From positions 11,611-75,610 of IMG/VR virus record IMGVR_UViG_3300025131_009354: a DNA stretch of 64,000 bases; one strand, given 5' to 3'. The DNA is from a virus. Positions 1 to 64,000 of this stretch are shown here, one piece after another. The translations under genes and the position numbers were made by a program. Each line of letters opens with the position of its first letter. The stretch's first letter is position 1. Under the pieces are notes generated by a model. That model did no database searches. It had not been told where the DNA came from and was given only the letters and a program-made list of their open reading frames with translations.

Positions 1-73
1 ATTAGAAACATGAAAAGTTTTGATGGTTTCCTGGAGGCTATTAATAATAATTCTCCCGAGGAAGAGGGGAATC

Positions 74-304
74 ATGATCCCGAAGAAGGGTGACCTAGTA
101 TATTTACCTTCAGATATTATGATATTTGGAGTAATTAGTGAAGGTGGAGAAATCCACGACTGGCTGAGCCTGGATGAGCCTACCTACGGGGTGATGGTTA
201 TCCCCAACTATGATGATGAAAACATCTATCACAAGGTTCACGTAAGAGGGAGTGAGTGGTACGTGAGGACAATTGATACAATGGAGGTAATGTCCGGTGC
301 TTAA
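74..304 (+). CDS. small SH3/KOW-like 'GDLV' family protein
   Basis: ATG 74 follows GAGGGG SD; PKKGDLVYL...GVMV...HKVHV pattern shared with many paralogues here. Confidence 0.55.
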   Translation: MIPKKGDLVYLPSDIMIFGVISEGGEIHDWLSLDEPTYGVMVIPNYDDENIYHKVHVRGSEWYVRTIDTMEVMSGA

Positions 305-608
305 AGTTTTAGAAGTTTTTGAGAGACAGGCCAGGGTCGCAACTGAGCGCCCAGACGGATCTGAGTATATAAATTTTGAACATGTTTATGACACTCGCGA
401 GTGTTTATTAAACACTAATTATATTGTAGCTATACATCCTTACGAGTTTTCTTCCTCGCGAGAAATAAAGAAGACCGAGGGGAGATTCCCCGAGGGGACT
501 AAGTTTAGCACATTTGTTTTGGACGGTAACTCTTTCCGTCAATCTGAAATTATTGTAATTGGGTCGTTTGAGAAGTTCACGCAGGTTCTTGGCGACACTG
601 CACAGTGA
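297..608 (+). CDS. hypothetical protein
   Basis: ORF 103 aa overlapping both neighbours, GGAGG SD. Confidence 0.6.
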   Translation: MLKVLEVFERQARVATERPDGSEYINFEHVYDTRECLLNTNYIVAIHPYEFSSSREIKKTEGRFPEGTKFSTFVLDGNSFRQSEIIVIGSFEKFTQVLGDTAQ

Positions 609-1357
609 GGTTCCCAAGCTGGGGAGAGCTTTTTGATTACCACTGTGGAGTCAAGAGAGACTCTCTTGACCATTTCCCAGGGGGCGAGAACCCTCTCTAT
701 GAACAGTTTTCCCAGCGTAGGTATAATTATGCCACAGGCTCTGACACCACCTGCTGCCGATTAGTATTTCTAAAAGAGGTTTTAGACGATCCGGTGAATA
801 AGACTCTTGTTCGAAATGGGAGATTTATCTGGTGTCGGGAATTAAAATACGAAGGACTATCAGGAAAAGGTTTTCGCCAAATTTCATTTAGCGTGGACAA
901 CGGAAAGAAAAGATTCATAGTGGCAGAGAACAATATCCTATGCCTGCCTTCTGATATTTTTGTTAGCAATAACCGTTACTTCCGTGCAAAAGGCTCTACA
1001 TTCACCCCGTTTTCTTCTGTGTTTGGCTATAGAAAAACAATAGCGATGATGTGTAAGAATAGTGAGTTGCCAGCAGAAGAGTTAAGAGAGAAGATTAAGT
1101 CCGAGAACCCTTTCCGTCCCGGCACCCTTGTCTCGCCTAGGCTAGGGTATTTTTTCCCTGACCAGCCTCAAGTTCCTAATAATTACCCTCAGGTAGCCTA
1201 CCCAAACCTACTGGAGGAACATCCGTGTGGCATTATTCTGGGGAGAGGAACTTTAAATGATGATCGTTCAGGCAGAGAGTTTTATCGAGTTCGCTTTGGG
1301 GGGACTACTTATGAGAGAGTACACCCTGTTCAATTGGAGATCGTAAATGAAGTTTAG
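605..1357 (+). CDS. hypothetical protein with C-terminal SH3/KOW-like domain
   Basis: 250-aa ORF; C-terminal FRPGTLVSP...GIIL...YRVRF resembles the GDLV family. Confidence 0.6.
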   Translation: MRFPSWGELFDYHCGVKRDSLDHFPGGENPLYEQFSQRRYNYATGSDTTCCRLVFLKEVLDDPVNKTLVRNGRFIWCRELKYEGLSGKGFRQISFSVDNGKKRFIVAENNILCLPSDIFVSNNRYFRAKGSTFTPFSSVFGYRKTIAMMCKNSELPAEELREKIKSENPFRPGTLVSPRLGYFFPDQPQVPNNYPQVAYPNLLEEHPCGIILGRGTLNDDRSGREFYRVRFGGTTYERVHPVQLEIVNEV

Positions 1358-1604
1358 ATTATATACGAAGACAGATTGCGTATATTGCCAGATGGCTATT
1401 CGTCTTTTGGCCGAGCATCAGAAAGAATTTGAATGTTTTGCTTTGGATTCAAAGCCAAAATTGCTTAACGAGATCAAGGACACCTACCGATGGGAGACTG
1501 TGCCGCTTGTAGTGGAAATTACGGAGGGACAAGAAAAGTTTATTGGTGGCTTTACTGATCTTAAAGAATACTTACTTAAAGGCAAGCAATTACTCCAAGG
1601 ATAG
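1347..1604 (+). CDS. glutaredoxin
   Basis: CVYC active site, TVP and FIGGFTDL motifs. Confidence 0.92.
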   Translation: MKFRLYTKTDCVYCQMAIRLLAEHQKEFECFALDSKPKLLNEIKDTYRWETVPLVVEITEGQEKFIGGFTDLKEYLLKGKQLLQG

Positions 1605-1613
1605 GCAAAATAT

Positions 1614-2216
1614 ATGATATGGACATCAAAGATCTCGCCCTTGATAAAGGATGTAGAACTCCGCAAGCCGCCAGTTATAGTAAAAGTAAATAAGTTCACA
1701 GAAGAGTCGGCAAAACGCTTCCACGTTGAGATGGCCCAGGCTCACAATAGCGGACAGAAAGTTATTCCTATTGTGATTGATTCTTACGGCGGACAGGTCT
1801 ACGCCTTGATGTCTATGATATCAGCGATTGAGTCCTCTGACCTGCCAGTCGCGACAATTGTAGAAGGCAAGGCGATGTCTTGTGGTGCCGTCCTTCTCAC
1901 TTTTGGCGAGCAGGGCATGAGGTTCGCCAATCCCAATGCAACCGTGATGATTCATGACGTGAGCAGCGGAGGGCACGGAAAGATAGAAGAATTAAAAGCC
2001 GACGTAAAAGAGGCCGAAAGGCTTGACGAGAAGATATTTACTATGATGGCTCGTAATTGCGGAAAGAAAGACGACTACTTCAAGAAAAAGGTTTTTAATA
2101 AAAAACATGCTGACTGGTTTATGGATGCCCAGGAAGCAAAGAAACATGGACTTGTCAACCACCTACGTGTTCCCAAGATGAACATCAGGGTAGAAGTGGA
2201 CATTGACTTTGGGTAA
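1614..2216 (+). CDS. clpP: ATP-dependent Clp protease proteolytic subunit (ClpP-like)
   Basis: IDSYGG, AMSCGA (catalytic Ser), MIHDVSSG (His), DWFMDAQEAKKHGL motifs. Confidence 0.9.
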   Translation: MIWTSKISPLIKDVELRKPPVIVKVNKFTEESAKRFHVEMAQAHNSGQKVIPIVIDSYGGQVYALMSMISAIESSDLPVATIVEGKAMSCGAVLLTFGEQGMRFANPNATVMIHDVSSGGHGKIEELKADVKEAERLDEKIFTMMARNCGKKDDYFKKKVFNKKHADWFMDAQEAKKHGLVNHLRVPKMNIRVEVDIDFG

Positions 2217-2701
2217 TGCTGGAACTCGTCTTAGTTTCAGCGATGGCGTATAACTTCCCATCATATTATAATACTCAGCAAGAGTTTAACGCCGCTGTCA
2301 TCATAGATCAAGTTGTAAAAGTCGGCGATGATCCATATTATATGGTAGCTCTTGCCTGGACAGAGTCTCGTCTACAATCAGCCAAAGTATCTAGGACTAA
2401 AGACTACGGAATTTTTCAGATAAACTATCGTTTCTGGGGAAAGAGGTGGGGTTATGCTAGCCCCCGTAAATTTCTAGAAGATATGTCTGGCCCAAAGCAT
2501 GCAACCATTTCTGCCCTTATTGTTCTGAAGGAGATGCGAAAGTACAGAAGCTGCCAAGGGCTTAACCTAGCTGCATGCTATAATGGTGGGCCAGCTTGGC
2601 AAAAATCACGGAACAAAGAAAAGATAATTGCGTACGCAAACAAGGTCAATAGGATGAGAGGCATCCTTAAGAGAGGGTTCCCCGGTTGGGTGGCACGTTG
2701 A
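2216..2701 (+). CDS. lytic transglycosylase (SLT domain)
   Basis: AWTES catalytic Glu, DYGIFQIN, ACYNGG motifs; hydrophobic N-terminus. Confidence 0.85.
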   Translation: MLELVLVSAMAYNFPSYYNTQQEFNAAVIIDQVVKVGDDPYYMVALAWTESRLQSAKVSRTKDYGIFQINYRFWGKRWGYASPRKFLEDMSGPKHATISALIVLKEMRKYRSCQGLNLAACYNGGPAWQKSRNKEKIIAYANKVNRMRGILKRGFPGWVAR

Positions 2702-3030
2702 AACAGCACTATGGGATCAAGATAACTACAATTCTCAATGCTGCTGAGAAACTTACTGCTGATCTTGATTATTTATGTTCTTTAATAGAGCAGCCAGATC
2801 CAGAGTTTCCTATAGCGGACGCCGTTATCTACGCAACGGCTGTATCTGCGTTGTCTTCACAATTAGACTTTATCACGGAAGACATATCGGGTAACGACTT
2901 AAGCGAAGATGAAGAATATGTTAAACTAACTCAAGACGAAATAGGGATGCTTAATTTATACACAGAGAATGCAGAGGACTCGATTAAGCACTTGGAGGAA
3001 ACATGTGGGATCTCACTAAGAAACAACTAA
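2686..3030 (+). CDS. acidic hypothetical protein
   Basis: ORF in operon context. Confidence 0.55.
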   Translation: MGGTLKQHYGIKITTILNAAEKLTADLDYLCSLIEQPDPEFPIADAVIYATAVSALSSQLDFITEDISGNDLSEDEEYVKLTQDEIGMLNLYTENAEDSIKHLEETCGISLRNN

Positions 3031-3215
3031 TTTATATTGGTTTTTATTATTTCTGGATAGTCTTTTTATTGGCATGCGTTGCTTTTGACATGGCCTTTGA
3101 CAACGTAAGCGGCTTTACTTTCGGTTATGCCTTCGCGCTAATCTATTTTATTATTCGCACTCGCGAAGTACACAAAGAGTTGGAGATATTCAATGATTAC
3201 GAATCAGAAGATTGA
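3003..3215 (+). CDS. small two-TM membrane protein
   Basis: two hydrophobic segments, GGAGG SD. Confidence 0.55.
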   Translation: MWDLTKKQLIYIGFYYFWIVFLLACVAFDMAFDNVSGFTFGYAFALIYFIIRTREVHKELEIFNDYESED

Positions 3216-3420
3216 GGTCGGCGAAGTCCAATACTCGAAGTTTTCACAAGTTCTTCGTTTTACTGTGACAGCCAATATCGAAGCTATCCAAACAATCGAA
3301 GATATTACTTATCGCAATGATATGACAATTGAAGAGATTGCCACAAAAATGGGGGAACTTCTAAAAAAAGCGATAGTAAGTGACTACCACCGCGGTGGCC
3401 TTCGAAGGAAATATGATTAA
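3193..3420 (+). CDS. hypothetical protein
   Basis: ORF with GGAG SD. Confidence 0.55.
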   Translation: MITNQKIEVGEVQYSKFSQVLRFTVTANIEAIQTIEDITYRNDMTIEEIATKMGELLKKAIVSDYHRGGLRRKYD

Positions 3421-3629
3421 TGTTTTATCGTGTTTTGGCAGTAGCTGCGATGATAGCCTACACTCCAATTTATTGGTCTATCCGTGCGGTGGACAAAGTT
3501 AAAGAAACTATAGGACAATAAAGCCAGAGATGTTAAAAGATTTTGCAGCATATACCATCGCCACAGTAATTGGCATTGCTTTTTTAGGCGTCGTCGCCCT
3601 TGGAATGGTCAAGGAAAGCTTGAGAGATA

Positions 3630-4097
3630 TTGACATTGCCCCACCTAACTGAAAATAATTGGAACACACTGGGCGGCCGCCCAATTCTAAACATTCAGCA
3701 GCGCATTCAGCGCCGCCTTGAAGAAGATCGTTACACTTTCCATGTTGGGACAGATAGCAAATCGTACAAGGATCATACAGTCGTGACCACGACCATCTGT
3801 TTTCGGGAAAATGGCTCTGGCGCGCTAGTTGCTTATCAGCGGAATAAGGTCGATAATTTTACAAATATTGCAGAACGCTTAATCCATGAGACCCTGGTCT
3901 CGATTGAGGCTGCGTTCATGGTGCAAGACATCACAGGCACACCCCCCACTGTCCACTCAGACATAAACACAAAAGAATCAGCCTTAAGCAATCGATCAAT
4001 GAGTGTTATAATGGGGATGGTCAACGGGATGGGTTTTCCTGTTAAAGTTAAGCCTAATGCGTGGGCTGCTGATATTGCAGATATGTTTACGAGGTAA
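3630..4097 (+). CDS. RNase H-like protein (YkuK/DUF458 family)
   Basis: FHVGTDS, RLIHETLVS, VHSDIN, VKPNAWAA motifs. Confidence 0.8.
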   Translation: MTLPHLTENNWNTLGGRPILNIQQRIQRRLEEDRYTFHVGTDSKSYKDHTVVTTTICFRENGSGALVAYQRNKVDNFTNIAERLIHETLVSIEAAFMVQDITGTPPTVHSDINTKESALSNRSMSVIMGMVNGMGFPVKVKPNAWAADIADMFTR

Positions 4098-4098
4098 G

Positions 4099-4356
4099 AT
4101 GAGTACATCACAGAAGAAGCGAAAATGTTTATTAACTTGTGCGCGCAAGAAGTCCAATCTGCCCAATACAAACAACAGGCTTAAGGAGTTGTGCCTAGAT
4201 CCAATACACATTCAAGAGTGGAATCTGTGGCTTAACTATTATGAGCCAATAGTTCGTAACGACCCATATTTTGAACATGAATTGATTACTCGTGGCCGAC
4301 CACTTGCTTGGTTCGTTGCGGAACTCAACCAGAGAAAAAATAAATATATTTCTTGA
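4099..4356 (+). CDS. hypothetical protein
   Basis: ATG 4099 after GAGGT SD. Confidence 0.5.
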   Translation: MSTSQKKRKCLLTCARKKSNLPNTNNRLKELCLDPIHIQEWNLWLNYYEPIVRNDPYFEHELITRGRPLAWFVAELNQRKNKYIS

Positions 4357-4736
4357 AAGGAAATACAATGCTTACTGATGAAGAGATCAACAAACATATT
4401 GATATTTTTAAAACATTTTGCAAGAATAATAGATTGAGACTAAGAGAAGCTGGCGATGGAATGCCTATAGCCCGAGCTATCGGGAAGTTTAACGAAGACC
4501 AGTTTTTTTGTAACTTTCGCACTGGGACTATTGGCGTCTTTGTTACCCGCGAGACTCAACGACAGTTTACTTACTTACATAAGAAGCTGACTAAGTTAGG
4601 CTGCGTAGCTACGCAACTGGGGGATTTCGAGGCCGCATATGATTTGGAGTGGATGAACATCCCTCCCGTAGCACGGCTGCTAAAAATAAAGAAAGGTGCT
4701 GCCAAAGTGAGAGATCCAAAGTGGCTACGAGATTAA
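4353..4736 (+). CDS. hypothetical protein
   Basis: 127-aa ORF (start may be ATG 4368). Confidence 0.55.
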   Translation: MKGNTMLTDEEINKHIDIFKTFCKNNRLRLREAGDGMPIARAIGKFNEDQFFCNFRTGTIGVFVTRETQRQFTYLHKKLTKLGCVATQLGDFEAAYDLEWMNIPPVARLLKIKKGAAKVRDPKWLRD

Positions 4737-4737
4737 G

Positions 4738-4941
4738 ATGAGGAAGAACCAAATAGAAGCAGTTAGAAAGTGGCTTAGTGACTCCACTCTTCCTCGCACG
4801 GCCGAGTTTGAAGAATTGTCCCTGCTTACTGCCCAATTTATATTTGCTGCTACATATTACTACGACAGGGTAAAGCTTCATATGCTATTGCACCCTTTGT
4901 TTTATTTGGCGGGCTTCTTAACTTCTTATTATTTGTTATAG
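4738..4941 (+). CDS. small membrane protein
   Basis: hydrophobic C-terminus. Confidence 0.45.
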   Translation: MRKNQIEAVRKWLSDSTLPRTAEFEELSLLTAQFIFAATYYYDRVKLHMLLHPLFYLAGFLTSYYLL

Positions 4942-4965
4942 TTAATAGAATGGAGATATAATATT

Positions 4966-5226
4966 ATGAGTGACACACCTAGAAAAAAACCAACCCCAAA
5001 AATCGAAATAAAAAATGAAAAAGGAAACAATACATTTAAAAGGAGCGACGTCACGAAACACGATGTTCGCCCCCTTAAGGGATTCGAGGAAGGTCTTCAG
5101 AGGATATTAGAAAAGTTTGAATTCCCAGAGGAATCTCGCCGCGAAATTTTTTCACGCATCAAAGAATACACCAACGCCCAACAAGCCGGCAAACCAAAGA
5201 AAGATAATCAAAATGACCAAGACTAA
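4966..5226 (+). CDS. hypothetical basic protein
   Basis: ORF 86 aa. Confidence 0.5.
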   Translation: MSDTPRKKPTPKIEIKNEKGNNTFKRSDVTKHDVRPLKGFEEGLQRILEKFEFPEESRREIFSRIKEYTNAQQAGKPKKDNQNDQD

Positions 5227-5452
5227 TCAAGAATTTGAAACCACTGTCAAGGAATTCGTGAATAAGCTCACGACCATCGAGAATGAGATGACAATCCTTC
5301 GACAAGATCGCACAGAACTATTTGCAGAGATGAAGAGTCGTCTAGACCCTCGATCATTTCGGGCAGCCCTCAAGATTCATAATTTACAAACGTCCACCCC
5401 AGATCAAACTTCTTTAACAAGAATTCTGGAAGTTTTGGAAACTTGTGAATAG
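5213..5452 (+). CDS. GapR/DUF2312-like DNA-binding protein
   Basis: VKEFVNKLTTIENEMTILRQDRTELFAEMKSRLDPRSFRAALKI matches the GapR/DUF2312 pattern. Confidence 0.65.
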   Translation: MTKTNQEFETTVKEFVNKLTTIENEMTILRQDRTELFAEMKSRLDPRSFRAALKIHNLQTSTPDQTSLTRILEVLETCE

Positions 5453-5461
5453 TTATATATT

Positions 5462-5946
5462 ATGGGGTAAAGCAGAAAAAACCACTTGAACTTTGTGTCG
5501 CATTCTACAAGGGCGAAGGAGAATGGCACCATCGGCTTGTCCGCAGCACTACTCAATCGGTTTATTCTCATGCAGAACTGATCATGCCCGACGGCAAAGC
5601 AATCAGCATCCAGCCATTCAGCACCGCAGGCATTCGCAAGATATGGTTTGAGGACGAAGAAGACGCTAAGGACTACGACATAATCTGTGTACCGGCTAGC
5701 CAAGAACAGATTGATACGATAGAGGCTTTCTTCCACGACACCAGGGGAGATGGCTATGATTGGGCTGGAATGATTCTCTCAAAAATTACACCGTTCCACA
5801 TCAAGCGGACAGGCCGCTGGTATTGTTCTGAGTGGATTGCGTATGCTCTTCGGCTAGCCGGCGCGGTTGACAACCTCTATCATTATTCCGATTTAACGCC
5901 GCAAAGGCTCTATGAAGTGCTGCATCACTATGCCAACCAAGACTAA
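5462..5946 (+). CDS. permuted papain-like NlpC/P60 amidase (YiiX/YaeF-like); start anomalous
   Basis: VAFYKG..YSHAEL (His) lies in frame upstream of ATG 5584; GYDWAG and WYCSEW (Cys) follow; nearest ATG (5462) is one base out of frame. Confidence 0.7.
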
Positions 5947-6175
5947 AGAATATTCTGTCTTTGCGCCGGGCAACCTTGTCACCTGCGCAAAAGATCTTTA
6001 TTCGTCTACTCCTATCGGCGGCTTGGCCGGATCCGAGAACCAAGTTGTCTATGGGACAGTGGGGCTCATTATCTGTGGGCCAAACTCTGAGCGCAGGGCT
6101 CAATACCAAGTACAGTTTCTTAATAATGTTACTTGGTGGGTAAATCATAATGAGATAGAACCCTATATAAGTTAG
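5930..6175 (+). CDS. small SH3/KOW-like 'GDLV' family protein
   Basis: FAPGNLVTC...GTVGLII...YQVQF...EIE. Confidence 0.6.
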   Translation: MPTKTKEYSVFAPGNLVTCAKDLYSSTPIGGLAGSENQVVYGTVGLIICGPNSERRAQYQVQFLNNVTWWVNHNEIEPYIS

Positions 6176-6213
6176 GGAAGAATGCTGTATAATAAAACAA
6201 GAAGGGGGTCAAC

Positions 6214-6495
6214 ATGACCAACAATATTAATTATCAACAAATTTTCGAAGAAGAGATTTCCGAGCACACAAAGTCCTCCGCAAACTTAGCTGAGCGTTTT
6301 TTTGAGTTGCCTTACGAGCAGAGATGCTTAGTGGAGTCATTGATGGATGCAGCATACCAGCGTGCTGTGGATGACGCCTTCAATCCGGAGGTTGTTTTGG
6401 AGACTGCCGAGCTAGCTGGGGAGATGGGTGCGCAGCTTTATAATTTTGCAAATATGCTGCAAACATACCTGTCTGATCCGGATGAAACCGACTGA
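6214..6495 (+). CDS. acidic hypothetical protein
   Basis: ORF with GGGGG SD. Confidence 0.55.
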   Translation: MTNNINYQQIFEEEISEHTKSSANLAERFFELPYEQRCLVESLMDAAYQRAVDDAFNPEVVLETAELAGEMGAQLYNFANMLQTYLSDPDETD

Positions 6496-6838
6496 CAGAA
6501 CTACTTATAATGAGGGCGATTTAGTCGAAGTGATCCGTGTTGGATCCTTCACTATTTGTTATACGCTAGAGGGCGAATTCCCTGGCGTTAGGGAGTGTCC
6601 GGTGCAAGAACTAGAGGTCTATACGCACCCAAAGCGCCGTTATGAAAATATTTTTCTAAATCTTGAAGGAAAAGCGGCCTTGATCGTCTATGTTTCGCGG
6701 AATAAATTGTTGCAGCCAGTGGGTTACCGAGTTTTAATTGAGGGCAAAGAAATGTTTTGCAAATCTATCGTTGCTGAAAAATATTTTAAACTCATAGGAA
6801 CCCAGGGCAATGCGATTAGGAGATCTGGTAAGATTTAA
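6482..6838 (+). CDS. SH3/KOW-like 'GDLV' family protein
   Basis: YNEGDLVEV...ALIV...YRVLI. Confidence 0.55.
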   Translation: MKPTDRTTYNEGDLVEVIRVGSFTICYTLEGEFPGVRECPVQELEVYTHPKRRYENIFLNLEGKAALIVYVSRNKLLQPVGYRVLIEGKEMFCKSIVAEKYFKLIGTQGNAIRRSGKI

Positions 6839-6989
6839 AACACACGACCACCAAGTTGAGTGGTACATCGGGTTGCTTCTTCGTTACGACAAGTTTACCA
6901 AAGTGGCTGAAATCATGGTAGGAGAGCATCTATATTATGCGCCTGGAAGATTGGTCAACACTCACCAACGAGGGAGGCGACACCCATGA
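6810..6989 (+). CDS. small SH3/KOW-like 'GDLV' family protein (59 aa, below ORF-track cutoff)
   Basis: translated by hand: MRLGDLVRFKTHDHQVEWYIGLLLRY... Confidence 0.55.
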   Translation: MRLGDLVRFKTHDHQVEWYIGLLLRYDKFTKVAEIMVGEHLYYAPGRLVNTHQRGRRHP

Positions 6990-7112
6990 GATTGACATCT
7001 ATAGAGGTAATATTGTTTATCGCTGCATGTATCTTTTTATATACCCAATGGAATTAGGCTTAACGGCACACGCCTAACGTGGTAAATTAGCACTCTAAAG
7101 AGGTGCTTTTTT

Positions 7113-7343
7113 ATGCGAAGAATCATTTTGTGCTTATTCTTGTCCGCAGCCTGCGCAACAGCAGAAAAACACCCCGATACATGCTGCGAGCGGCTTCAGA
7201 CCCGCAATCAAATGCTGAAAAAATATGAACGACTCTGCATTGGGCTTGTCTTTTTAGAGGGACGATTCAAGGGTGATGCAAGGGCTGTAGAAAATATTAG
7301 AGCAGGACTGGAGGTTTGCAAATATGTATATGGAGTGAGGTAA
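7113..7343 (+). CDS. small Cys-rich lipoprotein (paralogue of 12439-12813)
   Basis: signal peptide with lipobox SAAC; CCxRL...RLC...C.YVYG. Confidence 0.6.
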   Translation: MRRIILCLFLSAACATAEKHPDTCCERLQTRNQMLKKYERLCIGLVFLEGRFKGDARAVENIRAGLEVCKYVYGVR

Positions 7344-7361
7344 AAAATAATGGAAGAGTGA

Positions 7362-7703
7362 TTGCCCTATGCAAACAAAGGAGAGCCCGTGACCGAAGAT
7401 AAAAAGCCCCCTATCCGGAAAGATAGACGCAGGGCAAAAAAGAAAACACATAAACTAACAAAGCGCCACGTCGAGATGATCAGGTCTCAAAAGGGAAAGC
7501 AGTCAGTCAGAGAGATTGCTAAATGGTTTGCCCGAGAGACTCACCATATTTATAAGATCTCTCCGTCGATGGTTCATCACATCCTGACCGGCAAGCGGCA
7601 TGCTCGCAAAGAAGATCAGGTATCGATCTACGACCTGATCGCCGACGAGGCCAGCGAGGAAGAGCTTGAAAAGCTTGACCCAAAAAAAGTTGATTTTAAT
7701 TAA
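7362..7703 (+). CDS. helix-turn-helix DNA-binding protein
   Basis: KLTKRHVEMIR..QSVREIAKWF...ISPSMVHHILTGK HTH pattern. Confidence 0.65.
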   Translation: MPYANKGEPVTEDKKPPIRKDRRRAKKKTHKLTKRHVEMIRSQKGKQSVREIAKWFARETHHIYKISPSMVHHILTGKRHARKEDQVSIYDLIADEASEEELEKLDPKKVDFN

Positions 7704-7721
7704 AAAAAGATGCGTTTTTTA

Positions 7722-7757
7722 CTTGACCAGAACCCTATCCGTGGTAATATAGTGTTA
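7722..7757 (+). promoter_or_regulatory. early sigma70-type promoter
   Basis: TTGACC(7723-28)-N16-TAATAT with extended -10 TG; 22 nt identical to the 8878 promoter. Confidence 0.8.
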
Positions 7758-7773
7758 CAAGGAGAGAGAATAA

Positions 7774-8817
7774 ATGGCTGTTGACTTCAAAACCTTCGTA
7801 TCCCTGGCCCCCGCAGTTAGCGCTGCTCGGTTGCCCGTCTTGCTTCGTGGTCGCCACGGCATCGGCAAAAGCCAGGTTGTTTATCAACTCGCAGGTACCC
7901 TCGGGCTTCCTGTTATTGAGCGCCGTGCCAGCCAGATGACTGAGGGCGACCTTGTTGGTCTGCCCAGCATCGAGGGCAACCGTACCACGTTCAATCCGCC
8001 GGATTGGTTCAAGCAAGCTTGCGAAGAGCCCGCCGTCCTCTTCCTCGACGAGGTTGATCGTGCTACTCTTGAGGTTCGTCAGGGCATCTTTGAGTTGACT
8101 GACAGCCGTAAGCTTAACGGGCACACTCTTCACGAAGATACCATCGTCTTCGCTGCCATCAACGGCGGTGATCATGGCGAGAGCTATCAGGTCAATGAGA
8201 TGGATCCTGCTGAACTTGATCGTTGGAGCGTCTGGGATGTCGAGCCCACTACTGAAGACTGGCTCGCCTGGGGTAAGAACAATGTTGATAGTCTTGTTTG
8301 GGACTTCATTAACCAGAACCGTGCCCACCTTGAGCATACTACCGATATTGAGCCCAACAAGCGCTATCCCAGCCGTCGTAGCTGGAAGCGACTGAATGAT
8401 GTTTTGGTCAACGCTGACATGATCAAAGAGGCATCACCGGCCATGTTCAACCTGGCTCAAAGCTTCGTTGGGTTTGAAGCTGCGGTAGCCCTCAACGATT
8501 TCGCTAAGAATTACGAGCGGGTCGTAACTGTTGATCAGCTTCTGGCTGGCGAACGTGTCGAAGCTCTGGCGGCCTTCTCGCTCAATGAGCACTGCGCCAT
8601 GATCGAAAAGATCGACGCCGAAGAGGCATGCAAGAAGGAACTCACCGAAGAGCAGATCAGCAACCTGGCTACCTACTTCGTCAGCCTGCCTAGCGAAGCT
8701 GCCATGAAGCTCTGGGGACTCGTCAGCAAAGGCGGAGTACAGGGCAATGTGGTGAACTTCCACGCTGCCAACGACGGCGATGTTGGGGCACACTTGAGCA
8801 ATATTCTGGGAGCATAA
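7774..8817 (+). CDS. MoxR-like AAA+ ATPase
   Basis: Walker A GRHGIGKS, Walker B LFLDEVDR, MDPAELDRW, PSRRSW motifs. Confidence 0.88.
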   Translation: MAVDFKTFVSLAPAVSAARLPVLLRGRHGIGKSQVVYQLAGTLGLPVIERRASQMTEGDLVGLPSIEGNRTTFNPPDWFKQACEEPAVLFLDEVDRATLEVRQGIFELTDSRKLNGHTLHEDTIVFAAINGGDHGESYQVNEMDPAELDRWSVWDVEPTTEDWLAWGKNNVDSLVWDFINQNRAHLEHTTDIEPNKRYPSRRSWKRLNDVLVNADMIKEASPAMFNLAQSFVGFEAAVALNDFAKNYERVVTVDQLLAGERVEALAAFSLNEHCAMIEKIDAEEACKKELTEEQISNLATYFVSLPSEAAMKLWGLVSKGGVQGNVVNFHAANDGDVGAHLSNILGA

Positions 8818-8865
8818 TTTCTCTCCGACCTGGGCATGTCTTAAAACTGCCGGCTCCCTTTTTGC

Positions 8866-8912
8866 CAAAAATAAAGCTTGACCAATACCTTATCCGTGGT
8901 AATATAGTGTTA
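8866..8912 (+). promoter_or_regulatory. early sigma70-type promoter
   Basis: CAAAAATAAAGC-TTGACC(8878-83)-N16-TAATAT; TG extension. Confidence 0.8.
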
Positions 8913-8926
8913 GAAGGAGAGAGATA

Positions 8927-9826
8927 ATGAGTCGTCAGAACCAATGTCACGCGTGCCATGGCTGGGGTCACAACCGTCGAGGCTGCCCACGCATTAAAGA
9001 ATCTCACGCCAAGGTGGAAGCCATGGCGAAGAAGTACGGGATCCCACTCCCCGCCAAAGATGAATATGTTTCCACACAGTGGATCAGCGATATCAATGCC
9101 GCCAATATGGCTGCGAACGGTAATGTCACCGACAGCAACGATGAGATCACCTACTCCGAGCGCTGGAATTGGGAAGAGATCGAAGGACGCAAGCGGGCAC
9201 AATCCCGAAAGAACGGACGTGGGCGTACCTGCGGCTTCTGCGGTGAGGGCGGACATAACTCTCGCACCTGCCCCGACAAGAAACAACACCGCAAGAACTG
9301 CGATGCGATGCAGGGACTTGCCCACCGAGTAGTTGCGACTTGTCTTGAAAAGGCTGGCATCGTCCCAGGCGCTCTGATGTACTACCGCGACTGGAGCTAT
9401 GAAACACGAGACTACACTCAAAGTTTTGCTCTCGTTCTGGGAGTTGACTGGAGTAAAATTGCTTCTCCTGGGCATGACTCCTCTCAGGGCCTGCCGCGAG
9501 GGTTCGAAGAGTGGTTCCGCGGCAGCTTCATTAAGGCGCGCATGTCTGATGGTAGTATGAAATACTTTCGTATTCCTTCGGATGTCCGCCAACAGAGCAA
9601 ACGTAATTACTCCGAAACGCGGGACGCGTACGAAGGCCTCACTAATCCTGTTCGAGGAGGAAAGCTCAACAAGGATAATGGGTGGATGGGCGAGAACGTT
9701 ACCCTTATTGATCCAGCATGCCATGGCATCTATCGCTGGTCGAAAGAAGGAATAGTGGACGAAGAGTTGCAACCTGTTATTGAAAAACTGATCAGTGATG
9801 CCGGCAGTAAGTGGTCAGATGTCTAG
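8927..9826 (+). CDS. protein with two CCHC zinc knuckles
   Basis: CHACHGWGHNRRGC and CGFCGEGGHNSRTC (C-x2-C-x4-H-x4-C). Confidence 0.75.
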   Translation: MSRQNQCHACHGWGHNRRGCPRIKESHAKVEAMAKKYGIPLPAKDEYVSTQWISDINAANMAANGNVTDSNDEITYSERWNWEEIEGRKRAQSRKNGRGRTCGFCGEGGHNSRTCPDKKQHRKNCDAMQGLAHRVVATCLEKAGIVPGALMYYRDWSYETRDYTQSFALVLGVDWSKIASPGHDSSQGLPRGFEEWFRGSFIKARMSDGSMKYFRIPSDVRQQSKRNYSETRDAYEGLTNPVRGGKLNKDNGWMGENVTLIDPACHGIYRWSKEGIVDEELQPVIEKLISDAGSKWSDV

Positions 9827-9986
9827 GAGATGGACAAAAGATGATTAAATATTTATTGTATTTCTTTTGCCGGCCTCAACGTCCAGTTCGTGCAAAACAC
9901 ATTCAACTCCATGCTTCCGCTGATTATCTGTAGAACTATACGACATTCAGTCTATGTGTTACTCTTGGTAAAGAGGAGAGCACAAC

Positions 9987-10277
9987 ATGACTGACAAGAC
10001 CAGCGATGCACCAGAAGAAGAGCCCGGCGAAGATGAGGAAGAGCCTAAGTCGCCGCCTAAGCTTCTAGACTTTAATGAAGATACCTTTGACGCAATCTTC
10101 GAAACAATTCAGAGGATTGGTATGCAGACTATTGAAAATCAACAGATTCTTCGTTCTCTCTATACTACTGTGTCAAACCTAGAGCTTGCCTTTGCAGAAC
10201 TACATGCCATGGCGACAAAAGACCACCAGCGTCTTGACCGCCTAGAGGGCGGATCAAAGGACGTGGGAGAGGAATAA
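9987..10277 (+). CDS. acidic coiled-coil hypothetical protein
   Basis: GAGGAG SD, 96 aa. Confidence 0.55.
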   Translation: MTDKTSDAPEEEPGEDEEEPKSPPKLLDFNEDTFDAIFETIQRIGMQTIENQQILRSLYTTVSNLELAFAELHAMATKDHQRLDRLEGGSKDVGEE

Positions 10278-10540
10278 GTATAGTTGTATCAGTGAAACTA
10301 TACACAAAACAAAAGATGGTGTAGAATTAATTGTTAGAGAAGGAGAAAATAATAGATAATTTGAAGGAAGGCACGATTTGGGAGGCGCTGAACCGCCCAG
10401 GTCGTATGGAAAAGGTTGTCAAGATTTTGCCGGATATGGTATATTATGAGAACCTTCAGAGCAGAGCGACGTTTTGTCGCCCAAGAGATAACTTTTTAAC
10501 CATGTATGAATATCGTCGGGAAACCGAACAGGAGAAAACA

Positions 10541-10720
10541 ATGATTAACAATGTGGCAGATAAATGGCAAGAACTGAAACTGCTGGTGGAGTCTTTGGAA
10601 GAGGACGTCCAAAAGAATGCAAGTGGCAACAAAGCAGCAGGCACCAGAGCACGCAAAGGATTACGCACTCTTAAAAGCACAGCTTCAGAGCTTGTGCGTC
10701 TTACTCTTGGGAAGGAATAA
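10541..10720 (+). CDS. histone H1-like Hc1 family protein (may also be made as an in-frame fusion from 10331)
   Basis: GNKAAGTRARKGLRTLK signature; own GGAGA SD before ATG 10541. Confidence 0.8.
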   Translation: MINNVADKWQELKLLVESLEEDVQKNASGNKAAGTRARKGLRTLKSTASELVRLTLGKE

Positions 10721-10721
10721 A

Positions 10722-11024
10722 ATGAAGCTCAAGCTCCACTGGTCTGAAAAGTTTGAAGTAGTGAGAGAATACCCACAGTTCACCCTTGATACTGAAGAGT
10801 TTCCGGAATTAGAACTAGAGATTCAGCAAGTCTGGACTGCACCTGACAAGGGAACTCAAGAAAAAGCATTAGCTGATCTTGAGTACAAGATGCATCATAC
10901 CGAGAAACGCGGAGAGACGATTATGCAGATTGTTGGCCCATGGAATGACTTTGATAAAGCTCAAGTATCCTCGCTAACAGAAGAGGAAGGATTCCTTAAG
11001 ATGTCAGCGGCGGAGGAAGAATAA
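10722..11024 (+). CDS. hypothetical protein
   Basis: ATG 10722 after AAGGA SD. Confidence 0.55.
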   Translation: MKLKLHWSEKFEVVREYPQFTLDTEEFPELELEIQQVWTAPDKGTQEKALADLEYKMHHTEKRGETIMQIVGPWNDFDKAQVSSLTEEEGFLKMSAAEEE

Positions 11025-11545
11025 TGGACTCGACAAAAAGTCATGTAAAGATTTATAATATTTCTCCTGAAGAGGCAGAGGATTTTGAGTTCGACTATGA
11101 TACAGAGACTAGTGACATCTTGACTGAACTTGTGCCTAACTTAGATGACTGGGGAGGTCTTGGGTGGATGGAGCTAGAAGAGTACGAATATAATCCTCAT
11201 GACAATACTATGCACCTCAGTTTGGAAACAAAGTGGGCATCACCTGTTCAGTGGTTGCAGTACGCTAGCAAAGGTACACACTATTTTGAGAATAGGCTCA
11301 TTACAATGTCTACCGTCCAAAAAGACGAAACCTGTGTTAATGGTGTCGCCATCATGGATGGAGAAGTGCTACAACAAAAGACTCTTTTCGAAATGGAGTC
11401 AGAAGAGGTCGGCAAATATTATAATGAAGGCCATCCGGATTATAATTTAGAAAGCCTGGATAATCAAATCTGGGATTCAATTGGAAAGTTCGTTAAAGTC
11501 TGCGAACAATTTTACCTTGAAGGGGATAAAGAAAATGACTACTAA
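11024..11545 (+). CDS. acidic hypothetical protein
   Basis: 173-aa ORF, ETKWASP motif. Confidence 0.6.
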   Translation: MDSTKSHVKIYNISPEEAEDFEFDYDTETSDILTELVPNLDDWGGLGWMELEEYEYNPHDNTMHLSLETKWASPVQWLQYASKGTHYFENRLITMSTVQKDETCVNGVAIMDGEVLQQKTLFEMESEEVGKYYNEGHPDYNLESLDNQIWDSIGKFVKVCEQFYLEGDKENDY

Positions 11546-12005
11546 CACAACCGTAAAGGGATCAACCGTCACTTTACATTATCGGGGTACTCTCGACGAT
11601 GGTACTGAGTTTGATAGCTCATATAACCGTGGCGAGCCGATGACAGTAACTGTCGGCGCTGGTCAACTTATTGAGGGTTTTGACTCGGCTCTTTCTGGCA
11701 TGGAGGAGGGCGATACCAAGACCTTTACCCTTCCCCCTGAAGAGGCTTACGGCGACAGGGACGAAGCCGCCACCACAAATCTAAGCCGCGGAGTATTCCC
11801 GGATGATTTTGAGTTTACTACCGGCATGACCGTACCATTGACTGGGCCTGGTGGGCAGCCTTTCCTCGCCACCATCACTGAGGTGACAGATGAAGAAGTT
11901 GTTGCTGATTTGAACCACCCAATGGCCGGAAAGAACCTCACCTTTGAGGTGGAAGTCTTGACAGTCGATACTACCGGTGATGGCGATGAGACTACTGCTA
12001 GCTAG
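11535..12005 (+). CDS. FKBP-type peptidyl-prolyl isomerase (SlyD/FkpB-like, with IF domain)
   Basis: VTLHYRGTLDDGTEFDSS, GQLIEGFD, PEEAYG, DLNHPMAGKNLTFEVEV. Confidence 0.93.
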   Translation: MTTNTTVKGSTVTLHYRGTLDDGTEFDSSYNRGEPMTVTVGAGQLIEGFDSALSGMEEGDTKTFTLPPEEAYGDRDEAATTNLSRGVFPDDFEFTTGMTVPLTGPGGQPFLATITEVTDEEVVADLNHPMAGKNLTFEVEVLTVDTTGDGDETTAS

Positions 12006-12109
12006 GATAACATTCTTCTTAGCTAGAGCCTTCCAGAGCAGGGGGATGCCAATTGGACAATGGTTCCAAAACAAGGGCATCCTCCTGCTTGTGGGAGTGA
12101 AGCATAAAC

Positions 12110-12442
12110 GTGATTAGTTTGCTTTTAGCAGTAGCTTTGGCTGCCCCAAACTACTATGCCAAGCGACCGCCGAGCAACCGCCAGGTTAGCACGAAAGCTT
12201 ATCAAATTGTGCAACTTCTCAGGAAACAAGATCGGCGCGTCTTAAAGCTGGTGATGTACCACATGGACTGGATACCAAAACTGAGGTACGACAGAGAAAA
12301 GAAGAAATACGACAGAGAGAAAAGAAGGCAGAAAAGCAAGAGACAACAACAGAAGGAACAATTGAACTCTTTTGATCAGTGGTATGTAGATATGCTGCTG
12401 GATATGGCCGGCGTTCCTAAACAACCAAGAGGTAGAAAATGA
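12110..12442 (+). CDS. secreted basic protein
   Basis: signal-peptide-like N-terminus, K/R-rich. Confidence 0.5.
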   Translation: MISLLLAVALAAPNYYAKRPPSNRQVSTKAYQIVQLLRKQDRRVLKLVMYHMDWIPKLRYDREKKKYDREKRRQKSKRQQQKEQLNSFDQWYVDMLLDMAGVPKQPRGRK

Positions 12443-12813
12443 AATATATTTTATTAGCAACAACTTTTATGGCAATCAGCGCATGTGCTAGCACTCCTCG
12501 GTCACCTTCTGAAGAGTGCTGCCAGCGCCTTGATGTTCGTACTCAAGAGATGCAAGAATTTAATCGCTTCTGCAAGGTACTCATCTTCGCCAAACGAACG
12601 AACAAGAACCCGGCAATCCAAGAGAGCATTGCCCGACGACTTGGAATATGCCGGTTTGTTTTTGGTGCTGAAAACAATACACAACTCTTGTCTGCTGGGC
12701 CGGATGACAACCTCTACAAGGTTCGGCATTTCTTAGACCAAGACCCCCCCGTAAATGGATGGCAGACTCCTCTTGACTGCGACCCATCAGAGCCAACATG
12801 CGAGGAGTTTTAA
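12439..12813 (+). CDS. Cys-rich lipoprotein (paralogue of 7113-7343)
   Basis: lipobox ISAC; ECCQRL...RFC...ICRFVFG. Confidence 0.6.
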   Translation: MKYILLATTFMAISACASTPRSPSEECCQRLDVRTQEMQEFNRFCKVLIFAKRTNKNPAIQESIARRLGICRFVFGAENNTQLLSAGPDDNLYKVRHFLDQDPPVNGWQTPLDCDPSEPTCEEF

Positions 12814-13056
12814 ATGGAGTACACATATCAATGCTCTTCATCCGGAAGCAGAAACAACAAGCTCAAATCAAGCTGCGAGTTCGAAGCAGTTCTTGGTGAG
12901 GGCCCTCACCATTGTCCGATTTGCGGAGCAGAACTAAGACTAGCTTCCACAGGAAAAACCGTATCGGAATTCCTGCAAGAAGGCCTCCGCAAATTCGAAG
13001 CCCAACAAGCAGCCAAAGCTAAAACCAAATCCAAAGGCACCAATAATAAAACATGA
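12814..13056 (+). CDS. zinc-ribbon protein
   Basis: YTYQC...C...CPICG. Confidence 0.55.
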   Translation: MEYTYQCSSSGSRNNKLKSSCEFEAVLGEGPHHCPICGAELRLASTGKTVSEFLQEGLRKFEAQQAAKAKTKSKGTNNKT

Positions 13057-13565
13057 ACATCGAAACCATAACATCCTTTCTTAGTATAGTACTAGTAGTA
13101 GTAACATGTGGCTTTATATTCAGTAAGCTAATAGGAGCCTTTACAGAGTTTGCCCTGCGAGTATTAAAGAACCAAGATGATAGAAGAGACGATGAATGGT
13201 AGAGAGAGCTAAGGAGTGTGAGATATGAATTCAGTAAAAGATTTTGTAGTGGTGTTTGCTCTTGCCTGCTTGCTTAACTTGGTGGTCTATGCTTGTGTGC
13301 TAGCGGTAGAGTAGATAGCTTTATTAGGCGTTTACAGTTTCGTTGACAAAATGGCAGCTAATGGCTGCAAAACTTGCACAGTTTGCAAGTGTATGATTTA
13401 TCGAATATTAATGTAATAATGATAGCGGTTCTCTAGCGTTATCAATGGCTTCAGTATTGGCTGCGATTGGCTGCGTTTGTGTGCGATTGGAAGAGATGGG
13501 CCTAATACATGAGTAATTAGGGGCAGTCAAGGGAAAAGAAAAAAGAGAATATAGTGCATTATTTA

Positions 13566-13600
13566 CTTGACCAGCAAGCCATATATGGTATTATAATGGT
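13566..13600 (+). promoter_or_regulatory. early sigma70-type promoter
   Basis: TTGACC(13567-72)-N16-TATTAT, TG extension, same architecture as 7723/8878. Confidence 0.78.
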
Positions 13601-13617
13601 ACGGAGAGATACTGACT

Positions 13618-14835
13618 ATGACCTTTGACCTCAAGCTACACGCCTACAGGCTTCTGATGGATGACCCGTTCTTTGCTGCGTTGTCCCGCAAGATTGAGAA
13701 GGTAGCTACGACTGCCATCCCTACTGCTGGTGTTCGGGTTGATCCCGAGACTGCTCAGTTTGAAATGGCTTACAACCCTGAGTTCTTTGCCAGCCTTCCG
13801 GAAGATCAGATCAAGGGTGTCCTCAAGCATGAGTTCTATCATCTGATCTTTGAGCATGTTACCAGCCGTAAGCCTGAGGGCGTTAACCCCAGGGCTTGGA
13901 ACATTGCTGCGGACTTGGCGATCAACAGCCACTTGGTTGGTGAACTGCCTGACAACTGTTGCATGCCTGGTGTTGCTCCCTTCGAAGATCTGCCTCTTCA
14001 TCAAACTGCTGAGTGGTATCTTGCCAACCTTCCCCAGCCGCCAGAAGGCTCCGAAGGTGAGAGCGGTTCGGGAGAAGGTGAAGGCGAAGAAGGCGGTGAC
14101 AGCGATGCCAGCGGTGAAGGCTCTGACAGCCCTGGCAACTTTGATGATCACTCTGGCTGGTCAGACGGCCAATCCGGAGAAGCTGCTGACGCTGCTAACC
14201 AAATGGCTAGAGAACGACTTAAGCAAGGCATGAAAGAAGCTGCCAAAGAAGCTGCTGAGTCTGCCAAGGGCTGGGGCTCGATGTCGCAGGGAGTAAAACA
14301 AGAAATTCTAAAGCGACTGGAAACTAAAGTAGATTGGAAGAAAGTGCTGAGGTACTTCATCAAGACTAGCCAGCGTGCTAGCCGTACTTCCAGCGTGAAG
14401 CGTATTAATAAGCGGTATGCTTATATCCATCCCGGCAAGAAGACTAAGCGCCAGGCAAAGATTGCTATTGCTATCGATCAGTCCGGCTCTGTCAGCAGTG
14501 ACATGCTTGAATCTTTCTTCGGAGAACTTAATAAGCTGGCAAAGCTGGCAGAGTTCACAGTCATTCCCTTCGATACTCAGGTGGATGAGAGCAAGGTATA
14601 CGTTTGGAAGAAGGGTCAGAACAAGAAGGCTGAGCGCGTACTGTGTGGCGGCACTTGCTTCGACGCTCCCACCAATTACGTGAATGATCAGAGCTTTGAC
14701 GGTGTCATTATTCTGACGGACATGGAAGCTCCTAAGCCTAAGCGCTGCAAAGCTCAGCGCATGTGGATGACTGACCGGCAAGGTGCTGCTCGTCCTTACT
14801 TCAAGACTAACGAGCGAGTGATTGCAATCGATTAA
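13618..14835 (+). CDS. DUF2201-type metallopeptidase plus vWA-like domain protein
   Basis: HEFYH zincin motif, WNIAADLAIN, acidic Gly/Ser linker, MIDAS DQSGS, GGTCF, ILTD. Confidence 0.88.
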   Translation: MTFDLKLHAYRLLMDDPFFAALSRKIEKVATTAIPTAGVRVDPETAQFEMAYNPEFFASLPEDQIKGVLKHEFYHLIFEHVTSRKPEGVNPRAWNIAADLAINSHLVGELPDNCCMPGVAPFEDLPLHQTAEWYLANLPQPPEGSEGESGSGEGEGEEGGDSDASGEGSDSPGNFDDHSGWSDGQSGEAADAANQMARERLKQGMKEAAKEAAESAKGWGSMSQGVKQEILKRLETKVDWKKVLRYFIKTSQRASRTSSVKRINKRYAYIHPGKKTKRQAKIAIAIDQSGSVSSDMLESFFGELNKLAKLAEFTVIPFDTQVDESKVYVWKKGQNKKAERVLCGGTCFDAPTNYVNDQSFDGVIILTDMEAPKPKRCKAQRMWMTDRQGAARPYFKTNERVIAID

Positions 14836-15042
14836 ACCCACGAGAAATTGTATAGTTTCCCAACATTCTGCTAAACTTTTAGGGAACAAAAGAAAGGAAT
14901 AGAATATGAATAAACTACTAACCCAATGGATGATCAACCATCCTGTCAAATATACAATGGCTTTCAGTTTATTGACTGCTGCCAACACTGCCCTGCTTCT
15001 CTACTATCTCAACCTCTAACTTTGCGGGAAAGAAATAAAAGA

Positions 15043-15213
15043 ATGAAACAACTAACACAACAACTGATAGAGTATGAACAGGGAGAGCTTAATGATAGCG
15101 AGACTATTGAACTCTTCCAGCAACTGGTTGACAGCGGACTTGCCTGGAACCTGCAAGGTCACTACGGTCGAGTAGCCTATGCAATGATTGAAGAAGGACT
15201 AATTAATACTTGA
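15043..15213 (+). CDS. conserved small phage protein
   Basis: YEQGEL...[20 protein letters not shown] motif recognised from phage hypothetical families. Confidence 0.65.
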
Positions 15214-15238
15214 CAACAGTTGACTGCTGTGCTAGAAT
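15210..15238 (+). promoter_or_regulatory. sigma70-type promoter
   Basis: TTGACA-N17-TAGAAT with TG extension. Confidence 0.75.
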
Positions 15239-15394
15239 GACTGCCATGCCAGCCCCCCAAGGGGGGTACCCAGGCCATGCCCCCACCCCCCCAGGTATGT
15301 CCCTAGGGATTGACTACCCCTGGAAGCCGTGCTAAGGACATTCACAACGCGTAAGTAATTTTTCCAGATTTCAGTTTTAAGGAAGAAAGAAGAT

Positions 15395-15616
15395 ATGATT
15401 AAAGTGGGTGACATCGTATACCGAAGAAGAAGAAGAGGCTTTCTCCATGAATATCCTGATGTAGTTAAGAACAGCGTCGGACTAGTTATTAAAGAGTTGC
15501 TAGACAAAGGAGCGGTTCCTCAGTACTATGTCCACTTCGACGACAAAGAAAGACCTCTGTGGTATCTCCAGCATGACCTCCATAAAATCGGAGGAGAAAG
15601 AAAAAAACATGTTTAA
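15395..15616 (+). CDS. small SH3/KOW-like 'GDLV' family protein
   Basis: MIKVGDIVYR...VGLVI...YYVHF...DL. Confidence 0.65.
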   Translation: MIKVGDIVYRRRRRGFLHEYPDVVKNSVGLVIKELLDKGAVPQYYVHFDDKERPLWYLQHDLHKIGGERKKHV

Positions 15617-15857
15617 CTTTAGTACCAAGTGTAAAGAAATCGATAAAGAGAATAGTAACCTCTTTAGGGCAGCCACCCTACTTCAAGAGCTAGGAAACGA
15701 GCCAGGACTAACAACGGCTCAGTTTGCCCTCCAACTAGAGCGTCATGATATCCCAGCAGATGAATACGAGAATCTGTACCTGGCGGCCAAAGCAATTGAA
15801 ACGATGATGTCTCTTGACCTGCCATCAGAGTTTGCTAGCGAGCCAACCGTACATTAA
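15609..15857 (+). CDS. hypothetical protein
   Basis: ATG 15609 after GGAGGAG SD. Confidence 0.5.
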   Translation: MFNFSTKCKEIDKENSNLFRAATLLQELGNEPGLTTAQFALQLERHDIPADEYENLYLAAKAIETMMSLDLPSEFASEPTVH

Positions 15858-16063
15858 TGTGGAATCCAGGTGACCTTGTAGAAATTACAGACATCGCAGC
15901 CATGCCGGCTCTTATCGGCTCAGTCGGAATCATTGTTCGCAGACTAGGAGTCAACCCAAATGGAGGCGAGGATCATTTCTATGAAGTGGATGTCTCGTCA
16001 CATGGCTATCAAATCCTAATAGAAAAAGAGCTAAGATTAGTTCGGGAAGCAAATAAAAAATGA
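15857..16063 (+). CDS. small SH3/KOW-like 'GDLV' family protein
   Basis: MWNPGDLVEI...VGIIV...YEVDV...ELRLV. Confidence 0.65.
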   Translation: MWNPGDLVEITDIAAMPALIGSVGIIVRRLGVNPNGGEDHFYEVDVSSHGYQILIEKELRLVREANKK

Positions 16064-16260
16064 AAATTGGAGATTTAGTAGAATTCTCACTTGGCACTGT
16101 GCCGGGAGAAGTAGATGGCATTGGAGTATATGCCGGCAGTAGCGATAACGGTAAGCATAAGGTGCTATATGCCGGCAGGTCTTATGAACTACAGCCACAG
16201 TTCATTAATCTAATTTCTATAGTACGAAAGACCGGTGTAAATGATCCGGTAGACAATTAA
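16060..16260 (+). CDS. small SH3/KOW-like 'GDLV' family protein
   Basis: MKIGDLVEF...GIGVY...HKVLY. Confidence 0.65.
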   Translation: MKIGDLVEFSLGTVPGEVDGIGVYAGSSDNGKHKVLYAGRSYELQPQFINLISIVRKTGVNDPVDN

Positions 16261-16375
16261 AAACAAAGTCTAAAGTAGAAACCCGCGGAACATCATTAAT
16301 CCTTTCAGCACTTCGGTACCCCCCCTACACAACTCTTTAAAACTATTGTATAATCATAGGGGAGTATTTCAGTAT

Positions 16376-16564
16376 ATGTTAACTTTTCAAAAGGGTGATT
16401 TTATTGTTGAGCACTTAGGCGCGCGATCGCCTGCGTCGTTCGGCGTAGTGACCGGTATTCATGAGGGTGAGGTTATTTCTGTACGATTCCCTAGAGGAGA
16501 ATTTTACAGCTTTGCCAGCTATTGCCGGCATTATCAGGATTGGTTAGATGAACACAGATTTTAA
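16376..16564 (+). CDS. small SH3/KOW-like family protein
   Basis: FQKGDFIVE...FGVVT...VRF. Confidence 0.55.
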   Translation: MLTFQKGDFIVEHLGARSPASFGVVTGIHEGEVISVRFPRGEFYSFASYCRHYQDWLDEHRF

Positions 16565-16772
16565 AGTTGGCGACCTTGTACGGCGTAAGTCAGTTTCCAA
16601 AAAATTGACCAACAGGCCTTACACTGCTTTGCAAGAGTCAAACGATTTGGTACTTGTTGTCAACTCCCTGCCTGCTAGTAAAAGATTTTTTTATGGCAAT
16701 GTTTGTGGTACTGGTGATACACACCTTTGGAGCGTTGATCAATTTTACTTAGTCTCTAAGGGGTGCCCGTGA
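16548..16772 (+). CDS. small SH3/KOW-like 'GDLV' family protein
   Basis: FKVGDLVRR...LVLVV. Confidence 0.65.
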   Translation: MNTDFKVGDLVRRKSVSKKLTNRPYTALQESNDLVLVVNSLPASKRFFYGNVCGTGDTHLWSVDQFYLVSKGCP

Positions 16773-16972
16773 AACGTGGTGATGTAGTTGTCTTAAGGGC
16801 AGACAAGATTTACGAACGCTATGGAAAAGACGTTCCCTATTATCTTGTAGTTGAAAGATATGACCGCGACATCGTAAAGGTACATGATCCGGTTTCCAAA
16901 GAGATGACTGCTGTGCCCATTGATGACTTAATTTTGATTTCCTCAAATTGCGGGCATCAAAAAAATTTCTAA
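16763..16972 (+). CDS. small SH3/KOW-like family protein
   Basis: VKRGDVVVL...YLVV...DDLILI. Confidence 0.55.
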   Translation: MPVKRGDVVVLRADKIYERYGKDVPYYLVVERYDRDIVKVHDPVSKEMTAVPIDDLILISSNCGHQKNF

Positions 16973-16992
16973 GAAAAAATTTCGAGACTTAT

Positions 16993-17229
16993 ATGAACCC
17001 TACTTTAGATTTACATGGATATAAACATCATGAAGTACAAAATGCTGTGGCGAGATTCATCGAAGATTGGTTGGGCGAAGGTGTTTTCATTGATATTATT
17101 ACGGGACATAGCGAACAAATGGTTAAGGAGACGGTCAAAGTGATTCAATATTATGGTTTAGAATATATGACAGGGTTGCCTGAGCACTCTGGGAAAATTA
17201 GAGTGGTGCTGTACAATGACTATCATTAA
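16993..17229 (+). CDS. stand-alone Smr-domain protein
   Basis: PTLDLHG and IITGH signatures. Confidence 0.8.
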   Translation: MNPTLDLHGYKHHEVQNAVARFIEDWLGEGVFIDIITGHSEQMVKETVKVIQYYGLEYMTGLPEHSGKIRVVLYNDYH

Positions 17230-17370
17230 TTTTTTGATTTATGGTGTTGCTTGGATTGTAGTGAGTTTTGGATTAACTCTTTTTATTGCTTCGGCCTTCT
17301 TCGGAATTCCTAAAGAAATTAGTGAAGAAGAATATAATGACTTGCAAAGCAAGAAGGGAAGGTAAGCCAA

Positions 17371-17718
17371 ATGTTATATAACTCGTTGTTTTTATTGTTA
17401 TTTTCTACTTTTTTCAATCAAACATACCAACTCCGGCAAATTGAGTGCCCTCGATGGATGCCCGGTAGTAATGAAGTTTTACCCCAAGGTGTGGTACTTT
17501 CTCCCGCCCTAGAACTTCAAAATAAAGTAAGATGCTACTGTGAGGTTGTTAAGCGCAAAGAAAGGCAGTGTATTGCTCGGCATGTGCCTGCCTCTATTTG
17601 TAAGGAGCGTACTTCGGTATGGGTTGCTGACAATTTGTCACTTAAAAATAGCTTCCGGTTAGTGAACGGTGTTGCGCCGGCCCCGAGACGAGATAGGATG
17701 ATGAGTTTTGAACCGTAG
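17371..17718 (+). CDS. secreted Cys-rich hypothetical protein
   Basis: hydrophobic N-terminus, five Cys. Confidence 0.5.
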   Translation: MLYNSLFLLLFSTFFNQTYQLRQIECPRWMPGSNEVLPQGVVLSPALELQNKVRCYCEVVKRKERQCIARHVPASICKERTSVWVADNLSLKNSFRLVNGVAPAPRRDRMMSFEP

Positions 17719-18109
17719 AGGAATGACCCTTCTTATAGTTTTAGTTACATCTACACTTATTAGCTTGAGTGTAACGTTATTAATTTCTTCCGTCAACACT
17801 GAAGTGATGATCGCAGGGAACAATCTCCGCATTGCCCATGCAAAAATTTCGGCGGCGAGTGGCTTGAACCACTTTGCCGCCCTTAATTTAACTTACGACA
17901 CACTTAGAGAGCGCGCTGGCGACGTGCAAACTCTTCAAATTATTCCCGAGACCCAACTTGGGCAGCGCACCTCTTATGAAGTAAATGTGCATTTTTCTCC
18001 CTCTCTAAGTGACGGGCGATATTTTGTTGAGAGCATCGGATATTACAAAAAATCTGGGCGAGTTATTTCCGTGCATCCAATAAAAGCGCTTTTTCAAGGC
18101 GAGCAATAA
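17708..18109 (+). CDS. type IV pilus PilX-like minor pilin
   Basis: prepilin-like leader MNRRG|MTLLIVL followed by ...IAGN...A..SAASGL and YFVESIG (PilX N-terminal pattern). Confidence 0.65.
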   Translation: MNRRGMTLLIVLVTSTLISLSVTLLISSVNTEVMIAGNNLRIAHAKISAASGLNHFAALNLTYDTLRERAGDVQTLQIIPETQLGQRTSYEVNVHFSPSLSDGRYFVESIGYYKKSGRVISVHPIKALFQGEQ

Positions 18110-18162
18110 AAAAACAAAACTATTTATTAAGCCGTAAGCCTATACAAAAGGGACACTTTCAC

Positions 18163-18906
18163 ATGAAGCTTGATCTTAACTTCCTTAAAAATATGATATT
18201 GGAAGAACGACAAAGCCGCAAAAAGCAGTATCTACGAGAAGGGGTTTTTGGAGATTACTCTAAAGGGCGCTCCGATCGCGGCATGACTCCTGCTGATATT
18301 GATGCTCGAATTGCAGCAGTCCAATCCAAGCTAGGAATAGAAACCGGCAACGTAGGAAAACCACAAGATGTTAAAACTTTTGGGGGATCCGGCACCGCAC
18401 CTATTCCAGGTGAAGCAACCACTACCATGGCTCCTGCTGCTGGTAACGCCGCACGGGACGCAACAAAAGACCTAATTAATAAATTTACTACCGCAGAGAA
18501 AAAAGAAGCCGCGGCGGATAGTATAATAATTCTTATTGCGACGCCTCCTTTTGGAAATGTCAAAGCCGGGGAAAAGATAGAAAATATAATTTTAAAAGAT
18601 TTCGAAAACTTTGGATCAATTCTTACGGGGCCAGGAGGATTTGGTGCCGAGGGCGTCAAGGCACTTGGACACAACTACGCGCTAACAAACGTAATAAATA
18701 CAATTTTCCCAGCAGGCTTTGGAACTACTCTCAACGATGAACAAGAGGAATCTTATACAATGCTCTTAGACATTGTCCGAGAACTGCTCGGACAGGACAA
18801 AGTGCAGGAGTTAGAAGATGAGATGGGGGTTAAGCCATTGGCTGCATTGCCTCCAGAATCTGCCGGCACTTCGCCCACGGACACAATGATAGGAGCATAT
18901 GACTAA
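18163..18906 (+). CDS. putative virion-internal protein with MKL..LK..I.EE leader
   Basis: MKLDLNFLKNMILEE...YLRE; preceded by ACTATTTAT (18119-27). Confidence 0.55.
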   Translation: MKLDLNFLKNMILEERQSRKKQYLREGVFGDYSKGRSDRGMTPADIDARIAAVQSKLGIETGNVGKPQDVKTFGGSGTAPIPGEATTTMAPAAGNAARDATKDLINKFTTAEKKEAAADSIIILIATPPFGNVKAGEKIENIILKDFENFGSILTGPGGFGAEGVKALGHNYALTNVINTIFPAGFGTTLNDEQEESYTMLLDIVRELLGQDKVQELEDEMGVKPLAALPPESAGTSPTDTMIGAYD

Positions 18907-19055
18907 TGATTACTAAAACTCCTATTTGGAATATCGTCCGGCAAGAACTAAGAGAAGCCGCTAGATCAACGAAAATTGTAAACCTTATAATAGAAAGAAT
19001 CAAGGAGACACCGCAAGATGAAGCTGACAATGAGCCAACTAAAAAAGATCGTTAG
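18906..19055 (+). CDS. small leader-motif protein (49 aa)
   Basis: hand translation MITKTPIWNIVRQELRE... Confidence 0.4.
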   Translation: MITKTPIWNIVRQELREAARSTKIVNLIIERIKETPQDEADNEPTKKDR

Positions 19056-19218
19056 CGAAGTCTTGGCAGAAGCTGCGCCTGACGGCTATATACAAAAGAA
19101 ATATAGGAAATCTTTTAAACGGATGATAGCCAAAGCCGGCAGCGGCGGGAATAAAAATACACCGCCCTTTACTAAAAAAGCAAAGCTCGGCAAATCAGGA
19201 ACTTCAGGGAACCCATAG
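19018..19218 (+). CDS. small basic protein with MKLT..QLKKI..E leader
   Basis: MKLTMSQLKKIVSEVLAE. Confidence 0.55.
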   Translation: MKLTMSQLKKIVSEVLAEAAPDGYIQKKYRKSFKRMIAKAGSGGNKNTPPFTKKAKLGKSGTSGNP

Positions 19219-19988
19219 TGAAAAAATTAATAACAGAGTGGAGAAGGTTTATAAAAGAAGGTGTCGTAATTAACATCCCTGATACCTTTGTTCCCCACTC
19301 CGAACTCAATCAGGATTTCTGGAATCAACCCGGAGAAAAGCTCGATCCGAAGATCCGATTACAACTCCTGAAAATTGCTCAGGACTTCATTGATAACAGT
19401 CAAGGATCTGACGCTCCTTTAAAGGACATCACGTTTACAGGATCACTTGCGAACTTTAATTACTCTCCCTTCTCTGATGTGGATCTTCATGTTCTTTTCG
19501 ATTTTTCTGAGATAAATGACGATGAAGAATTAGTCCGTGAATATTTTCAGGCTGCCAAAGCTGTCTGGAATTTTACCCACGACATTCGCATGAAAGGCTA
19601 TGAGGTTGAGATCTACGGGCAACACTCTAAAGATCCTCACGTAGCTTCTGGACTTTATTCAGTCCTCAACGATGAGTGGATTGTGAAACCTGACCAGAAA
19701 GATCCTCAAATCGACTTTAAAGATATTAAAGTAAAGGCTGATTCTTTGGAAGATCAGATTGATAGAGTTGTAGGACTTTATGACGAAGGCAAATATCAAG
19801 AAGCTATTGACCGTGCAGACAAACTGAAAGAGAAGATTAGAAAACTCCGCAAAACAGGACTCGATAGTGTGGGAGAGTACTCAGTTGAGAATCTCGCATT
19901 CAAAACGCTACGACGAAACGGATATCTCGGCAAATTGTCTGATGCTAAGACAGATGCTTATGATAAACTCATGTCCGTCGAGGACTAA
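19218..19988 (+). CDS. DNA polymerase beta-superfamily nucleotidyltransferase with leader peptide
   Basis: FTGSLANFNY..SDVDLHV (GS...DxD), VEIYGQ; N-terminal MKKLITEWRRFIKE. Confidence 0.78.
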   Translation: MKKLITEWRRFIKEGVVINIPDTFVPHSELNQDFWNQPGEKLDPKIRLQLLKIAQDFIDNSQGSDAPLKDITFTGSLANFNYSPFSDVDLHVLFDFSEINDDEELVREYFQAAKAVWNFTHDIRMKGYEVEIYGQHSKDPHVASGLYSVLNDEWIVKPDQKDPQIDFKDIKVKADSLEDQIDRVVGLYDEGKYQEAIDRADKLKEKIRKLRKTGLDSVGEYSVENLAFKTLRRNGYLGKLSDAKTDAYDKLMSVED

Positions 19989-20012
19989 CTCAAATAAGGA
20001 ACTATTTATAGC

Positions 20013-20324
20013 ATGAAGCTTACACGCGACATTATCAGAAACCTCATCGAAGAAGAGGTTAAACTTCTTTCTGAAGCTGTCTTCGGTGCCCAGTCCAATA
20101 TGACTGGACAAGAGAGAGAAAAAGAAAGCCTGATTGCTCAAGCTCAAGCATATCAACTTGCAATGACACCTGAAGCTTTGGAAAAACAATGGGCCGAGGC
20201 AGAAAAAGCTGGAGTGGCTCCTGAGAGTAAGAATGCGTGGATTAAGGAAAGAAAAAAACACCTTGACGACGCCTGGGCTTCGGTCAATGCAGATGCTACT
20301 CGGCTATCGGGAGGTCAGCCATAA
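20013..20324 (+). CDS. putative virion-internal protein with leader
   Basis: MKLTRDIIRNLIEEEVKLLSE; ACTATTTAT at 20001-09. Confidence 0.55.
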   Translation: MKLTRDIIRNLIEEEVKLLSEAVFGAQSNMTGQEREKESLIAQAQAYQLAMTPEALEKQWAEAEKAGVAPESKNAWIKERKKHLDDAWASVNADATRLSGGQP

Positions 20325-20325
20325 C

Positions 20326-20664
20326 ATGAAAATTACAAAACCACAACTACAACAAGTTATTCAAGAAGAGATTAAGAATGTCATCTCCGAGATGGTTCGT
20401 CTTCGTCCAAAAGATATTGCCGGTAAAGATCTCACTTTCCAAATCCTTCAGCCCATTACTAACAAAAGAGGCAAGCCTGACTTTGAGCGGGTAACCTATA
20501 AGGGCAAGATCGTAAAGCTTCCGGGTATTACCCGAAGTGAACTGCGCGATCCTCTATCTCCTGAGCAGCCTGTTATTGTAGAATTAGAGTCTGGTGAACA
20601 TCTTCATTTTGTTCCTGGCACAGATGTAAAGCTCACGCTAGCTGACGTCACATACAATTTATAA
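20326..20664 (+). CDS. putative virion-internal protein with leader
   Basis: MKITKPQLQQVIQEEIKNVISE. Confidence 0.55.
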   Translation: MKITKPQLQQVIQEEIKNVISEMVRLRPKDIAGKDLTFQILQPITNKRGKPDFERVTYKGKIVKLPGITRSELRDPLSPEQPVIVELESGEHLHFVPGTDVKLTLADVTYNL

Positions 20665-20713
20665 TCATATATTATTGACTGAATAAAACTATTTATTTTA
20701 GGTCTATAATATT

Positions 20714-21904
20714 ATGAGCACTTTTAAAGAACATAAAACAATTGCTGATAGAGCCGCGAGTGATCGTGCGCGTCATCGCCAAAAGATTGAAAAAGCTATA
20801 AAAGAGAGTATTAAGGACGTTGTAGCTGAAGAAAGTATCATTGGACAAAACGGAAAAAAGAAGATAAGAATACCTGTTAGGGGCATAAAAGAGCACCGGT
20901 TTGTTTATGGAGCTAATGAAAATAATAAGCAAGTCGGCTCAGCGGAAGGAAAAGAAGTCAAACAAGGACAGAGAATTGGACACCGCCGTCGCCGTTTAGC
21001 GAAGGAAGGACAAGGCGACCGTCCTGGAGATAAGCCCGGCGAGGAAATGTATGAGATAGAAATGTCCCTAGAGGAACTAGCTGGATATCTTTTTAGTGAC
21101 CTTAATTTGCCCGAGCTAGAAAAGAAGAACTTCAAATTTACAACTCAAGAAAAGATGAAACGGAAAGGCAAGCGCCCATACGGAATTCGTCCACGCTTGT
21201 CAAAAAAAGAAACCATTAAACAAAAGATTAGAAGAAAGAAGGCCGCAATTAAGGCGGGATCCTATGATCCGGAAAGTGGTGAGCGATTTACGTTTCACGA
21301 GAGTGACCTACGGTATAAACACATAGCACCAGTAATCAAAGAAAACACTGCTGCTGTTGTATTTTTTGTGATGGATGTGTCCGGGTCTATGACTAAATCC
21401 AAGAAGTTTCTTGCTCGGAGTTTCTTTTTTCTTCTCTATCAATTTTTAAACCATAAATATTCATCTATTGACGTAGTGTTTATTTCTCATACTGCCGACG
21501 CCCACGAAGTCAATGAGGAGCAATTTTTTACACAGGTTCCCAATGGCGGAACACTTGTCTCGACTGGGTTGAAAAAAGCAGAAGAGATTATTGAAAAACG
21601 ATATCACCCAAACAATTGGAATCTCTATACTTTTTACTGCGGGGACGGAGATAATTGGGGGATAGATAATAAAGAGGCGCTTGATGCGTTTAAGCGGTTA
21701 AAAGAGATAAATCAGGCAATGTGTTATACTGAAATCGGCTCTGAGCCGACTTACCGAGAACTTTCATTCTTTGGGGGTTCGGGCGAAAGACGGCTTTGGG
21801 ATTGGGTTAAGCTCGCAGAGGATAAGAGCTTCAAGAGAGTTCGCCTCACCGAGAGTAAAGATATTTGGCCAGCGTTTAAAAGATTATTCGGAGGTAAAGA
21901 ATAA
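20714..21904 (+). CDS. yeaH: YeaH/YhbH (DUF444) vWA-like protein
   Basis: DRARHRQKI, LFSDLNLPEL, DLRYK, FVMDVSGSM, GGT, DGDNW motifs. Confidence 0.92.
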   Translation: MSTFKEHKTIADRAASDRARHRQKIEKAIKESIKDVVAEESIIGQNGKKKIRIPVRGIKEHRFVYGANENNKQVGSAEGKEVKQGQRIGHRRRRLAKEGQGDRPGDKPGEEMYEIEMSLEELAGYLFSDLNLPELEKKNFKFTTQEKMKRKGKRPYGIRPRLSKKETIKQKIRRKKAAIKAGSYDPESGERFTFHESDLRYKHIAPVIKENTAAVVFFVMDVSGSMTKSKKFLARSFFFLLYQFLNHKYSSIDVVFISHTADAHEVNEEQFFTQVPNGGTLVSTGLKKAEEIIEKRYHPNNWNLYTFYCGDGDNWGIDNKEALDAFKRLKEINQAMCYTEIGSEPTYRELSFFGGSGERRLWDWVKLAEDKSFKRVRLTESKDIWPAFKRLFGGKE

Positions 21905-23220
21905 TGTCAGACTGGTCGATGGAAGAGCTTCAGGAATGGGATAAAAAGATTTGTAAGATTGGAGAGTCCCTGGGTTTAGACTGGTATCCAATTGAGTATG
22001 AGATATGTGATTATAAAGAGATGATCGGACACATGGCTTACACGGGGTTACCGACTCACTATAGGCATTGGTCTTTCGGAAAATCCTTTGATCGTATTCA
22101 GACAGAATATAATTTGGGGATGTCTGGTTTACCATATGAGATGATAATAAATTCCAATCCCAGTATATCGTACCTTATGACAGAGAACCCAATGCCGACC
22201 CACCTACTTACAATGGCACATTGTGTAGGCCACAGCGATTTCTTCAAGAATAACCGTATGTTCTCTGAGACCGGCGCTGATACAGTAATTGATCGGTTTA
22301 AAACCTCCGGTAAACGTGTCAAGAAATATATGGAAGATCCAAATATTGGAATTGATAAGGTTGAGAAGATATTAGATGCTTGTCACGCTATTCGTTTTCA
22401 AGTCCCGCGGACTCCCGGACTAAAACGTCGGAATCATAAAGAACTTAAAGAATATTATAAAAGATTAATATTGAATGATAAGTCTGGCTGGTGGGATCAT
22501 TTTAATTTAGAAAAAATTCCACTAGAGCCAGACTGTAACCTTTTAGCCTTTATAGCAGATAATAATCGATTTCTAGAGGAGTGGGAAAGAGATCTAATTC
22601 GTATTGTTGAACAAGAGTCTAAATATTTTGTCCCGCAAGCTTGTACCAAAATAATGAATGAGGGGTGGGCTTGCATGATGCATGAAAAAATTCTTAATAT
22701 GCTGGATATACCAGATGATTATTTCCTATCATTTGTCCGATTACATAATCAGGTAGTTAGGCCTCACTTGGGCAGGATTAATCCATATCACTTAGGGTTT
22801 AAAATATTCAAATATATTGAAGAAACCCAAGGATTTGATGAATGTCTGAGGATCAGAGAAATACACAACGACGAAACTTTCCTTAAAAACTATCTTAATG
22901 AGGAATTATGCAAAGAGTTGAATTTATTTACTTATTCGTTTAATAGGAGAGAGGGGTACAACCAAATCGCCGATGTTTCTGGGGAAGATAGCTGGCAAAG
23001 AGTCCGCGATAACCTAATTAAAGGTGTGGGATTAAATAGTGTTCCTGTAGTTCTAATAAAAGAATTACGTAAAGATGGAACACTTATTTTACAGCATGAG
23101 CACGATGGGAGAGATCTTGAATTATCCGAAGCAAATAAAGTGTTTGAGCACATTAACAGTTTGTGGGTTGGTGGTATAAGATTCACAACAGTAATAGAAG
23201 AAGATACTTGGGAGTTCTAG
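21904..23220 (+). CDS. spoVR: SpoVR/YcgB family protein
   Basis: GLPTHYRHWSFGK, YEMIINSNP, AHCVGHSDFFKNN, TKIMNEGWA, NPYHLG. Confidence 0.93.
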   Translation: MSDWSMEELQEWDKKICKIGESLGLDWYPIEYEICDYKEMIGHMAYTGLPTHYRHWSFGKSFDRIQTEYNLGMSGLPYEMIINSNPSISYLMTENPMPTHLLTMAHCVGHSDFFKNNRMFSETGADTVIDRFKTSGKRVKKYMEDPNIGIDKVEKILDACHAIRFQVPRTPGLKRRNHKELKEYYKRLILNDKSGWWDHFNLEKIPLEPDCNLLAFIADNNRFLEEWERDLIRIVEQESKYFVPQACTKIMNEGWACMMHEKILNMLDIPDDYFLSFVRLHNQVVRPHLGRINPYHLGFKIFKYIEETQGFDECLRIREIHNDETFLKNYLNEELCKELNLFTYSFNRREGYNQIADVSGEDSWQRVRDNLIKGVGLNSVPVVLIKELRKDGTLILQHEHDGRDLELSEANKVFEHINSLWVGGIRFTTVIEEDTWEF

Positions 23221-23223
23221 TAG

Positions 23224-25167
23224 ATGTCAAAAAATAACAAATCTGATAAGTTTTTGAAACTGGTTGGCAAACACCAGGAGAAGAAAAAAGTAAAACAATT
23301 TCGTGGAAGTTTATCTGAATACATGGAATTGCTTGAAGATGATTCTGGTATAGCCAAGCTTGCACATAAAAGACTGTTTGACTCCATAGTCTCGAATGGC
23401 GTAACTAGAATGGAGAGATCTAATGATCGATGCAACAAATTATTCGGCGGGGAAAAGCTTAGAACATATGATTATTTCCAAGACAAGTTCTTCGGGATGG
23501 AGCGCTCTCTTGCAAAGATAATGAGATTCTTGAGATCAGCATCTTTAAAAGGAGAAGAGAGCCGTCAAGTTCTTTTACTGCTTGGCCCAGTGGGTGCCGG
23601 TAAATCTGCCTTAATGGAGCATATCAAAAGCGCCCTAGAAGAATGTGAGGGAATGTATCATATTGATGGGTGTCCGATCCATGAAGAGCCCCTTCATCTT
23701 ATTCCCCGCTCCTTGAGGGAAGAGTTTCGTAAGCTATATGGAATTCGGATTGAAGGTGATTTGTGCCCAGTCTGCCGGTTCAGGCTTAAAGACGAATTTG
23801 ATAATGATTATATGGCAATGCCTGTTGCTCAATCTTCTTTTTCTGTCCGCGGGAGGCGTGGTGTCGGCGTGGTGCCGCCAATGGATGCCAATAGCCAGGA
23901 CGTAACAATTCTAGTTGGCAGCGAAGATATTTCAAAGCTGGATATGTATTCTGAAGATGATCCACGAGTTCTCTCACTAAATGGGGCTTTCAACGTTGGT
24001 AACCGAGGTATTGTGGAGTTTGTAGAAGTCTTTAAAAACGAAATTGAGTTCTTACATACAATGATCACAGCGACACAAGAGAAATCAGTGCCATCGCCAG
24101 GCAAAGGTCCCATGATTTATTTTGATGGCGTAATTCTAGCTCATTGTAATGAGGCAGAGTGGAACAAGTTCAAGTCAGAGAATACTAATGAAGCTATCCT
24201 TGATAGAATTGTGAGAGTTAATGTACCTTATTGCCTAGAAGTATCTGAGGAAATAAAGATTTATCAAAAGATGCTTAACCTATCTGATTTTGATGGACAT
24301 GTTGCCCCACATACACTGGAGGTTGCTTCTATGTTCGCCGTTCTTAGCCGGTTGCACCCCTCCAACAAGGTTGACCCACTAACGAAAATGAAGCTCTATA
24401 ACGGCAAGGATGTGATTGAAAAAGGTACAGTTAAGAAAATTGATATTAACGACCTCAGAGATGAATCCAGAAATGAGGGAATGACTGGTATTTCTACACG
24501 ATTCATCATGAAGGCTATTGATTCGGCTCTATCGGATAGTGAAGAAGATATGGTAACGCCAATATCTATCCGCGATGCGCTAATCAAGCAGGTCAAAGAT
24601 CAAATTGTAGTAGAGGACGACCGTAATAGATATCTTGACTTTTTGGGAAAAACATTACACGACGAATATCTTAATATCCTAGAAAAAGAAATTACAAAAG
24701 CATTTGTATCAGCATATGAAGAACAAGCAGAAGCTCTGTTTAATAACTATTTGGATCATGCGGAAGCCTACGTTAATATGGCGACAGTAAAGGATTCTAT
24801 TACAAAGGAAGAAATAAACCCAGATGACGGCTTTATGGCTTCTATCGAGGAGCAAATTGGGATTACCGGGACATCCAAAGAGAACTTCCGTGTGGATATT
24901 ACAGCCTTCATGTTCTCTAAGCTTCGACGCGGAGAGAAAGTGGACTGGAAATCTTATGCGCCGCTTAGGGAAGCTATTGAGACTAAGTTAACATCCTCAG
25001 TCAAGCAAATATCTCGCATTGTGACCAAATCTAAAAGCCGAGATAAAAAGCAACAAGGAAAATATAACGAAATGGTGGACACTCTAATAAAAGAATATGG
25101 ATACAACGAGAGTTCAGCACAAGAAGTAATTAAATTCGCAGCTAATAATCTGTGGAGAGACAGCTAA
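23224..25167 (+). CDS. prkA: PrkA/YeaG AAA+ ATPase (annotated Ser protein kinase family)
   Basis: GPVGAGKS Walker A, CPIHEEPLHL, GNRGIVEFVEVFK, EGMTGISTRF, YGYNESSA. Confidence 0.93.
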   Translation: MSKNNKSDKFLKLVGKHQEKKKVKQFRGSLSEYMELLEDDSGIAKLAHKRLFDSIVSNGVTRMERSNDRCNKLFGGEKLRTYDYFQDKFFGMERSLAKIMRFLRSASLKGEESRQVLLLLGPVGAGKSALMEHIKSALEECEGMYHIDGCPIHEEPLHLIPRSLREEFRKLYGIRIEGDLCPVCRFRLKDEFDNDYMAMPVAQSSFSVRGRRGVGVVPPMDANSQDVTILVGSEDISKLDMYSEDDPRVLSLNGAFNVGNRGIVEFVEVFKNEIEFLHTMITATQEKSVPSPGKGPMIYFDGVILAHCNEAEWNKFKSENTNEAILDRIVRVNVPYCLEVSEEIKIYQKMLNLSDFDGHVAPHTLEVASMFAVLSRLHPSNKVDPLTKMKLYNGKDVIEKGTVKKIDINDLRDESRNEGMTGISTRFIMKAIDSALSDSEEDMVTPISIRDALIKQVKDQIVVEDDRNRYLDFLGKTLHDEYLNILEKEITKAFVSAYEEQAEALFNNYLDHAEAYVNMATVKDSITKEEINPDDGFMASIEEQIGITGTSKENFRVDITAFMFSKLRRGEKVDWKSYAPLREAIETKLTSSVKQISRIVTKSKSRDKKQQGKYNEMVDTLIKEYGYNESSAQEVIKFAANNLWRDS

Positions 25168-25181
25168 AGGATTGCCTAAAG

Positions 25182-26168
25182 ATGGGTAACACCCTAGAAA
25201 GACTAGAAAAACTACAGAACTTTATTGGAAACACTCCAACAATTCGGTTTCAGTGCGAAATTAATGGTAAGAACGTTACTGTTTTAGCAAAATATGAAGC
25301 TAATAATTTTACCGGCAGCATTAAAGACCGGATGGCCTACCAAATAATTAAAGCTGCACATGTGTTTGATAAAATCTCCCCCGGAGATATCATTGTTGAG
25401 GCAACAAGTGGGAATACTGGTATTTCTTTTGCTGCAATTGGGGCATATCTCGGACATCCAGTCCAAATTTATATGCCAAACTGGCTTTCTGAAGAAAGAA
25501 AACGTTTATTACGATTTTATGGTGCAGATTTATTTGAAATAAGCGCAAAAGATGGCGGATTTATGGAATGTATTGACCTTGCTGCTAAAAAAAGTAAGAA
25601 AAACGGGTATTTTTGCCCAAAACAGTTTGATAATACTTGGAATATAATGGCTCACCAGAAAACAACGGCTCCGGAGCTTGAAAATACATTAAAATCCAAT
25701 AAATTAGGTAATTTAGATGTATTTATAGCAGGTGTAGGGACGGGTGGGACTATAATGGGGTTTTATCACTATTTTTCTGAACTCTTGCACAATAAGAACG
25801 ATTTCAAGGCATTTCCAATACTGCCGGACAAAAATGAAGACGAAGGACATCGCATCGAAGGCATTGGTGATAGTTTTGTTCCGCGTATCCTAAATTTAAA
25901 GTCCCTGGGACCTGTTCTGAGGGTAAAAGACTCAGATGCAATAAATATAGCGAGACAGATAAACAAGCTAGGGCTCTCCGTAGGAATTTCCTCCGGCGCG
26001 AATCTTTTCGGGGCTATAATCAAAGCATCAGAGCTTCCAGCATCTGGAAATGTCGCGACAGTGCTACCTGACGGAAATAAGAAATATCTAACGACAGATT
26101 TATGCTCTCAGAGCAAAGAACCTCTCTCGGAAGAGATAAAAATCTTAGATTATGAATTAATTTCTTGA
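25182..26168 (+). CDS. cysK: cysteine synthase (PLP-dependent, CysK family)
   Basis: IGNTP, NFTGSIKDR (PLP Lys), EATSGNTG, GVGTGGT, IEGIG, GISSGAN. Confidence 0.9.
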   Translation: MGNTLERLEKLQNFIGNTPTIRFQCEINGKNVTVLAKYEANNFTGSIKDRMAYQIIKAAHVFDKISPGDIIVEATSGNTGISFAAIGAYLGHPVQIYMPNWLSEERKRLLRFYGADLFEISAKDGGFMECIDLAAKKSKKNGYFCPKQFDNTWNIMAHQKTTAPELENTLKSNKLGNLDVFIAGVGTGGTIMGFYHYFSELLHNKNDFKAFPILPDKNEDEGHRIEGIGDSFVPRILNLKSLGPVLRVKDSDAINIARQINKLGLSVGISSGANLFGAIIKASELPASGNVATVLPDGNKKYLTTDLCSQSKEPLSEEIKILDYELIS

Positions 26169-26192
26169 CATAACTCGTTTTTGTGATATTTT
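26164..26192 (+). promoter_or_regulatory. sigma70-type promoter
   Basis: TTGACA(26165-70)-N16-TATTTT with TG extension. Confidence 0.6.
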
Positions 26193-26225
26193 AGTAGTAT
26201 AGAAAGATTAAGGGATATAGCCATA

Positions 26226-26576
26226 GTGCAAATAATGAAAGAGGGAGTTGATATATCGATTCCTATGTCCGGCAACGATGACGAATATCCAGAGGAGGCT
26301 CTGCCTGTTGGAACATATGTTCGCCCAATACGCCATGACAAGCTTGGTGTTATAACTGATGCTTTTTATGGGGAGTTGGACGCAAACAATACTAAAATAA
26401 TTGTTTATACAATTTTAATGTTCCCCAAAAACAGCCCCATGGGACACCTTTCAAAAGAGCCAGAGCAATACTATATATCTAACGAATACGAGTACGACAT
26501 TATCGCCTATTTAATGGTCGCACCTGCCGACATGGATAAAATAACTAGAAACCTAAGTGGAGGATTGTTCATATGA
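26226..26576 (+). CDS. SH3/KOW-like family protein
   Basis: LPVGTYVRP...LGVIT...YTIL. Confidence 0.55.
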   Translation: MQIMKEGVDISIPMSGNDDEYPEEALPVGTYVRPIRHDKLGVITDAFYGELDANNTKIIVYTILMFPKNSPMGHLSKEPEQYYISNEYEYDIIAYLMVAPADMDKITRNLSGGLFI

Positions 26577-27340
26577 GGATACAGCCATCAGCACTATTGT
26601 TTGATATGGATGGGACGATTACAGATGCAAGACAACCTATTACACAAGATGTGGCAGATTCTTTGCTGGGGATCCCCCCCGGCGTAAAGAAATATTTAGT
26701 CACAGGGTCGGACATGGCGAAGGTCGAAGAGCAAATCCCAACAGATATTCTACTTGAGGTTTTTGATCGAGTTTATGCGTGCAACGGGACTAGAGTCTAT
26801 AATTGTAATTTAGATATGGATGATGAACACGGCGCTTTAGAGGCAGAGTTGATCCACAAGGTATCCCTAACTGATCATTATTCAGAGGCTGATATTAATC
26901 ATATCCTAAACGTGTTGCTTAAAACGGCCTCAGATACGCACACTAAAATTAAAACCGGTACTTTTGTAGAATGGCGCGACAGTCAGGTCAATTTTTCTGT
27001 AGTGGGGAGAAACTGCACGCCAGAACAAAGAGATGACTATATTCAGTGGGATAAGAAATCCGGCGAACGCAGCAAAATTGTAGAAAAACTAAGGAAGGAG
27101 TTCAAAGGATGGGGGCTCTCTTTCCGACTAGGCGGACAGATCTCGATTGACATAACGAGAGAAGGCTGGGATAAAAGTTATGCCTTTAATAACATGTTAG
27201 AATCCCCAGACCAGTGTGTGTTTTTCGGAGACAAAATCTGTAAAGATGGAAATGACCTTGATATTGCAATGAAGTGCGCCTTTTATCACCACATTGAGAG
27301 TCCTGCCGACCTCATTCTTAACCTACAGGAGTATCAATGA
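26573..27340 (+). CDS. eukaryote-type phosphomannomutase (HAD IIB, PMM family)
   Basis: FDMDGT, VTGSD, GTFVEWR..VNFSVVGRNC, GGQISIDI, GWDK, FFGDK..DGND. Confidence 0.88.
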   Translation: MRIQPSALLFDMDGTITDARQPITQDVADSLLGIPPGVKKYLVTGSDMAKVEEQIPTDILLEVFDRVYACNGTRVYNCNLDMDDEHGALEAELIHKVSLTDHYSEADINHILNVLLKTASDTHTKIKTGTFVEWRDSQVNFSVVGRNCTPEQRDDYIQWDKKSGERSKIVEKLRKEFKGWGLSFRLGGQISIDITREGWDKSYAFNNMLESPDQCVFFGDKICKDGNDLDIAMKCAFYHHIESPADLILNLQEYQ

Positions 27341-27565
27341 GTAATGCCGTCGATTACGCTACTGGTTGTTATTCTATTAACCCTGTTTTTGCCTGGTGGA
27401 ACTATAATCCTGTTCGTTTGGCATCGCTCAAAGAACATCTTGAAAAAGAACGAATCAGCAAGAAAGAAAAACAACAAGAAAAAAAGAATTCTGCAAAAAT
27501 TGCAGAAGGAACAATCTCGATATATGCGTAGCAAAAGAAATAAGCGTTCACGAAAGGAAAAATAA
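27337..27565 (+). CDS. small protein; two overlapping frames (27337-27531 and 27344-27565), real one unresolved
   Basis: 27344 frame has a TM segment plus basic tail and abuts the next ATG. Confidence 0.4.
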
Positions 27566-27747
27566 TGAACTGCTTTCAAATCGAAGTCCGTGGTGTAACC
27601 TTCACAATTTGGGCCCCTACTCTTCGTGAGGCTGTAGAGACCTTCCTGATTGATATGGATTTCTTCGAAGTTCCCAAGGATGCCATACCGTGCAGTGGAA
27701 GCCCTTGTGGAGAGGATATTTTCCCACCAGAGTGTGGTGGTTTTTAA
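27565..27747 (+). CDS. small hypothetical protein
   Basis: AAGGA SD, 60 aa. Confidence 0.45.
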   Translation: MNCFQIEVRGVTFTIWAPTLREAVETFLIDMDFFEVPKDAIPCSGSPCGEDIFPPECGGF

Positions 27748-27758
27748 TTCCTTTTTTC

Positions 27759-27790
27759 CTTGACTCGTCCTATATTAATGGTATTATATT
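27759..27790 (+). promoter_or_regulatory. early sigma70-type promoter
   Basis: TTGACT(27760-65)-N16-TATTAT, TGG before -10. Confidence 0.75.
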
Positions 27791-27809
27791 GTTAAGGAAG
27801 GAGAGGAAT

Positions 27810-28064
27810 ATGAATTTTCCATGGAAAAAGAGCAAGAAATCGCAACAACCAAAAGAAAGCGAGAAAAATATGTCTATTCAGCTTGGCGATCCAGTAATGA
27901 TCATCCCCGCTAACCAAAATACCGGCAGATCAGCCGACCTCAAAGGTGTTGTTGTTTCTTTCGAAGATAAAGAGAAAACCAGTGCAGTTGTAGTATGGGG
28001 GCTCCCAGGGCTTGAGTTAGAGTCGATTCTTCCTGTTGAGCGGCTAGTCTCGATCGTACAATAG
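27810..28064 (+). CDS. SH3/KOW-like family protein
   Basis: IQLGDPVMI...GVVV...AVVVW...ERL. Confidence 0.6.
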   Translation: MNFPWKKSKKSQQPKESEKNMSIQLGDPVMIIPANQNTGRSADLKGVVVSFEDKEKTSAVVVWGLPGLELESILPVERLVSIVQ

Positions 28065-28273
28065 AGTTCAGTACTTAAGAATAAAATATAGAATGGAATA
28101 CTTTGAATAATTGGTATAATTTGTTTTTTTACCCTGAAAACCATGAATATGGCGCAGGGCTGAGATCTTGGGCTGCCTGTGTTCTTATGGTTGGTATATT
28201 GTTAGCCACTGGCTACCTAGAGGGACTTGAGCAGACCAGTTTTTACGGCAAGTAAGAAAGAAAAGAGATTAAA

Positions 28274-28477
28274 ATGATCCGAATTGCTATTATCGCAGGC
28301 ATTGCCTATTGTTCTATTGGGTATACTCTTAAAAATCCTGACCAAGCGACTAAGCTGTATGATTCTACTTCTAGAGTTGTTTCAGTGGCGTATGAAAAGG
28401 TTAAATTACTTTTTTTAGATGAAGACTCTGCACAAGTGACAGTCATGCCGGAGCAAAAAGTAACAATTCATTTATAA
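28274..28477 (+). CDS. small membrane-anchored protein
   Basis: hydrophobic N-terminus. Confidence 0.45.
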   Translation: MIRIAIIAGIAYCSIGYTLKNPDQATKLYDSTSRVVSVAYEKVKLLFLDEDSAQVTVMPEQKVTIHL

Positions 28478-28487
28478 TTGGAATAGT

Positions 28488-28527
28488 CAAAAATAAAGCT
28501 TGACTTATCCCCTGGGCATGGTATAAA
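28488..28527 (+). promoter_or_regulatory. early sigma70-type promoter
   Basis: CAAAAATAAAGCTTGAC identical to 8866-8882; TTGACT-N16-TATAAA. Confidence 0.75.
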
Positions 28528-28553
28528 AGAGATGTAGAAAGGGAGAAACACTA

Positions 28554-29027
28554 ATGAAGCTCCAATCCGCGCTTAAGAAAATTGACGCCCGAGCCAAGAA
28601 GGTCGGCGTTGAAGTATCCATCCGAGAAGATAAGCGGGCTCACGACTCGCTGTATTATATCCGCTTCGAAGGATCTAACCAGAGCATCAGCTTTTACTCC
28701 AAGTGTAACGGCGAAGATAATATCCACCTGATCAAGGTAACTCGTGATGGTGATGTGAGCGACCCTCAGACCGATTACTTCGCTGGTACATTTGCGGACA
28801 ATCTCACCCAGGCTCTAAACTGGTGTGCCCCGCTTCCCCCGAAATATCCTGCCGGTTCGCTGGTTCGTTTCAAAGATAACAAGCGAAACGGTCGCTCCAG
28901 ACTCACGGGTATTGTCGCTCTGGTAATAGAGGCAAAGACCGGCGGAAACTACAAGGTTCAGTATGCTGGTCAAAAAGACCGCTACCATCCTTACTTCTCC
29001 GAGCGTGACTTAGAAAGGATTTCATAA
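28554..29027 (+). CDS. early protein with C-terminal SH3/KOW-like domain
   Basis: SDPQTDYFAG; YPAGSLVRF...ALVI...YKVQY...ERDLE. Confidence 0.65.
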   Translation: MKLQSALKKIDARAKKVGVEVSIREDKRAHDSLYYIRFEGSNQSISFYSKCNGEDNIHLIKVTRDGDVSDPQTDYFAGTFADNLTQALNWCAPLPPKYPAGSLVRFKDNKRNGRSRLTGIVALVIEAKTGGNYKVQYAGQKDRYHPYFSERDLERIS

Positions 29028-29341
29028 TGGCCTCGCCAAACCCTGAAGTTGAGTTTCATCTTAGTGGCTTTCTTGAGCAATGTAGTGAAATCCTCAAAGA
29101 GCATTATGAAACGAAGCTCCCCACTTTGGATATCCCAGATATTAAGGTCTATCCTGGCGGAAAATATTATAAGGTTGCCAAGAAAGACAACAGCCATAAC
29201 GAATCTGTTTGGTTCTTCGTGGATAAAGAAGACGGCAATATTTGGAAAGCCGCTTCTTGGAAGGCTCCAGCTAAGAACTTCCCTCGTGGAAACATTCTTG
29301 AGGACGTTGCCAAAGATGTAATTGGTGTTTACGGACTTTAG
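29027..29341 (+). CDS. conserved phage protein
   Basis: GKYYKV...SVWFFVD..GNIWKAASWKAPAK..RGNI motif typical of large marine phages. Confidence 0.7.
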   Translation: MASPNPEVEFHLSGFLEQCSEILKEHYETKLPTLDIPDIKVYPGGKYYKVAKKDNSHNESVWFFVDKEDGNIWKAASWKAPAKNFPRGNILEDVAKDVIGVYGL

Positions 29342-29349
29342 GAGAGGAC

Positions 29350-29574
29350 ATGGATCAGTGGAATGAGTTTGAAGACATGGAGCACTTGCATAATTGTATT
29401 GTGGCCAATCTTGAAGCAGGCATTCTAACACAGGAAGATTTGGAAAAGCCCAACTGGGGAGTTTCTCCGCTTTTTCTGATTGAAGCCGGACGAAACGAAA
29501 TTACCGCTAAACGGGCAAGTTGGCTAATACCTACTTTGTTTCTTTCCGGGTTTTTGCTCGGTTACTTTTTATAG
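29350..29574 (+). CDS. small protein with C-terminal TM
   Basis: GGAGAGG SD. Confidence 0.5.
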   Translation: MDQWNEFEDMEHLHNCIVANLEAGILTQEDLEKPNWGVSPLFLIEAGRNEITAKRASWLIPTLFLSGFLLGYFL

Positions 29575-29612
29575 CATCTATTTATTGGCTACACAAAATA
29601 CAGGAGAACAAA

Positions 29613-29792
29613 ATGAAAATTGGTGATATTGTAAAGATTGTCCCAAGTACCAAAGAGGGTGACAGAGACCTATCCGGTATTATTGTCGATATTAAAACAG
29701 ATAGGGCTAAAGTAGTTTGGGAACTCACAGAGAATATTCATACCCAAGGAATTGTCCACATTGACCGTTTAATCAAACACCCCCATTTTTAG
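29613..29792 (+). CDS. small SH3/KOW-like 'GDLV' family protein
   Basis: MKIGDIVKI...GIIV...AKVVW...DRL. Confidence 0.65.
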   Translation: MKIGDIVKIVPSTKEGDRDLSGIIVDIKTDRAKVVWELTENIHTQGIVHIDRLIKHPHF

Positions 29793-29801
29793 GAGAAGAA
29801 A

Positions 29802-30044
29802 ATGAAAATCACTGAACAAGAATTTGATGCTATTAGACAAGGGTTGTGGGCTGCCTTTAACGAAGGTTGCTTGGATGAAAAATGTTGCCTTTCAGCGATG
29901 GACAAGATGAAAGAGGTTTATAAACGATATCGGTGGTTCAAGGACCAACTTTCATATTTTGACCCCTCTGAACTTCAAAGAGAATATATTGAAGAGTTTG
30001 GAAGCTGGGGGAAAGGAGAAGAAAATGAAAAAGAAAAACACTAA
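29802..30044 (+). CDS. hypothetical protein
   Basis: AGGAG SD. Confidence 0.5.
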   Translation: MKITEQEFDAIRQGLWAAFNEGCLDEKCCLSAMDKMKEVYKRYRWFKDQLSYFDPSELQREYIEEFGSWGKGEENEKEKH

Positions 30045-30220
30045 ACGAAGATAAGTGTCAAGGGTAAACCTGAACCGATCTGGCAGGAACCATAAAGAGC
30101 CAGCGTCCCTACCTTCAGTAACCATGTACCTTTGAAGAGTTGCGTGTGGAAAACGGTTTGTAGGGTTAGATACAAAACTAACAGGAATCCTCTTCAAAGG
30201 GGTGAAAACTCTTCAAATCT

Positions 30221-30292
30221 AGGGACGTAGCTCAGTGGTAGAGCACCGGACTTTTAATCCGATGGTCGTGGGTTCAATCCCCACCGTCCCTA
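30221..30292 (+). tRNA. tRNA-Lys(TTT), CCA not encoded
   Basis: AGGGACG/CGTCCCT acceptor stem, loop CTTTTAA, GTTCAATC T-loop. Confidence 0.92.
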
Positions 30293-30300
30293 CAACAATT

Positions 30301-30377
<77 letters not shown>

Positions 30378-30387
30378 AGGAGTTTCA

Positions 30388-30987
30388 ATGTTGCGAATTT
30401 TGGGAAAGTTGCCGAGAGAGTTAGGAGTCGCCGTCAGCGGCGGACCAGACTCCATGGCTATTTTAGATTTTCTCAGCAACAATCACGATGTGACCGCAGT
30501 TTATTTCGACCACGGCACCGACTTCGGGAAGAAATGTAAAAGATTTGTAAAGAACTTTTGCGATAATAGAAATATTCCCTTTGTGATAGGAGTTAATTAT
30601 AATGATTGTCCTCCGCACAAATCACTCGAAGAGCACTGGCGTGACGAGCGTTACAAGTTCCTACATAGCTTTGATATGCCCATCATCACGGGTCATAACT
30701 TAGACGACGTGATAGAGTGGTTTTTGTTCTCTTCGATTCATGGCGCAGGCAAGGTAATGCCCTACAACAACAAAAACGTCATTCGACCATTTATCTCTAC
30801 CTCTAAACGCTCGCTGGAAGCTTGGTGTTATAGAAAAGAAGTTCCATATTTGGTTGACCCCGGAAACGCAGACAGAAAGTTCATGCGCAGCATTATCCGG
30901 CATGACATTATGCCTCACGCACGGCTCGTAAATCCGGGGATCGAAAAGACATTTAAAAAACTCGTGGAAAAGGAATATAATAACTAA
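30388..30987 (+). CDS. tilS: tRNA(Ile)-lysidine synthetase, catalytic domain only
   Basis: VAVSGGPDS PP-loop, DHG, GHNLDD, IRPF, DPGN, RSIIRH; AAGGAG SD; flanked by tRNAs including CAT. Confidence 0.88.
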   Translation: MLRILGKLPRELGVAVSGGPDSMAILDFLSNNHDVTAVYFDHGTDFGKKCKRFVKNFCDNRNIPFVIGVNYNDCPPHKSLEEHWRDERYKFLHSFDMPIITGHNLDDVIEWFLFSSIHGAGKVMPYNNKNVIRPFISTSKRSLEAWCYRKEVPYLVDPGNADRKFMRSIIRHDIMPHARLVNPGIEKTFKKLVEKEYNN

Positions 30988-30997
30988 GAAAGGATAT

Positions 30998-31074
30998 AGG
31001 GGATTAGCTCAATTGGTCAGAGCACTCGACTCATAATCGATAGGTTCAGGGTTCAAGTCCCTGATCCCCTACCA
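30998..31074 (+). tRNA. tRNA-Ile2(CAT), lysidine-type
   Basis: AGGGGAT/ATCCCCT acceptor, CGACTCATAATCG anticodon arm like bacterial tRNA-Ile2; directly after tilS; CCA. Confidence 0.85.
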
Positions 31075-31077
31075 AAA

Positions 31078-31152
31078 GCCGCTTTAGCTCAGGGGTAGAG
31101 CAGCAGTTTTGTAAACTGCCGGTCATCTGTTCGAATCAGATAAGCGGCTCCA
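31078..31152 (+). tRNA. tRNA-Thr(TGT)
   Basis: GCCGCTT/AAGCGGC acceptor, loop TTTGTAA, CCA. Confidence 0.93.
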
Positions 31153-31153
31153 T

Positions 31154-31229
31154 GCGGGCATAACTCAGTTGGTAGAGTGTCAGTTTTCCAAACTGAATGT
31201 CGTCGGTTCGAACCCGACTGTCCGCTCCA
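31154..31229 (+). tRNA. tRNA-Gly(TCC)
   Basis: GCGGGCA/TGTCCGC acceptor, loop TTTCCAA, TCCA end. Confidence 0.93.
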
Positions 31230-31230
31230 G

Positions 31231-31318
31231 GGAAGAGTGTCCGAGTGGTCGATGGTGAGGCACTAGAAATGCCTTGTACAGCGATGTACCGTGGGTTCGA
31301 ACCCCACCTCTTCCTCCA
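31231..31318 (+). tRNA. tRNA-Ser(AGA), class II, A at wobble position
   Basis: GGAAGAG/CTCTTCC acceptor, AGGCA-CTAGAAA-TGCCT anticodon arm, long variable arm GTACA-GCGA-TGTAC, CCA. Confidence 0.85.
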
Positions 31319-31324
31319 AGAATA

Positions 31325-31349
31325 AAGGGCTCCCTTCGGGGGGCTTTTT
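31325..31349 (+). terminator. intrinsic terminator after tRNA cluster
   Basis: GGGCTCCC-TTCG-GGGGGCTT followed by T run. Confidence 0.8.
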
Positions 31350-31609
31350 ATTTATCTTTTTTTGCCCTAAAGATTACGTGGACTCAGAAATTTCCGGGAA
31401 CAAAAAAAATATATATTAAAGACGTTCTTTTATGAATAAAGAGTCTAATTAAAACGTATAAGGGTCGCTCACTCTACTAACTCAGTGAGCCCTCATAACT
31501 ACGGTTATGAAACAGTTTCCTACAAAGAGTTCCAATAGTCGCCGTTTTAGCGGCGATCGTTTATATAAAATGTTATAATACTTTTTATATTTCTCAAGGA
31601 GGAAATATT

Positions 31610-32992
31610 ATGGCTAATGTATTATCCGGTTCAACAATCGGTAAATCTATGCAGGTTAATGTAGATATTCTAGGTGGTATTCAGTACAGCGCCAACACCG
31701 GCAGCTTTAAAGGGTTGCCCACGAAGGCGTCCTTGACGACCGCTGCGGAGCAAAAGCAATATCTTAGTTCTTCGTTCGGTTCAGATACCGGAACAATTAT
31801 TCAGGCGCTTAATCACCTGAAAGCTCAATCGAGCGCGGTTGCGCCCGCGGGTTTGACGGGATCGATCCAGCTACGTAATTCAGACGGGACAGGGTTTGAG
31901 GCTGTTCCAGGCCTCCGCGCTATCCACACCGATTTGCACGTCCCCGCTAAACTGAATGTGACTGGTGCCGTAGATATGGCATCTACATTGCAAGTTGATG
32001 GTGTCGGTACCTTTACGGCTCAGTCGGTTCACAGCGCTGGTGCTACGTTCAACTCGGCTGGTTTGTCTGCTTGTGGTGCCATCGCTGGTGGTACCACCCT
32101 GGCTCTAAGTGACCTTGCTAGTGTCGCCTCCATTTCGATGGATGACGGCTCTACATTGGGACCTGACTCGGTTGCTGATTTGTGGACATTCAGTGCCGCT
32201 GGTGACACCACGCAGAAAGACGGTGCTTATGACTTTGATATTGCGTCTCACGACGGAACCAACGGTCTTAAGCTTGGTGGGGTTCTGGTTGATGCTTCGG
32301 CTGGCGATCTTAACTACACCAATGTAGCTGCTGCCGGCACGGCTGAAGCCTCTAAGGCTCTTGTCGTGGATGCTAACAAGGATATTGGCACCATTCGCAA
32401 TCTTACGATTGATGGTACCTTTAGCGATGGCAACTACACCTTTGACACAAGCGGCAATGTAAGTGGTCTCGGTACAGTTGGTTGTGGTGCTATTACTTCA
32501 ACTGGTGCTTCTACGCTTGGAAGCATCTCGTCGGTCGGTGCTGTTACTTCAACTGGTATGATTACAGCCGGCTCAAGCTTCGTCATTGGATCTGCCGATC
32601 TAAATGAAGCCGACATGGAAAAACTTGATGGTATTACTGATGGTACGGCTGCTGCAAACAAGGCTCTTGTCTTGGATGCTAACAAGGATATTGGCACCAT
32701 TCGCAATCTTACGATTGATGGTGTCTTTACCGATGGCAACTACACCTTTGACACAAGCGGCAACGTAAGTGGTCTCGGCGAGGTTGGTTGTGGTGCTATT
32801 ACTTCAACTGGTGCTTCTTCGTTCGGAAGCATCTCGTACGTCGGTGATGTTACTGTGCAGGACATAGCCGCCGCGGCCTGGGATGACATTCCATCCTTCC
32901 AGATTCAGGGAACTAATGCTGCTGGGCAAATTGCTAACTTCCGGCTCATGGTTTCTGGTGGTATTCTAAGAGCCGCACAGGGAACTGCATAA
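31610..32992 (+). CDS. virion structural / fibre-like protein with internal repeat
   Basis: Gly/Ser/Thr/Ala-rich beta-type sequence, KALVxDANKDI motifs, strong AAGGAGG SD, highly expressed-type codons. Confidence 0.65.
   Translation: MANVLSGSTIGKSMQVNVDILGGIQYSANTGSFKGLPTKASLTTAAEQKQYLSSSFGSDTGTIIQALNHLKAQSSAVAPAGLTGSIQLRNSDGTGFEAVPGLRAIHTDLHVPAKLNVTGAVDMASTLQVDGVGTFTAQSVHSAGATFNSAGLSACGAIAGGTTLALSDLASVASISMDDGSTLGPDSVADLWTFSAAGDTTQKDGAYDFDIASHDGTNGLKLGGVLVDASAGDLNYTNVAAAGTAEASKALVVDANKDIGTIRNLTIDGTFSDGNYTFDTSGNVSGLGTVGCGAITSTGASTLGSISSVGAVTSTGMITAGSSFVIGSADLNEADMEKLDGITDGTAAANKALVLDANKDIGTIRNLTIDGVFTDGNYTFDTSGNVSGLGEVGCGAITSTGASSFGSISYVGDVTVQDIAAAAWDDIPSFQIQGTNAAGQIANFRLMVSGGILRAAQGTA
32354..32854 (+). 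repeat. ~195-bp near-identical direct repeat (32354-32548 and 32660-32854, 306-bp period)
   Basis: AAGGCTCTTGTC...GTTACT repeated with few substitutions, in frame. Confidence 0.9.
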
Positions 32993-33017
32993 TCTTAGAT
33001 AACATAACTGGTTTTTT

Positions 33018-33047
33018 AAACAGGGGGCTTCGGCTCCCTGTTTTTTT
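33018..33047 (+). terminator. intrinsic terminator
   Basis: AAACAGGGGGC-TTCG-GCTCCCTG followed by T7. Confidence 0.85.
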
Positions 33048-33062
33048 ATATCTATTTATAAT

Positions 33063-33686
33063 ATGTCCCGCATAAAACTCAAAAAGCTAACTCTTCAATA
33101 TGCCTTTCTAAAATTAGAGAAAGAAGAAGTAGAAGAGGCTTGTTCCGGCCAAGAAAAAGAAATTCAAGAATATATGAGAAAGTATTACCCAGAATACTAT
33201 GAAGTTTCTCCAGAGGCTGAGGAGAAGCCCAAACAAGAAGACGCTGAAAATAAAGCAGAGAAGACAGACAATAAAGAGGAAGATATACCCGAGGATTCTG
33301 AACCAGAAGATATAGAAGAGTTCGAAGAACGAGAGTCAATTCCAAAAAACAAGGATCTTAGGACTCTTTATCGTAAGATTGTATCAAAAACACATCCAGA
33401 CAAAATAGGAGATGATAAATATGCTGAAGTATTTAATGCTGCGGCCAGAGCCTATGAAGAAGATAATCTTGCGAAGCTGTTAGAGATAGCCGGCACGCTC
33501 AATATAGAATTAGTGGAACTATCCCCAGAATCCGTCGCTCTCTTAGAAAATAACATAAAAATGTTAGTCAAAGAAGTACATAATATGAAGCAGTCTACAG
33601 CCTGGGCTTGGGCAAACGCCGAAACCGAGGAACAAAAACAAAAGATTATCAAGTTTTTAATGGATTCAAGGGGAATTAAAAAATGA
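33063..33686 (+). CDS. J-domain (DnaJ-like) protein
   Basis: LRTLYRKIVSKTHPDK with HPD motif, FNAAARAYE. Confidence 0.75.
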   Translation: MSRIKLKKLTLQYAFLKLEKEEVEEACSGQEKEIQEYMRKYYPEYYEVSPEAEEKPKQEDAENKAEKTDNKEEDIPEDSEPEDIEEFEERESIPKNKDLRTLYRKIVSKTHPDKIGDDKYAEVFNAAARAYEEDNLAKLLEIAGTLNIELVELSPESVALLENNIKMLVKEVHNMKQSTAWAWANAETEEQKQKIIKFLMDSRGIKK

Positions 33687-34042
33687 ACGAACAAAGTAAA
33701 AGACAAATAGCAGTTGTAGTTAATGACGATGATCTTCGCCCAATACTGAAGAATATCTTTATTCTTATTGTGAAAAGAAATAACACTCTCAGAGAAGAAG
33801 CCCTTAAAGCGCTCGATAAGGAAATCAACGAAGGCGAACCATCAGATATTATAAAGGCTATGACAGGACTTACAGCCGTGGCGGCACAAATGGCTGTAGA
33901 GCTTCAGGACGTTGCTGCCCTAGTACACCAAATGAATGATCAAGTGGAAGAGGAAGAACTACTCTCCCCCGATGCAGAGGTCATTGAAGATTTGCCTAAT
34001 CTGCCGGAAAACAGTCTCAGAATTAGTGACCGGAGTGAATAG
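33683..34042 (+). CDS. hypothetical helical protein
   Basis: overlapping start/stop with J-domain gene. Confidence 0.5.
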   Translation: MNEQSKRQIAVVVNDDDLRPILKNIFILIVKRNNTLREEALKALDKEINEGEPSDIIKAMTGLTAVAAQMAVELQDVAALVHQMNDQVEEEELLSPDAEVIEDLPNLPENSLRISDRSE

Positions 34043-35224
34043 GCGATCGTGCTCGCCACGAACCAACTCTAAAAAAGTATGATGATGTTCAAGTAGGGCA
34101 AAGATGAATATTTCAAAGCCTCCATCGAGCGCCAATTGATTGACTTCTCTCACGTCTGTGCCAACAATTGTTTGAGATATCTCGTCTGTCATTAGTATTA
34201 TTACTTTTTGGTTCCCGCTTTCCCAGCCAAAGGGATACAACCCGTTCATCGACCATTTTAGAGCGTCGATTGATGGTTCGACACCACCGTCAGGAAGCTG
34301 ACGGATGGACTCAAGATATGGAAGAAAATCCACAGCGTCAACGAAGTTTGTGACCATCTCAGAATGACGGGTTAAAGCTGGCTCATATGCCCCAAGGGAA
34401 TGTCTACCTATGACAGCCAGACCAAATCGAAAGTTGCTTGTCAAAGGGTCGTCTAAAAGAGGAGCAATGCCCTCTATCATTGATTCTATCTCGTCATCAA
34501 ACGATCCGGAAATATCGATAATAAAGACAATATCCACTCCACGATTATCGAAGCCCTCATCAACTTCACCATCGCAGTCGTTGTCTAAATCATCACAACG
34601 CTCAGGTACAGGCAAAACCTGTCCATCACAAGGCCCGTCAAAACCACCCTCTTGGCAATATCTAACTCCTGCCCTGCATTCGCCAACAGCCATTGTGCCA
34701 GCCGGCCCATCATAACAAACAATGGCTGTTGTGTTGGCAACTCCTTCGTCAATTGTTCCGTTACAGTTATTGTCTAATCCGTCACACACTTCCTCTTGCG
34801 GGCCAACGTGCCCATCACAGAAAAGGTCTGACTCTTCACATTTCATTACGCCAGGAGTGCAGACGCCCACACCATAATCTGCTCCTTCAACAAACCCGCA
34901 CAGCATGTGTTGTTCTGGATATGTTTCGTCTACGGCTCCGTCGCAGTCATTATCTATTCCATCACATTCTTCGCTTGTTGGTGCAACTGCACCATGACAC
35001 TCTCCCCAACCATTAAAAGTACACCTCCTGGTGCCATATGAACATTGTCCCGGAATAGTAGGGAGTTTAGCTGGGTTCATGTTGGCATATATTTCACCAA
35101 GATGATTGCACACCTGTTCTTGTCCCGGCGTACACTCTAGCGCAATTAACTCATCATCATCTAAACATGCAGAGCAGCTTGCGAGCAAGATCGCGGGCAC
35201 CAAAAATAATAATAAACGTCTCAC
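33959..35224 (-). CDS. lipoprotein with Cys-rich CDGxDNDCDG repeats (MopE-like putative metal-binding motif) and C-terminal vWA domain
   Basis: lipobox LASC; three ECDGIDNDCDG-type repeats; DIVFIIDISGS MIDAS, ILMTDE. Confidence 0.85.
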   Translation of the reverse strand: MRRLLLFLVPAILLASCSACLDDDELIALECTPGQEQVCNHLGEIYANMNPAKLPTIPGQCSYGTRRCTFNGWGECHGAVAPTSEECDGIDNDCDGAVDETYPEQHMLCGFVEGADYGVGVCTPGVMKCEESDLFCDGHVGPQEEVCDGLDNNCNGTIDEGVANTTAIVCYDGPAGTMAVGECRAGVRYCQEGGFDGPCDGQVLPVPERCDDLDNDCDGEVDEGFDNRGVDIVFIIDISGSFDDEIESMIEGIAPLLDDPLTSNFRFGLAVIGRHSLGAYEPALTRHSEMVTNFVDAVDFLPYLESIRQLPDGGVEPSIDALKWSMNGLYPFGWESGNQKVIILMTDEISQTIVGTDVREVNQLALDGGFEIFIFALLEHHHTFLELVRGEHDRLFTPVTNSETVFRQIRQIFNDLCIGGE

Positions 35225-35691
35225 TTCATCGTATCCTCAGCGCAACTTTCAAAAGTCGAATATAATACCATGGTCATGACGGTACTATTGAATACACGAA
35301 ATCGAATCTTCTTCAAGGGAAGATCTTCCATATTATACATCGCCGTCAAAACAATTGGAGGCGTATTATCTGATTGGGAAGGGGTTTTAAAAGCTAGAAG
35401 GAGTGAGTTCCCAGGGCCGTTTTGTAAGATCCCAGAAATATAGCCATCTTTTATTACTTCGGGTATTCCGATTTGAGCGGAAGACGTATCACCTGGGAAG
35501 GTGGTTATCCTATCGCTAATATGGATGACCCACTTGCAGTTATTGTTCTGCCCCGGCATATAAAATGTGGATTTTGCCGCAAATACAGTTTGATGTATAT
35601 TGTTGGCTTTTGTTTGGTAATAAAGAGCCGCGGCGCAAGAGATAGCAAGTATCCCCAGAAGTATAACTCTTTTTGTAAGGAATTTAGTCAA
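35221..35691 (-). CDS. membrane-anchored/secreted hypothetical protein
   Basis: N-terminal hydrophobic segment; overlaps the downstream start. Confidence 0.55.
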   Translation of the reverse strand: MTKFLTKRVILLGILAISCAAALYYQTKANNIHQTVFAAKSTFYMPGQNNNCKWVIHISDRITTFPGDTSSAQIGIPEVIKDGYISGILQNGPGNSLLLAFKTPSQSDNTPPIVLTAMYNMEDLPLKKIRFRVFNSTVMTMVLYSTFESCAEDTMK

Positions 35692-35701
35692 GATACTCTC
35701 C

Positions 35702-35956
35702 TTACGGGAGAGGGCTTATCTCAACTACCTTTCCCTTGGGAGATAAAGTAATAAAAGGCATCTTCTTTATCTCTTTAATAAGTATCTCGTTGTTTGGGCT
35801 TTTTGTTTTCTTTTCTATCCAGACAAGAATTTGTGTTTTTTCTTTAATCTGTCCAATGTATGACCACTCGCCTTCGACCTTTTGCCAAATTTGAGGAAAG
35901 TCAATACTTTGGCTTCCAAATATTAAAAGTCCGAACAACATAATGTTGTTTATCAT
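35702..35956 (-). CDS. hypothetical secreted protein
   Basis: likely start MINNIMLFGLL; ACTATTTAT motif upstream on the minus strand (36004-36012). Confidence 0.45.
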   Translation of the reverse strand: MINNIMLFGLLIFGSQSIDFPQIWQKVEGEWSYIGQIKEKTQILVWIEKKTKSPNNEILIKEIKKMPFITLSPKGKVVEISPLP

Positions 35957-36037
35957 ATCTTGATCCAATCCTTTCGTGAAATTAATAACCAGATTTACTG
36001 TGGATAAATAGTATCCCTTCACTCTAGTTACTACGAT

Positions 36038-36937
36038 ATGAAGAAAAAAACACCTTTTTACGTCAAGTTTCTTACAATATGGTTACTTTGCCTGACAAGT
36101 TGTATGACCGGTTGTGCCACGATTAACTTTAGTCAAGAGAAAGAAGTAGGGTTGTTGCCGATGCACGCGTTTGTACAAATTCAACAATCTGTGGAGCTTG
36201 AAGGTTGTGGGCAAGATCCTGAAACTAAGGAAAGCAAATGCCAAAAAGCAATAATGCGTTATGTCTCTTCCGGTGCGTATGTTTTTCACAGTGAGGTATC
36301 TGAAGGTTTTTCTTACGCCTTAACGGCCGGTCACTCCTGCCAATCCAGTATTCCAAAGGTTCAAAACATCAACGGATATAAGGTGACGAATAATGGCTCA
36401 GTCTTTACGGCTGTAGGTTTAAATGGTTCACGACATGACGCAGAAGTAGTAAGTATTAATTCTCGCTTCGATCTTTGTTTGTTAAGAGTTTCAGATGTAC
36501 TAGGGAACCCTCCTACTCTCAAAATAGCAAAAAAGGTACCTAGGCGAGGAGAGCTTGTTACAAATATGGCTGCACCTCATGGATTATTCTGGCCTGGGAC
36601 AGTGCTACTGTTTAAAGGAATTTTCTCAGGGTATCACAGTAGGGGGTATTCTATTTATACAATCCCCACAAAACCCGGATCTAGCGGGTCTCCAATTTTA
36701 AATGATAAAAATGAACTTATAGGAGTTATTTTTGCTGGCTATTCTATCATCGAGAATGTTGGGCTATCTTCACCGCTTATAGCTATCAGAGTATTTCTTA
36801 AAAAGTCAATAGTTAAAGGGGAAATGGAACTTTTCGAAAAAAGTAGAAAGTCTTCTGGTACAGATAGACAAACTACAATAGAAAGAAGCTGGATGCAAAA
36901 GATGAAAACAAAACTTAGTGAAGTTTTCGGTCAGTAA
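36038..36937 (+). CDS. trypsin-like serine protease, probable lipoprotein
   Basis: catalytic triad TAGHSC, DLCLL, PGSSGSP; signal peptide with Cys. Confidence 0.85.
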   Translation: MKKKTPFYVKFLTIWLLCLTSCMTGCATINFSQEKEVGLLPMHAFVQIQQSVELEGCGQDPETKESKCQKAIMRYVSSGAYVFHSEVSEGFSYALTAGHSCQSSIPKVQNINGYKVTNNGSVFTAVGLNGSRHDAEVVSINSRFDLCLLRVSDVLGNPPTLKIAKKVPRRGELVTNMAAPHGLFWPGTVLLFKGIFSGYHSRGYSIYTIPTKPGSSGSPILNDKNELIGVIFAGYSIIENVGLSSPLIAIRVFLKKSIVKGEMELFEKSRKSSGTDRQTTIERSWMQKMKTKLSEVFGQ

Positions 36938-36952
36938 AATACTTAAGTAACT

Positions 36953-37435
36953 ATGGCTGAACAAAATTTTCAAAATATTCAAAGGGCACTCGACCAAGCT
37001 CCTTCTGTCGTGGGTGCAGGGTCTGCAAGATTTCCCTTATCCGTTAGTCTGAGCGGCTCACCAGTACCCGTTGGGACAAGCGAGACTTTAATTCACACCT
37101 TTCCGGTTAATACTAATGCCATGGAAGAATTATATGTGTATGCCTACAATTATTCCACTTCGGATTACAATTTGTCAATGTCATTTGCTACTGATTCCTC
37201 AGATGCTTTCGTAATAAACAATATTATAACGCCGGTATCGTCTATGACTGGGCTTACTTTATGTTATCCAGGGATCCCCCACAAAAGCACAGACATATCT
37301 AGCCCTTTAAAAGTATTTGTCAAAACCAAAGATAACGCTTCGGCTATAAGTGTCCTCGGTTATGTGATCCGATACTACCCTGTTGATAACGGCGGTAATA
37401 CCCAGGCAACGACCTACGGATATAGTACAGAATGA
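36953..37435 (+). CDS. putative virion structural protein
   Basis: beta-rich; LSGS, TLIHT, EELYVYAYN, ISVLGYV. Confidence 0.55.
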   Translation: MAEQNFQNIQRALDQAPSVVGAGSARFPLSVSLSGSPVPVGTSETLIHTFPVNTNAMEELYVYAYNYSTSDYNLSMSFATDSSDAFVINNIITPVSSMTGLTLCYPGIPHKSTDISSPLKVFVKTKDNASAISVLGYVIRYYPVDNGGNTQATTYGYSTE

Positions 37436-37785
37436 GAGACCCTATCCCGCGGAGAATGCTGGGGCCGATCACAAAAGAGATGGGCGGGGATCAAGTACCA
37501 TCCGGTTCTAGTGGTGGCGGCGGTGGCGGCGTAACAATCACAAACAATATCAACGGCTATATATTAAGGGCTACTGGTGATGCGAATAGGGTAGAGGGTA
37601 TTCCACAACTTCAATATGATTCTAGCCGCGCTACCTTGACTGCCAGCGCTGGTATATACATTTCCGGTTCAAATGACCCAGGAGATAACTATTTATATCT
37701 ACATGGAACTGATAGTACCGGCGCAAAAAAGCAGTTTAAGATTGAGATAAGCGGGTCTATGTTTAAAGTCATATCTCAAGCCTAG
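37432..37785 (+). CDS. putative virion structural protein
   Basis: Gly run, SGS motifs; C-terminus resembles that of 31610-32992. Confidence 0.5.
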   Translation: MRDPIPRRMLGPITKEMGGDQVPSGSSGGGGGGVTITNNINGYILRATGDANRVEGIPQLQYDSSRATLTASAGIYISGSNDPGDNYLYLHGTDSTGAKKQFKIEISGSMFKVISQA

Positions 37786-37794
37786 GAGAAAAAG

Positions 37795-38034
37795 ATGTGG
37801 AATTCTATTACTAAAAGGTTCATTCTTAATGAGGATGTCAAAGTTGATCCACTTGCCTCTGTTCAGGCATTATACGATATAATTACGAATGTTAAAGTGT
37901 CAACTCAGAGGGACAACAAAAGAATACACGTAGCCAAAGAGCATGTAAGAAATATTAAAAGACAACTTCGAAGTCTTAACGAAAAAGTTTCGAAGCTTGA
38001 AGAAGAGCTTAGTCTACTAAACGAGGAAAAATAA
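37795..38034 (+). CDS. small coiled-coil protein with (I/L)xE leader
   Basis: MWNSITKRFILNE; C-terminal heptads. Confidence 0.55.
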   Translation: MWNSITKRFILNEDVKVDPLASVQALYDIITNVKVSTQRDNKRIHVAKEHVRNIKRQLRSLNEKVSKLEEELSLLNEEK

Positions 38035-41000
38035 ATGGGCGGTGTTTATGGTAAGACCGGGCATATGTCTCATTTATATGACAATCCCGATTTAACATTC
38101 CAGGAAATGAAAGAAATTCTACAAGCCGCGGCCAACGCAGACTTAGATGTAGAAGAAAAGCTAGATGGGCAAAATCTATATTTATCTTACTCAATACCAG
38201 AGGGGAAAGCCAAAGCTTCTAGGAACCTTACGCATCTTCGTAACAAGGGTGTTGATGCAATGGGATTAGCTAATAAGTTTGCTGGGCGTGGTACACTGTA
38301 TGATGCCTTTACAAATTCTTTTGATGCTTTCGAAAAAGCAGTAGAAACAATGAGCCCAGAAGCTAGAGAGAAGGTTTTTGGACCAGATACGAACTTTTGG
38401 TATAATGCAGAAGTGATGGATCCGGATAATCCAAATATTATCAACTATGATTCTAAAACACTCAAAATACACGATAAAGGTCATTATCGATTTGACAGGA
38501 AAGCAAAGGACGGAAAAGGGGACAAGATTTTTGAGGATTTCACAGAGAGGTTAGAAATCTTAGATTCGCATCTTGATAGAATACAAAAAGCCCTAGAGAA
38601 TCATGACTTTTCACTTATAAGAGACGCGGCTCTTCAATTAAAAAAGATGTCTGATGATGTTCCCTTGCGTACAGCCATTACTAAAATTAACTCTATTATC
38701 GGTAGAGAGGGACTAAATGATAACGATACTGTAGGTGATTATTTATACAAACGAGTTCACAGTGGGTTAGATACCGATCTCAATGATTTAAAAAAGGAAG
38801 AAATAACAAACTACTTGTTGAAGCTCCCAAGTAATGTGGGACTTAGGGCAATCAAAAAAGGACTATCTCCAGAAGATACGCAAGACCTAAATGCTATTAT
38901 AGCATCAAAATCCAATATACTTCAACAAGCGATTCAGCCAGTTGAAAATGTGATTCATGATTTTACTGTAGAGTTGCTAAAAGGAATGGAAAGCCGGTTT
39001 ATTCTTGATAACGATAAGGAAACCGAAAGACTTCAAAATAACTTAGCAAACGCAGTAAACGCCCTTACGGCAACAGGTTCAGAAGATCCTGCCGCCATAG
39101 AGATAATGCAAAGGCACCTAAACAAGATTAAGGACTTTGTGAATATCTCTACCCCTATTGAGGGAGTTGTTTTTGATTATAACGGGCACACTTACAAATT
39201 CACCGGTAATTTCGCCCCTCTTAACCAGATTTTAGGAATGGTTGACCCTACAAAATATAGCCGCGGCCCACAAAACCCCGAAACAAATAATGAGTCCTTA
39301 ATCTTTTCTAAAAATATTATAAAAGAAGAGGAAGAGAAAATATCTTCTGAACCTAGTAAAGCAGAACGCTTTGTGCTTTCATTGCCAAAATTTACTCCTA
39401 CAGAAGCTTGGGGTGATCCCAATTCTATGGAAAGAGAACAGATTCAAAGAATATTTGATACCGTTGGTGGTGGTGCAACTATTCAAGAAAAATTACAGTT
39501 CTTAAATGATTCTATTAACAATCCCCGAGGAGGAATCAGATCTCCTCGTAGAATTATCAGTACTCTGATTCTTCTGGAATCTATTAGGGCTGTTATTGAA
39601 TCATTTGGTGAATCGCCTGCCGGTTTTGTTTTTGAAGGTTTTATGGCCGGATTACTTCGCGGTAAGCAAGTTGCCGGCAGAACTGAAAAGGGTAATCTCC
39701 CTATTCAAGATTTAATTGCTTTCTCTGAACTTGGTGGTGGTAAAAGTGTACCAGTAAGTCTCAAATTGTTAAAGGGATTAGCTCCCGGAAAAAAAGGTAA
39801 GATAACAGATATTGAAGGAAGTTATACTAATCTCATAGATGCACTAGAAGAATTTGGACTCATGGTTTACATCGTTGGTAGAAAAGATGGTGAACAAATT
39901 GTCCTTGAGAAATTTACTTTTACTAGAGATAATTTTATGGAAGCTCTTATAAGAGGGGCTACAGGCGGATTAGTTAAAGAAGCTTATTTGTTTCAACTCC
40001 CCGGAAAAACAGTTGAACAATCTATTCGTAAACTTAAACGAACAAAAGATTGGGATACAAAATATGAACTCTTGCAAACAACTTATGGTTACGACCCTAA
40101 AGAACGGGCTCGAAAACTAAGCAACAAAGAAAAAGAAGAAGAAATAGCCATAACGGATGAGGTACCTGACGGAGAAGATATAGAAGTAGAAGTGGACTCA
40201 GAAGAGGTAAAGACTCCTGGAAATAGAAAAGATACTTCATATTCTGTAAAAGAATGTCGAAGACTTTGGAATGAAAGGCTGAACGAATCATTATTGGTCG
40301 AATCTTCCCAGCGACAATGGTCTATTAGTCCCGCCCAATTAAGAAGCATTGCTCCTATGGTTGATTATGAAAAATTAGGATCTTTACCTTATAATTCCAA
40401 TAAGATTGTACAAGTCGCTGAACAATATATGAAATACTTGTCTGATAATCTTTTGAATGTCTTTGAGGCTACTAAAGATTTGTCTGAAAATATCACGCAG
40501 TATTTTACTTTCCGAAAAAGAAGCAAAGCTATTTCATCAGGGGAAAAAGCGATTGAAGATTCTAACACGATTAGTGATGAAATGGCTCAACAATTAAGTC
40601 AAGACAAAGGTGTAAAAGAATCATTAAATAATGAGAGATCATATACACAAGGCATTAAGAACTCGGGAGACACCAATGGAAAAAAGATTGCCCTTTTCCC
40701 AGGGAAATTTAAACCACCCCATAGAGGACATTATGAGTTCGCTAAAAAAATGGCTAAAAAACTTGGAAATGAAGGAGAGGTGGTTGTTTTAATTTCTCCA
40801 TCTTCTAAGCCTGAAGTAAACCCTCAACAGTCGTTAGAAATTTGGAATCAATATCTGCAATCCGGTGATGCTCCGGATAATATCCAAGTGGAAATTGCGG
40901 ATTATCGCAGCCCAATCACCTCAGTTTATGAGTTTGTAGCTGATCCTGTCAAAGCGAGAGCCGGTGATACTATTTATTTAATCAAGAGTTCAAAAGATGT

Positions 41001-41397
41001 CGGAGATACAAGGTATAACGGGGCTCAGTCTTATGCTGAAAGAAAAAATCCTGGTGTCAATGTAGAAATAATAGAGGAAGATCCTGTGACTCGTCCTGAT
41101 GGAACCCCTTACAATGGTGAAGATGCTAGAGAAGCTATAGCCATGAATGACGCTGTCCTTTTCAATACTTTTGTACCAAAAGTTATCGATTCAGATGAAA
41201 TATGGAATATTTTTCATCCAAACGAATCATATAACGAGCACGTAGACTTTATGATAGACGAGATCTCGGCGATGGGATCCGGAGCCGTTTCTGGCGGTGG
41301 TTCTGGCTTCGGGCCACCCAATACCTATAACCCCTATACTCCCGGTAGAGTAAAAAAACCTAAAGTTAAGCGGGCAAAACGACAAAGGCGGAAGTAA
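38035..41397 (+). CDS. 1120-aa multidomain protein: ligase-like nucleotidyltransferase + restriction-endonuclease-like domain + HIGH-motif cytidylyltransferase-like domain
   Basis: EKLDGQN (KxDG) with EGVVF/YKFTG; GFVFEGFMA...D...SLKLL; FPGKFKPPHRGH. Confidence 0.7.
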   Translation: MGGVYGKTGHMSHLYDNPDLTFQEMKEILQAAANADLDVEEKLDGQNLYLSYSIPEGKAKASRNLTHLRNKGVDAMGLANKFAGRGTLYDAFTNSFDAFEKAVETMSPEAREKVFGPDTNFWYNAEVMDPDNPNIINYDSKTLKIHDKGHYRFDRKAKDGKGDKIFEDFTERLEILDSHLDRIQKALENHDFSLIRDAALQLKKMSDDVPLRTAITKINSIIGREGLNDNDTVGDYLYKRVHSGLDTDLNDLKKEEITNYLLKLPSNVGLRAIKKGLSPEDTQDLNAIIASKSNILQQAIQPVENVIHDFTVELLKGMESRFILDNDKETERLQNNLANAVNALTATGSEDPAAIEIMQRHLNKIKDFVNISTPIEGVVFDYNGHTYKFTGNFAPLNQILGMVDPTKYSRGPQNPETNNESLIFSKNIIKEEEEKISSEPSKAERFVLSLPKFTPTEAWGDPNSMEREQIQRIFDTVGGGATIQEKLQFLNDSINNPRGGIRSPRRIISTLILLESIRAVIESFGESPAGFVFEGFMAGLLRGKQVAGRTEKGNLPIQDLIAFSELGGGKSVPVSLKLLKGLAPGKKGKITDIEGSYTNLIDALEEFGLMVYIVGRKDGEQIVLEKFTFTRDNFMEALIRGATGGLVKEAYLFQLPGKTVEQSIRKLKRTKDWDTKYELLQTTYGYDPKERARKLSNKEKEEEIAITDEVPDGEDIEVEVDSEEVKTPGNRKDTSYSVKECRRLWNERLNESLLVESSQRQWSISPAQLRSIAPMVDYEKLGSLPYNSNKIVQVAEQYMKYLSDNLLNVFEATKDLSENITQYFTFRKRSKAISSGEKAIEDSNTISDEMAQQLSQDKGVKESLNNERSYTQGIKNSGDTNGKKIALFPGKFKPPHRGHYEFAKKMAKKLGNEGEVVVLISPSSKPEVNPQQSLEIWNQYLQSGDAPDNIQVEIADYRSPITSVYEFVADPVKARAGDTIYLIKSSKDVGDTRYNGAQSYAERKNPGVNVEIIEEDPVTRPDGTPYNGEDAREAIAMNDAVLFNTFVPKVIDSDEIWNIFHPNESYNEHVDFMIDEISAMGSGAVSGGGSGFGPPNTYNPYTPGRVKKPKVKRAKRQRRK

Positions 41398-41407
41398 TTA
41401 TAATACT

Positions 41408-42199
41408 ATGAAAAATATAGATAGACAACAAATGATAGCCGAACAAGTAATTCGCGAACACGTTCGTAAAAGAATTAAAAATAAGATCCTAGAACAAAGA
41501 CAGAATGAAGGTAAGCTTCGAAAAGTAATTCGTCGGATGATACTTGAAACGGAAACAGGCACAGAAGAGCCAAATAGCTTTACTGGAATAAATGTGCTAG
41601 CTGATTTATTAAAAAGCATCGTACCTGTTCTGGGAGATGGTTACAAAATGCTTACTACTTCAGAAGCGCAGAGGCAGTCATTTAGGACTCATATAATCCA
41701 CGCTGTTAAGAATACTTTACGTCCGATTGAAGTTAATAAAGACGCAGAAGACGTCCAAGAACGCTTTGAGTATGAAATTGATGCCGATATCCTTTTAGAA
41801 AAAGTAGCTATGGTTGTTGATGATGAGGCAGCCGAATCCGTCGAAGGTGAGTTCATCGATATCGAGGACTCCGCACCAGTAGAAGATGAGTTTGTAAGAG
41901 TTGACGATCAAAATGAAACAGGTCGCAACTTTGCTGCGGAAACATTTAAAAAAATAGAAAAACAAATAGTAGACGCCTATGACCTATTGGCGGACGATGA
42001 AGACCGTAATATGTTTTATGAGTACCTGCTTACGAATCTTCTCCTCTATTTTGATAAGTTTGAAGATGAGTTGGCCAATGAGCTTCCAGATGTTTCTACC
42101 AAGGAATATGAAGAAGAGAAGCATGACACTGCATCTGCCGGCAGCGAATTCGCACCCGACGCCCCAGCCGGCGAAGCAGATCTCGGCTTAGAACTTTAA
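41408..42199 (+). CDS. acidic putative virion protein with leader motif
   Basis: EQVIREHVRKRI...EGKLRKVIRRMILE; very acidic C-terminus. Confidence 0.6.
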   Translation: MKNIDRQQMIAEQVIREHVRKRIKNKILEQRQNEGKLRKVIRRMILETETGTEEPNSFTGINVLADLLKSIVPVLGDGYKMLTTSEAQRQSFRTHIIHAVKNTLRPIEVNKDAEDVQERFEYEIDADILLEKVAMVVDDEAAESVEGEFIDIEDSAPVEDEFVRVDDQNETGRNFAAETFKKIEKQIVDAYDLLADDEDRNMFYEYLLTNLLLYFDKFEDELANELPDVSTKEYEEEKHDTASAGSEFAPDAPAGEADLGLEL

Positions 42200-42344
42200 A
42201 AATAAAACTTAACACTTTCTCAGGGCTCGTTATAATAGCTGCAAGCTGTTTAACAACTAATCTAAACTATTCTTTACTTCTTACTACTTTATTCTAACTA
42301 TAACAGCTTAAAACTCTGCTAGCATATAAGTAAGAATAAATAAG

Positions 42345-42373
42345 TTGACAACTCTAGCGTATTGCTATATAGT
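42345..42373 (+). promoter_or_regulatory. sigma70-type promoter for tmRNA
   Basis: TTGACA-N17-TATAGT ending 11 nt before the tmRNA 5' end. Confidence 0.75.
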
Positions 42374-42384
42374 ACTATAGTAAT

Positions 42385-42708
42385 GGGGGTAACCGGTATC
42401 GATTGACGGGGAAGTAGAAAAGGTGCAAGGGTGAGGGAAGCGTGGCTCACTAAAAACGCTTAAACTTTTAATCGCAAACGACGATTTTAACATGGAGATG
42501 GCAGCTTAAAAACCTGACCTCTCTTGAGGCGACGGCAGCCGATAAACAGAAAGCCGTATTTGAGAACCTTAAGGCTTTTGATTATCTCAGCCACAATAAG
42601 ATGATCTAGTCAAGCGGGCTGTCCGACGAAAAAAACAGGCCTAACCTTGTGAATGACCTTTCTGTGAAACTGGACAAGACGGGAGTTCGATTCTCCCTAC
42701 CTCCACCA
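42385..42708 (+). ncRNA. ssrA: tmRNA, tag peptide (A)ANDDFNMEMAA
   Basis: GGGGGTA/TACCTCC acceptor with G3:U70, ACCA end, T-arm GGGAGTTCGATTCTCCC, tag ORF 42474-42509. Confidence 0.93.
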
Positions 42709-42733
42709 GCCGCCCTCGGGCGGCTTTTTTTTT
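42709..42733 (+). terminator. intrinsic terminator after tmRNA
   Basis: GCCGCCC-TC-GGGCGGC followed by T9. Confidence 0.85.
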
Positions 42734-42776
42734 GTGGGGAATCTATTTATTATATGCCTTTAAGATTGGTGGTAAA

Positions 42777-44084
42777 TTGACAAAAACTCTTATACTTGAT
42801 ACTAATGTTTATTTAACAGACGCACAGTCTCTTTTTTCTTTTGGCAGAAGTAACGTTGCAGTTCCAACTATTGTACTAGATGAGATTGACCGGCACAAAC
42901 ACCGACAAGATACAGCAGGCTTAAATGCCAGGACAATGAATCGAGTGTTAGATAAGCTTCGCTCAAAAGGAAGTTTATTACATGGCGTTCCACTTGGCAG
43001 CGGAAAAGGTAAAGTCTTTGCCGCACAATATGATCCAAGATATATGCCCGCCGGCATGGATCAAGAAGACTCCGATAACAAAATAATTGCTGTTGCTCTT
43101 CGACTGAGAATAGAGGGCCACGATATCGCCGTGATCTCTCGTGATCTTAATATGCGAGTTAAATGTGACTCGTTCGGGATAGAGTGCTATGATTATCAGC
43201 CTCAACAAGCAGTAAAATCTGTAGAAAACCTATATGACGGCTCTTCGGAGATTGTTGTACCTGATGAGTTGGTGGAGAATTTCTACAACGATATAGAAGT
43301 CTTTCTGCCAGACCAGAAATCAAAATTGTTCCCAAATCACTATTTGGTGCTTAAATCAGAGAAAGATCCAAAGAAGACAGCGCTTTGTCGATTCAAAAAC
43401 TACGAAACACCTCTGCAAAAGATTTATACTTATCGAGACATCTGGGGACTTTCGGCGAAAAACAAAGAACAGAAATACGCCATGGATCTCCTTTTTGATA
43501 AAGACATTCAGATAATATCCTTGACAGGACAGGCAGGAACTGGTAAAACACTTATAGCAGCAGCTTGCGGACTAGAACAGGTCTTACATAATACAAAAGC
43601 TAACGGCGGGTACGATAAATTGATAATCACAAGGCCAGTACAGCCCATGGGTCGAGATATTGGGTTTTTGCCCGGCACTCTAGAGGAGAAGATGTTGCCC
43701 TGGATAGCTCCTATACGTGATAACTTAGAATATCTTTTTGGGGACAAGACGGCACTTCAGATGCACATGGAACAAGGAATTGTAGAGATTGAGGCCATGA
43801 CATATATTCGAGGCAGGTCGATCTCAAACGCCTTTATGATAGTTGACGAGGCACAAAACTTAACAACTCACGAATTAAAGACTATAATAACTAGAGTGGG
43901 GCATGGTACTAAATTAGTCCTGACAGGCGATATTCAACAGATTGATAATTCATATGTTGATGCTGTCTCGAATGGGTTGACTCACGCTGTAGAGAAATTT
44001 AAGGAATATAGCATTTCTGGGCATGTGACGCTATATAAGGGAGAGAGATCAAAATTGGCAACTTTAGCGGCTGAAATCCTGTGA
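42777..44084 (+). CDS. phoH: PIN-domain PhoH-family ATPase (PhoH2/YlaK-like)
   Basis: ILDTNV, LDEID, DNKII, SRDLNMRVK (PIN); GQAGTGKT, IGFLPG, YIRGRS, DEAQN, TGDIQQID. Confidence 0.92.
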   Translation: MTKTLILDTNVYLTDAQSLFSFGRSNVAVPTIVLDEIDRHKHRQDTAGLNARTMNRVLDKLRSKGSLLHGVPLGSGKGKVFAAQYDPRYMPAGMDQEDSDNKIIAVALRLRIEGHDIAVISRDLNMRVKCDSFGIECYDYQPQQAVKSVENLYDGSSEIVVPDELVENFYNDIEVFLPDQKSKLFPNHYLVLKSEKDPKKTALCRFKNYETPLQKIYTYRDIWGLSAKNKEQKYAMDLLFDKDIQIISLTGQAGTGKTLIAAACGLEQVLHNTKANGGYDKLIITRPVQPMGRDIGFLPGTLEEKMLPWIAPIRDNLEYLFGDKTALQMHMEQGIVEIEAMTYIRGRSISNAFMIVDEAQNLTTHELKTIITRVGHGTKLVLTGDIQQIDNSYVDAVSNGLTHAVEKFKEYSISGHVTLYKGERSKLATLAAEIL

Positions 44085-44749
44085 TAACTTATATTACTGA
44101 AAAAGTAGAAAATACTACTCGATATTTTAAATTTGGAAGCATTGAGGTTGAAGAGTTGGAACCTCCACCAGAGAACGTTAGCCTAGATGCAGTATTTAAG
44201 GCTGTCGAGAATCATTTTCCATCACACTATTTCACAGGCTTGAAAAGTGTTAAAATTGGCAATTTTATTGACCTTCGGGACAAGAATTTCACTGCCCTTT
44301 ACGACGATGGAATATTCTATATTAATCACGACCAAGCTGATTCTAAAAGCATTCTAGATGATGTAGTTCATGAGTTTGCTCATCATTTAGAAGCAGTATA
44401 CACAGATTTGATCTATGGAGATAAGTCAATTGTTCGCGAATTCATTGGAAAAAGGACTAGCCTAAAATTTGAACTTCATAGCGAAGGGTACTGGTTGAAG
44501 GATTATAATTTCGATAATCTAAGGTATGACGAAAAATTTGATGAGTTCCTATACAAGCGTCTCGGGAAGTCAATGCTCCGGATGGTCACGACGGGATTAT
44601 TCATAAGACCTTATGCGTCGGTCTCTTTAAGGGAGTATTTTGCTACTGGATTTGAAGCTTACTATTTAGGGAAGCGCGACACCCTAGAAAAAATTAGCCC
44701 AATGCTATATGATAAGATTAATGAACTTCATCATCAGAGAAATTTTTAA
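44081..44749 (+). CDS. zincin-like metallopeptidase domain protein
   Basis: VHEFAHHLE and REYFATGFE. Confidence 0.65.
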   Translation: MITYITEKVENTTRYFKFGSIEVEELEPPPENVSLDAVFKAVENHFPSHYFTGLKSVKIGNFIDLRDKNFTALYDDGIFYINHDQADSKSILDDVVHEFAHHLEAVYTDLIYGDKSIVREFIGKRTSLKFELHSEGYWLKDYNFDNLRYDEKFDEFLYKRLGKSMLRMVTTGLFIRPYASVSLREYFATGFEAYYLGKRDTLEKISPMLYDKINELHHQRNF

Positions 44750-44764
44750 GAAAGCAGGTTACAA

Positions 44765-45604
44765 TTGGCAGGTAAACACATCTCTTATTCTGAGTGGCGG
44801 AACTGGCATGTTTGCCCTCACTACCATAAACTCACTTACATTGATAAAGTAACTCAGTTCCAGGGCAATATTTTTACAGCCTTTGGCAAAGCTCTTCACA
44901 CTGTTTGTGAGTTTACTTTGACTTCCCCCGAAAAGTACAGACAAACCGGCGCTATTGAGGCGCTAGTTAAAGAGCAGTTCTTGAAAGAATTGAAGGCTCT
45001 GCCCGAGAGTGAGCAGCAAAGAGCTAAACGTGATTTCAAACTCAAAGAGTGGCTTGTAAGTGGAATAGAAATCATTCCTGACCTTTACCGTTGCCTGACC
45101 GACAAGTTCGGCAAGCTGGGTGAGGACTGGGAAGTACTCAGGGCAGAAGAGCAACTCTATGTGCCCATCACCGAATTCACGGAAGCAGAAAAAAACTTCA
45201 AAGGCTTTATCGACCTTGTGGTTTATTCCAAAAAGGATGAAAAGGTTCACCTGATTGATTGGAAGACCTGCTCGTGGGGATGGAAGCGTGAAAAGAAGAG
45301 CGACAAAATCCTCGCTTACCAGCTTGTCTTCTATAAGCATTTTTATGTTCAGAAATATGAAGTAGACCCAAAAGATGTGGATTGTCACTTCGTTTTGCTG
45401 AAGCGGACAGCCAAGGCCGGAAAGAAGGCAGAGTTTGTGCGTGTAACGGCAGCTAAAAAAAGAACAACTGACGCCCTTAACGCCTTGACAAAAGCATTGC
45501 ATAATATCAATAAACAGAACTATATTAAGAACCGGGCAGCTTGTACAAATTGTAAAGACCGCTTTGGAACTTGTGAGTTTTACCAAACGGAACATTGTCC
45601 ATAG
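44765..45604 (+). CDS. PD-(D/E)XK exonuclease (AddB/Cas4-like, Cys cluster)
   Basis: HISYS, CP, FGKALH, GFIDLV, IDWKT, QLVFY, C-terminal CxxC...C...C. Confidence 0.85.
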   Translation: MAGKHISYSEWRNWHVCPHYHKLTYIDKVTQFQGNIFTAFGKALHTVCEFTLTSPEKYRQTGAIEALVKEQFLKELKALPESEQQRAKRDFKLKEWLVSGIEIIPDLYRCLTDKFGKLGEDWEVLRAEEQLYVPITEFTEAEKNFKGFIDLVVYSKKDEKVHLIDWKTCSWGWKREKKSDKILAYQLVFYKHFYVQKYEVDPKDVDCHFVLLKRTAKAGKKAEFVRVTAAKKRTTDALNALTKALHNINKQNYIKNRAACTNCKDRFGTCEFYQTEHCP

Positions 45605-45616
45605 GAGGATATTCTT

Positions 45617-46891
45617 TTGACAGAGAAAAAGAAGATAAAAATATTAACACTGAGCGACCACCCCTTGTTGCCTTCTGGTGTCGGCACTCAGACAAAATAT
45701 ATAATACAAGCATTATTGGATAGTGGAAAATTCTCTGTCCTTTCTCTAGGTGCAGCCGTAAAACATAAAGATTATACTCCTGTACGTGTCCAGGGCTATG
45801 AGGAAGATTGGCAAATCATTCCAGTTGATGGTTATGGTACACAAGAGCAAATTAGAGTACTCTTGGCACAATATGAACCAGATATACTTTATTTCATGAC
45901 CGACCCTAGATTCTATCATTGGCTATGGGGAATGGAACATGAAATCAGACATGCTGTTCCTATGATTTATTACCATGTATGGGATAATAGGCCTTATCCG
46001 GTTTACAACAAATCTTTCTATGATTCTAACGATATGATCGCCACTATTTCGAAGGTGACGAGTGATATTGTCCAGACAGTCTCCCCAGATGTTAAAGAGC
46101 AGTATATTCCTCATGCTGTTGACACAACTATTTTTCGCCCAGCCGAAACGCCGGAAGAAATTAAAAAGTGTGTAGAAATAAGAGATGCTGTCCCTCATAT
46201 GAATGAGGATAAGTTTATAGTATTTTGGAATAACCGAAACGCCCGCCGCAAACAGAGTGGCACGTTACTGTTCTGGTGGAAAACCTTCTTGGATAAAGTA
46301 GGGCATGATAAGGCTACCTTAATTATGCATACTGATATCCGAGATGAACATGGGCAGCCTTTGGACTATATCCTAGAACATTTGGGACTAAACAAAGGAC
46401 AGGTTGTATTTTCTGTTCAGAAGATGCCGGCTGAAGAATTGTGTAACTTCTACAGATGGGCAGATTGTACGGTAAACATTGCTGACGCAGAAGGGTTTGG
46501 ATTGGCAACTCTAGAGTCTCTTGCTTGTGCAACTCCAATCATCGTGTCAATGACTGGTGGCTTACAGGAGCAAGTAACAGACGGAGAAGAGTGGTTTGGC
46601 GTCGGACTTGAGCCAACTTCTAAGTCACTAATAGGTTCTCTAAACGTGCCATTTATTTATGAGGATAGGGTCAGCGAAGAGTCTTTTGTCAATGCTTTGG
46701 AAAAGATATACAACATGACGCCCGAAGATCGAACAGCCCTAGGACAAAAAGGTCGGGAACATGTAATGAAGAATTATAATTTCGAAAACTTCAAAGAAAC
46801 TTGGGTTAGAACAATGTTAGAACTCCATGAAAGTTGTGGATCTTGGGAGAATAGAAAAAATTATCAATCTTGGGAGTTAAACACAGTATGA
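45617..46891 (+). CDS. glycosyltransferase family 4
   Basis: SGVG, IPHAVD, NRNARRK, EGFGLATLESLAC, TGGL. Confidence 0.88.
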   Translation: MTEKKKIKILTLSDHPLLPSGVGTQTKYIIQALLDSGKFSVLSLGAAVKHKDYTPVRVQGYEEDWQIIPVDGYGTQEQIRVLLAQYEPDILYFMTDPRFYHWLWGMEHEIRHAVPMIYYHVWDNRPYPVYNKSFYDSNDMIATISKVTSDIVQTVSPDVKEQYIPHAVDTTIFRPAETPEEIKKCVEIRDAVPHMNEDKFIVFWNNRNARRKQSGTLLFWWKTFLDKVGHDKATLIMHTDIRDEHGQPLDYILEHLGLNKGQVVFSVQKMPAEELCNFYRWADCTVNIADAEGFGLATLESLACATPIIVSMTGGLQEQVTDGEEWFGVGLEPTSKSLIGSLNVPFIYEDRVSEESFVNALEKIYNMTPEDRTALGQKGREHVMKNYNFENFKETWVRTMLELHESCGSWENRKNYQSWELNTV

Positions 46892-48192
46892 GCAACAAGG
46901 TTAAAAAAGTATTATTAGTCGGCCCAATCCTGTCGAATAGTGGGTATGGTGAGCATGCCAGGTGTGTTTTGCGTTCTCTTATCAGGAACATAGAGAAGTT
47001 TGATATTTATATAGCACCAACATCCTGGGGCGCAACGTCTACAGACACCAGGGACACACCCGAAAACAAATTCATCATTAATTGCATCAAGAGGACACAA
47101 CAGTATAAGGAAGGTAAATATGACATTTCCCTCCAGGTTGCTCTTCCTAATGAGTGGAAGAAAATAGCTCCAATAAATATAGGCATCACAGCGGCGGTTG
47201 AAACAGATAGGTGTAACCCAGAATGGATCCGCAATTGTAATGAGATGGATAAGGTTATTACGATATCTGAGCATGCTAGTACATCCCTCACTAAGCACGC
47301 TTACCCACTACAGGATAAACAAGGGAACCATGTTGGAACCCTTAGTTGTGAGAATAATCCCAAGGTGATAGGGTACCCGGTCAAGGAATATATTCCTGAT
47401 GATTTCTCTAAAAATTTAAATATCTCAGAGAAATGTTTCTTATCTGTTGCTCAGTTCGCTCCACGAAAAAATGTTGAGGCTCTTATCCGATCTTTTGTGG
47501 AAGAATTTAAGGAAGAAGAAGTTGGACTAGTGTTAAAGGCAAATATGGTAACAGACTCAATTATTGACCGTCGAAACACCAGCCAACTAATTGGGCAAAT
47601 GCTTAAAGCGATAGACCCAAAGGATAAACGCAAATGTAAGATTCATCTATTACACGGACGCCTAACCGAGGACGAGCTTCATTCATTGTATAGCGATCCT
47701 AGAATATTCGGATATGTAACGACTACTCATGGAGAGGGTTTTGGACTCCCGGTATTTGAAGCAGTATATTCAGGGCTTCCGGTAATAGCACCAACTTGGT
47801 CTGGGTATTTGGATTTTTTAAAGGCCCCGGTAGTAAACGAGACATCCGGAAAGGTAAGGTCAAAAAACCTATTCCTTAAAACTCGTTTTGAGCTAAAGCC
47901 GGTAGATCCCCGTGCAATTATGCAAGGAATTATCATAGAAGGGTCACAATGGGCATATATCGATGAAAAGCATTTTAAGAAAAATATGAGATCGTTATTA
48001 GAATCTCCTACATCTTATAGAAATGATGCAAAGATATTACAAGAACACATAAGAAATAAGTTTTCGGAAGAAAAAATATACTCTAAATTCTTAAATGAGA
48101 TATTGGATTCCCTTGGCAGCCATCCCGATTTAGCTCCGAAACCGGGGTTAGACGAGGATGACTTTGCTTTATTTAAGACACAAAATCTCTGA
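46888..48192 (+). CDS. glycosyltransferase family 4
   Basis: SGYGEHAR, RKNV, GEGFGLPVFEA, WSGYLDF. Confidence 0.88.
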   Translation: MSNKVKKVLLVGPILSNSGYGEHARCVLRSLIRNIEKFDIYIAPTSWGATSTDTRDTPENKFIINCIKRTQQYKEGKYDISLQVALPNEWKKIAPINIGITAAVETDRCNPEWIRNCNEMDKVITISEHASTSLTKHAYPLQDKQGNHVGTLSCENNPKVIGYPVKEYIPDDFSKNLNISEKCFLSVAQFAPRKNVEALIRSFVEEFKEEEVGLVLKANMVTDSIIDRRNTSQLIGQMLKAIDPKDKRKCKIHLLHGRLTEDELHSLYSDPRIFGYVTTTHGEGFGLPVFEAVYSGLPVIAPTWSGYLDFLKAPVVNETSGKVRSKNLFLKTRFELKPVDPRAIMQGIIIEGSQWAYIDEKHFKKNMRSLLESPTSYRNDAKILQEHIRNKFSEEKIYSKFLNEILDSLGSHPDLAPKPGLDEDDFALFKTQNL

Positions 48193-49046
48193 TGAAGAAA
48201 AAATTAATCCTTCAACCCGGCAAAATGGGGGATATAGTTATCACCACTCCGATCGCACAATATTATGCGGATCAAGGATACGAGGTAGTGTGGCCCGTAT
48301 TTGATAACTATATAGATTATTTTAAACAGTTCCCAGACATCAAGACATTCTCCTTGGGGGTGTCGATGAATCCTTATGTTTATTACACAAATACACGCAT
48401 CGATGCAAATAACCCAGATGTGTTTATAATGGCGGGGGTTGAATTCTTTCGAAAGTTGGCGGCGTGGTTGACCAAGCAACCCGACCAAGAAGAATACGAG
48501 GTTTTAGATTTTTGTTTTACATTTCCAGGACATCGTAATGACATAAATAATCAAATGACCCAGATTTTCTCAAAAAGAAATAGAAACTGGATTGACTTAA
48601 AATATTTTCTCGCCAATGTTCCTCTGCAAGAGAGGTGGAATTATAGCTGGACCCGCGACTTAGAAAAAGAACAGAAGCTCTATAATTTTATCACTTCTTA
48701 CGCTAAAGAAAAGTATGGATCCGAAAAATATTCCATAGTACACCAGTATAAGAATGGAAAAAAACTCCCAGAAGTGGAAGTATCCAATCCAATCAATTTC
48801 TCTTATATTAAAGGTTACGAAATATATGACTGGACGATGGTGTTAGAAAATGCCCAAGCTATTATGTGTGTAGATTCGTGCTTGGCTAATTATGTGGAAG
48901 TTATACCATCTCTGAAAAAGGTAACTAAACATTACCTTGGAAGCGAAGAGCCTCACTTCCACCCCTACATGAGAAACATCTTAATTAACAACTGGATAAA
49001 CCACTCGGAGTCTGATGTGGCGTATAACGAATTTTCTCTGGACTAA
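48192..49046 (+). CDS. GT9-like (heptosyltransferase-type) glycosyltransferase
   Basis: GKMGDIVITTPIA N-terminus and CVDSCLAN motif. Confidence 0.55.
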   Translation: MKKKLILQPGKMGDIVITTPIAQYYADQGYEVVWPVFDNYIDYFKQFPDIKTFSLGVSMNPYVYYTNTRIDANNPDVFIMAGVEFFRKLAAWLTKQPDQEEYEVLDFCFTFPGHRNDINNQMTQIFSKRNRNWIDLKYFLANVPLQERWNYSWTRDLEKEQKLYNFITSYAKEKYGSEKYSIVHQYKNGKKLPEVEVSNPINFSYIKGYEIYDWTMVLENAQAIMCVDSCLANYVEVIPSLKKVTKHYLGSEEPHFHPYMRNILINNWINHSESDVAYNEFSLD

Positions 49047-49049
49047 GAA

Positions 49050-49448
49050 GTGTTAACAGGATTCACTAACGGATGTTTTGACATTATACATGTTGGCCAC
49101 CTAAGATTAATAAGTTCTCTTACTGAGAGAGTAGATCATCTAGTGGTTGGTATCGATAGTGATCGAATGGTGAGATCTTCCAAGGGTAATGACCGACCCT
49201 ATAATAACCAAGAGGATAGAAAATTTTTCCTTGAGAATATTAAAGGCGTGGCGGAAGTTTTTATCTTTGATTCTCACGACGAATTAAGATCCCGGTTAGA
49301 GAACTTAAACCCGGATCATATGGTGGTAGGGTCAGATTACAGACACAAAGAGGTGATCGGATCAGAACACGCAAAAACTTTATCTTTTTTTGAGGTTATA
49401 GATGGATATTCAAGCACTGAAATCTTACAATATACTTCTTCTGGGTGA
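49050..49448 (+). CDS. ADP-heptose synthase adenylyltransferase domain (HldE/RfaE domain II)
   Basis: FTNGCFDIIHVGH, GIDSD, KGNDRP, GSDY, GYSST. Confidence 0.85.
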   Translation: MLTGFTNGCFDIIHVGHLRLISSLTERVDHLVVGIDSDRMVRSSKGNDRPYNNQEDRKFFLENIKGVAEVFIFDSHDELRSRLENLNPDHMVVGSDYRHKEVIGSEHAKTLSFFEVIDGYSSTEILQYTSSG

Positions 49449-50196
49449 TAGTTGCACAGACATGTATCATTATGGGGTGTGTGAGCGTCTGAGTCAAGAA
49501 GCGCCAGTTCCCGTCTTTAAGTTGATTTCGACGGAACACAAACCCGGCATGGCATCAAATGTAGAAAAAAATATTCTGGCATTCAACAATAAGGTAACTC
49601 TAGTATCTAATGACCCTTCTTTAATAACAAAAGAGAGGTTCATCGATAATAAATTCAACCAGCAACTTTTGAGAATAGATAAAGGCGAGGGAGCTTCACT
49701 CCAGCCATTATCCAAAATCCCTAACAACATAGAAGACTATGACTGTGTAATTATCTCTGATTATAATAAGGGGTTTCTTAGGCACGAAGAGTGCTTAAAG
49801 ATATCTTCTCTGTGTGCGCGACATAAAATCCCTTTCTTTGTTGATAGTAAAAAGCAAGATTTATCATGTTTTGAGGGTGCTATTTTGAAGATAAATAAAA
49901 AAGAAGCTGAACAGGTGGTAAAATATCCTATAAACTATGATATAATTATTACATTGGGTGGCTCTGGTGCCCAATGGTTGGACAACTGTATACCTTCGAT
50001 CGCGACTGAAGTGTTTGATGTTTGCGGCGCAGGAGATACTTTTTTTGCATCTTTGGTAGAGGAATTTTTGAATACAAAAGATATGATAAAATCTATACAA
50101 TATGCCAACCGGTGCGCGTCCATAACTGTATCAAAAATTGGAGCCCACGCTCTGACTGCCGAAGAGGTCTGTGAAGTAAATGAAATTAAAGTCTAA
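49402..50196 (+). CDS. heptose-7-phosphate kinase, PfkB family (HldE/RfaE domain I)
   Basis: GDSCTD, RLSQEAPVP, ISDYNKG, DVCGAGDTF. Confidence 0.85.
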   Translation: MDIQALKSYNILLLGDSCTDMYHYGVCERLSQEAPVPVFKLISTEHKPGMASNVEKNILAFNNKVTLVSNDPSLITKERFIDNKFNQQLLRIDKGEGASLQPLSKIPNNIEDYDCVIISDYNKGFLRHEECLKISSLCARHKIPFFVDSKKQDLSCFEGAILKINKKEAEQVVKYPINYDIIITLGGSGAQWLDNCIPSIATEVFDVCGAGDTFFASLVEEFLNTKDMIKSIQYANRCASITVSKIGAHALTAEEVCEVNEIKV

Positions 50197-50950
50197 AATC
50201 GCATCTGCAAGTTCAATCGAGGAAAAGATCCTCTGCCTACAGGACTCCTATAAGGGGAGAGATTGTTATATCTTGACTTGCGGTCAATCATTGAACGAGT
50301 ATTCTAAAAAGGAACTTGATGATCTTTTGGCAGACGAATTAGTCCTCAGTGTGAAACAGGCATACAACCGGCACCCCGAGATTAGTGATTTTCACTTTTT
50401 TAATTGTTGTAATCTTCCTGTAGGAGAGGATAAATTCATACATTACGACTATAAAGATTCCGATACTATTTCTATAACTTCTAGTAATTATTCTCCCGCT
50501 CTTCGGTGGTCTCCGTATCAAGAACATGATATTTTCCTAAAAGTCCCGATCCGAACGGAGAAAAACAATGAGTTTATTTGCCGCACTAAGAACTTTGATA
50601 AGTTTCTCCTAAGCAACGGACACCAAAGACCATCAGGGCCAGGGATCATGCTAGAGACAGTCATATATACAGCAGTTCATCTTGGGGTAAAGAACATATA
50701 TGCCCTTGGTTGGGACTTGAGCGCCAAGAACATCACCAAGGTTGACGAATATAACCACTTTTTTGGTTCAACATTGGATTTGTTGAACCGGGGAGACATG
50801 TTAGATTGGGAGATAGGGGAAACAAGATCCGCATCAAAAGAGTTGTATTATTGGCTACAGTCCAAGGGAATATCTTTACATCTTGTTTCATCTCAAAGTT
50901 CTCTATATGAAAACATACCCCGTGTTAGATTAGAGGATATCCAACAATGA
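50180..50950 (+). CDS. DUF115/Maf-like putative nonulosonate transferase
   Basis: CYILTCGQSL and AVHLGVKNIYALGWD motifs. Confidence 0.6.
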   Translation: MKLKSKIASASSIEEKILCLQDSYKGRDCYILTCGQSLNEYSKKELDDLLADELVLSVKQAYNRHPEISDFHFFNCCNLPVGEDKFIHYDYKDSDTISITSSNYSPALRWSPYQEHDIFLKVPIRTEKNNEFICRTKNFDKFLLSNGHQRPSGPGIMLETVIYTAVHLGVKNIYALGWDLSAKNITKVDEYNHFFGSTLDLLNRGDMLDWEIGETRSASKELYYWLQSKGISLHLVSSQSSLYENIPRVRLEDIQQ

Positions 50951-51312
50951 AGAAGCCTGATACCTCATTAGTTAATTTTGTCCCAAAGGGGTGGGGATTC
51001 GAAAAATGGATCGCCAACTCAGAAGAATATTGTGGAAAGCTTCTATATTTCGTAAAAGGAAAACAATGCTCTTGGCACTATCACAAGCTTAAAGATGAGG
51101 TCTTTTATATACAATCTGGACGAGTTCTAGTAAAATATGGTGAGTCCGATGATATTAAAGAGTCCAACGAGCTTATTTTATCAAAGGGTGAGAGGTTCCA
51201 CGTAACACGAGGACTTCGCCATCGCATTATTGCTCTTGAGGATACTGAGTTATATGAATTTTCAACACAGCATTTTGATAGTGATAGCTATCGCCTAGCG
51301 AAAGGAGATTGA
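50947..51312 (+). CDS. cupin sugar isomerase (mannose-6-P isomerase-like)
   Basis: VPKGWG, CSWHYHKLKDEVFY, HRI, EFSTQHFDSDSYR. Confidence 0.75.
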   Translation: MKKPDTSLVNFVPKGWGFEKWIANSEEYCGKLLYFVKGKQCSWHYHKLKDEVFYIQSGRVLVKYGESDDIKESNELILSKGERFHVTRGLRHRIIALEDTELYEFSTQHFDSDSYRLAKGD

Positions 51313-51400
51313 TTATTAACTATACAATTCTCTGTGGCATAGTGTATACTGTTCCTGAGAGAAAATTATTTACCTCAATGTAACAATGTAAGGATGTACA

Positions 51401-52240
51401 ATGTCAGATACTAATGCTTTTATTATTGCAGAAGTGGGGATCAACCACAACGGAGATATAAAAATAGCAAAAAAGCTTATTGATATCGCCCATAGTTCCG
51501 GCTGTGACGCAGTAAAGTTTCAAAAAAGAACTATCAATACCGTTTATTCCGAGGATGTCCTTGACTGTCCCCGAGAGAGCCCCTGGGGAACCACCCAGAG
51601 ACAACAAAAAGAGGGATTAGAATTCGGGAAGGAAGAATATGACATAATTGATGAGCACTGTAGAGAATTGGGGATCAAGTGGACATCCTCTGCTTGGGAT
51701 ATTGAAAGCCTATATTTTATTAATAATTACAATGTCCCGTTTCATAAAGTCGCTTCTGCTATGTTAACTCATACAGAGTTTCTTAATGAAGTAGCTAAGT
51801 GCAGGAAACATACTTATATTTCCACAGGACTATCAACAATGGAACATGTCGATGCTGCGGTAGAAATATTTAAAAATAATGACTGCCCCTTTACTCTTCT
51901 GCATTGTGTGTCAACTTACCCGACAAAAGAAGAAGATAGTAATCTTTTGACTATAAAATCTTTAGAGGAAAAGTATGGCTGTGGTGTCGGATATAGTGGA
52001 CATGAATCTGGCGGACTACCTACCCTTGTGGCCGCGGCATTAGGAGCACCAGTTATTGAGAGGCACATAACCTTAGATAAGGAAATGTATGGATCGGATC
52101 AGTCAGCTTCTTTGAATCCAAAAGAATTAAAAGAGTTGGTTTCCACTATTAGACAAGTTCAGAAAATTCTCGGGAACGGAAAAAAATCTTTACTCGACGA
52201 TGAGATTCCAATTGCCAATAAATTAAGGTACTGGGAATAG
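51401..52240 (+). CDS. neuB: nonulosonic acid synthase (NeuB family, no SAF domain)
   Basis: IIAEVGINHNGD, AVKFQ, HCVSTYP, GYSGHE, IERHITLD, GSDQ. Confidence 0.92.
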   Translation: MSDTNAFIIAEVGINHNGDIKIAKKLIDIAHSSGCDAVKFQKRTINTVYSEDVLDCPRESPWGTTQRQQKEGLEFGKEEYDIIDEHCRELGIKWTSSAWDIESLYFINNYNVPFHKVASAMLTHTEFLNEVAKCRKHTYISTGLSTMEHVDAAVEIFKNNDCPFTLLHCVSTYPTKEEDSNLLTIKSLEEKYGCGVGYSGHESGGLPTLVAAALGAPVIERHITLDKEMYGSDQSASLNPKELKELVSTIRQVQKILGNGKKSLLDDEIPIANKLRYWE

Positions 52241-52248
52241 AAGAAAAG

Positions 52249-52938
52249 GTGAAAGTATTAATAACAGGTGCTACTGGGGGACTAGGGAGAGAGCTAGCAT
52301 CTCAGTATGCTATGGCAGGACATGATTTATGTTTGGTAGCAAGGGACAAGTATAAACTAAACGATATTAATTCTAAACTATCAAGCCAATGTAAAATATC
52401 GATTATGACGATCGCTGCCAACCTACAAGACCCAGAGGAATTAAATAAAGTAGTGTCTCAGGCTTCTTCCTGGGACGATGGTATAGATATCCTGATTAAC
52501 TGCGCAGCTTTATTTAATGTAGAATCGATTACAGAAGTAGGTATAGATGATTTTGACTCTTGTTTTAACTTAAATGTTCGAGCACCATATTTTTTGTCAA
52601 TATCTCTACAAAAAAAAGGTAATCTAAAGCAAATAATAAATATAGGATCATCTTCTGCTTACGCAGGGTTCAAAGATACCACCCTCTATTGTGCATCTAA
52701 GCATGCCCTCCTTGGACTTTCCAGATCATTATTTGAGGAATATAGAGACACTGGTACAAGAGTTTTCTTCATTGCTCCAGGGTCGATTCAGACACCCATG
52801 GGGGAAAAAGTACCCAATCAGGACTATTCTACATTTATCGATCCAAAAGAATTGGCCGAATACATTTATTCTACTACGAATAGAGACAGTAATATGATTA
52901 TTCAAGAAGTGCGAGTCAATCGATACAATGTCCAATGA
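52249..52938 (+). CDS. short-chain dehydrogenase/reductase
   Basis: TGATGGLG, YCASK. Confidence 0.88.
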   Translation: MKVLITGATGGLGRELASQYAMAGHDLCLVARDKYKLNDINSKLSSQCKISIMTIAANLQDPEELNKVVSQASSWDDGIDILINCAALFNVESITEVGIDDFDSCFNLNVRAPYFLSISLQKKGNLKQIINIGSSSAYAGFKDTTLYCASKHALLGLSRSLFEEYRDTGTRVFFIAPGSIQTPMGEKVPNQDYSTFIDPKELAEYIYSTTNRDSNMIIQEVRVNRYNVQ

Positions 52939-53704
52939 TTATATGCAACTAAGACTGTTAGATGGAAAAAGAGTTCTAGTTACTGGCGCAGCAGGCGGAT
53001 TAGGTTCGGTGATCTGTGAGTATTTAGCTAAATTTGGAGCTATTGTATTTCTGACTGATAGCGATAGAAGCAAGTTGCAGAAAACATACGAGTCTTTAAA
53101 AAAGAAAGAACACGATTGTTATATGAAATGCGCCGACCTGACAAATGATGAGCAGATTGGTGAATTAATAGAATCGCTATATATACACACTTCCCAACTT
53201 GACGGAATTGTAAATTGTGCTGGGGTGACATTCCCCCAGAATACAGAGGTATATTCAGATAACATGTGGGAGAAGACGTTAAAAATAAATTTAACTGCTC
53301 CCTATAAGATATGCAAAAATATTGTGCCCCTAATGAAAGACCATGGTGGGTCAATTATTAATATTACAAGCTTAAATTCTGAACTAGCTTTCCCCAACAA
53401 CCCTGCTTATGTTGCCAGCAAGGGAGGTTTGAAACAATTAACTAAATCTTTAGCCATTGATTTGGGGAAGTATAATATCCGGGCAAACAACATAGGGCCA
53501 GGTTACATGAAGACAGAGATGACAAAAAGAAGCTGGTCTAACGAGAAAATATATAATGAAAGAAAAAATAAGACGGCCTTGGGTCGGTGGGGAAAGCCCG
53601 AAGATATTGCTGGCACGGTAGTATTCCTTTGTTCTAACCTATCTGAATATATCACTGGACAAGATATTTATGTTGACGGCGGATGGCTGTCGAAAGGACT
53701 ATAG
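52928..53704 (+). CDS. short-chain dehydrogenase/reductase
   Basis: TGAAGGLG, YVASK, ITGQDIYVDGG. Confidence 0.9.
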   Translation: MSNDYMQLRLLDGKRVLVTGAAGGLGSVICEYLAKFGAIVFLTDSDRSKLQKTYESLKKKEHDCYMKCADLTNDEQIGELIESLYIHTSQLDGIVNCAGVTFPQNTEVYSDNMWEKTLKINLTAPYKICKNIVPLMKDHGGSIINITSLNSELAFPNNPAYVASKGGLKQLTKSLAIDLGKYNIRANNIGPGYMKTEMTKRSWSNEKIYNERKNKTALGRWGKPEDIAGTVVFLCSNLSEYITGQDIYVDGGWLSKGL

Positions 53705-53705
53705 A

Positions 53706-54413
53706 ATGAAGAAAGACTTAAATGATATCTGCTTAGTTATACAAGCCAGGCTTTCATCTGAGCGACTTCCAAAAAAAATGCTCTTGCCATTTTCTGATAC
53801 AAACATTATGGACATCGCCCTAGAAAAAATAACCCATATCAAAGCTATAGACTGGAAAAAGTCTTTTTATTTGTCGGCGTATGAGCCAGAATTGAAAAAT
53901 GTTGCAGAAAAGTACGGACTACAGGTTTTTCACAGAAGCAGAGAATCTGCGTTCTCAGAGGGAAATCCTATGGGAGAAATGTATGAATGGCATGATAAAC
54001 TAGGTTTTAAATATTGTATTCTTATTAATGCCTGCGCCCCATTTCTAAAGCCAGAGACAATTGATTCATTTATAAATTCATTTGCCAATAGCGAATCAGA
54101 GGGAATGTTTGGCGTAATGAAGAAGAAGAATTATTTTTGGAACAAGGGCGGAGAATTAGTAACTCCATGGCCTGCCGGGCAAGACTGTCTAAACACGAAA
54201 GAAGTAGAAGAGACCTTAGAAGCTGCCCATTGTTTATATGCCGGGAGACTAGATACTATTAAAGATGGGGTATGGATGGGAGACTTTAATAGTCCAGGTG
54301 ACATTGAACTTTTCCCAATGGAAGAATTTGAGTGCCTTGATATAGATTATCCTTGGGAATTTAAAATGTGTGAATCCATATATCTTTCAAATCAGAGGGA
54401 GAAACCAAAGTGA
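53706..54413 (+). CDS. neuA: CMP-nonulosonate synthetase (NeuA/KdsB-type cytidylyltransferase)
   Basis: IQARLSSERLPKK, PFL, LDIDYPWEF. Confidence 0.8.
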   Translation: MKKDLNDICLVIQARLSSERLPKKMLLPFSDTNIMDIALEKITHIKAIDWKKSFYLSAYEPELKNVAEKYGLQVFHRSRESAFSEGNPMGEMYEWHDKLGFKYCILINACAPFLKPETIDSFINSFANSESEGMFGVMKKKNYFWNKGGELVTPWPAGQDCLNTKEVEETLEAAHCLYAGRLDTIKDGVWMGDFNSPGDIELFPMEEFECLDIDYPWEFKMCESIYLSNQREKPK

Positions 54414-55243
54414 AAAAAACGTATATTATAGCAGAAATTGGGATTAATCATAACGGTGATTTAGACATAGCAAAAAAATTAATAGATATTGCTTCCGTAT
54501 CCGGCTGCGATGCAGTTAAGTTCCAGAAGAGAAACCCAGATGCCTGCGTCCCAGAGCACCAAAAAGGAGTAATGAAGTCTACTCCATGGGGCGAGATGAC
54601 ATATTTGGAATATAAATATAAAGTAGAATTTGAAAAAGAAGAGTATGACGAAATTGATCGGTATTGCAAGGAAAGAAATATTGAATGGTCAGCTTCTCCG
54701 TGGGATTTAGATAGTTTAAACTTTCTTATGCAATATGATATACCGTTTATAAAGATCCCCTCGGCAATGATTACTAACGAATCCCTAATGAAGGCTTCTG
54801 CAAAAACAGGGAAGAAGATAATTATTTCAACAGGGATGAGTACGGAAGAGGAGATCGACCAGGCCGTAGCCTGGACAAAGAACAACGATTTGGGTATTTT
54901 GCATTGCAATTCAACATATCCAGCCCCGTTAGAAGATCTTAATTTATCCTATATCAAGGAGCTTAAGAGAAAATATCCAGATCATGAAGTGGGATATAGC
55001 GGACATGAATTTCGATTAGGAACGACTGTTGCTTCAGTATACCTAGGGGCATCTATCGTGGAGAGGCATATTACCCTTGACCGCCAAATGTGGGGATCTG
55101 ATCACCTAGGATCGGTAGAGCCCCAAGGATTAATAAAGCTTGTTAACGGAATCCGAGAGCTTGAGTTGTCTTATGGTGATGGCATTAAAGAGATAACCCC
55201 AGGTGAGAAGGTAATTCGAAAAAAATTAAGAAATAACCAATGA
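54410..55243 (+). CDS. neuB: second nonulosonic acid synthase (NeuB family, no SAF domain)
   Basis: IIAEIGINHNGD, AVKFQKR, HCNSTYP, GYSGHE, ERHITLD. Confidence 0.92.
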   Translation: MKKTYIIAEIGINHNGDLDIAKKLIDIASVSGCDAVKFQKRNPDACVPEHQKGVMKSTPWGEMTYLEYKYKVEFEKEEYDEIDRYCKERNIEWSASPWDLDSLNFLMQYDIPFIKIPSAMITNESLMKASAKTGKKIIISTGMSTEEEIDQAVAWTKNNDLGILHCNSTYPAPLEDLNLSYIKELKRKYPDHEVGYSGHEFRLGTTVASVYLGASIVERHITLDRQMWGSDHLGSVEPQGLIKLVNGIRELELSYGDGIKEITPGEKVIRKKLRNNQ

Positions 55244-56283
55244 ATATTGATCTAAACACTGTCTGGAATAACTGTACATTAGTGTATAATCCCGCGAGCC
55301 CTGATAAAAGTTCGCCCGAAGAGTTATTGCTAAGGGGATCATACGCATGGGCTTCGTTTCTACAAAAAATTAGAATGAATAACGGCGTAATCTCTAATAA
55401 TGTTTGGTATGATGCGGTTAAAGATGTATGTTTTGGCGCAGATCTTACTTGGTTAAACGAGAACCCACATAAGTCTTCTTTTATATGCAGTAGAGAATCT
55501 TTTTTAGATTCGGACAGATATGGAAAAAACTGTTTCACAAGACCATCGGGAAGAGAGCCGGCTAATTTACCACCATCTCATTGGCTCTACCGTGATATCA
55601 TTACAGATATAAAGCGCCCTTCGGAAAACTCTGTATCCAGAGTGCTGGTTATTGGCGCTGGACCATCTACTAAGGAAAATATTGATAAAATCAATTTTGA
55701 AGAATACGACAAGATTATATCTTGTAACCATTTTTTTATCTCTGATATATTAGGGGAAAATAAAAACAAGGTTGATTATGCTATCTTGGGAAGAGAGGTG
55801 GATTTATCTAGAAACAATAAGGACTTGCATAATTTTTTAAAGAATAGTGATACAAAGATTGTGTTTGAGACAGTAAACGATGGCTCGATGGAAAGAGACA
55901 TTGCGACCCAGAGTGAATTTGTTAAAGAATATGCATCGCGAGTTAACTATGTTAATTTTAGGTATAGGAGTAAGCTCGGATCTGCCCCGCGCTTGGTTAT
56001 TTTGGCTTCGTACCTGCAACCGAGTTCAATTGATATTGTCGGGATGGATGGAAAATCAGAGAATACAAAATTAGGAGACCTTCATAATCACGCATTCCAG
56101 AAAAATAAAAGATATAATCAGGCTACTGCCGGGTATCATTTGTGCAAAAGACAGTATGTTGAATTTTGGGATTATGTCGCTAATGTTCTTTCTGCCGGCG
56201 GAAAGATAAAATTCAACAACCTAGGGGAGGGACACGAAATGAACCAATCATCTGAAATAACTAAAACAGGGATATTTAAATGA
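55240..56283 (+). CDS. DUF115/sialyltransferase-like protein
   Basis: VLVIGAGPS, SCNHF, IDIVGMDG. Confidence 0.55.
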   Translation: MNIDLNTVWNNCTLVYNPASPDKSSPEELLLRGSYAWASFLQKIRMNNGVISNNVWYDAVKDVCFGADLTWLNENPHKSSFICSRESFLDSDRYGKNCFTRPSGREPANLPPSHWLYRDIITDIKRPSENSVSRVLVIGAGPSTKENIDKINFEEYDKIISCNHFFISDILGENKNKVDYAILGREVDLSRNNKDLHNFLKNSDTKIVFETVNDGSMERDIATQSEFVKEYASRVNYVNFRYRSKLGSAPRLVILASYLQPSSIDIVGMDGKSENTKLGDLHNHAFQKNKRYNQATAGYHLCKRQYVEFWDYVANVLSAGGKIKFNNLGEGHEMNQSSEITKTGIFK

Positions 56284-57236
56284 GTGTTTTTACTCCCCTC
56301 GAACTCATCATGTTCCAGACTCATAATGGAGTTTTTAGCAGGCTAGACTTAGTTGTCCGTTATCTTTATTTAGAAGGGCTATACGGAGAAAAGGATTTCA
56401 AGGAGTGTCTTGATTTATATGAAAAAATGCAGCTTCAGCGCGCAGGAACAACATACCATATCAGTGGACGTCCGTGTAAGGAAGAATTCGAGATATTATC
56501 TGAAAGCTTTAAAGCCAGTGGGTATTTAGATGAATTCCCTCTGTTGGTTAATGAGGCTGGACATCTCATAAACTCTTCACACCGAGCCGCATGTTCTTTA
56601 TATTTTGAAATAGAAAAGTTGCCATATGAAATAGTGAAAGACTGGCGATCGGCCATTGTAAATAAGAAAGCACAAAAAAAGACATATCTAGAGTACGGGA
56701 ATGCTTGGTTTGAAGAGAATGATTTTTCAAAAGAAGAGATGAATATTATTCATACTAAGAGGAAAGAACTATTTCTATCGGTTGGGCACTGTTTTATTTT
56801 TGTTCTGTGGGATCCCGCAAAAGATGTTTATAAAGAGATTACAAAGGACATAGAAAAAGACTTTGAAATTTTAAAAGTTAGCGACTTCGAAATCAAAGAT
56901 AAACAAAAATATGTAGAACTCGGGCTAGAACTTTATAAACCAGATGATATTCGAGAGTGGAAACTAAAAGAGAAGTTTGAGAACATGGGCTCTTATAAGA
57001 ATATTCGCATTATATATGCCCATAGATGGACACCAACATTCCGAAATAAAACACAGGAACCAAATAAGATACTTTGTAAAGAGGTCGAAAAGGTTAAAAA
57101 ACACATTAGAGAAACATACAAAGAGAACATCCCAGATTACTACTTTGATAACATAGTACATGCTGGTGACAACTTCGACCATACATCACAGATGATCGAA
57201 ACAATTAAAAATTTTGAAAAACAAAATGAAAGTTAA
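56280..57236 (+). CDS. ParB/Srx-like plus NDK-like domain protein
   Basis: SFKASGY..PLLV...NSSHRAA; KKHIRE...NIVHAGDN. Confidence 0.45.
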   Translation: MSVFTPLELIMFQTHNGVFSRLDLVVRYLYLEGLYGEKDFKECLDLYEKMQLQRAGTTYHISGRPCKEEFEILSESFKASGYLDEFPLLVNEAGHLINSSHRAACSLYFEIEKLPYEIVKDWRSAIVNKKAQKKTYLEYGNAWFEENDFSKEEMNIIHTKRKELFLSVGHCFIFVLWDPAKDVYKEITKDIEKDFEILKVSDFEIKDKQKYVELGLELYKPDDIREWKLKEKFENMGSYKNIRIIYAHRWTPTFRNKTQEPNKILCKEVEKVKKHIRETYKENIPDYYFDNIVHAGDNFDHTSQMIETIKNFEKQNES

Positions 57237-57636
57237 CCACCTAACACAGTTTAAAGAATTTATAACAGAGACACAACTTTCCCCAGATGATTTTTGTATA
57301 GTAGGGTCTGCTGTTTTGGCAACCCTGGGGATACGAGAGAATAATGATGTTGATTTTATCTGTCTTCGTCAAAATCGAGAAGAGATTAAAGAACTTTTAA
57401 ATAAAAGAAAAGATAAATACAACAAAGTTGATCTCGTTAAAGAAGACTGGATTTTTTTCGATGAGAATTATACAGACGATATATTAATCAATAGTCAAGA
57501 TAATCATTATAATGAATATGGGCTTAAATTTGTAAATATTGAACTGCTTTTCCGACGCAAGAGTGTCACTATGCGCAAAAAAGATAAGATGGATTTAGAT
57601 AAGATAAGGGAATATATTGATAGAAGCGAGAATTGA
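57226..57636 (+). CDS. minimal nucleotidyltransferase-like protein
   Basis: IVGSAVLATLGIRENNDVDF, RKKDKMD. Confidence 0.6.
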   Translation: MKVNHLTQFKEFITETQLSPDDFCIVGSAVLATLGIRENNDVDFICLRQNREEIKELLNKRKDKYNKVDLVKEDWIFFDENYTDDILINSQDNHYNEYGLKFVNIELLFRRKSVTMRKKDKMDLDKIREYIDRSEN

Positions 57637-58111
57637 GGAAGTTATATTCGGGCCAGAGGAGAATATTTCTGATTTTGTCATTGGTGAAATAAACAAAGCA
57701 AAAAACACAGTAGACATTATGGCTTTTTGGTTCACTTGGTTGCCAATTGCAGAGAGTGTTGTGATGGCAAGCAAAAGAGGGGTAAAAGTAAAGATTATAG
57801 TTGATGAGCGCAGCGTCGAGAAAAAACAGAAAGATGTCCATAAAAATGAAATTGAAGTTGTACCATATTTTTTAGATAATAATTTAAGAAATATGGTTAA
57901 AATATATAGCGGAGAGCTTTTACATTATAAGACTGTGCTAATAGATGATAACATTGTTTTAAATGGGACATGTAATTTTTTTAACGGGTCTCTCAATCGC
58001 CACGAGGAACATTACATGAAAATTATAAGCAAAGAATTGAAATTAGTGTTTGATAAGCAATTCAATAAATTGTGGAATGAAAAATCTTATTTGGCAGAGG
58101 GAAAGAAATGA
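57617..58111 (+). CDS. phospholipase D-family (single HKD) nuclease/phosphodiesterase
   Basis: LHYKTVLIDD...GTCNF. Confidence 0.8.
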   Translation: MIEARIEEVIFGPEENISDFVIGEINKAKNTVDIMAFWFTWLPIAESVVMASKRGVKVKIIVDERSVEKKQKDVHKNEIEVVPYFLDNNLRNMVKIYSGELLHYKTVLIDDNIVLNGTCNFFNGSLNRHEEHYMKIISKELKLVFDKQFNKLWNEKSYLAEGKK

Positions 58112-58243
58112 AGTCAGTCTACGGGGACGATTGCCTAACTTTTTTAACAGCCTCATCAGGAGATTTAAAGTCAATATAGACGAGTATGAGAAGTTAGCCG
58201 GAAATATAAAACCATTAATGGATTTTTTAGTGAAAGTAGAATT

Positions 58244-58576
58244 ATGATTATTTACGTTGACATAGATGAAACTATATGTTATCATGAGGATGAAGAGACC
58301 TCAAAAGCACGAGATTATACAAAAGCTATGCCCTATAAAGAACGTATACAAAAAATAAATAACCTATACGACAATGGAAATACAATTGTATATTGGACAG
58401 CTAGAGGATCTGTTACTGGGCTAGACTGGACAGATTTGACGGCTGCGCAGCTAAAGAAGTGGGGAGCAAAACACCACGACCTTAAGCTTGGTAAACCTCA
58501 ATATGATTTATTCATTGATGATAAGAACATCAATTCTGAAGAGTTTTTTAAAGGAGAAAAAAATGAAACTATCTAA
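58244..58576 (+). CDS. minimal HAD phosphatase (capsule-biosynthesis type)
   Basis: VDIDET, WTARG, GKP, IDDK. Confidence 0.85.
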   Translation: MIIYVDIDETICYHEDEETSKARDYTKAMPYKERIQKINNLYDNGNTIVYWTARGSVTGLDWTDLTAAQLKKWGAKHHDLKLGKPQYDLFIDDKNINSEEFFKGEKNETI

Positions 58577-58754
58577 TCAAGCGATTGGCGCTCTTATGGT
58601 AACACTCCAGAAGTGCTTGGCCGAACAGGCAGATATGACTGAACTGTTGTCTGATTGGGATCTAGAGGTAAAGGACGATGAAGTTATTGTTCTTAATCCA
58701 CCGTCATACAAAGTTGATACCCTAGGCTTGGATATCGACCCGCAGAATGCCTAA
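58563..58754 (+). CDS. conserved small phage protein
   Basis: MKLSNQAIGALMVTLQK; AAGGAG SD. Confidence 0.55.
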   Translation: MKLSNQAIGALMVTLQKCLAEQADMTELLSDWDLEVKDDEVIVLNPPSYKVDTLGLDIDPQNA

Positions 58755-59013
58755 GTATGACTACCAGTGTTTAGATTGTCAAGAACAATTTGAACTTAGA
58801 CACTCTTATAAGTTTACAGAAGCGCAGTGCTCTTCCTGTAAATCCTGCAAGGTGACAAAGGTATTGTCAAGTGTTAGCAATATCTTAAAGAAAGGAAACT
58901 CTCGCAAAGGAACCCAAAAGGCGGGAGAAGAAGTTGAAAAAGCAATAGAAGATGGCAAAAAAGAACTTCTTGCCTCAAAGAAAGATATACAAGGGAAGGT
59001 ATATAAAAAATGA
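58747..59013 (+). CDS. FmdB-family zinc-ribbon protein
   Basis: MPKYDYQCLDC...F...CSSC. Confidence 0.75.
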   Translation: MPKYDYQCLDCQEQFELRHSYKFTEAQCSSCKSCKVTKVLSSVSNILKKGNSRKGTQKAGEEVEKAIEDGKKELLASKKDIQGKVYKK

Positions 59014-59342
59014 TAACATACTCTCTCGCACTTATTTGTATTATTATTTCTGTTGCTTTGGGTATCATGGTCTGGTATGTCCGTAGGCTACTGTCTTCTA
59101 TAAGGGAAACTTATTCTTTTGTCCGTGCAGTTTTGTCGAATGTTGAAGAATACTTTGAGCACTTAGAGAAAGTATATAATATGGAAACATTTTATGGAGA
59201 TAGCGTGTTGAGCGGGTTACTAGAGCACACAAAGAATCTCAAAGAAGAGTTGAACAACGCAGTCAGATCAGGGAATGATTTTTTTGGGGATGAAAATACC
59301 CAAAGCTCCACAGCACCCGAGGAAGAACTGGCCAATGACTAA
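59010..59342 (+). CDS. membrane-anchored coiled-coil protein
   Basis: N-terminal TM; METFYGDSVL motif. Confidence 0.55.
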   Translation: MITYSLALICIIISVALGIMVWYVRRLLSSIRETYSFVRAVLSNVEEYFEHLEKVYNMETFYGDSVLSGLLEHTKNLKEELNNAVRSGNDFFGDENTQSSTAPEEELAND

Positions 59343-60063
59343 AGTAAAAACCAAGGCAAAGACTAGAGCACCAGCTAAGCCGGGAGCAAAAAAGAAAAAG
59401 AAGAATTATTACTTCACGCAAGAAACAGAAAATGCTATCTTAGAATATTGTGCAACACAGAGCACCTCTGAGCGAAGCCAGCTTTATATTAAACACATCC
59501 AGCCAGCCTTCGATGAGTTGGTAAACAAGATCGTGTATACTTATAAGTTTAACTCACTAGAGAATATCGAATATCACAAGGATGACTGTAAAATATGGCT
59601 AACCACAATTCTAGGAAAATTTGACCCAACCCAGGGAACCAAGGCCTTCTCTTATTTTTCTGTAGTAACTAAAAATTGGTTTACTCATAAAGCTAAAACG
59701 CAGACAAAAAAGAATAAAAGAGAAATTAATTACGACTCAATGATCCGAGAAGTAGAAATAGCCACCAAAACAACAGATGTATACGACGACGCTGAAGAGG
59801 CCCAGTTTTGGATATTTTTAATGAAAGAAATTGAATCATGGGATAATATTAAATTAAAACCAAACGAAAAGAAGGTCTTAGACGCAATTACCACCTTGAT
59901 GTCTAATATAGAACAAATTGAGATTTTCAACAAGAAGGCGATCTACCTGTATATGAGAGAGATCACAGGGCTAAATACCAAGCAGATAGTTAGCTGTCTC
60001 AATAAGATGAGAGCCAAATATCGCCTGTTTAAAAAGAAATGGGACGAAGGAGAAATCAACTGA
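59335..60063 (+). CDS. phage sigma-factor-like protein (T4 gp55-like late sigma)
   Basis: YFTQETENAI..Y; KFDPTQGTKAFSYFS (region-2-like); C-terminal HTH-like segment. Confidence 0.6.
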   Translation: MTKVKTKAKTRAPAKPGAKKKKKNYYFTQETENAILEYCATQSTSERSQLYIKHIQPAFDELVNKIVYTYKFNSLENIEYHKDDCKIWLTTILGKFDPTQGTKAFSYFSVVTKNWFTHKAKTQTKKNKREINYDSMIREVEIATKTTDVYDDAEEAQFWIFLMKEIESWDNIKLKPNEKKVLDAITTLMSNIEQIEIFNKKAIYLYMREITGLNTKQIVSCLNKMRAKYRLFKKKWDEGEIN

Positions 60064-60078
60064 GATCCTATTTACTGT

Positions 60079-60369
60079 ATGAAAAAAGATTTAAACTCAC
60101 TAATTGAGCAAGCCCTGGATAATATCAACAAAGATCGCCAGGAAACAGAAACCCTTCTGCAAAACCTCAAAGAATATATGCATGTCTCATCTGACCGGTA
60201 TTCCGATTCGGGCCCCGTTGCTGCTAAATTTGTAGAAACTTTGCAAAGAAGTAATGAACAATTAGTTAAGCTAGCGACATTAGTTTATAAGAAAGATTCG
60301 ACTCAAAACCAACAAGGATTATCAGAAGACGACAAGAAAGAACTCTTTGATCTGATAAAGGAGGAATAA
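60079..60369 (+). CDS. conserved helical phage protein
   Basis: KFVETLQRSNEQLVKLA; preceded by CCTATTTAC. Confidence 0.55.
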   Translation: MKKDLNSLIEQALDNINKDRQETETLLQNLKEYMHVSSDRYSDSGPVAAKFVETLQRSNEQLVKLATLVYKKDSTQNQQGLSEDDKKELFDLIKEE

Positions 60370-61680
60370 ATGGCTACTCCTCCTTATCTTGGAAATAATC
60401 GGGTTCTTGGAAATAAACAGATAATTGAAGATCATACCCTGCCAATTACCAATACCGTCTATAATGAGGATGGGCCAATAGAGGCAGTCAAGGCAGCCAC
60501 TGCGGCATACTCCATGACTAAAGCAAAAACCTCCTGGAAATGGGTTCAAATAAAAGAACTCTTAGGAGATACTGATGGCTCTGAAACCAGAGACCACCAA
60601 CAAAGGGCGGCCGACTCAGAGCAGGGCGCACAAGTCCTAGGAAGACCATTTTCGGATTCTACATACGCATGTATTCCAACGCTACCTGTCGCTGACGGCG
60701 AATCAAATATATGGATACCCAGATGGGACTGTCCAAAACAGTGGATACAAATGGCTAAGCCTGGCAGTTGGGCTAGAGTAAGCTTATATACTCCGTCCTC
60801 CCATGCTCCTAAGTTTTCTTGTCTGGGTGGCAGCACTGACCCTGAAGGAATTGTAATAGAAATTGTAGAAGCCGGCGCAATAGATGCCCCACTCCCACCA
60901 GCGAAACGCTCATCATCTGAGCAGGCCAAGTTCAGGAAGGCTTGTGAGGTTCCGCGCACCGGCGCAGAATTGAAACGACCAAATGGAGGGAGAAAGTCAG
61001 CCGTAAAACCAAAGTGTGCGCTAGCTTGGAATAGAAGAACTGAGGATCTGCCTAATCTTAATGATCCTGGCGGAGAATATCCAATGCACCCAGCGACGAA
61101 AAAATTTGCCACATCTACAAAACCCTTCGAAGACAGCCTGATCAGACCCTTAACAGAGCAGGCAGATTATGGACCAAGAATACATCCCGTAACAAAAAAA
61201 CCATCATACCATCCGGGAGTAGATTTTAATGTGGGAAACTCAGGCCCGATCATCGGCAAAGCGTGTTATGCCGCTCTTGACGGGCAGGTCGCTGCATCTG
61301 GAGTAAGCCCCACATGGGGAGTTTATATTATTCTAAGGCATGGTCCATTTTATGACTTAGTTTCGACAGAGACCTATTCCGCATCGAGTAAAAAGTATAA
61401 AAGAACCTTAAAGGGTACTCAACTTTTTACCATTTATTGCCATCTCGATCAATCTGGGACAAAAGTTCGTCCCCCTCAGCGCGTCGCCCGCGGCGAACAG
61501 ATTGCCGTCTTTGACAACACTGGACGTTCAACCGAGCCACACTTGCACTTTGAGGTGCTATGGGGTGGAATTACTGGTAAGTTTACTGGCTATAATAAAA
61601 TGCCCCGAACCGACCCTATGATATTCTTTAATAGTAGCTTCACTCGTAACGGGACATTCACAAAGAGCAAATCCTCATGA
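60370..61680 (+). CDS. M23 peptidase-domain protein, probably baseplate/tail-associated
   Basis: YGPRIHP, HPGVDF, YCHL, TGRSTEPHLHFEV. Confidence 0.82.
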   Translation: MATPPYLGNNRVLGNKQIIEDHTLPITNTVYNEDGPIEAVKAATAAYSMTKAKTSWKWVQIKELLGDTDGSETRDHQQRAADSEQGAQVLGRPFSDSTYACIPTLPVADGESNIWIPRWDCPKQWIQMAKPGSWARVSLYTPSSHAPKFSCLGGSTDPEGIVIEIVEAGAIDAPLPPAKRSSSEQAKFRKACEVPRTGAELKRPNGGRKSAVKPKCALAWNRRTEDLPNLNDPGGEYPMHPATKKFATSTKPFEDSLIRPLTEQADYGPRIHPVTKKPSYHPGVDFNVGNSGPIIGKACYAALDGQVAASGVSPTWGVYIILRHGPFYDLVSTETYSASSKKYKRTLKGTQLFTIYCHLDQSGTKVRPPQRVARGEQIAVFDNTGRSTEPHLHFEVLWGGITGKFTGYNKMPRTDPMIFFNSSFTRNGTFTKSKSS

Positions 61681-62699
61681 CAGATTTCCCAGATATATCT
61701 AAAAAAGCAAAAGCCTCGCTGGGCACCGCCGCAGCGCAAGCCGCCTTATCCGAAAATGATGCCCTAGACAAAACAATGAAGGGACTTGTCTCTGGAATGA
61801 AATTAGCAGTTGACAGGGCTATGAGCTTTCGTCAACGAGCTACAAAAGAAGGTGGGTTATATAATAGTAATATTTTAGAGGCGGTACCCCACTTTAGGTT
61901 TACCGAAGCCGAGGGAGCCGCGTTAGCCGATGGTGGACTCAAGGGGAAACACAATACTTTTATAATCTTTGGGCGTGATCGTCCAGGTAGCGCCGACTCT
62001 GGCGGTGGAGCATCCCCAACAACCCACAACGGGTGTATCGATATCATAGCAGGACTTTCAGGAGTTCAAGCAAGAGAGATTGACAGACCTGGCGGGGAAA
62101 AAGTACTAACAAACAAAAGCACAGAATTAGATGCAGCAAGAATTTATATCACTCAGAAAGCCGCCGGCCCTGCTGGTATTGACGGAAGAGAGTATTTCAA
62201 TATTGCACCAGGAAAGAATATTGGACATATTCCGAATAGGTCAGCCATTGTGGTTAAGGCAGATTCTGTCCGCATCGTTGGACGGGAAGGGATTAAATTT
62301 GTAACTGGCGATGTTTATAACGGATCTTTAGGGTTGAATATAAAAAATAAGATCAAGGGAATTGAATTGATTGCTGGCAATAACAGCGCCGATCAACAGC
62401 CCCTGGTCAAGGGAGACGACTTAAAATTTGTTCTAGACTCTTCACTACATGATATGAAACAACTGCACTCCTCGGTTTCAACTCTTTATAACTTAGTTGT
62501 GTATTTTATACTTTCATTTGTAGACCCTACTGGTTTTGCCGCTTCCCGTTTGAACGGCGCTCTGAGAGAACTTCCACAAGAGTTCGTAAATCTCTGGATT
62601 CAGGAAATAAACTATATAATTCACGAGCTTAATTATAACACCGAGAAAAACCCTTGGGCAGCTTATAATTTTAAGAGTCGTTTTAATACGACCAATTAG
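61677..62699 (+). CDS. putative baseplate hub/spike protein
   Basis: IIFGRDR, IDIIAG, DAARIYITQK, KADSVRIVGREGIK, QPLVKGD motifs. Confidence 0.55.
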   Translation: MTDFPDISKKAKASLGTAAAQAALSENDALDKTMKGLVSGMKLAVDRAMSFRQRATKEGGLYNSNILEAVPHFRFTEAEGAALADGGLKGKHNTFIIFGRDRPGSADSGGGASPTTHNGCIDIIAGLSGVQAREIDRPGGEKVLTNKSTELDAARIYITQKAAGPAGIDGREYFNIAPGKNIGHIPNRSAIVVKADSVRIVGREGIKFVTGDVYNGSLGLNIKNKIKGIELIAGNNSADQQPLVKGDDLKFVLDSSLHDMKQLHSSVSTLYNLVVYFILSFVDPTGFAASRLNGALRELPQEFVNLWIQEINYIIHELNYNTEKNPWAAYNFKSRFNTTN

Positions 62700-62706
62700 G
62701 AAGAAG

Positions 62707-64000
62707 ATGGCACTCACGCAAGCACAAAAAAACATTGTTAATCCATCCGCCCGAACATATTCGGATCCTGAGAATGATCCTACACGGAATGGAGTAGGGT
62801 ATGCATATGATCAGTGGAGAAATAAGTTTGTCTTAAATGCTATTCATGAATCTTATATATCTTATTACGAGTTTCCCGCTGCTGGGATGCGCCTGTTCCC
62901 AAATCATATAGGGGAAAGGATCGAGCCCGAAAATCCTCTACCAAGAGAGCAACAAGAGCAAGAGCAGGAAGAAGACCAGAACAGGCTTTTCAGGCTCCCA
63001 TTCCAGCCTCCAAACATCGACCTCGGGGTACAAATAATAACAGACGATGATCTTTACGCATATTGCGCCTTACACCCACAGAATGGAAAAGTTGTTTCAA
63101 GCGACGATGGCACTTTATCTATTACTGTATTATCAGAAGAAGAAGCAAATGAGCAGCTTAATAAAATATATAGAATTAGTGACGCACGCATAAACTATGT
63201 CACTAACTCGGCACCCCTCTCTTTTGACCCCGATAAACCCGAGGGACGATATAAGCTCATACACATAGACCCTCACCACTCAGCAGAATATATTGCGCAG
63301 CTAAGAAAGGCTATCGGAAAAGAAGACACGCCGCCGCTAGCAACATACTCTTCTATATCTATGGCTAGTACAATCTTGGCCCCTGAGATTACAGGGTATA
63401 TCTCGACAGACGCAAATGTAGATTTAGACGACTGGACAAACAATTGTAATCCAGGCACAGAAACATCTAAGACATATTATAGCGCTAGGGATCAAAAGTT
63501 CTACTACACCAAAAGAACAAGACAGACCTCACCAGATTATTATGATCTTTCTTTTTATGAGGAAGATAGTGAAGATGATATGGAGAGGGTTGGCTTTCGA
63601 ACAGTCAAGGGGAATATCGAGCGCGCTCTTTTCACTGGTGTCAAAGAGATTCTATTATCAGTTGGAAAATTCAGTCATGAGAACAGAAAGTCCATATTGA
63701 ACTCCCGCCCGAAGAAAGCATATTTCCTTTCTAACTTAGATATTCGCCCAACTTCCCGCTGGACATTCTCAGTTCAAATTGACAGAGAGGTTATTGACAA
63801 TCTTGGTGGCGTAGATAATATGTCATATGAAGAAGAGGAGTTGACAGTCCTTCAAAAGGCCGAGGTATTGATGAACCCCGAGAAAACTGTCATTGCCCAT
63901 CATGAAACATATGTTTTCGATGATCTACTACAATACCTTAGGTCTACTAGGATCCTATTGGAGGGTTATGTTACCAGCATGTCCGAAGAGGGAGTTTATT
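62707..64000 (+). CDS. large hypothetical (probably structural) protein, truncated by window end
   Basis: ATG 62707 after AGGAAG; MALTQAQKNIV...; no complete ORF in the track, consistent with running off the end. Confidence 0.55.
   Translation, partial: MALTQAQKNIVNPSARTYSDPENDPTRNGVGYAYDQWRNKFVLNAIHESYISYYEFPAAGMRLFPNHIGERIEPENPLPREQQEQEQEEDQNRLFRLPFQPPNIDLGVQIITDDDLYAYCALHPQNGKVVSSDDGTLSITVLSEEEANEQLNKIYRISDARINYVTNSAPLSFDPDKPEGRYKLIHIDPHHSAEYIAQLRKAIGKEDTPPLATYSSISMASTILAPEITGYISTDANVDLDDWTNNCNPGTETSKTYYSARDQKFYYTKRTRQTSPDYYDLSFYEEDSEDDMERVGFRTVKGNIERALFTGVKEILLSVGKFSHENRKSILNSRPKKAYFLSNLDIRPTSRWTFSVQIDREVIDNLGGVDNMSYEEEELTVLQKAEVLMNPEKTVIAHHETYVFDDLLQYLRSTRILLEGYVTSMSEEGVY

What the first reader, a model, noticed from the sequence alone, without database searches (positions are those of the whole stretch)
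18163..20664. Family of proteins with a shared N-terminal leader: candidate capsid-packaging and delivery signal carrying enzyme cargo
Seen: six consecutive, otherwise unrelated ORFs start with a basic amphipathic helix ending in (I/L)xE: MKLDLNFLKNMILEE, MITKTPIWNIVRQELRE, MKLTMSQLKKIVSEVLAE, MKKLITEWRRFIKE, MKLTRDIIRNLIEEEVKLLSE, MKITKPQLQQVIQEEIKNVISE. Similar segments occur at 37795 and 41408. Known: T4 internal proteins carry a short capsid-targeting sequence that the gp21 prohead protease removes after (I/L)xE. Inference: this is a modular head-loading tag fused to interchangeable cargos. One cargo is a Pol-beta nucleotidyltransferase (19218), so enzymes could be injected with the DNA and act before phage transcription starts.
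Basis: partly seen in the sequence, partly recalled or inferred. Interest (0 to 1): 0.8.

Follow-up and report, generated by a model that had tools for sequence, protein, structure and literature searches.

The report
Shared head-loading-like tags on phage proteins
Several neighbouring small genes of this uncultured marine T4-like phage start with one of two short peptide tags that thousands of other marine phage proteins also carry. The tags look like the "pack me into the head, then cut me off" signal of phage T4, but neither packing nor cutting has been shown.

Summary
The six ORFs are real, and the shared N-terminus is far beyond chance. It is not one uniform family.

- **Type A (ORF3, ORF5, ORF6, plus one ORF upstream of the window):** a tight tag, consensus MKITKSQLKQIIKEE-L-x-x-h-L-x-E-G/A.
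- **Type B (ORF4, the nucleotidyltransferase):** a second tag, MKKLLTEWRKFLKEG.
- **ORF1 and ORF2:** only weakly leader-like.
- **37795 and 41408:** do not match.

How widespread type A is:
- It heads at least 2,573 protein clusters in public metagenomes.
- It occurs 1 to 24 times per genome in nine large marine phage genomes.
- A start codon precedes 98% of copies.
- It is conserved as protein, not as DNA.

Evidence linking the tag to the phage head:
- All nine large genomes encode a T4 gp21-type prohead protease.
- A complete relative collinear with this window (190.5 kb) carries that protease plus portal, scaffold and capsid genes.
- A conserved gene beside the protease starts with a leader-like sequence.
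- The tag holds the gp21 cutting motif (I/L-x-E).
- The cargo between conserved flanking genes differs among three related phages.

This fits a T4-like capsid-targeting and processing tag, but packaging, cleavage and injection are untested. The scan had already met this leader family on other DNA (e1-5698563). Verdict: a new variant of a known kind, moderately interesting.

The parts
18119..18126 (+). Promoter-like motif ACTATTTA, 36 nt before ORF1
   Evidence: The motif is strand-biased: 19 on + against 1 on - in the complete relative G009, and 7 against 2 here. In G009 it lies 31-72 nt upstream of the scaffold, tail-sheath and tail-tube genes.
18163..18906 (+). ORF1, 247 aa, acidic orphan cargo with a weak leader-like N-terminus (MKLDLNFLKNMILEE)
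   Evidence: ORF confirmed. Scores 7.5 bits on the weight matrix and is not hit by the HMM. No Pfam, PHROG or Atlas relatives. No counterpart in G001 or G009.
18906..19055 (+). ORF2, 49 aa, a small conserved ORF that overlaps ORF3; its leader status is doubtful
   Evidence: Orthologues of 43-49 aa sit at the same place in G001 and G009. The (I/L)xE is not conserved in G001. Scores 6.9 bits.
19018..19218 (+). ORF3, 66 aa: type A leader (19018-19071) plus a very basic tail (pI 10.7 after a cut at LAE/A)
   Evidence: Weight matrix 23.7 bits, HMM E 1.4e-3. pI. The cargo aligns to the basic linker of distant nucleotidyltransferase proteins. Orthologues are present in G001 and G009.
19218..19988 (+). 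ORF4, 256 aa, GTG start: type B leader (19218-19259) plus a Pol-beta-type nucleotidyltransferase with a C-terminal helical bundle
   Evidence: Type B regex matched 0 of 2,839 control starts. PF01909 scores 18.8 bits, below its cut-off; phrog_36119 E 6e-43. The GS...DxD motif is conserved. Model pLDDT 77, helix at residues 2-13. Foldseek top hits are aminoglycoside nucleotidyltransferases and CD-NTases.
20001..20008 (+). Second ACTATTTA motif, 4 nt before the ORF5 start codon
   Evidence: The same tight spacing before an ATG occurs at 33053 and at G009 177664.
20013..20324 (+). ORF5, 103 aa: type A leader (20013-20075) plus orphan cargo
   Evidence: Weight matrix 21.6 bits, HMM E 1e-4. No counterpart in G001 or G009.
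20326..20664 (+). ORF6, 112 aa: type A leader (20326-20391; the module shared at DNA level is 20326-20370) plus a small beta-rich domain
   Evidence: Weight matrix 24.7 bits, HMM E 3e-9. In four marine metagenomes many contigs match only 20326-20369/70 and diverge on both sides. The model shows helix 5-21, then a beta domain with pLDDT 80-89 and no clear PDB match.
20688..20695 (+). Third ACTATTTA motif, 18 nt before the DUF444-SpoVR-PrkA genes that flank the cluster

Best explanation
The leaders are capsid-targeting and processing tags of a distant T4-like marine phage.

Proposed mechanism: a 15-22-residue N-terminal helix docks a small, fast-changing set of proteins onto the scaffolding core of the assembling prohead. 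The helix is either type A (MKITKSQLKQIIKEE...LxE) or type B (MKKLLTEWRKFLKEG). The gp21-type prohead protease then cuts after the Glu of I-K-E or of the downstream L-x-E, which leaves the mature cargo inside the head to leave with the DNA. In this window the cargo would include a lysine-rich DNA-binding-like peptide (ORF3), a nucleotidyltransferase (ORF4) and two or three orphans.

Shown here:
- the tag families, their statistics and their protein-level conservation;
- their restriction to start codons;
- the variable cargo between conserved flanks;
- the protease and head genes in a complete collinear relative;
- leader-like N-termini on head-module genes.

Inferred, not shown: docking, cleavage, presence in virions, injection and late timing.
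For: 1. **The tag families are real.** Type A. Type B.
2. **Type A is widespread.** 2,573 cluster representatives match at E <= 0.001. A strict DNA pattern gives 100 copies in nine large genomes against 0 for the reversed control, all on the coding strand.
3. **It is tied to translation starts.** Of 402 copies in 120 IMG/VR loci, 98% follow ATG, GTG or TTG.
4. **It carries the gp21 motif.** In a logo of 171 copies, I12 is 95%, K13 75%, E14 99% and E15 93%. A second h-x-E at residues 20-22 occurs in 42% of copies, with another 17% ending at residue 21, and is followed by G/S/A. This matches the gp21 rule L/I-x-E, and the T4 CTS is the first 10 residues of IPIII (PMC9026906).
5. **Selection acts on the protein.** Only 55% of same-residue codon pairs are identical.
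6. **The protease is always there.** PF03420 was found in 9 of 9 large tag-bearing genomes.
7. **A complete relative has the head machinery.** G009 is collinear with this genome (84 ORFs at 30-88% identity). Its protease is 35% identical to T4 gp21. Its capsid protein aligns LLRE/T with T4's maturation site FLTE/A.
8. **Head-module genes look tagged.** The conserved ORF just after the protease starts MAKI[TS]K..LKGIVKECLVEIL.EGL, with leader-HMM E from 6e-4 to 5.5e-3 in four genomes. In G012 two canonical type A ORFs (E 3e-14 and 9e-8) lie directly upstream of the protease.
9. **Cargo is interchangeable.** Between the conserved flanks (62-83% identity), the gene content differs in G000, G001 and G009.
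10. **Both halves of a split gene keep a tag.** Distant relatives have one gene reading leader, basic linker, nucleotidyltransferase. Here the basic part (ORF3) and the enzyme (ORF4) are separate genes, each with its own leader.
11. **A shared upstream motif.** ACTATTTA precedes ORF1 and ORF5 here and precedes the scaffold, sheath and tube genes in G009.
12. **The leader is a separate element.** AlphaFold2 models place it as a detached low-confidence helix.
Against: - There are no virion proteomes, N-terminal data or expression timing for any member.
- No cultured phage carries the tag: tblastn of a two-copy member found nothing in 50,697 GenBank phage records.
- The window's own 75.6-kb contig and its closest relative contain no head genes or protease. 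The link therefore runs through the relative G009.
- In most genomes the tag clusters lie far from the head module. Only G012 has them adjacent and G010 within about 7 kb. T4's ip genes are also distant from its head genes, which I state from general knowledge.
- Type A has no significant similarity to the T4 CTS. T4 gp67 scores E 1.8 against the leader HMM.
- The ACTATTTA motif also precedes the PrkA operon and other non-structural genes.
- All nine genomes may belong to one broad lineage, so co-occurrence with gp21 discriminates weakly.
- [IL]xE alone is common by chance, at about 20% of N-termini by my estimate.
Confidence: 0.55

Rival explanations
1. The tag is a docking or oligomerisation helix for some other shared partner, and it is not removed. 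The partner could be a host factor, DNA, another virion site such as the tail or baseplate, or a phage-made compartment.
For: Fifteen residues are near-invariant, far more than a three-residue cleavage site needs. Some proteins carry 2-4 copies, including internal copies that have lost their start codon. Most clusters are far from the head genes.
Against: The leader HMM hits head-module proteins next to the protease in four genomes, and canonical leaders flank the protease in G012. E14 is 99% conserved inside an I-x-E context, and a second h-x-E followed by a small residue is frequent. The T4 CTS also needs targeting residues beyond the cleavage site (PMC9026906).
Confidence: 0.22
2. The shared 45 nt is kept mainly as a DNA or RNA element. 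It would serve as a strong translation-initiation region or as a recombination cassette for shuffling genes, and the peptide itself would have no function.
For: Many metagenome contigs share only 20326-20370 and diverge on both sides. The codons CAA CTA for Q-L recur. An earlier scan note reports swaps at the tag DNA (e1-5698563).
Against: Only 55% of same-residue codon pairs use the same codon, so the selection is on the peptide. Internal copies without a start codon keep the peptide. Type B and the head-module variants keep the helix and the x-E pattern with different DNA.
Confidence: 0.08
3. The tag marks substrates of the neighbouring DUF444-SpoVR-PrkA system, in which PrkA is a AAA+ kinase or Lon-like protease.
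For: The cluster abuts this operon in G000, G001 and G009. PrkA is present in 7 of 9 large tag-bearing genomes.
Against: G012 (95% complete) and G013 lack PrkA but have the tag, and in G012 the tag sits next to the prohead protease. Most tag clusters are far from PrkA.
Confidence: 0.05
4. The resemblance is chance or simple paralogy: ordinary MK-start helices, or a recently duplicated gene family.
For: ORF1 and ORF2 score within the range of shuffled genomes, which give 1.7 hits per genome at 6.9 bits or more.
Against: There are four hits of 20-25 bits with nothing between 8 and 20 bits. The DNA pattern gives 100 matches against 0 for the control. The cargos are unrelated once the leaders are removed.
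Confidence: 0.03

Closest known systems
Phage T4 capsid targeting sequence (CTS, MKTYQEFIAE) on internal proteins IPI, IPII, IPIII and on Alt, removed by the gp21 prohead protease
   Same: A short N-terminal peptide is shared by otherwise unrelated, fast-evolving small proteins. It ends in I/L-x-E before a small residue. The phage lineage has a gp21-type (S77) protease. Some cargo is small and basic, and one cargo is an enzyme, as Alt is. The cargo genes lie away from the head genes.
   Different: The sequence differs and is longer: 15-22 residues in two types, with no significant similarity of type A to the T4 CTS. The scale is much larger, at up to 24 strict copies per genome and at least 2,573 protein clusters. 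Multi-tag fused proteins exist. Packaging and cleavage are unproven.
T4 prohead core proteins gp67 and gp68, cleaved at several L/I-x-E sites
   Same: The genes sit next to the protease gene. T4 gp67 contains ...LIKEE...FLIE/G followed by an acidic tail. That resembles the leader-like head-module ORFs and the acidic tagged ORF upstream of the window.
   Different: There is no significant sequence match (E 1.8), and orthology is not established.
Inner-body and ejection proteins of phiKZ, 201phi2-1 and SPN3US, processed by gp175/gp245-type proteases after S/A/G-x-E
   Same: Many head-internal proteins have N-terminal propeptides that are cut after Glu, with redundant cleavage sites (PMC9026906).
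   Different: The phage lineage and the protease subfamily differ, and no single shared leader sequence is described there.
Phage P1 Dar proteins and encapsulin cargo-loading peptides
   Same: A short peptide directs diverse cargo into a capsid-like shell.
   Different: These are unrelated systems. The encapsulin tags are C-terminal and are not cleaved (general knowledge).

Membership tests
T4-type capsid-targeting / internal-protein system | A short N-terminal peptide shared by otherwise unrelated proteins of one phage | tested here: met
   It holds for ORF3, ORF5 and ORF6 (type A) and ORF4 (type B). ORF1 and ORF2 are doubtful.
T4-type capsid-targeting / internal-protein system | The leader ends in the gp21 cleavage motif L/I-x-E | tested here: met
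   I12-K13-E14 are present in 95%, 75% and 99% of 171 copies, and a second h-x-E ends at residue 21 or 22 in about 59%. Type B ends in [IL]-K-E-G. This shows the motif only; cleavage was not tested.
T4-type capsid-targeting / internal-protein system | The phage encodes an S77 (gp21-type) prohead protease | tested here: inconclusive
   It is absent from the window's 75.6-kb fragment, which is 37% complete. It is present in the complete collinear relative G009 and in 9 of 9 large tag-bearing genomes.
T4-type capsid-targeting / internal-protein system | Sequence similarity to the T4 CTS MKTYQEFIAE | tested here: not met
   The type A HMM gives no significant hit in the T4 head region. Type B (..EWRKFLKEG) resembles QEFIAEA only by eye.
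T4-type capsid-targeting / internal-protein system | The proteins are built into the prohead core, trimmed, and found in virions | not testable with these tools
   There is no cultured member and no proteome. The only indirect support is the leader-like N-termini of head-module genes.
T4-type capsid-targeting / internal-protein system | The cargo locus is hypervariable among related phages | tested here: met
   The flanks are 62-83% identical. ORF1 and ORF5 are unique to this genome, and the nucleotidyltransferase is absent from G009.
T4-type capsid-targeting / internal-protein system | Expression together with head genes (late) | tested here: inconclusive
   The ACTATTTA motif is shared with the scaffold, sheath and tube genes of G009, but it also precedes non-structural genes.
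Pol-beta superfamily nucleotidyltransferase (PF01909, ANT/KNTase-like) | A G-S ... D-x-D catalytic motif on a mixed beta sheet | tested here: met
   TGSLANFNYSPFSDVDLH is conserved in 9 homologues, and the model places it on strands.
Pol-beta superfamily nucleotidyltransferase (PF01909, ANT/KNTase-like) | The Pfam model scores above its curated cut-off | tested here: not met
   18.8 bits against a cut-off of 21.
Pol-beta superfamily nucleotidyltransferase (PF01909, ANT/KNTase-like) | The fold matches solved nucleotidyltransferases | tested here: inconclusive
   The Foldseek top hits are AAD(9), LinB, AadA and CdnE, at E from 6e-4 to 1e-2 and probability 0.7-0.9, but TM-scores are only about 0.23. 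The VIA wide search was filled by the helical bundle.

The most novel reading that the evidence does not exclude
Abundant uncultured marine T4-like phages of 146-293 kb use a two-tag address code (types A and B) to load dozens of unrelated proteins per genome into the capsid. The cargo would include enzymes and multi-tag polyproteins that the prohead protease cuts into separate pieces. If so, the injected proteome of uncultured phages could be read directly from sequence, covering thousands of protein families.
Probability: 0.35. Interest if true: 0.75.

Novelty: new variant of a known kind. Interest (0 to 1): 0.6.

Why it matters
If the tags do load proteins into the head, they are a sequence-only marker for proteins that enter the host cell together with the DNA. 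Such proteins are prime candidates for anti-defence and takeover functions, and this phage group recurs in at least 20 marine metagenome samples. The tags would also extend the T4 internal-protein idea from three or four proteins to dozens per genome. They would offer new targeting peptides for phage-capsid delivery tools. The tag further explains a large set of otherwise unannotated marine viral ORFs: at least 2,573 clusters, and none of the 120 best-scoring tagged proteins in a parallel word-index search carried a Pfam domain.

Tried and rejected
- **Near-DNA search of the region against GenBank phages:** no match.
- **tblastn of a two-copy tag protein against 50,697 phage records:** no match.
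- **PF03420 search in the window's genome and four related fragments:** none found, because the fragments lack head modules.
- **Pfam and PHROG scans of the larger window ORFs:** no recognisable head genes.
- **The look-up of encoding contigs:** The genomic context of the long ENA contigs (183 kb, 140 kb) could therefore not be read.
- **ESM Atlas for ORF1:** nothing usable.
- **VIA wide fold search for the nucleotidyltransferase:** matched only generic helical bundles.
- **Foldseek for the ORF6 cargo:** best E 0.085.
- **Sigma-70 promoter and terminator scan:** at the level of shuffled sequence.
- **T4 late promoter TATAAATA:** rare on the coding strand.
- **PrkA as the tag's partner:** rejected, because G012 and G013 lack it.
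- **'Half of tagged proteins are polyproteins':** rejected as a search bias. In unbiased loci only 9 of 269 neighbouring leader pairs are fused.
- **Pilin-like reading of the upstream flank gene (17708-18109):** not confirmed by Pfam.
- **Literature search:** no paper in the held library describes this leader family.
Full report
**What the window is.** The window is bases 11611-75610 of an IMG/VR virus record of 75,610 bp, estimated 37% complete. Nearly all genes are on the + strand. It carries six tRNAs and a tmRNA, a DUF444-SpoVR-PrkA operon, a PhoH gene, NeuB-type sugar genes and glycosyltransferases. No head gene is recognisable. It has no close DNA relative among 50,697 GenBank phage records. 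The region recurs in more than 20 marine metagenome samples.

**The observation.** The six ORFs at 18163-20664 exist as described. ORF6 starts at 20326. To test the shared leader without circularity, I trained a weight matrix on six leaders of a relative (G001, nucleotidyltransferase 70% identical). I dropped the Met column and scanned all six frames of the 75.6-kb genome.
- Four windows scored 20-25 bits and nothing else exceeded 8 bits. They are ORF3, ORF5 and ORF6, each directly after ATG, and an 83-aa acidic ORF 4.9 kb upstream of the window.
- An HMM built from 157 metagenomic copies found the same four among 1,696 possible starts on both strands, with E from 3e-9 to 1.5e-3.
- ORF1 (7.5 bits) and ORF2 (6.9 bits) rank next and lie exactly at N-termini. 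Such scores arise 1.7 times per shuffled genome, the HMM misses them, and the ORF2 orthologue in G001 lacks the (I/L)xE.
- The sites at 37795 and 41408 are not detected.
- ORF4 carries a different tag, MKKLITEWRRFIKEG. Eight ORFs of G001 and G009 share this 'type B' pattern, against 0 of 2,839 control starts. A strict DNA pattern for it finds 30 IMG/VR stretches, often in the same contigs as type A.

**How widespread and how conserved type A is.**
- A profile of ten leaders matched 2,573 cluster representatives (50% identity clusters) at E <= 0.001 among 1.84 billion proteins.
- In a word-indexed search, 119 of the best 120 hits start with the tag at residue 2 and none has a Pfam domain.
- A degenerate DNA pattern hit at least 120 IMG/VR stretches. 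In those loci I counted 402 copies, of which 98% are preceded by ATG, GTG or TTG. Median spacing is 374 nt, so the arrays are made of small genes.
- In nine large genomes (146-293 kb) the pattern occurs 1-24 times, always on the coding strand. That is 100 matches against 0 for the reversed control.
- The logo from 171 copies reads M92 K95 I81 T97 K95 S77 Q71 L96 [RK] [QK] I/L88 I95 K75 E99 E93 [LVI]83. A second hydrophobic-x-E follows at residues 20-22 in 42% of copies (plus 17% ending at 21), then G/S/A.
- Among codon pairs that encode the same residue, only 55% are identical, so selection acts on the peptide.
- In four metagenomes many contigs match only 20326-20369/70, the first 15 codons of ORF6, and diverge on both sides.
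- AlphaFold2 models of ORF4 and ORF6 show the leader as a detached, lower-confidence helix before the folded body.

**Link to the head.** The window's contig and G001 lack head genes. G001 reaches only a T4-like baseplate and tail module.
- One tag-bearing IMG/VR genome, G009 (190,528 bp, 100% complete), is collinear with this genome. 84 ORFs match at 30-88% identity in the same order.
- G009 has terminase, portal (phrog_213), a head maturation protease (phrog_207, PF03420; 35% identical to T4 gp21, E 1e-25), scaffold and major capsid protein.
- Its capsid protein aligns with T4 gp23 so that LLRE/T falls on T4's maturation site FLTE/A. This suggests that the L-x-E specificity is kept.
- PF03420 was found in 9 of 9 large tag-bearing genomes.
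- In every one of them a conserved ORF just downstream of the protease starts with a leader-like sequence (MAKI[TS]K..LKGIVKECLVEIL.EGL; in G009 MKKSELKNIIKECVKEVIFEEG). The type A HMM hits it at E from 6e-4 to 5.5e-3 in four genomes, among 1,417 candidate N-termini.
- In G012 two canonical type A ORFs (E 3e-14 and 9e-8) lie immediately upstream of the protease, where T4 has genes 67 and 68.
- T4 gp67 itself contains ...LIKEE...FLIE/G before an acidic tail, but the match is not significant.
- The literature confirms that gp21 cuts after L/I-x-E, that the first 10 residues of IPIII suffice for head targeting, and that T-even internal proteins share only the CTS (PMC9026906; PMC3012670).

**Cargo and locus dynamics.** Between the conserved flank genes (17708-18109, 62-71% identical; DUF444, 78-83%) the content differs.
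- This genome has ORF1-ORF6.
- G001 has nine ORFs, including four unique type A cargos and a 374-aa type B cargo.
- G009 has ORF2-like and ORF3-like genes, two type B genes, a 383-aa ORF with an internal type A copy, and an ORF6-like gene. It has no nucleotidyltransferase.
- After a cut at LAE/A, ORF3 would be a 48-residue lysine-rich peptide of pI 10.7. That part aligns with the basic linker which, in distant relatives, joins a leader to the nucleotidyltransferase in one protein. When the gene is split, both halves carry a leader.
- ORF4 has the GS...DxD motif and an ANT/KNTase-like architecture, but the Pfam score is below cut-off.
- Homologues of this enzyme occur in Maribacter phage Molly, in Kyanoviridae and in huge phages, mostly with other short N-terminal helices.

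**Timing.** ACTATTTA is strongly strand-biased (19:1 in G009). In G009 it lies 31-72 nt upstream of the scaffold, sheath and tube genes. Here it lies upstream of ORF1 (36 nt), ORF5 (4 nt), DUF444 (18 nt) and the upstream acidic tagged ORF (43 nt). This is a hint of co-expression with structural genes and not a proof, because non-structural genes have the motif too.

**Rivals.**
- PrkA is present in 7 of 9 genomes but absent from G012 (95% complete) and G013. The neighbouring operon is therefore unlikely to be the tag's partner.
- A pure DNA or RNA role is unlikely given the synonymous variation and the internal copies that have lost their start codon.
- A docking helix for another partner cannot be excluded. 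Fifteen near-invariant residues exceed what a cleavage site needs, most tag clusters are far from the head genes, and proteins with 2-4 tags exist. Those are rare in unbiased loci, at 9 of 269 neighbouring pairs.

**Verdict.** The T4-like capsid-targeting reading is the best-supported explanation (about 0.55) but rests on sequence logic and genomic association only. An earlier report of this scan met the same leader family on other DNA and reached a similar reading (e1-5698563). No paper in the held library describes it. I class it as a new variant of a known kind.

Noticed in passing
window 42385-42708 and 30221-31318: The phage encodes a tmRNA (tag ANDDFNMEMAA) and a cluster of six tRNAs (Lys, Arg, Met, Thr, Gly, Ser).
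   Followed up: no
window 20714-25167: A complete DUF444 (YeaH-like), SpoVR and PrkA operon sits in a phage. It is conserved in 7 of 9 large related genomes. Its role in a virus is unknown.
   Followed up: partly
G009 17197-17478 (L147); Mel-JY01 22183-22410 (L019): A ribosomal protein S21 homologue sits inside the head-morphogenesis module, between the protease and the scaffold, in two distant relatives.
   Followed up: no
window 18119, 20001, 20688, 33053; G009 17923, 23538, 26773: The motif ACTATTTA is strand-biased and promoter-like. In three cases it lies only 2-4 nt before the ATG, which may mean leaderless transcripts.
   Followed up: partly
window 15857-16972 and the first 1.4 kb of the genome upstream of the window: There are runs of 60-90-aa paralogues that share an N-terminal M-K-x-G-D-L-V motif. 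They are also abundant in the distant relatives L007 and L009.
   Followed up: no
about 5-6.5 kb upstream of window position 1 (outside the window, same contig): Two very acidic small proteins lie here. One (83 aa) has a type A leader and a leader-like C-terminus. The other (168 aa) is Glu/Asp-rich and scaffold-like or DNA-mimic-like. Both are conserved in G001 and G009.
   Followed up: partly
about 1.8-3.4 kb upstream of window position 1 (same contig): A GroEL-like chaperonin of 534 aa, judged by its N-terminal sequence. It is 80% identical in G009.
   Followed up: no
leader codons 7-8 of most type A copies: Gln-Leu is nearly always encoded CAA CTA, although other positions vary synonymously. 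This may be a local RNA-level constraint.
   Followed up: no
window 51401-55243 and 45617-48192: Two NeuB-family genes and several glycosyltransferases suggest that the phage encodes nonulosonic-acid or glycan synthesis.
   Followed up: no
Maribacter phage Molly_1, L002 3441-8503: Several neighbouring Molly proteins, including the nucleotidyltransferase homologue, start with a different shared helix (M-x-L-K-[ST]-L-[VI]-E-[ST]). A cultured phage may therefore have an analogous tag family.
   Followed up: no

Follow-up and report, generated by a model that had tools for sequence, protein, structure and literature searches.

Introduction

The closest described counterparts of the locus analysed here are the proteins that T4-type phages load into their heads as cargo. 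In T4 they include Alt, a packaged ADP-ribosyltransferase, and the internal proteins IPI-III, which carry short leaders ending in [LI]xE and are trimmed by gp21. Alt is shortened by this protease at its N-terminus as well as its C-terminus (ITE-6, LTE-619), a capsid-targeting sequence (CTS) of 10 residues being enough for head loading (PMC5694885, PMC9026906). Gp21-related proteases also operate in the giant phages phiKZ, 201phi2-1 and SPN3US, where they cut many head proteins at several sites after Glu and where the propeptides can be long (PMC5694885, PMC9026906). The cut proteins of these three phages have mostly no assigned function, the virion RNA polymerase being the exception.

Our study deals with P0001, a protein encoded in a 64,000-nucleotide stretch of viral DNA (the window; positions 11,611 to 75,610 of IMG/VR record IMGVR_UViG_3300025131_009354). 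The P0001 phages are T4-like, of ~190 kb, and have L/I at the P3 position of the candidate cut sites, whereas the proteases of phiKZ, 201phi2-1 and SPN3US favour (S/A/G)xE. As with Alt and IPI-III, a gp21 homologue is encoded by relatives of this phage, leaders occur on neighbouring and on standalone modules, and the C-terminal tail of P0001 follows an [LI]xE motif; unlike those single-function proteins, P0001 combines several enzymes in one chain, has internal candidate sites, lacks an N-terminal leader and is known from sequence alone. T4-type cut motifs are conserved between its parts, which suggests that P0001 is cut up during capsid assembly, and its reading as a putative polyprotein is well supported by the comparisons presented below. 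The whole picture, in which a T4-like marine phage encodes P0001 as a modular cargo protein that would be cut by a gp21-type protease and packaged into the head, is in our opinion the probable one, with considerable room for doubt. If true, it would take the T4 model, in which head proteins are trimmed by a protease and injected, from small single effectors to multi-enzyme polyproteins.

Results

Domain composition of P0001

The sequence-only reading of this DNA had described a 1120-aa frame made up of a ligase-like nucleotidyltransferase, a restriction-endonuclease-like middle part and a HIGH-motif nucleotidyltransferase (Table 1). The frame was borne out, being free of internal stops and shared by ~50 full-length metagenomic homologues (1060-1180 aa, 48-88% identity) with the same uninterrupted architecture, and the three domain calls are supported at the superfamily level, that of the middle part as a probable one, the structure matches being modest throughout (Z 5-7.3, Foldseek E >0.09).

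Table 1. Features of the P0001 locus (coordinates of the window).
Feature	Coordinates	Strand	Evidence or remark
u79 (79-aa coiled-coil gene)	37795..38034	+	leader-like N-terminus MWNSITKRFILNE; abuts the P0001 ORF
P0001 ORF, 1120 aa	38035..41397	+	no internal stop
N module, predicted ligase-fold covalent nucleotidyltransferase, aa 1-405	38035..39249	+	invariant residues, AF2, VIA-align
Linker 1, aa 406-445, predicted disordered	39250..39369	+	conserved ES(L/V) motif; candidate cut site IIKE431/E (E431 codon 39325-39327)
M1, putative restriction-endonuclease-like PD-(D/E)xK-type core, aa 446-707	39370..40155	+	E534, D559, S575-L-K577
Acidic, variable, disordered loop, aa 708-760	40156..40314	+	ends in candidate cut site LLVE756/S (E756 codon 40300-40302)
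M2, two strands and long helical hairpin, aa 757-865	40303..40629	+	packs on M1 as one unit in the model
M/C linker, aa 866-882	40630..40680	+	ES(L/V) of linker 1 repeated; no [LI]xE in P0001
C module, HIGH-family nucleotidyltransferase, aa 883-1076	40681..41262	+	Pfam PF01467, PDB profile, hhalign
C-terminal tail, aa 1077-1120, and stop codon	41263..41397	+	after candidate site MIDE1076/I
D gene, 263-aa acidic protein	41408..42199	+	leader MKNIDRQQMIAE

In the N module, motif I (K42, EEKLDGQN), a III-like motif (YNAE126), motif IV (E376, EGVVF) and motif V (K388, YKFTG) follow one another in the canonical order of RNA ligases, the equivalence of the motif III and IIIa residues being taken from sequence order only. 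Across 32 homologues, the residues E41-K42-L-D44-G45, Y123-N-A-E126, K144-I-H146, E376 and K388 do not vary, and the KxDG of motif I is also found in relatives with reversed module order. VIA-align with the AF2 model (pLDDT 72; a long helical insert at aa ~169-365) retrieved NgrRnl (Z 7.3 over 179 aa), T4 Rnl2 (6.3) and also Rnl3, Trl1, Rnl1 and REL1; the top 35 rows consisted of ligases only (Z 3.9-7.3, ~145-213 residues aligned), the next row had a Z of 3.7, and a wide search agreed. The module shares its fold with ATP-dependent RNA ligases (NgrRnl/Rnl5, T4 Rnl2, T4 Rnl1, archaeal Rnl3 and the Trl1 ligase domain; Z 5.4-7.3, ~175-185 residues). Unlike them, it has ~200 helical residues inserted between motifs IIIa and IV, it lacks an OB, Rnl1-C, Rnl2-C or Rnl5-N accessory domain, and its invariant GG..GHM.H N-terminus, which is part of the ligase-like fold (P0001 begins MGGVYGKTGHM), corresponds to no known ligase feature. 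Neither Pfam nor PHROGs supplied a family match for the module. None of the 32 members matched a Pfam ligase family at E up to 1 and the internal helical insert stands in place of the family-specific accessory domains of Rnl1-Rnl5; for these two reasons we do not file the module under any named Rnl family. It would, if confirmed, represent a new branch of ligase-fold enzymes for which Pfam has no model.

The middle (M) module shows GFVFEG (E534), PIQD (D559) and SLK (S575, K577) as invariant elements in 34 fused and standalone homologues, and its AF2 model reached a pLDDT of 84 and a pTM of 0.77. A wide VIA search with this model returned helical-hairpin look-alikes only, the hairpin swamping the search. 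A second look matched ThaI (Z 7.0, rmsd 3.7, 155 residues), Eco15I-N (6.5), NhoI (6.2), NaeI (5.9), PvuII (5.6) and Hjc (5.3), the rows other than ThaI spanning Z 5.1-6.5; the alpha/beta matches comprised type II restriction enzymes and Hjc only, and the restriction-enzyme alignments cover model residues 34-357. Foldseek matches were weak (E 0.2-0.9), an Atlas lead for M1 pointed to RE_Eco47II at 0.85, and searches of Pfam and PHROGs yielded no family match. The module would resemble the type II PD-(D/E)xK enzymes (ThaI, NhoI/Eco15I-N, NaeI, PvuII) in its core alpha/beta fold and in a candidate catalytic E...D...(S)xK constellation, which is invariant in the family, but its matches to them are modest (Z up to 7.0), Ser (S575) takes the place of the second acidic residue, a variant known in some restriction enzymes, an acidic loop and a helical hairpin are added and there is no partner methyltransferase. 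If confirmed, this would be a restriction-like module with an acidic loop, belonging to a family that likewise has no Pfam model.

The C module conserves an intact HxGH motif (FPGKFKPPH896RGH899) and scores above the cut-off of Pfam PF01467, CTP_transf_like (22.9 bits against 21, aa 887-927), a family matched by 31 of the 32 homologues. All 38 hits of its profile in the PDB were HIGH enzymes, the best being NadD 1yul (E 1.3e-4) with similar scores for PPAT, and hhalign related it to the 'NMNAT' protein of Flavobacterium phage immuto (probability 96.4, E 1.4e-9); the automatic annotation of the JGI pipelines names its homologues PPAT or NMNAT. Like NadD, archaeal NMNAT and CoaD, it is a HIGH-family Rossmann-type nucleotidyltransferase with HxGH, and most of its relatives have an ISxTxxR-like second motif. 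The family consensus of this motif, YSARDMRKAI, has FSATDIRKS as its aligned segment in the protein of phage immuto; P0001 is divergent here (YNGEDAREAI, Y1026-NGEDA-R1032), keeping only the Tyr and the Arg. Unlike NadD, NMNAT and CoaD, the module falls in a phage clade of its own, marked by F-K-P-P-H, and its sequence match to those enzymes holds mainly over the first 40-60 residues. As a separate observation, a 'cytidyltransferase-like' protein of S-PM2 is a weak structural lead only. A 'cytidylyltransferase' has been found to be virion-associated by mass spectrometry in cyanophage S-CREM2, its homology to the C module not being established (PMC10665884).

Behind the C module, the tail shows a conserved (M/I)S-x-M-x-GG-x-V-x-G motif together with a Gly/Pro-rich spacer, and its end is polybasic. 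The motif is present in 43 of 72 distinct family members and is preceded by [LI]x in 36, and polybasic tails are confined to members in which the D protein is a separate gene.

Module shuffling in the P0001 family

The genomic context of the family was drawn from 80 related IMG/VR loci. A check proposed with the sequence-only reading was whether homologues shuffle the domains while retaining the linker sites: the modules occur as separate leader-bearing genes, fused and in reversed order, with [LI]xE kept. The N-C pair is present throughout the family in either order, and ParB-like and nuclease-like modules recur. Most relatives are N-C only, the M module being additional; relatives of 655 aa align to P0001 aa 1-455 and 881-1120 with 57% identity. 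Matches to the M module were found in 512 cluster representatives, many of them standalone proteins of 420-570 aa, and those standalone proteins that have an N-terminal extension contain [LI]xE within the first 16 residues in 49 of 71 cases (shuffled controls, mean 19 and maximum 31 of 71; background ORFs, 20%), an example being MKYNDWLAEE in a complete 191-kb relative. Judging from these alignments, the M module is an insert in the N-C linker; elsewhere it is encoded by a gene of its own that carries a leader of T4 style. A complete restriction-endonuclease-like protein would have entered this linker in the P0001 lineage, the insertion duplicating the linker.

The reversed-order branch is represented among cultured phages by WWT39297 of Microcystis phage Mel-JY01, a form that carries an N-terminal leader. 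The observation that we consider most informative comes from this branch: [LI]xE stands directly before GGA(Y/A)GHM in 49 of 52 distinct contexts, and Met in 2. Because the N-C forms begin at MGG..GHM, the LLxE residues ahead of GG..GHM are not part of the fold. The GG..GHM start of the ligase-like module would arise through initiation in some forms and through an [LI]xE ahead of it in others, which is one of the lines of comparative support for a processed polyprotein. Cultured phages gave no megablast match to the region and tblastn retrieved Mel-JY01 and two megaphages only, so that the classical cyanomyophages are without a sequence-level homologue.

Candidate cleavage sites and the prohead protease

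Protease-type motifs had been proposed in the linkers, with cuts at the domain junctions. IIKE431, LLVE756 and MIDE1076 are indeed [LI]xE motifs and are conserved, but VKESLNNE is not an [LI]xE. In the 50 full-length homologues the motif is kept at E431 in 92%, at E756 in 100% and at E1076 in 92%, with flank identities of 0.34-0.42 (0.39 at the linker 1 site), figures that overstate independence to the extent that the homologues are mutually related. At E756, every one of the 50 fused homologues has L-x-E-(A/G/S), as do nearly all of the 33 standalone ones, while the length and sequence of the loop vary. The candidate sites lie in segments like aa 406-425 of linker 1 and the acidic loop, where pLDDT falls below 50.

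There is no [LI]xE at the M/C border of P0001 and its closest relatives (P0001 to P0009); most other homologues have VITE or similar at this border. Among the N-C proteins, [LI]xE occurs at most 20 residues ahead of the C module in 56 of 62 distinct sequences, composition-preserving shuffles averaging 22 and never exceeding 38. Since P0001 has no site between them, its nuclease-like module and its HIGH domain probably stay joined. The precursor idea has strong comparative support, but the predicted cuts differ from those originally drawn: E756 lies inside the M loop, not at a junction, and the M/C junction has no site.

The IMG/VR record that contains the window is 37% complete and yielded no prohead protease gene. 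A T4 gp21-type protease (Peptidase_S77, PF03420, above the cut-off, E 1e-30 to 1e-34) is encoded in four of four relatives at least 98% complete (same gene family), and the head genes next to it start with ...IIKE leaders.

Flanking genes

Both flanking genes had been credited with a leader, and leader-like N-termini are present at the two starts (Table 1). To our knowledge, an N-terminal CTS is the only proven targeting signal in T4; P0001 itself has no N-terminal capsid-targeting leader (~10-20 residues). The u79 gene and P0001 are in the same frame with one TAA between them, and where a u79 homologue was detected in the 80 related loci it lies directly upstream (0-3 nt) of most family members. 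Read-through from u79 into P0001 was rejected as a conserved mechanism, the spacing varying among relatives.

In BLASTP, D aligns at 39% identity (E 7e-43) with residues 734-962 of the L081 protein (1000 aa), from an internal MHTIDRKKFIEE. In 22 of the 80 loci D is joined by fusion to the C-terminal end of the N-C protein and in most others it lies directly downstream, and no Pfam or PHROG family matched it. An identity of D with the gp22 scaffold was rejected, since a separate scaffold-like gene stands beside the protease, ~70 kb off in complete relatives. Further neighbours of P0001 are PhoH, an exonuclease and glycosyltransferases, with no head genes.

Discussion

The explanation that we favour places at the core of P0001 an enzyme of the ligase fold that would nucleotidylate a lysine, fused to an NMNAT/PPAT-like nucleotidyltransferase of the HIGH family. 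A gp21-type prohead protease would cut P0001 after [LI]xE at E431, E756 and E1076 into four products: the ligase-like enzyme, whose N-terminus would be a free GG..GHM once Met is removed; the nuclease-like module, nicked in the acidic loop; the second nuclease piece with the HIGH enzyme still attached; and a detached Gly-rich, polybasic tail of ~44 residues. Cutting of this type, as in T4 Alt and the internal proteins, would mean that P0001 is inside the prohead and is probably ejected with the DNA. Since P0001 has no N-terminal leader, its targeting would depend on the C-terminal tail or on the leader-bearing partners u79 and D, the latter being covalently fused to the family protein in other phages.

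The main competitor of this explanation is that P0001 may work in the cytoplasm as a conventional multi-domain enzyme and undergo neither cutting nor packaging. The [LI]xE motifs would then serve Glu-rich spacers as structural or linker elements, and the fusions would reflect a shared pathway, for instance in nucleotide/cofactor metabolism or in RNA repair during replication. Such an enzyme would fit the missing leader, the neighbourhood of PhoH, exonuclease and glycosyltransferases instead of head genes, the plain PPAT or NMNAT names given to homologues and the acidic composition of the linkers, which favours chance motifs, shuffles still reaching 22 of 62. We nevertheless consider it unlikely: the 56 sites observed lie far above the maximum of 38 in composition-matched shuffles, the sites fall in predicted disorder amid variable residues, LLxE before GG..GHM in fused forms is dispensable where MGG is the start and is hence outside the fold, and the same modules, as separate genes, bear T4-type leaders.

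A second and more improbable alternative accepts loading and cutting of P0001 but has it act within the capsid or on the genome packaged there (DNA-end processing or protection, DNA modification, or as a core or scaffold accessory) and then be degraded or retained, with no anti-defence ejection. The polybasic tail and the very acidic D resemble core or scaffold components, a direct fusion to D takes the place of the tail in other phages, and the family repeatedly includes modules of nuclease-like and ParB-like type; the known enzyme cargo of T4 (Alt, IPI), on the other hand, leaves the head by ejection and has its action in the host (PMC9026906). That assembly or gene calling fused separate genes into one long frame, as their separate occurrence elsewhere might suggest, has practically no chance in view of the ~50 independent metagenomic homologues with the same unbroken architecture.

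Returning to gp21-cut head cargo, delivery of the P0001 products together with the phage DNA is the probable outcome by analogy with T4. The weakest step concerns their job: most likely they would act on nucleic-acid ends, processing or repairing them in the early phase of infection, with the ligase-like enzyme sealing, the nuclease-like module cutting or binding, and the HIGH enzyme transferring nucleotides or making dinucleotides. Going further, and with less confidence than doubt, we can envisage a plug-and-play head-cargo cassette of marine and freshwater T4-like phages, whose ligase-like/HIGH core may gain modules by fusion (the restriction-like nuclease, the ParB-like module, the acidic D) that the prohead protease would separate, fusion and fission being interchangeable ways of loading the same injected set; the protease may even activate the ligase-like enzyme in a zymogen-like manner by exposing its invariant Gly-Gly N-terminus.

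P0001-type proteins belong to abundant uncultured aquatic phages, being found in hundreds of contigs from marine and freshwater metagenomes. Injected enzymes that process nucleic acids would plausibly serve in counter-defence, and protein delivery by phage could draw on the loading signals. If our explanation is true, the cultured phage Mel-JY01 would yield a mature ligase-like fragment beginning with GGLGGHM (predicted start peptide GGLGGHMNHPFDD).

The search for a putative late-promoter motif gave no clear signal. The sequence TATAAATA shows no enrichment on the + strand. The motif CTATTTAT is absent beside the protease genes of the relatives and lies upstream in only 26 of 72 related loci; it is enriched (10 occurrences against 4.1 expected) and is found ~100 nt before u79.

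Genomic context and relatives of P0001

The reading frame of P0001, claimed from the sequence alone, proved open throughout its length and lies among phage genes (PhoH, exonuclease, glycosyltransferases, tRNAs) on a viral contig of 75.6 kb with an estimated completeness of 37%. In a word-indexed search covering 5.8 billion proteins, 290 matches were significant and the best 120 were listed. Those listed include ~50 homologues of full length (48-88% identity; 1060-1180 aa) and many forms of ~640-710 aa, all of them metagenomic, many marine, some from contigs as long as 287 kb. Our literature search found no paper describing the family.

Coordinates of P0001, neighbouring features of the window and features of related loci (L-numbers)
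Feature	Coordinates	Remarks
Cluster of leader-bearing ORFs	18163-20324	four consecutive ORFs, starting MKLDLNFLKNMILEE, MKLTMSQLKKIVSE, MKKLITEWRRFIKE, MKLTRDIIRNLIEEE
117-aa ORF	37432-37785	Gly run; segment ITKEMGGDQV
u79/P0001 junction	38032-38037	one frame; TAA then ATG alone between the genes
P0001 ORF	38035-41397 (+)	1120 codons
(N/K)-E-S-(L/V) segments	39250-39330; 40630-40680	either side of the insert
Post-HIGH motif	41263-41330	[LI]xE-(M/I)-S-x-M-x-G-G-x-V-x-G-(Y/F)
D gene (acidic protein)	41408-42199	directly downstream of P0001
907-aa protein, Flavobacterium phage immuto	L086:4158-6881	annotated NMNAT/NadR; F-K-P-P-H-clade HIGH domain, aa 292-466
GroEL-like chaperonin gene	L087:1-1398 (-)	adjoins standalone M gene
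Family members with a ParB/sulfiredoxin-like DGHHRW module	L090:1090-3837; L067:9968-12313	module replaces the restriction-like insert; L090 is LR756508, a 484-kb phage

Three enzyme-like modules

All three domains proposed by the sequence-only reading, namely a ligase-like nucleotidyltransferase, a restriction-endonuclease-like domain and a HIGH-motif nucleotidyltransferase, gained support at superfamily level. In the N-terminal (N) module E41-K42-x-D44-G45, Y123-N-A-E126, E376 and K388 are invariant, and comparison of its AlphaFold model (pLDDT 72) by VIA-align gave ligases in all top 35 rows, headed by NgrRnl (Z 7.3 over 179 residues) and followed by T4 Rnl2, Rnl3, Trl1, ASFV ligase, T4 Rnl1, REL1 and LIG1, the first unrelated row scoring Z 3.7; Foldseek also placed RNA ligases on top, weakly (E 0.1-0.4). 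The N module matches no Pfam ligase family and carries a ~200-residue helical insert between motifs IIIa and IV; we therefore class it as a ligase-fold enzyme but assign it to none of the named Rnl families. The middle (M) module is split by an acidic disordered loop (aa 708-760), its two halves being packed as a single unit in the predicted model (pLDDT 84, pTM 0.77). PD-(D/E)xK enzymes were the sole alpha/beta matches of this model, with ThaI on top (Z 7.0 over 155 residues) followed by Eco15I-N, NhoI, NaeI, PvuII and Hjc, and E534, D559 and S575-x-K577 are invariant. Finally, the C-terminal (C) module scores over the cut-off of Pfam CTP_transf_like, a family also matched in 31 of 32 homologues, and its family profile retrieved nothing but HIGH enzymes from the PDB (NadD best, E 1.3e-4); its second nucleotide-binding motif is divergent in P0001. 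The module is homologous to the HIGH domain of the immuto 'NMNAT' protein (hhalign probability 96.4), in which ~290 and ~440 residues on either side of that domain are without assignment.

A 655-aa relative aligns, with 57% identity, to P0001 residues 1-455 and 881-1120; therefore, P0001 is a two-domain N-C protein interrupted by an insert (residues ~436-870). Nearly all of 80 related IMG/VR loci encode the N-C pair, and a protein of Microcystis phage Mel-JY01 has the same two domains in reversed order. Used by itself as the query of an exhaustive HMMER search, the insert retrieved 512 cluster representatives, many of them standalone proteins of 420-570 aa with ~45 extra N-terminal residues. 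A complete 191-kb relative encodes an insert-less N-C protein and the insert as a separate gene elsewhere in the genome, where a chaperonin gene adjoins it; two other complete relatives lack the insert altogether. The (N/K)-E-S-(L/V) sequence starting the N-C linker flanks the P0001 insert on both sides, which indicates duplication of the linker upon M gene insertion. The DGHHRW module occupying the place of the insert in two loci matches Pfam ParB_N under the cut-off (E 4e-4). A nuclease-like or ParB-like module recurs beside the core formed by the ligase-like and HIGH modules, suggesting that the family processes nucleic-acid ends; this predicted function is the weakest step of our reading.

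Conservation of candidate cleavage sites

The motif cut by T4-type prohead protease (gp21), [LI]xE, is kept at E431, E756 and E1076 in 92%, 100% and 92% of 50 full-length homologues, in segments with pLDDT <50 and flank identity of merely 0.34-0.42. Of the protease-type sites proposed earlier, these three remain candidates, E756 lying within the acidic loop of the M module instead of at a domain border. Most homologues show VITE at the border of the M and C modules, but P0001 and those nearest to it lack an [LI]xE there; 'VKESLNNE' is not a site. The motif occurs within 20 residues before the first C-module strand in 56 of 62 distinct N-C proteins; composition-preserving shuffles averaged 22 and never exceeded 38, and the rate in other 20-residue windows of these proteins was 18%. 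Likewise, 49/71 standalone M proteins carry it among their first 16 residues (shuffles, 19; background ORFs, 20%). Although these sequences share kinship and their counts are not independent events, the motif stays while neighbouring residues vary.

The most telling test for the predicted cutting after [LI]xE comes from 304 relatives of the Mel-JY01 form, with the ligase-like module downstream of other domains. In 49 of the 52 distinct upstream contexts looked at, [LI]xE immediately precedes GGA(Y/A)GHMNHPFDD (e.g. LLIE|GG, ILLE|GG, LLFE|GG), and in two Met does so; N-C forms, including P0001, begin MGG..GHM. The same N-terminus would thus arise by initiation or by the predicted cut, and LLxE cannot belong to the fold since proteins without it are conserved.

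A gp21-type protease is encoded by 4/4 relatives at least 98% complete (E 1e-30 to 1e-34), its nearest cultured homologues being those of immuto (52%) and Mel-JY01 (50%), and by 2627 T4-like records overall. In T4, a 10-residue leader suffices to load the head, with positions 8 and 10 controlling processing, and Alt is trimmed N-terminally at ITE-6 and C-terminally at LTE-619 (PMC9026906; PMC5694885). Leaders ending in IIKE start the head genes adjoining the protease gene in relatives, and the leaders reported on both genes flanking P0001 are indeed present. The four-ORF leader cluster of the window resembles a T4-style internal-protein cluster. We infer that P0001 is packaged and cut; because it has no N-terminal leader of its own, head loading would use the C-terminal tail or its leader-bearing partners, the upstream 79-aa protein u79 and D.

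Flanking genes and C-terminal tail

In 22 of the 80 loci the N-C protein carries D as a C-terminal fusion, most of the other loci encoding D directly downstream, and u79 abuts the family ORF in most loci with a detected homologue. The u79/P0001 junction looks like translational coupling more than conserved read-through, since the spacing differs among relatives. The P0001 tail set off by MIDE1076 contains a conserved (M/I)S-x-M-x-GG-x-V-x-G. The longer post-HIGH motif is found in 43 of 72 family members from the 80 loci, across all branches regardless of tail type, and may serve in docking or targeting. Three mutually exclusive N-C C-termini were observed in these loci: polybasic (...KRAKRQRRR), (V/I)LNYLL-type and direct fusion to D. 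Polybasic tails are confined to loci with D as a gene of its own and are absent from D-fused forms, a distribution that fits, without proving, a tail-D interaction. The 117-aa ORF upstream has no family match; its ITKEMGGDQV segment is faintly like the post-HIGH motif.
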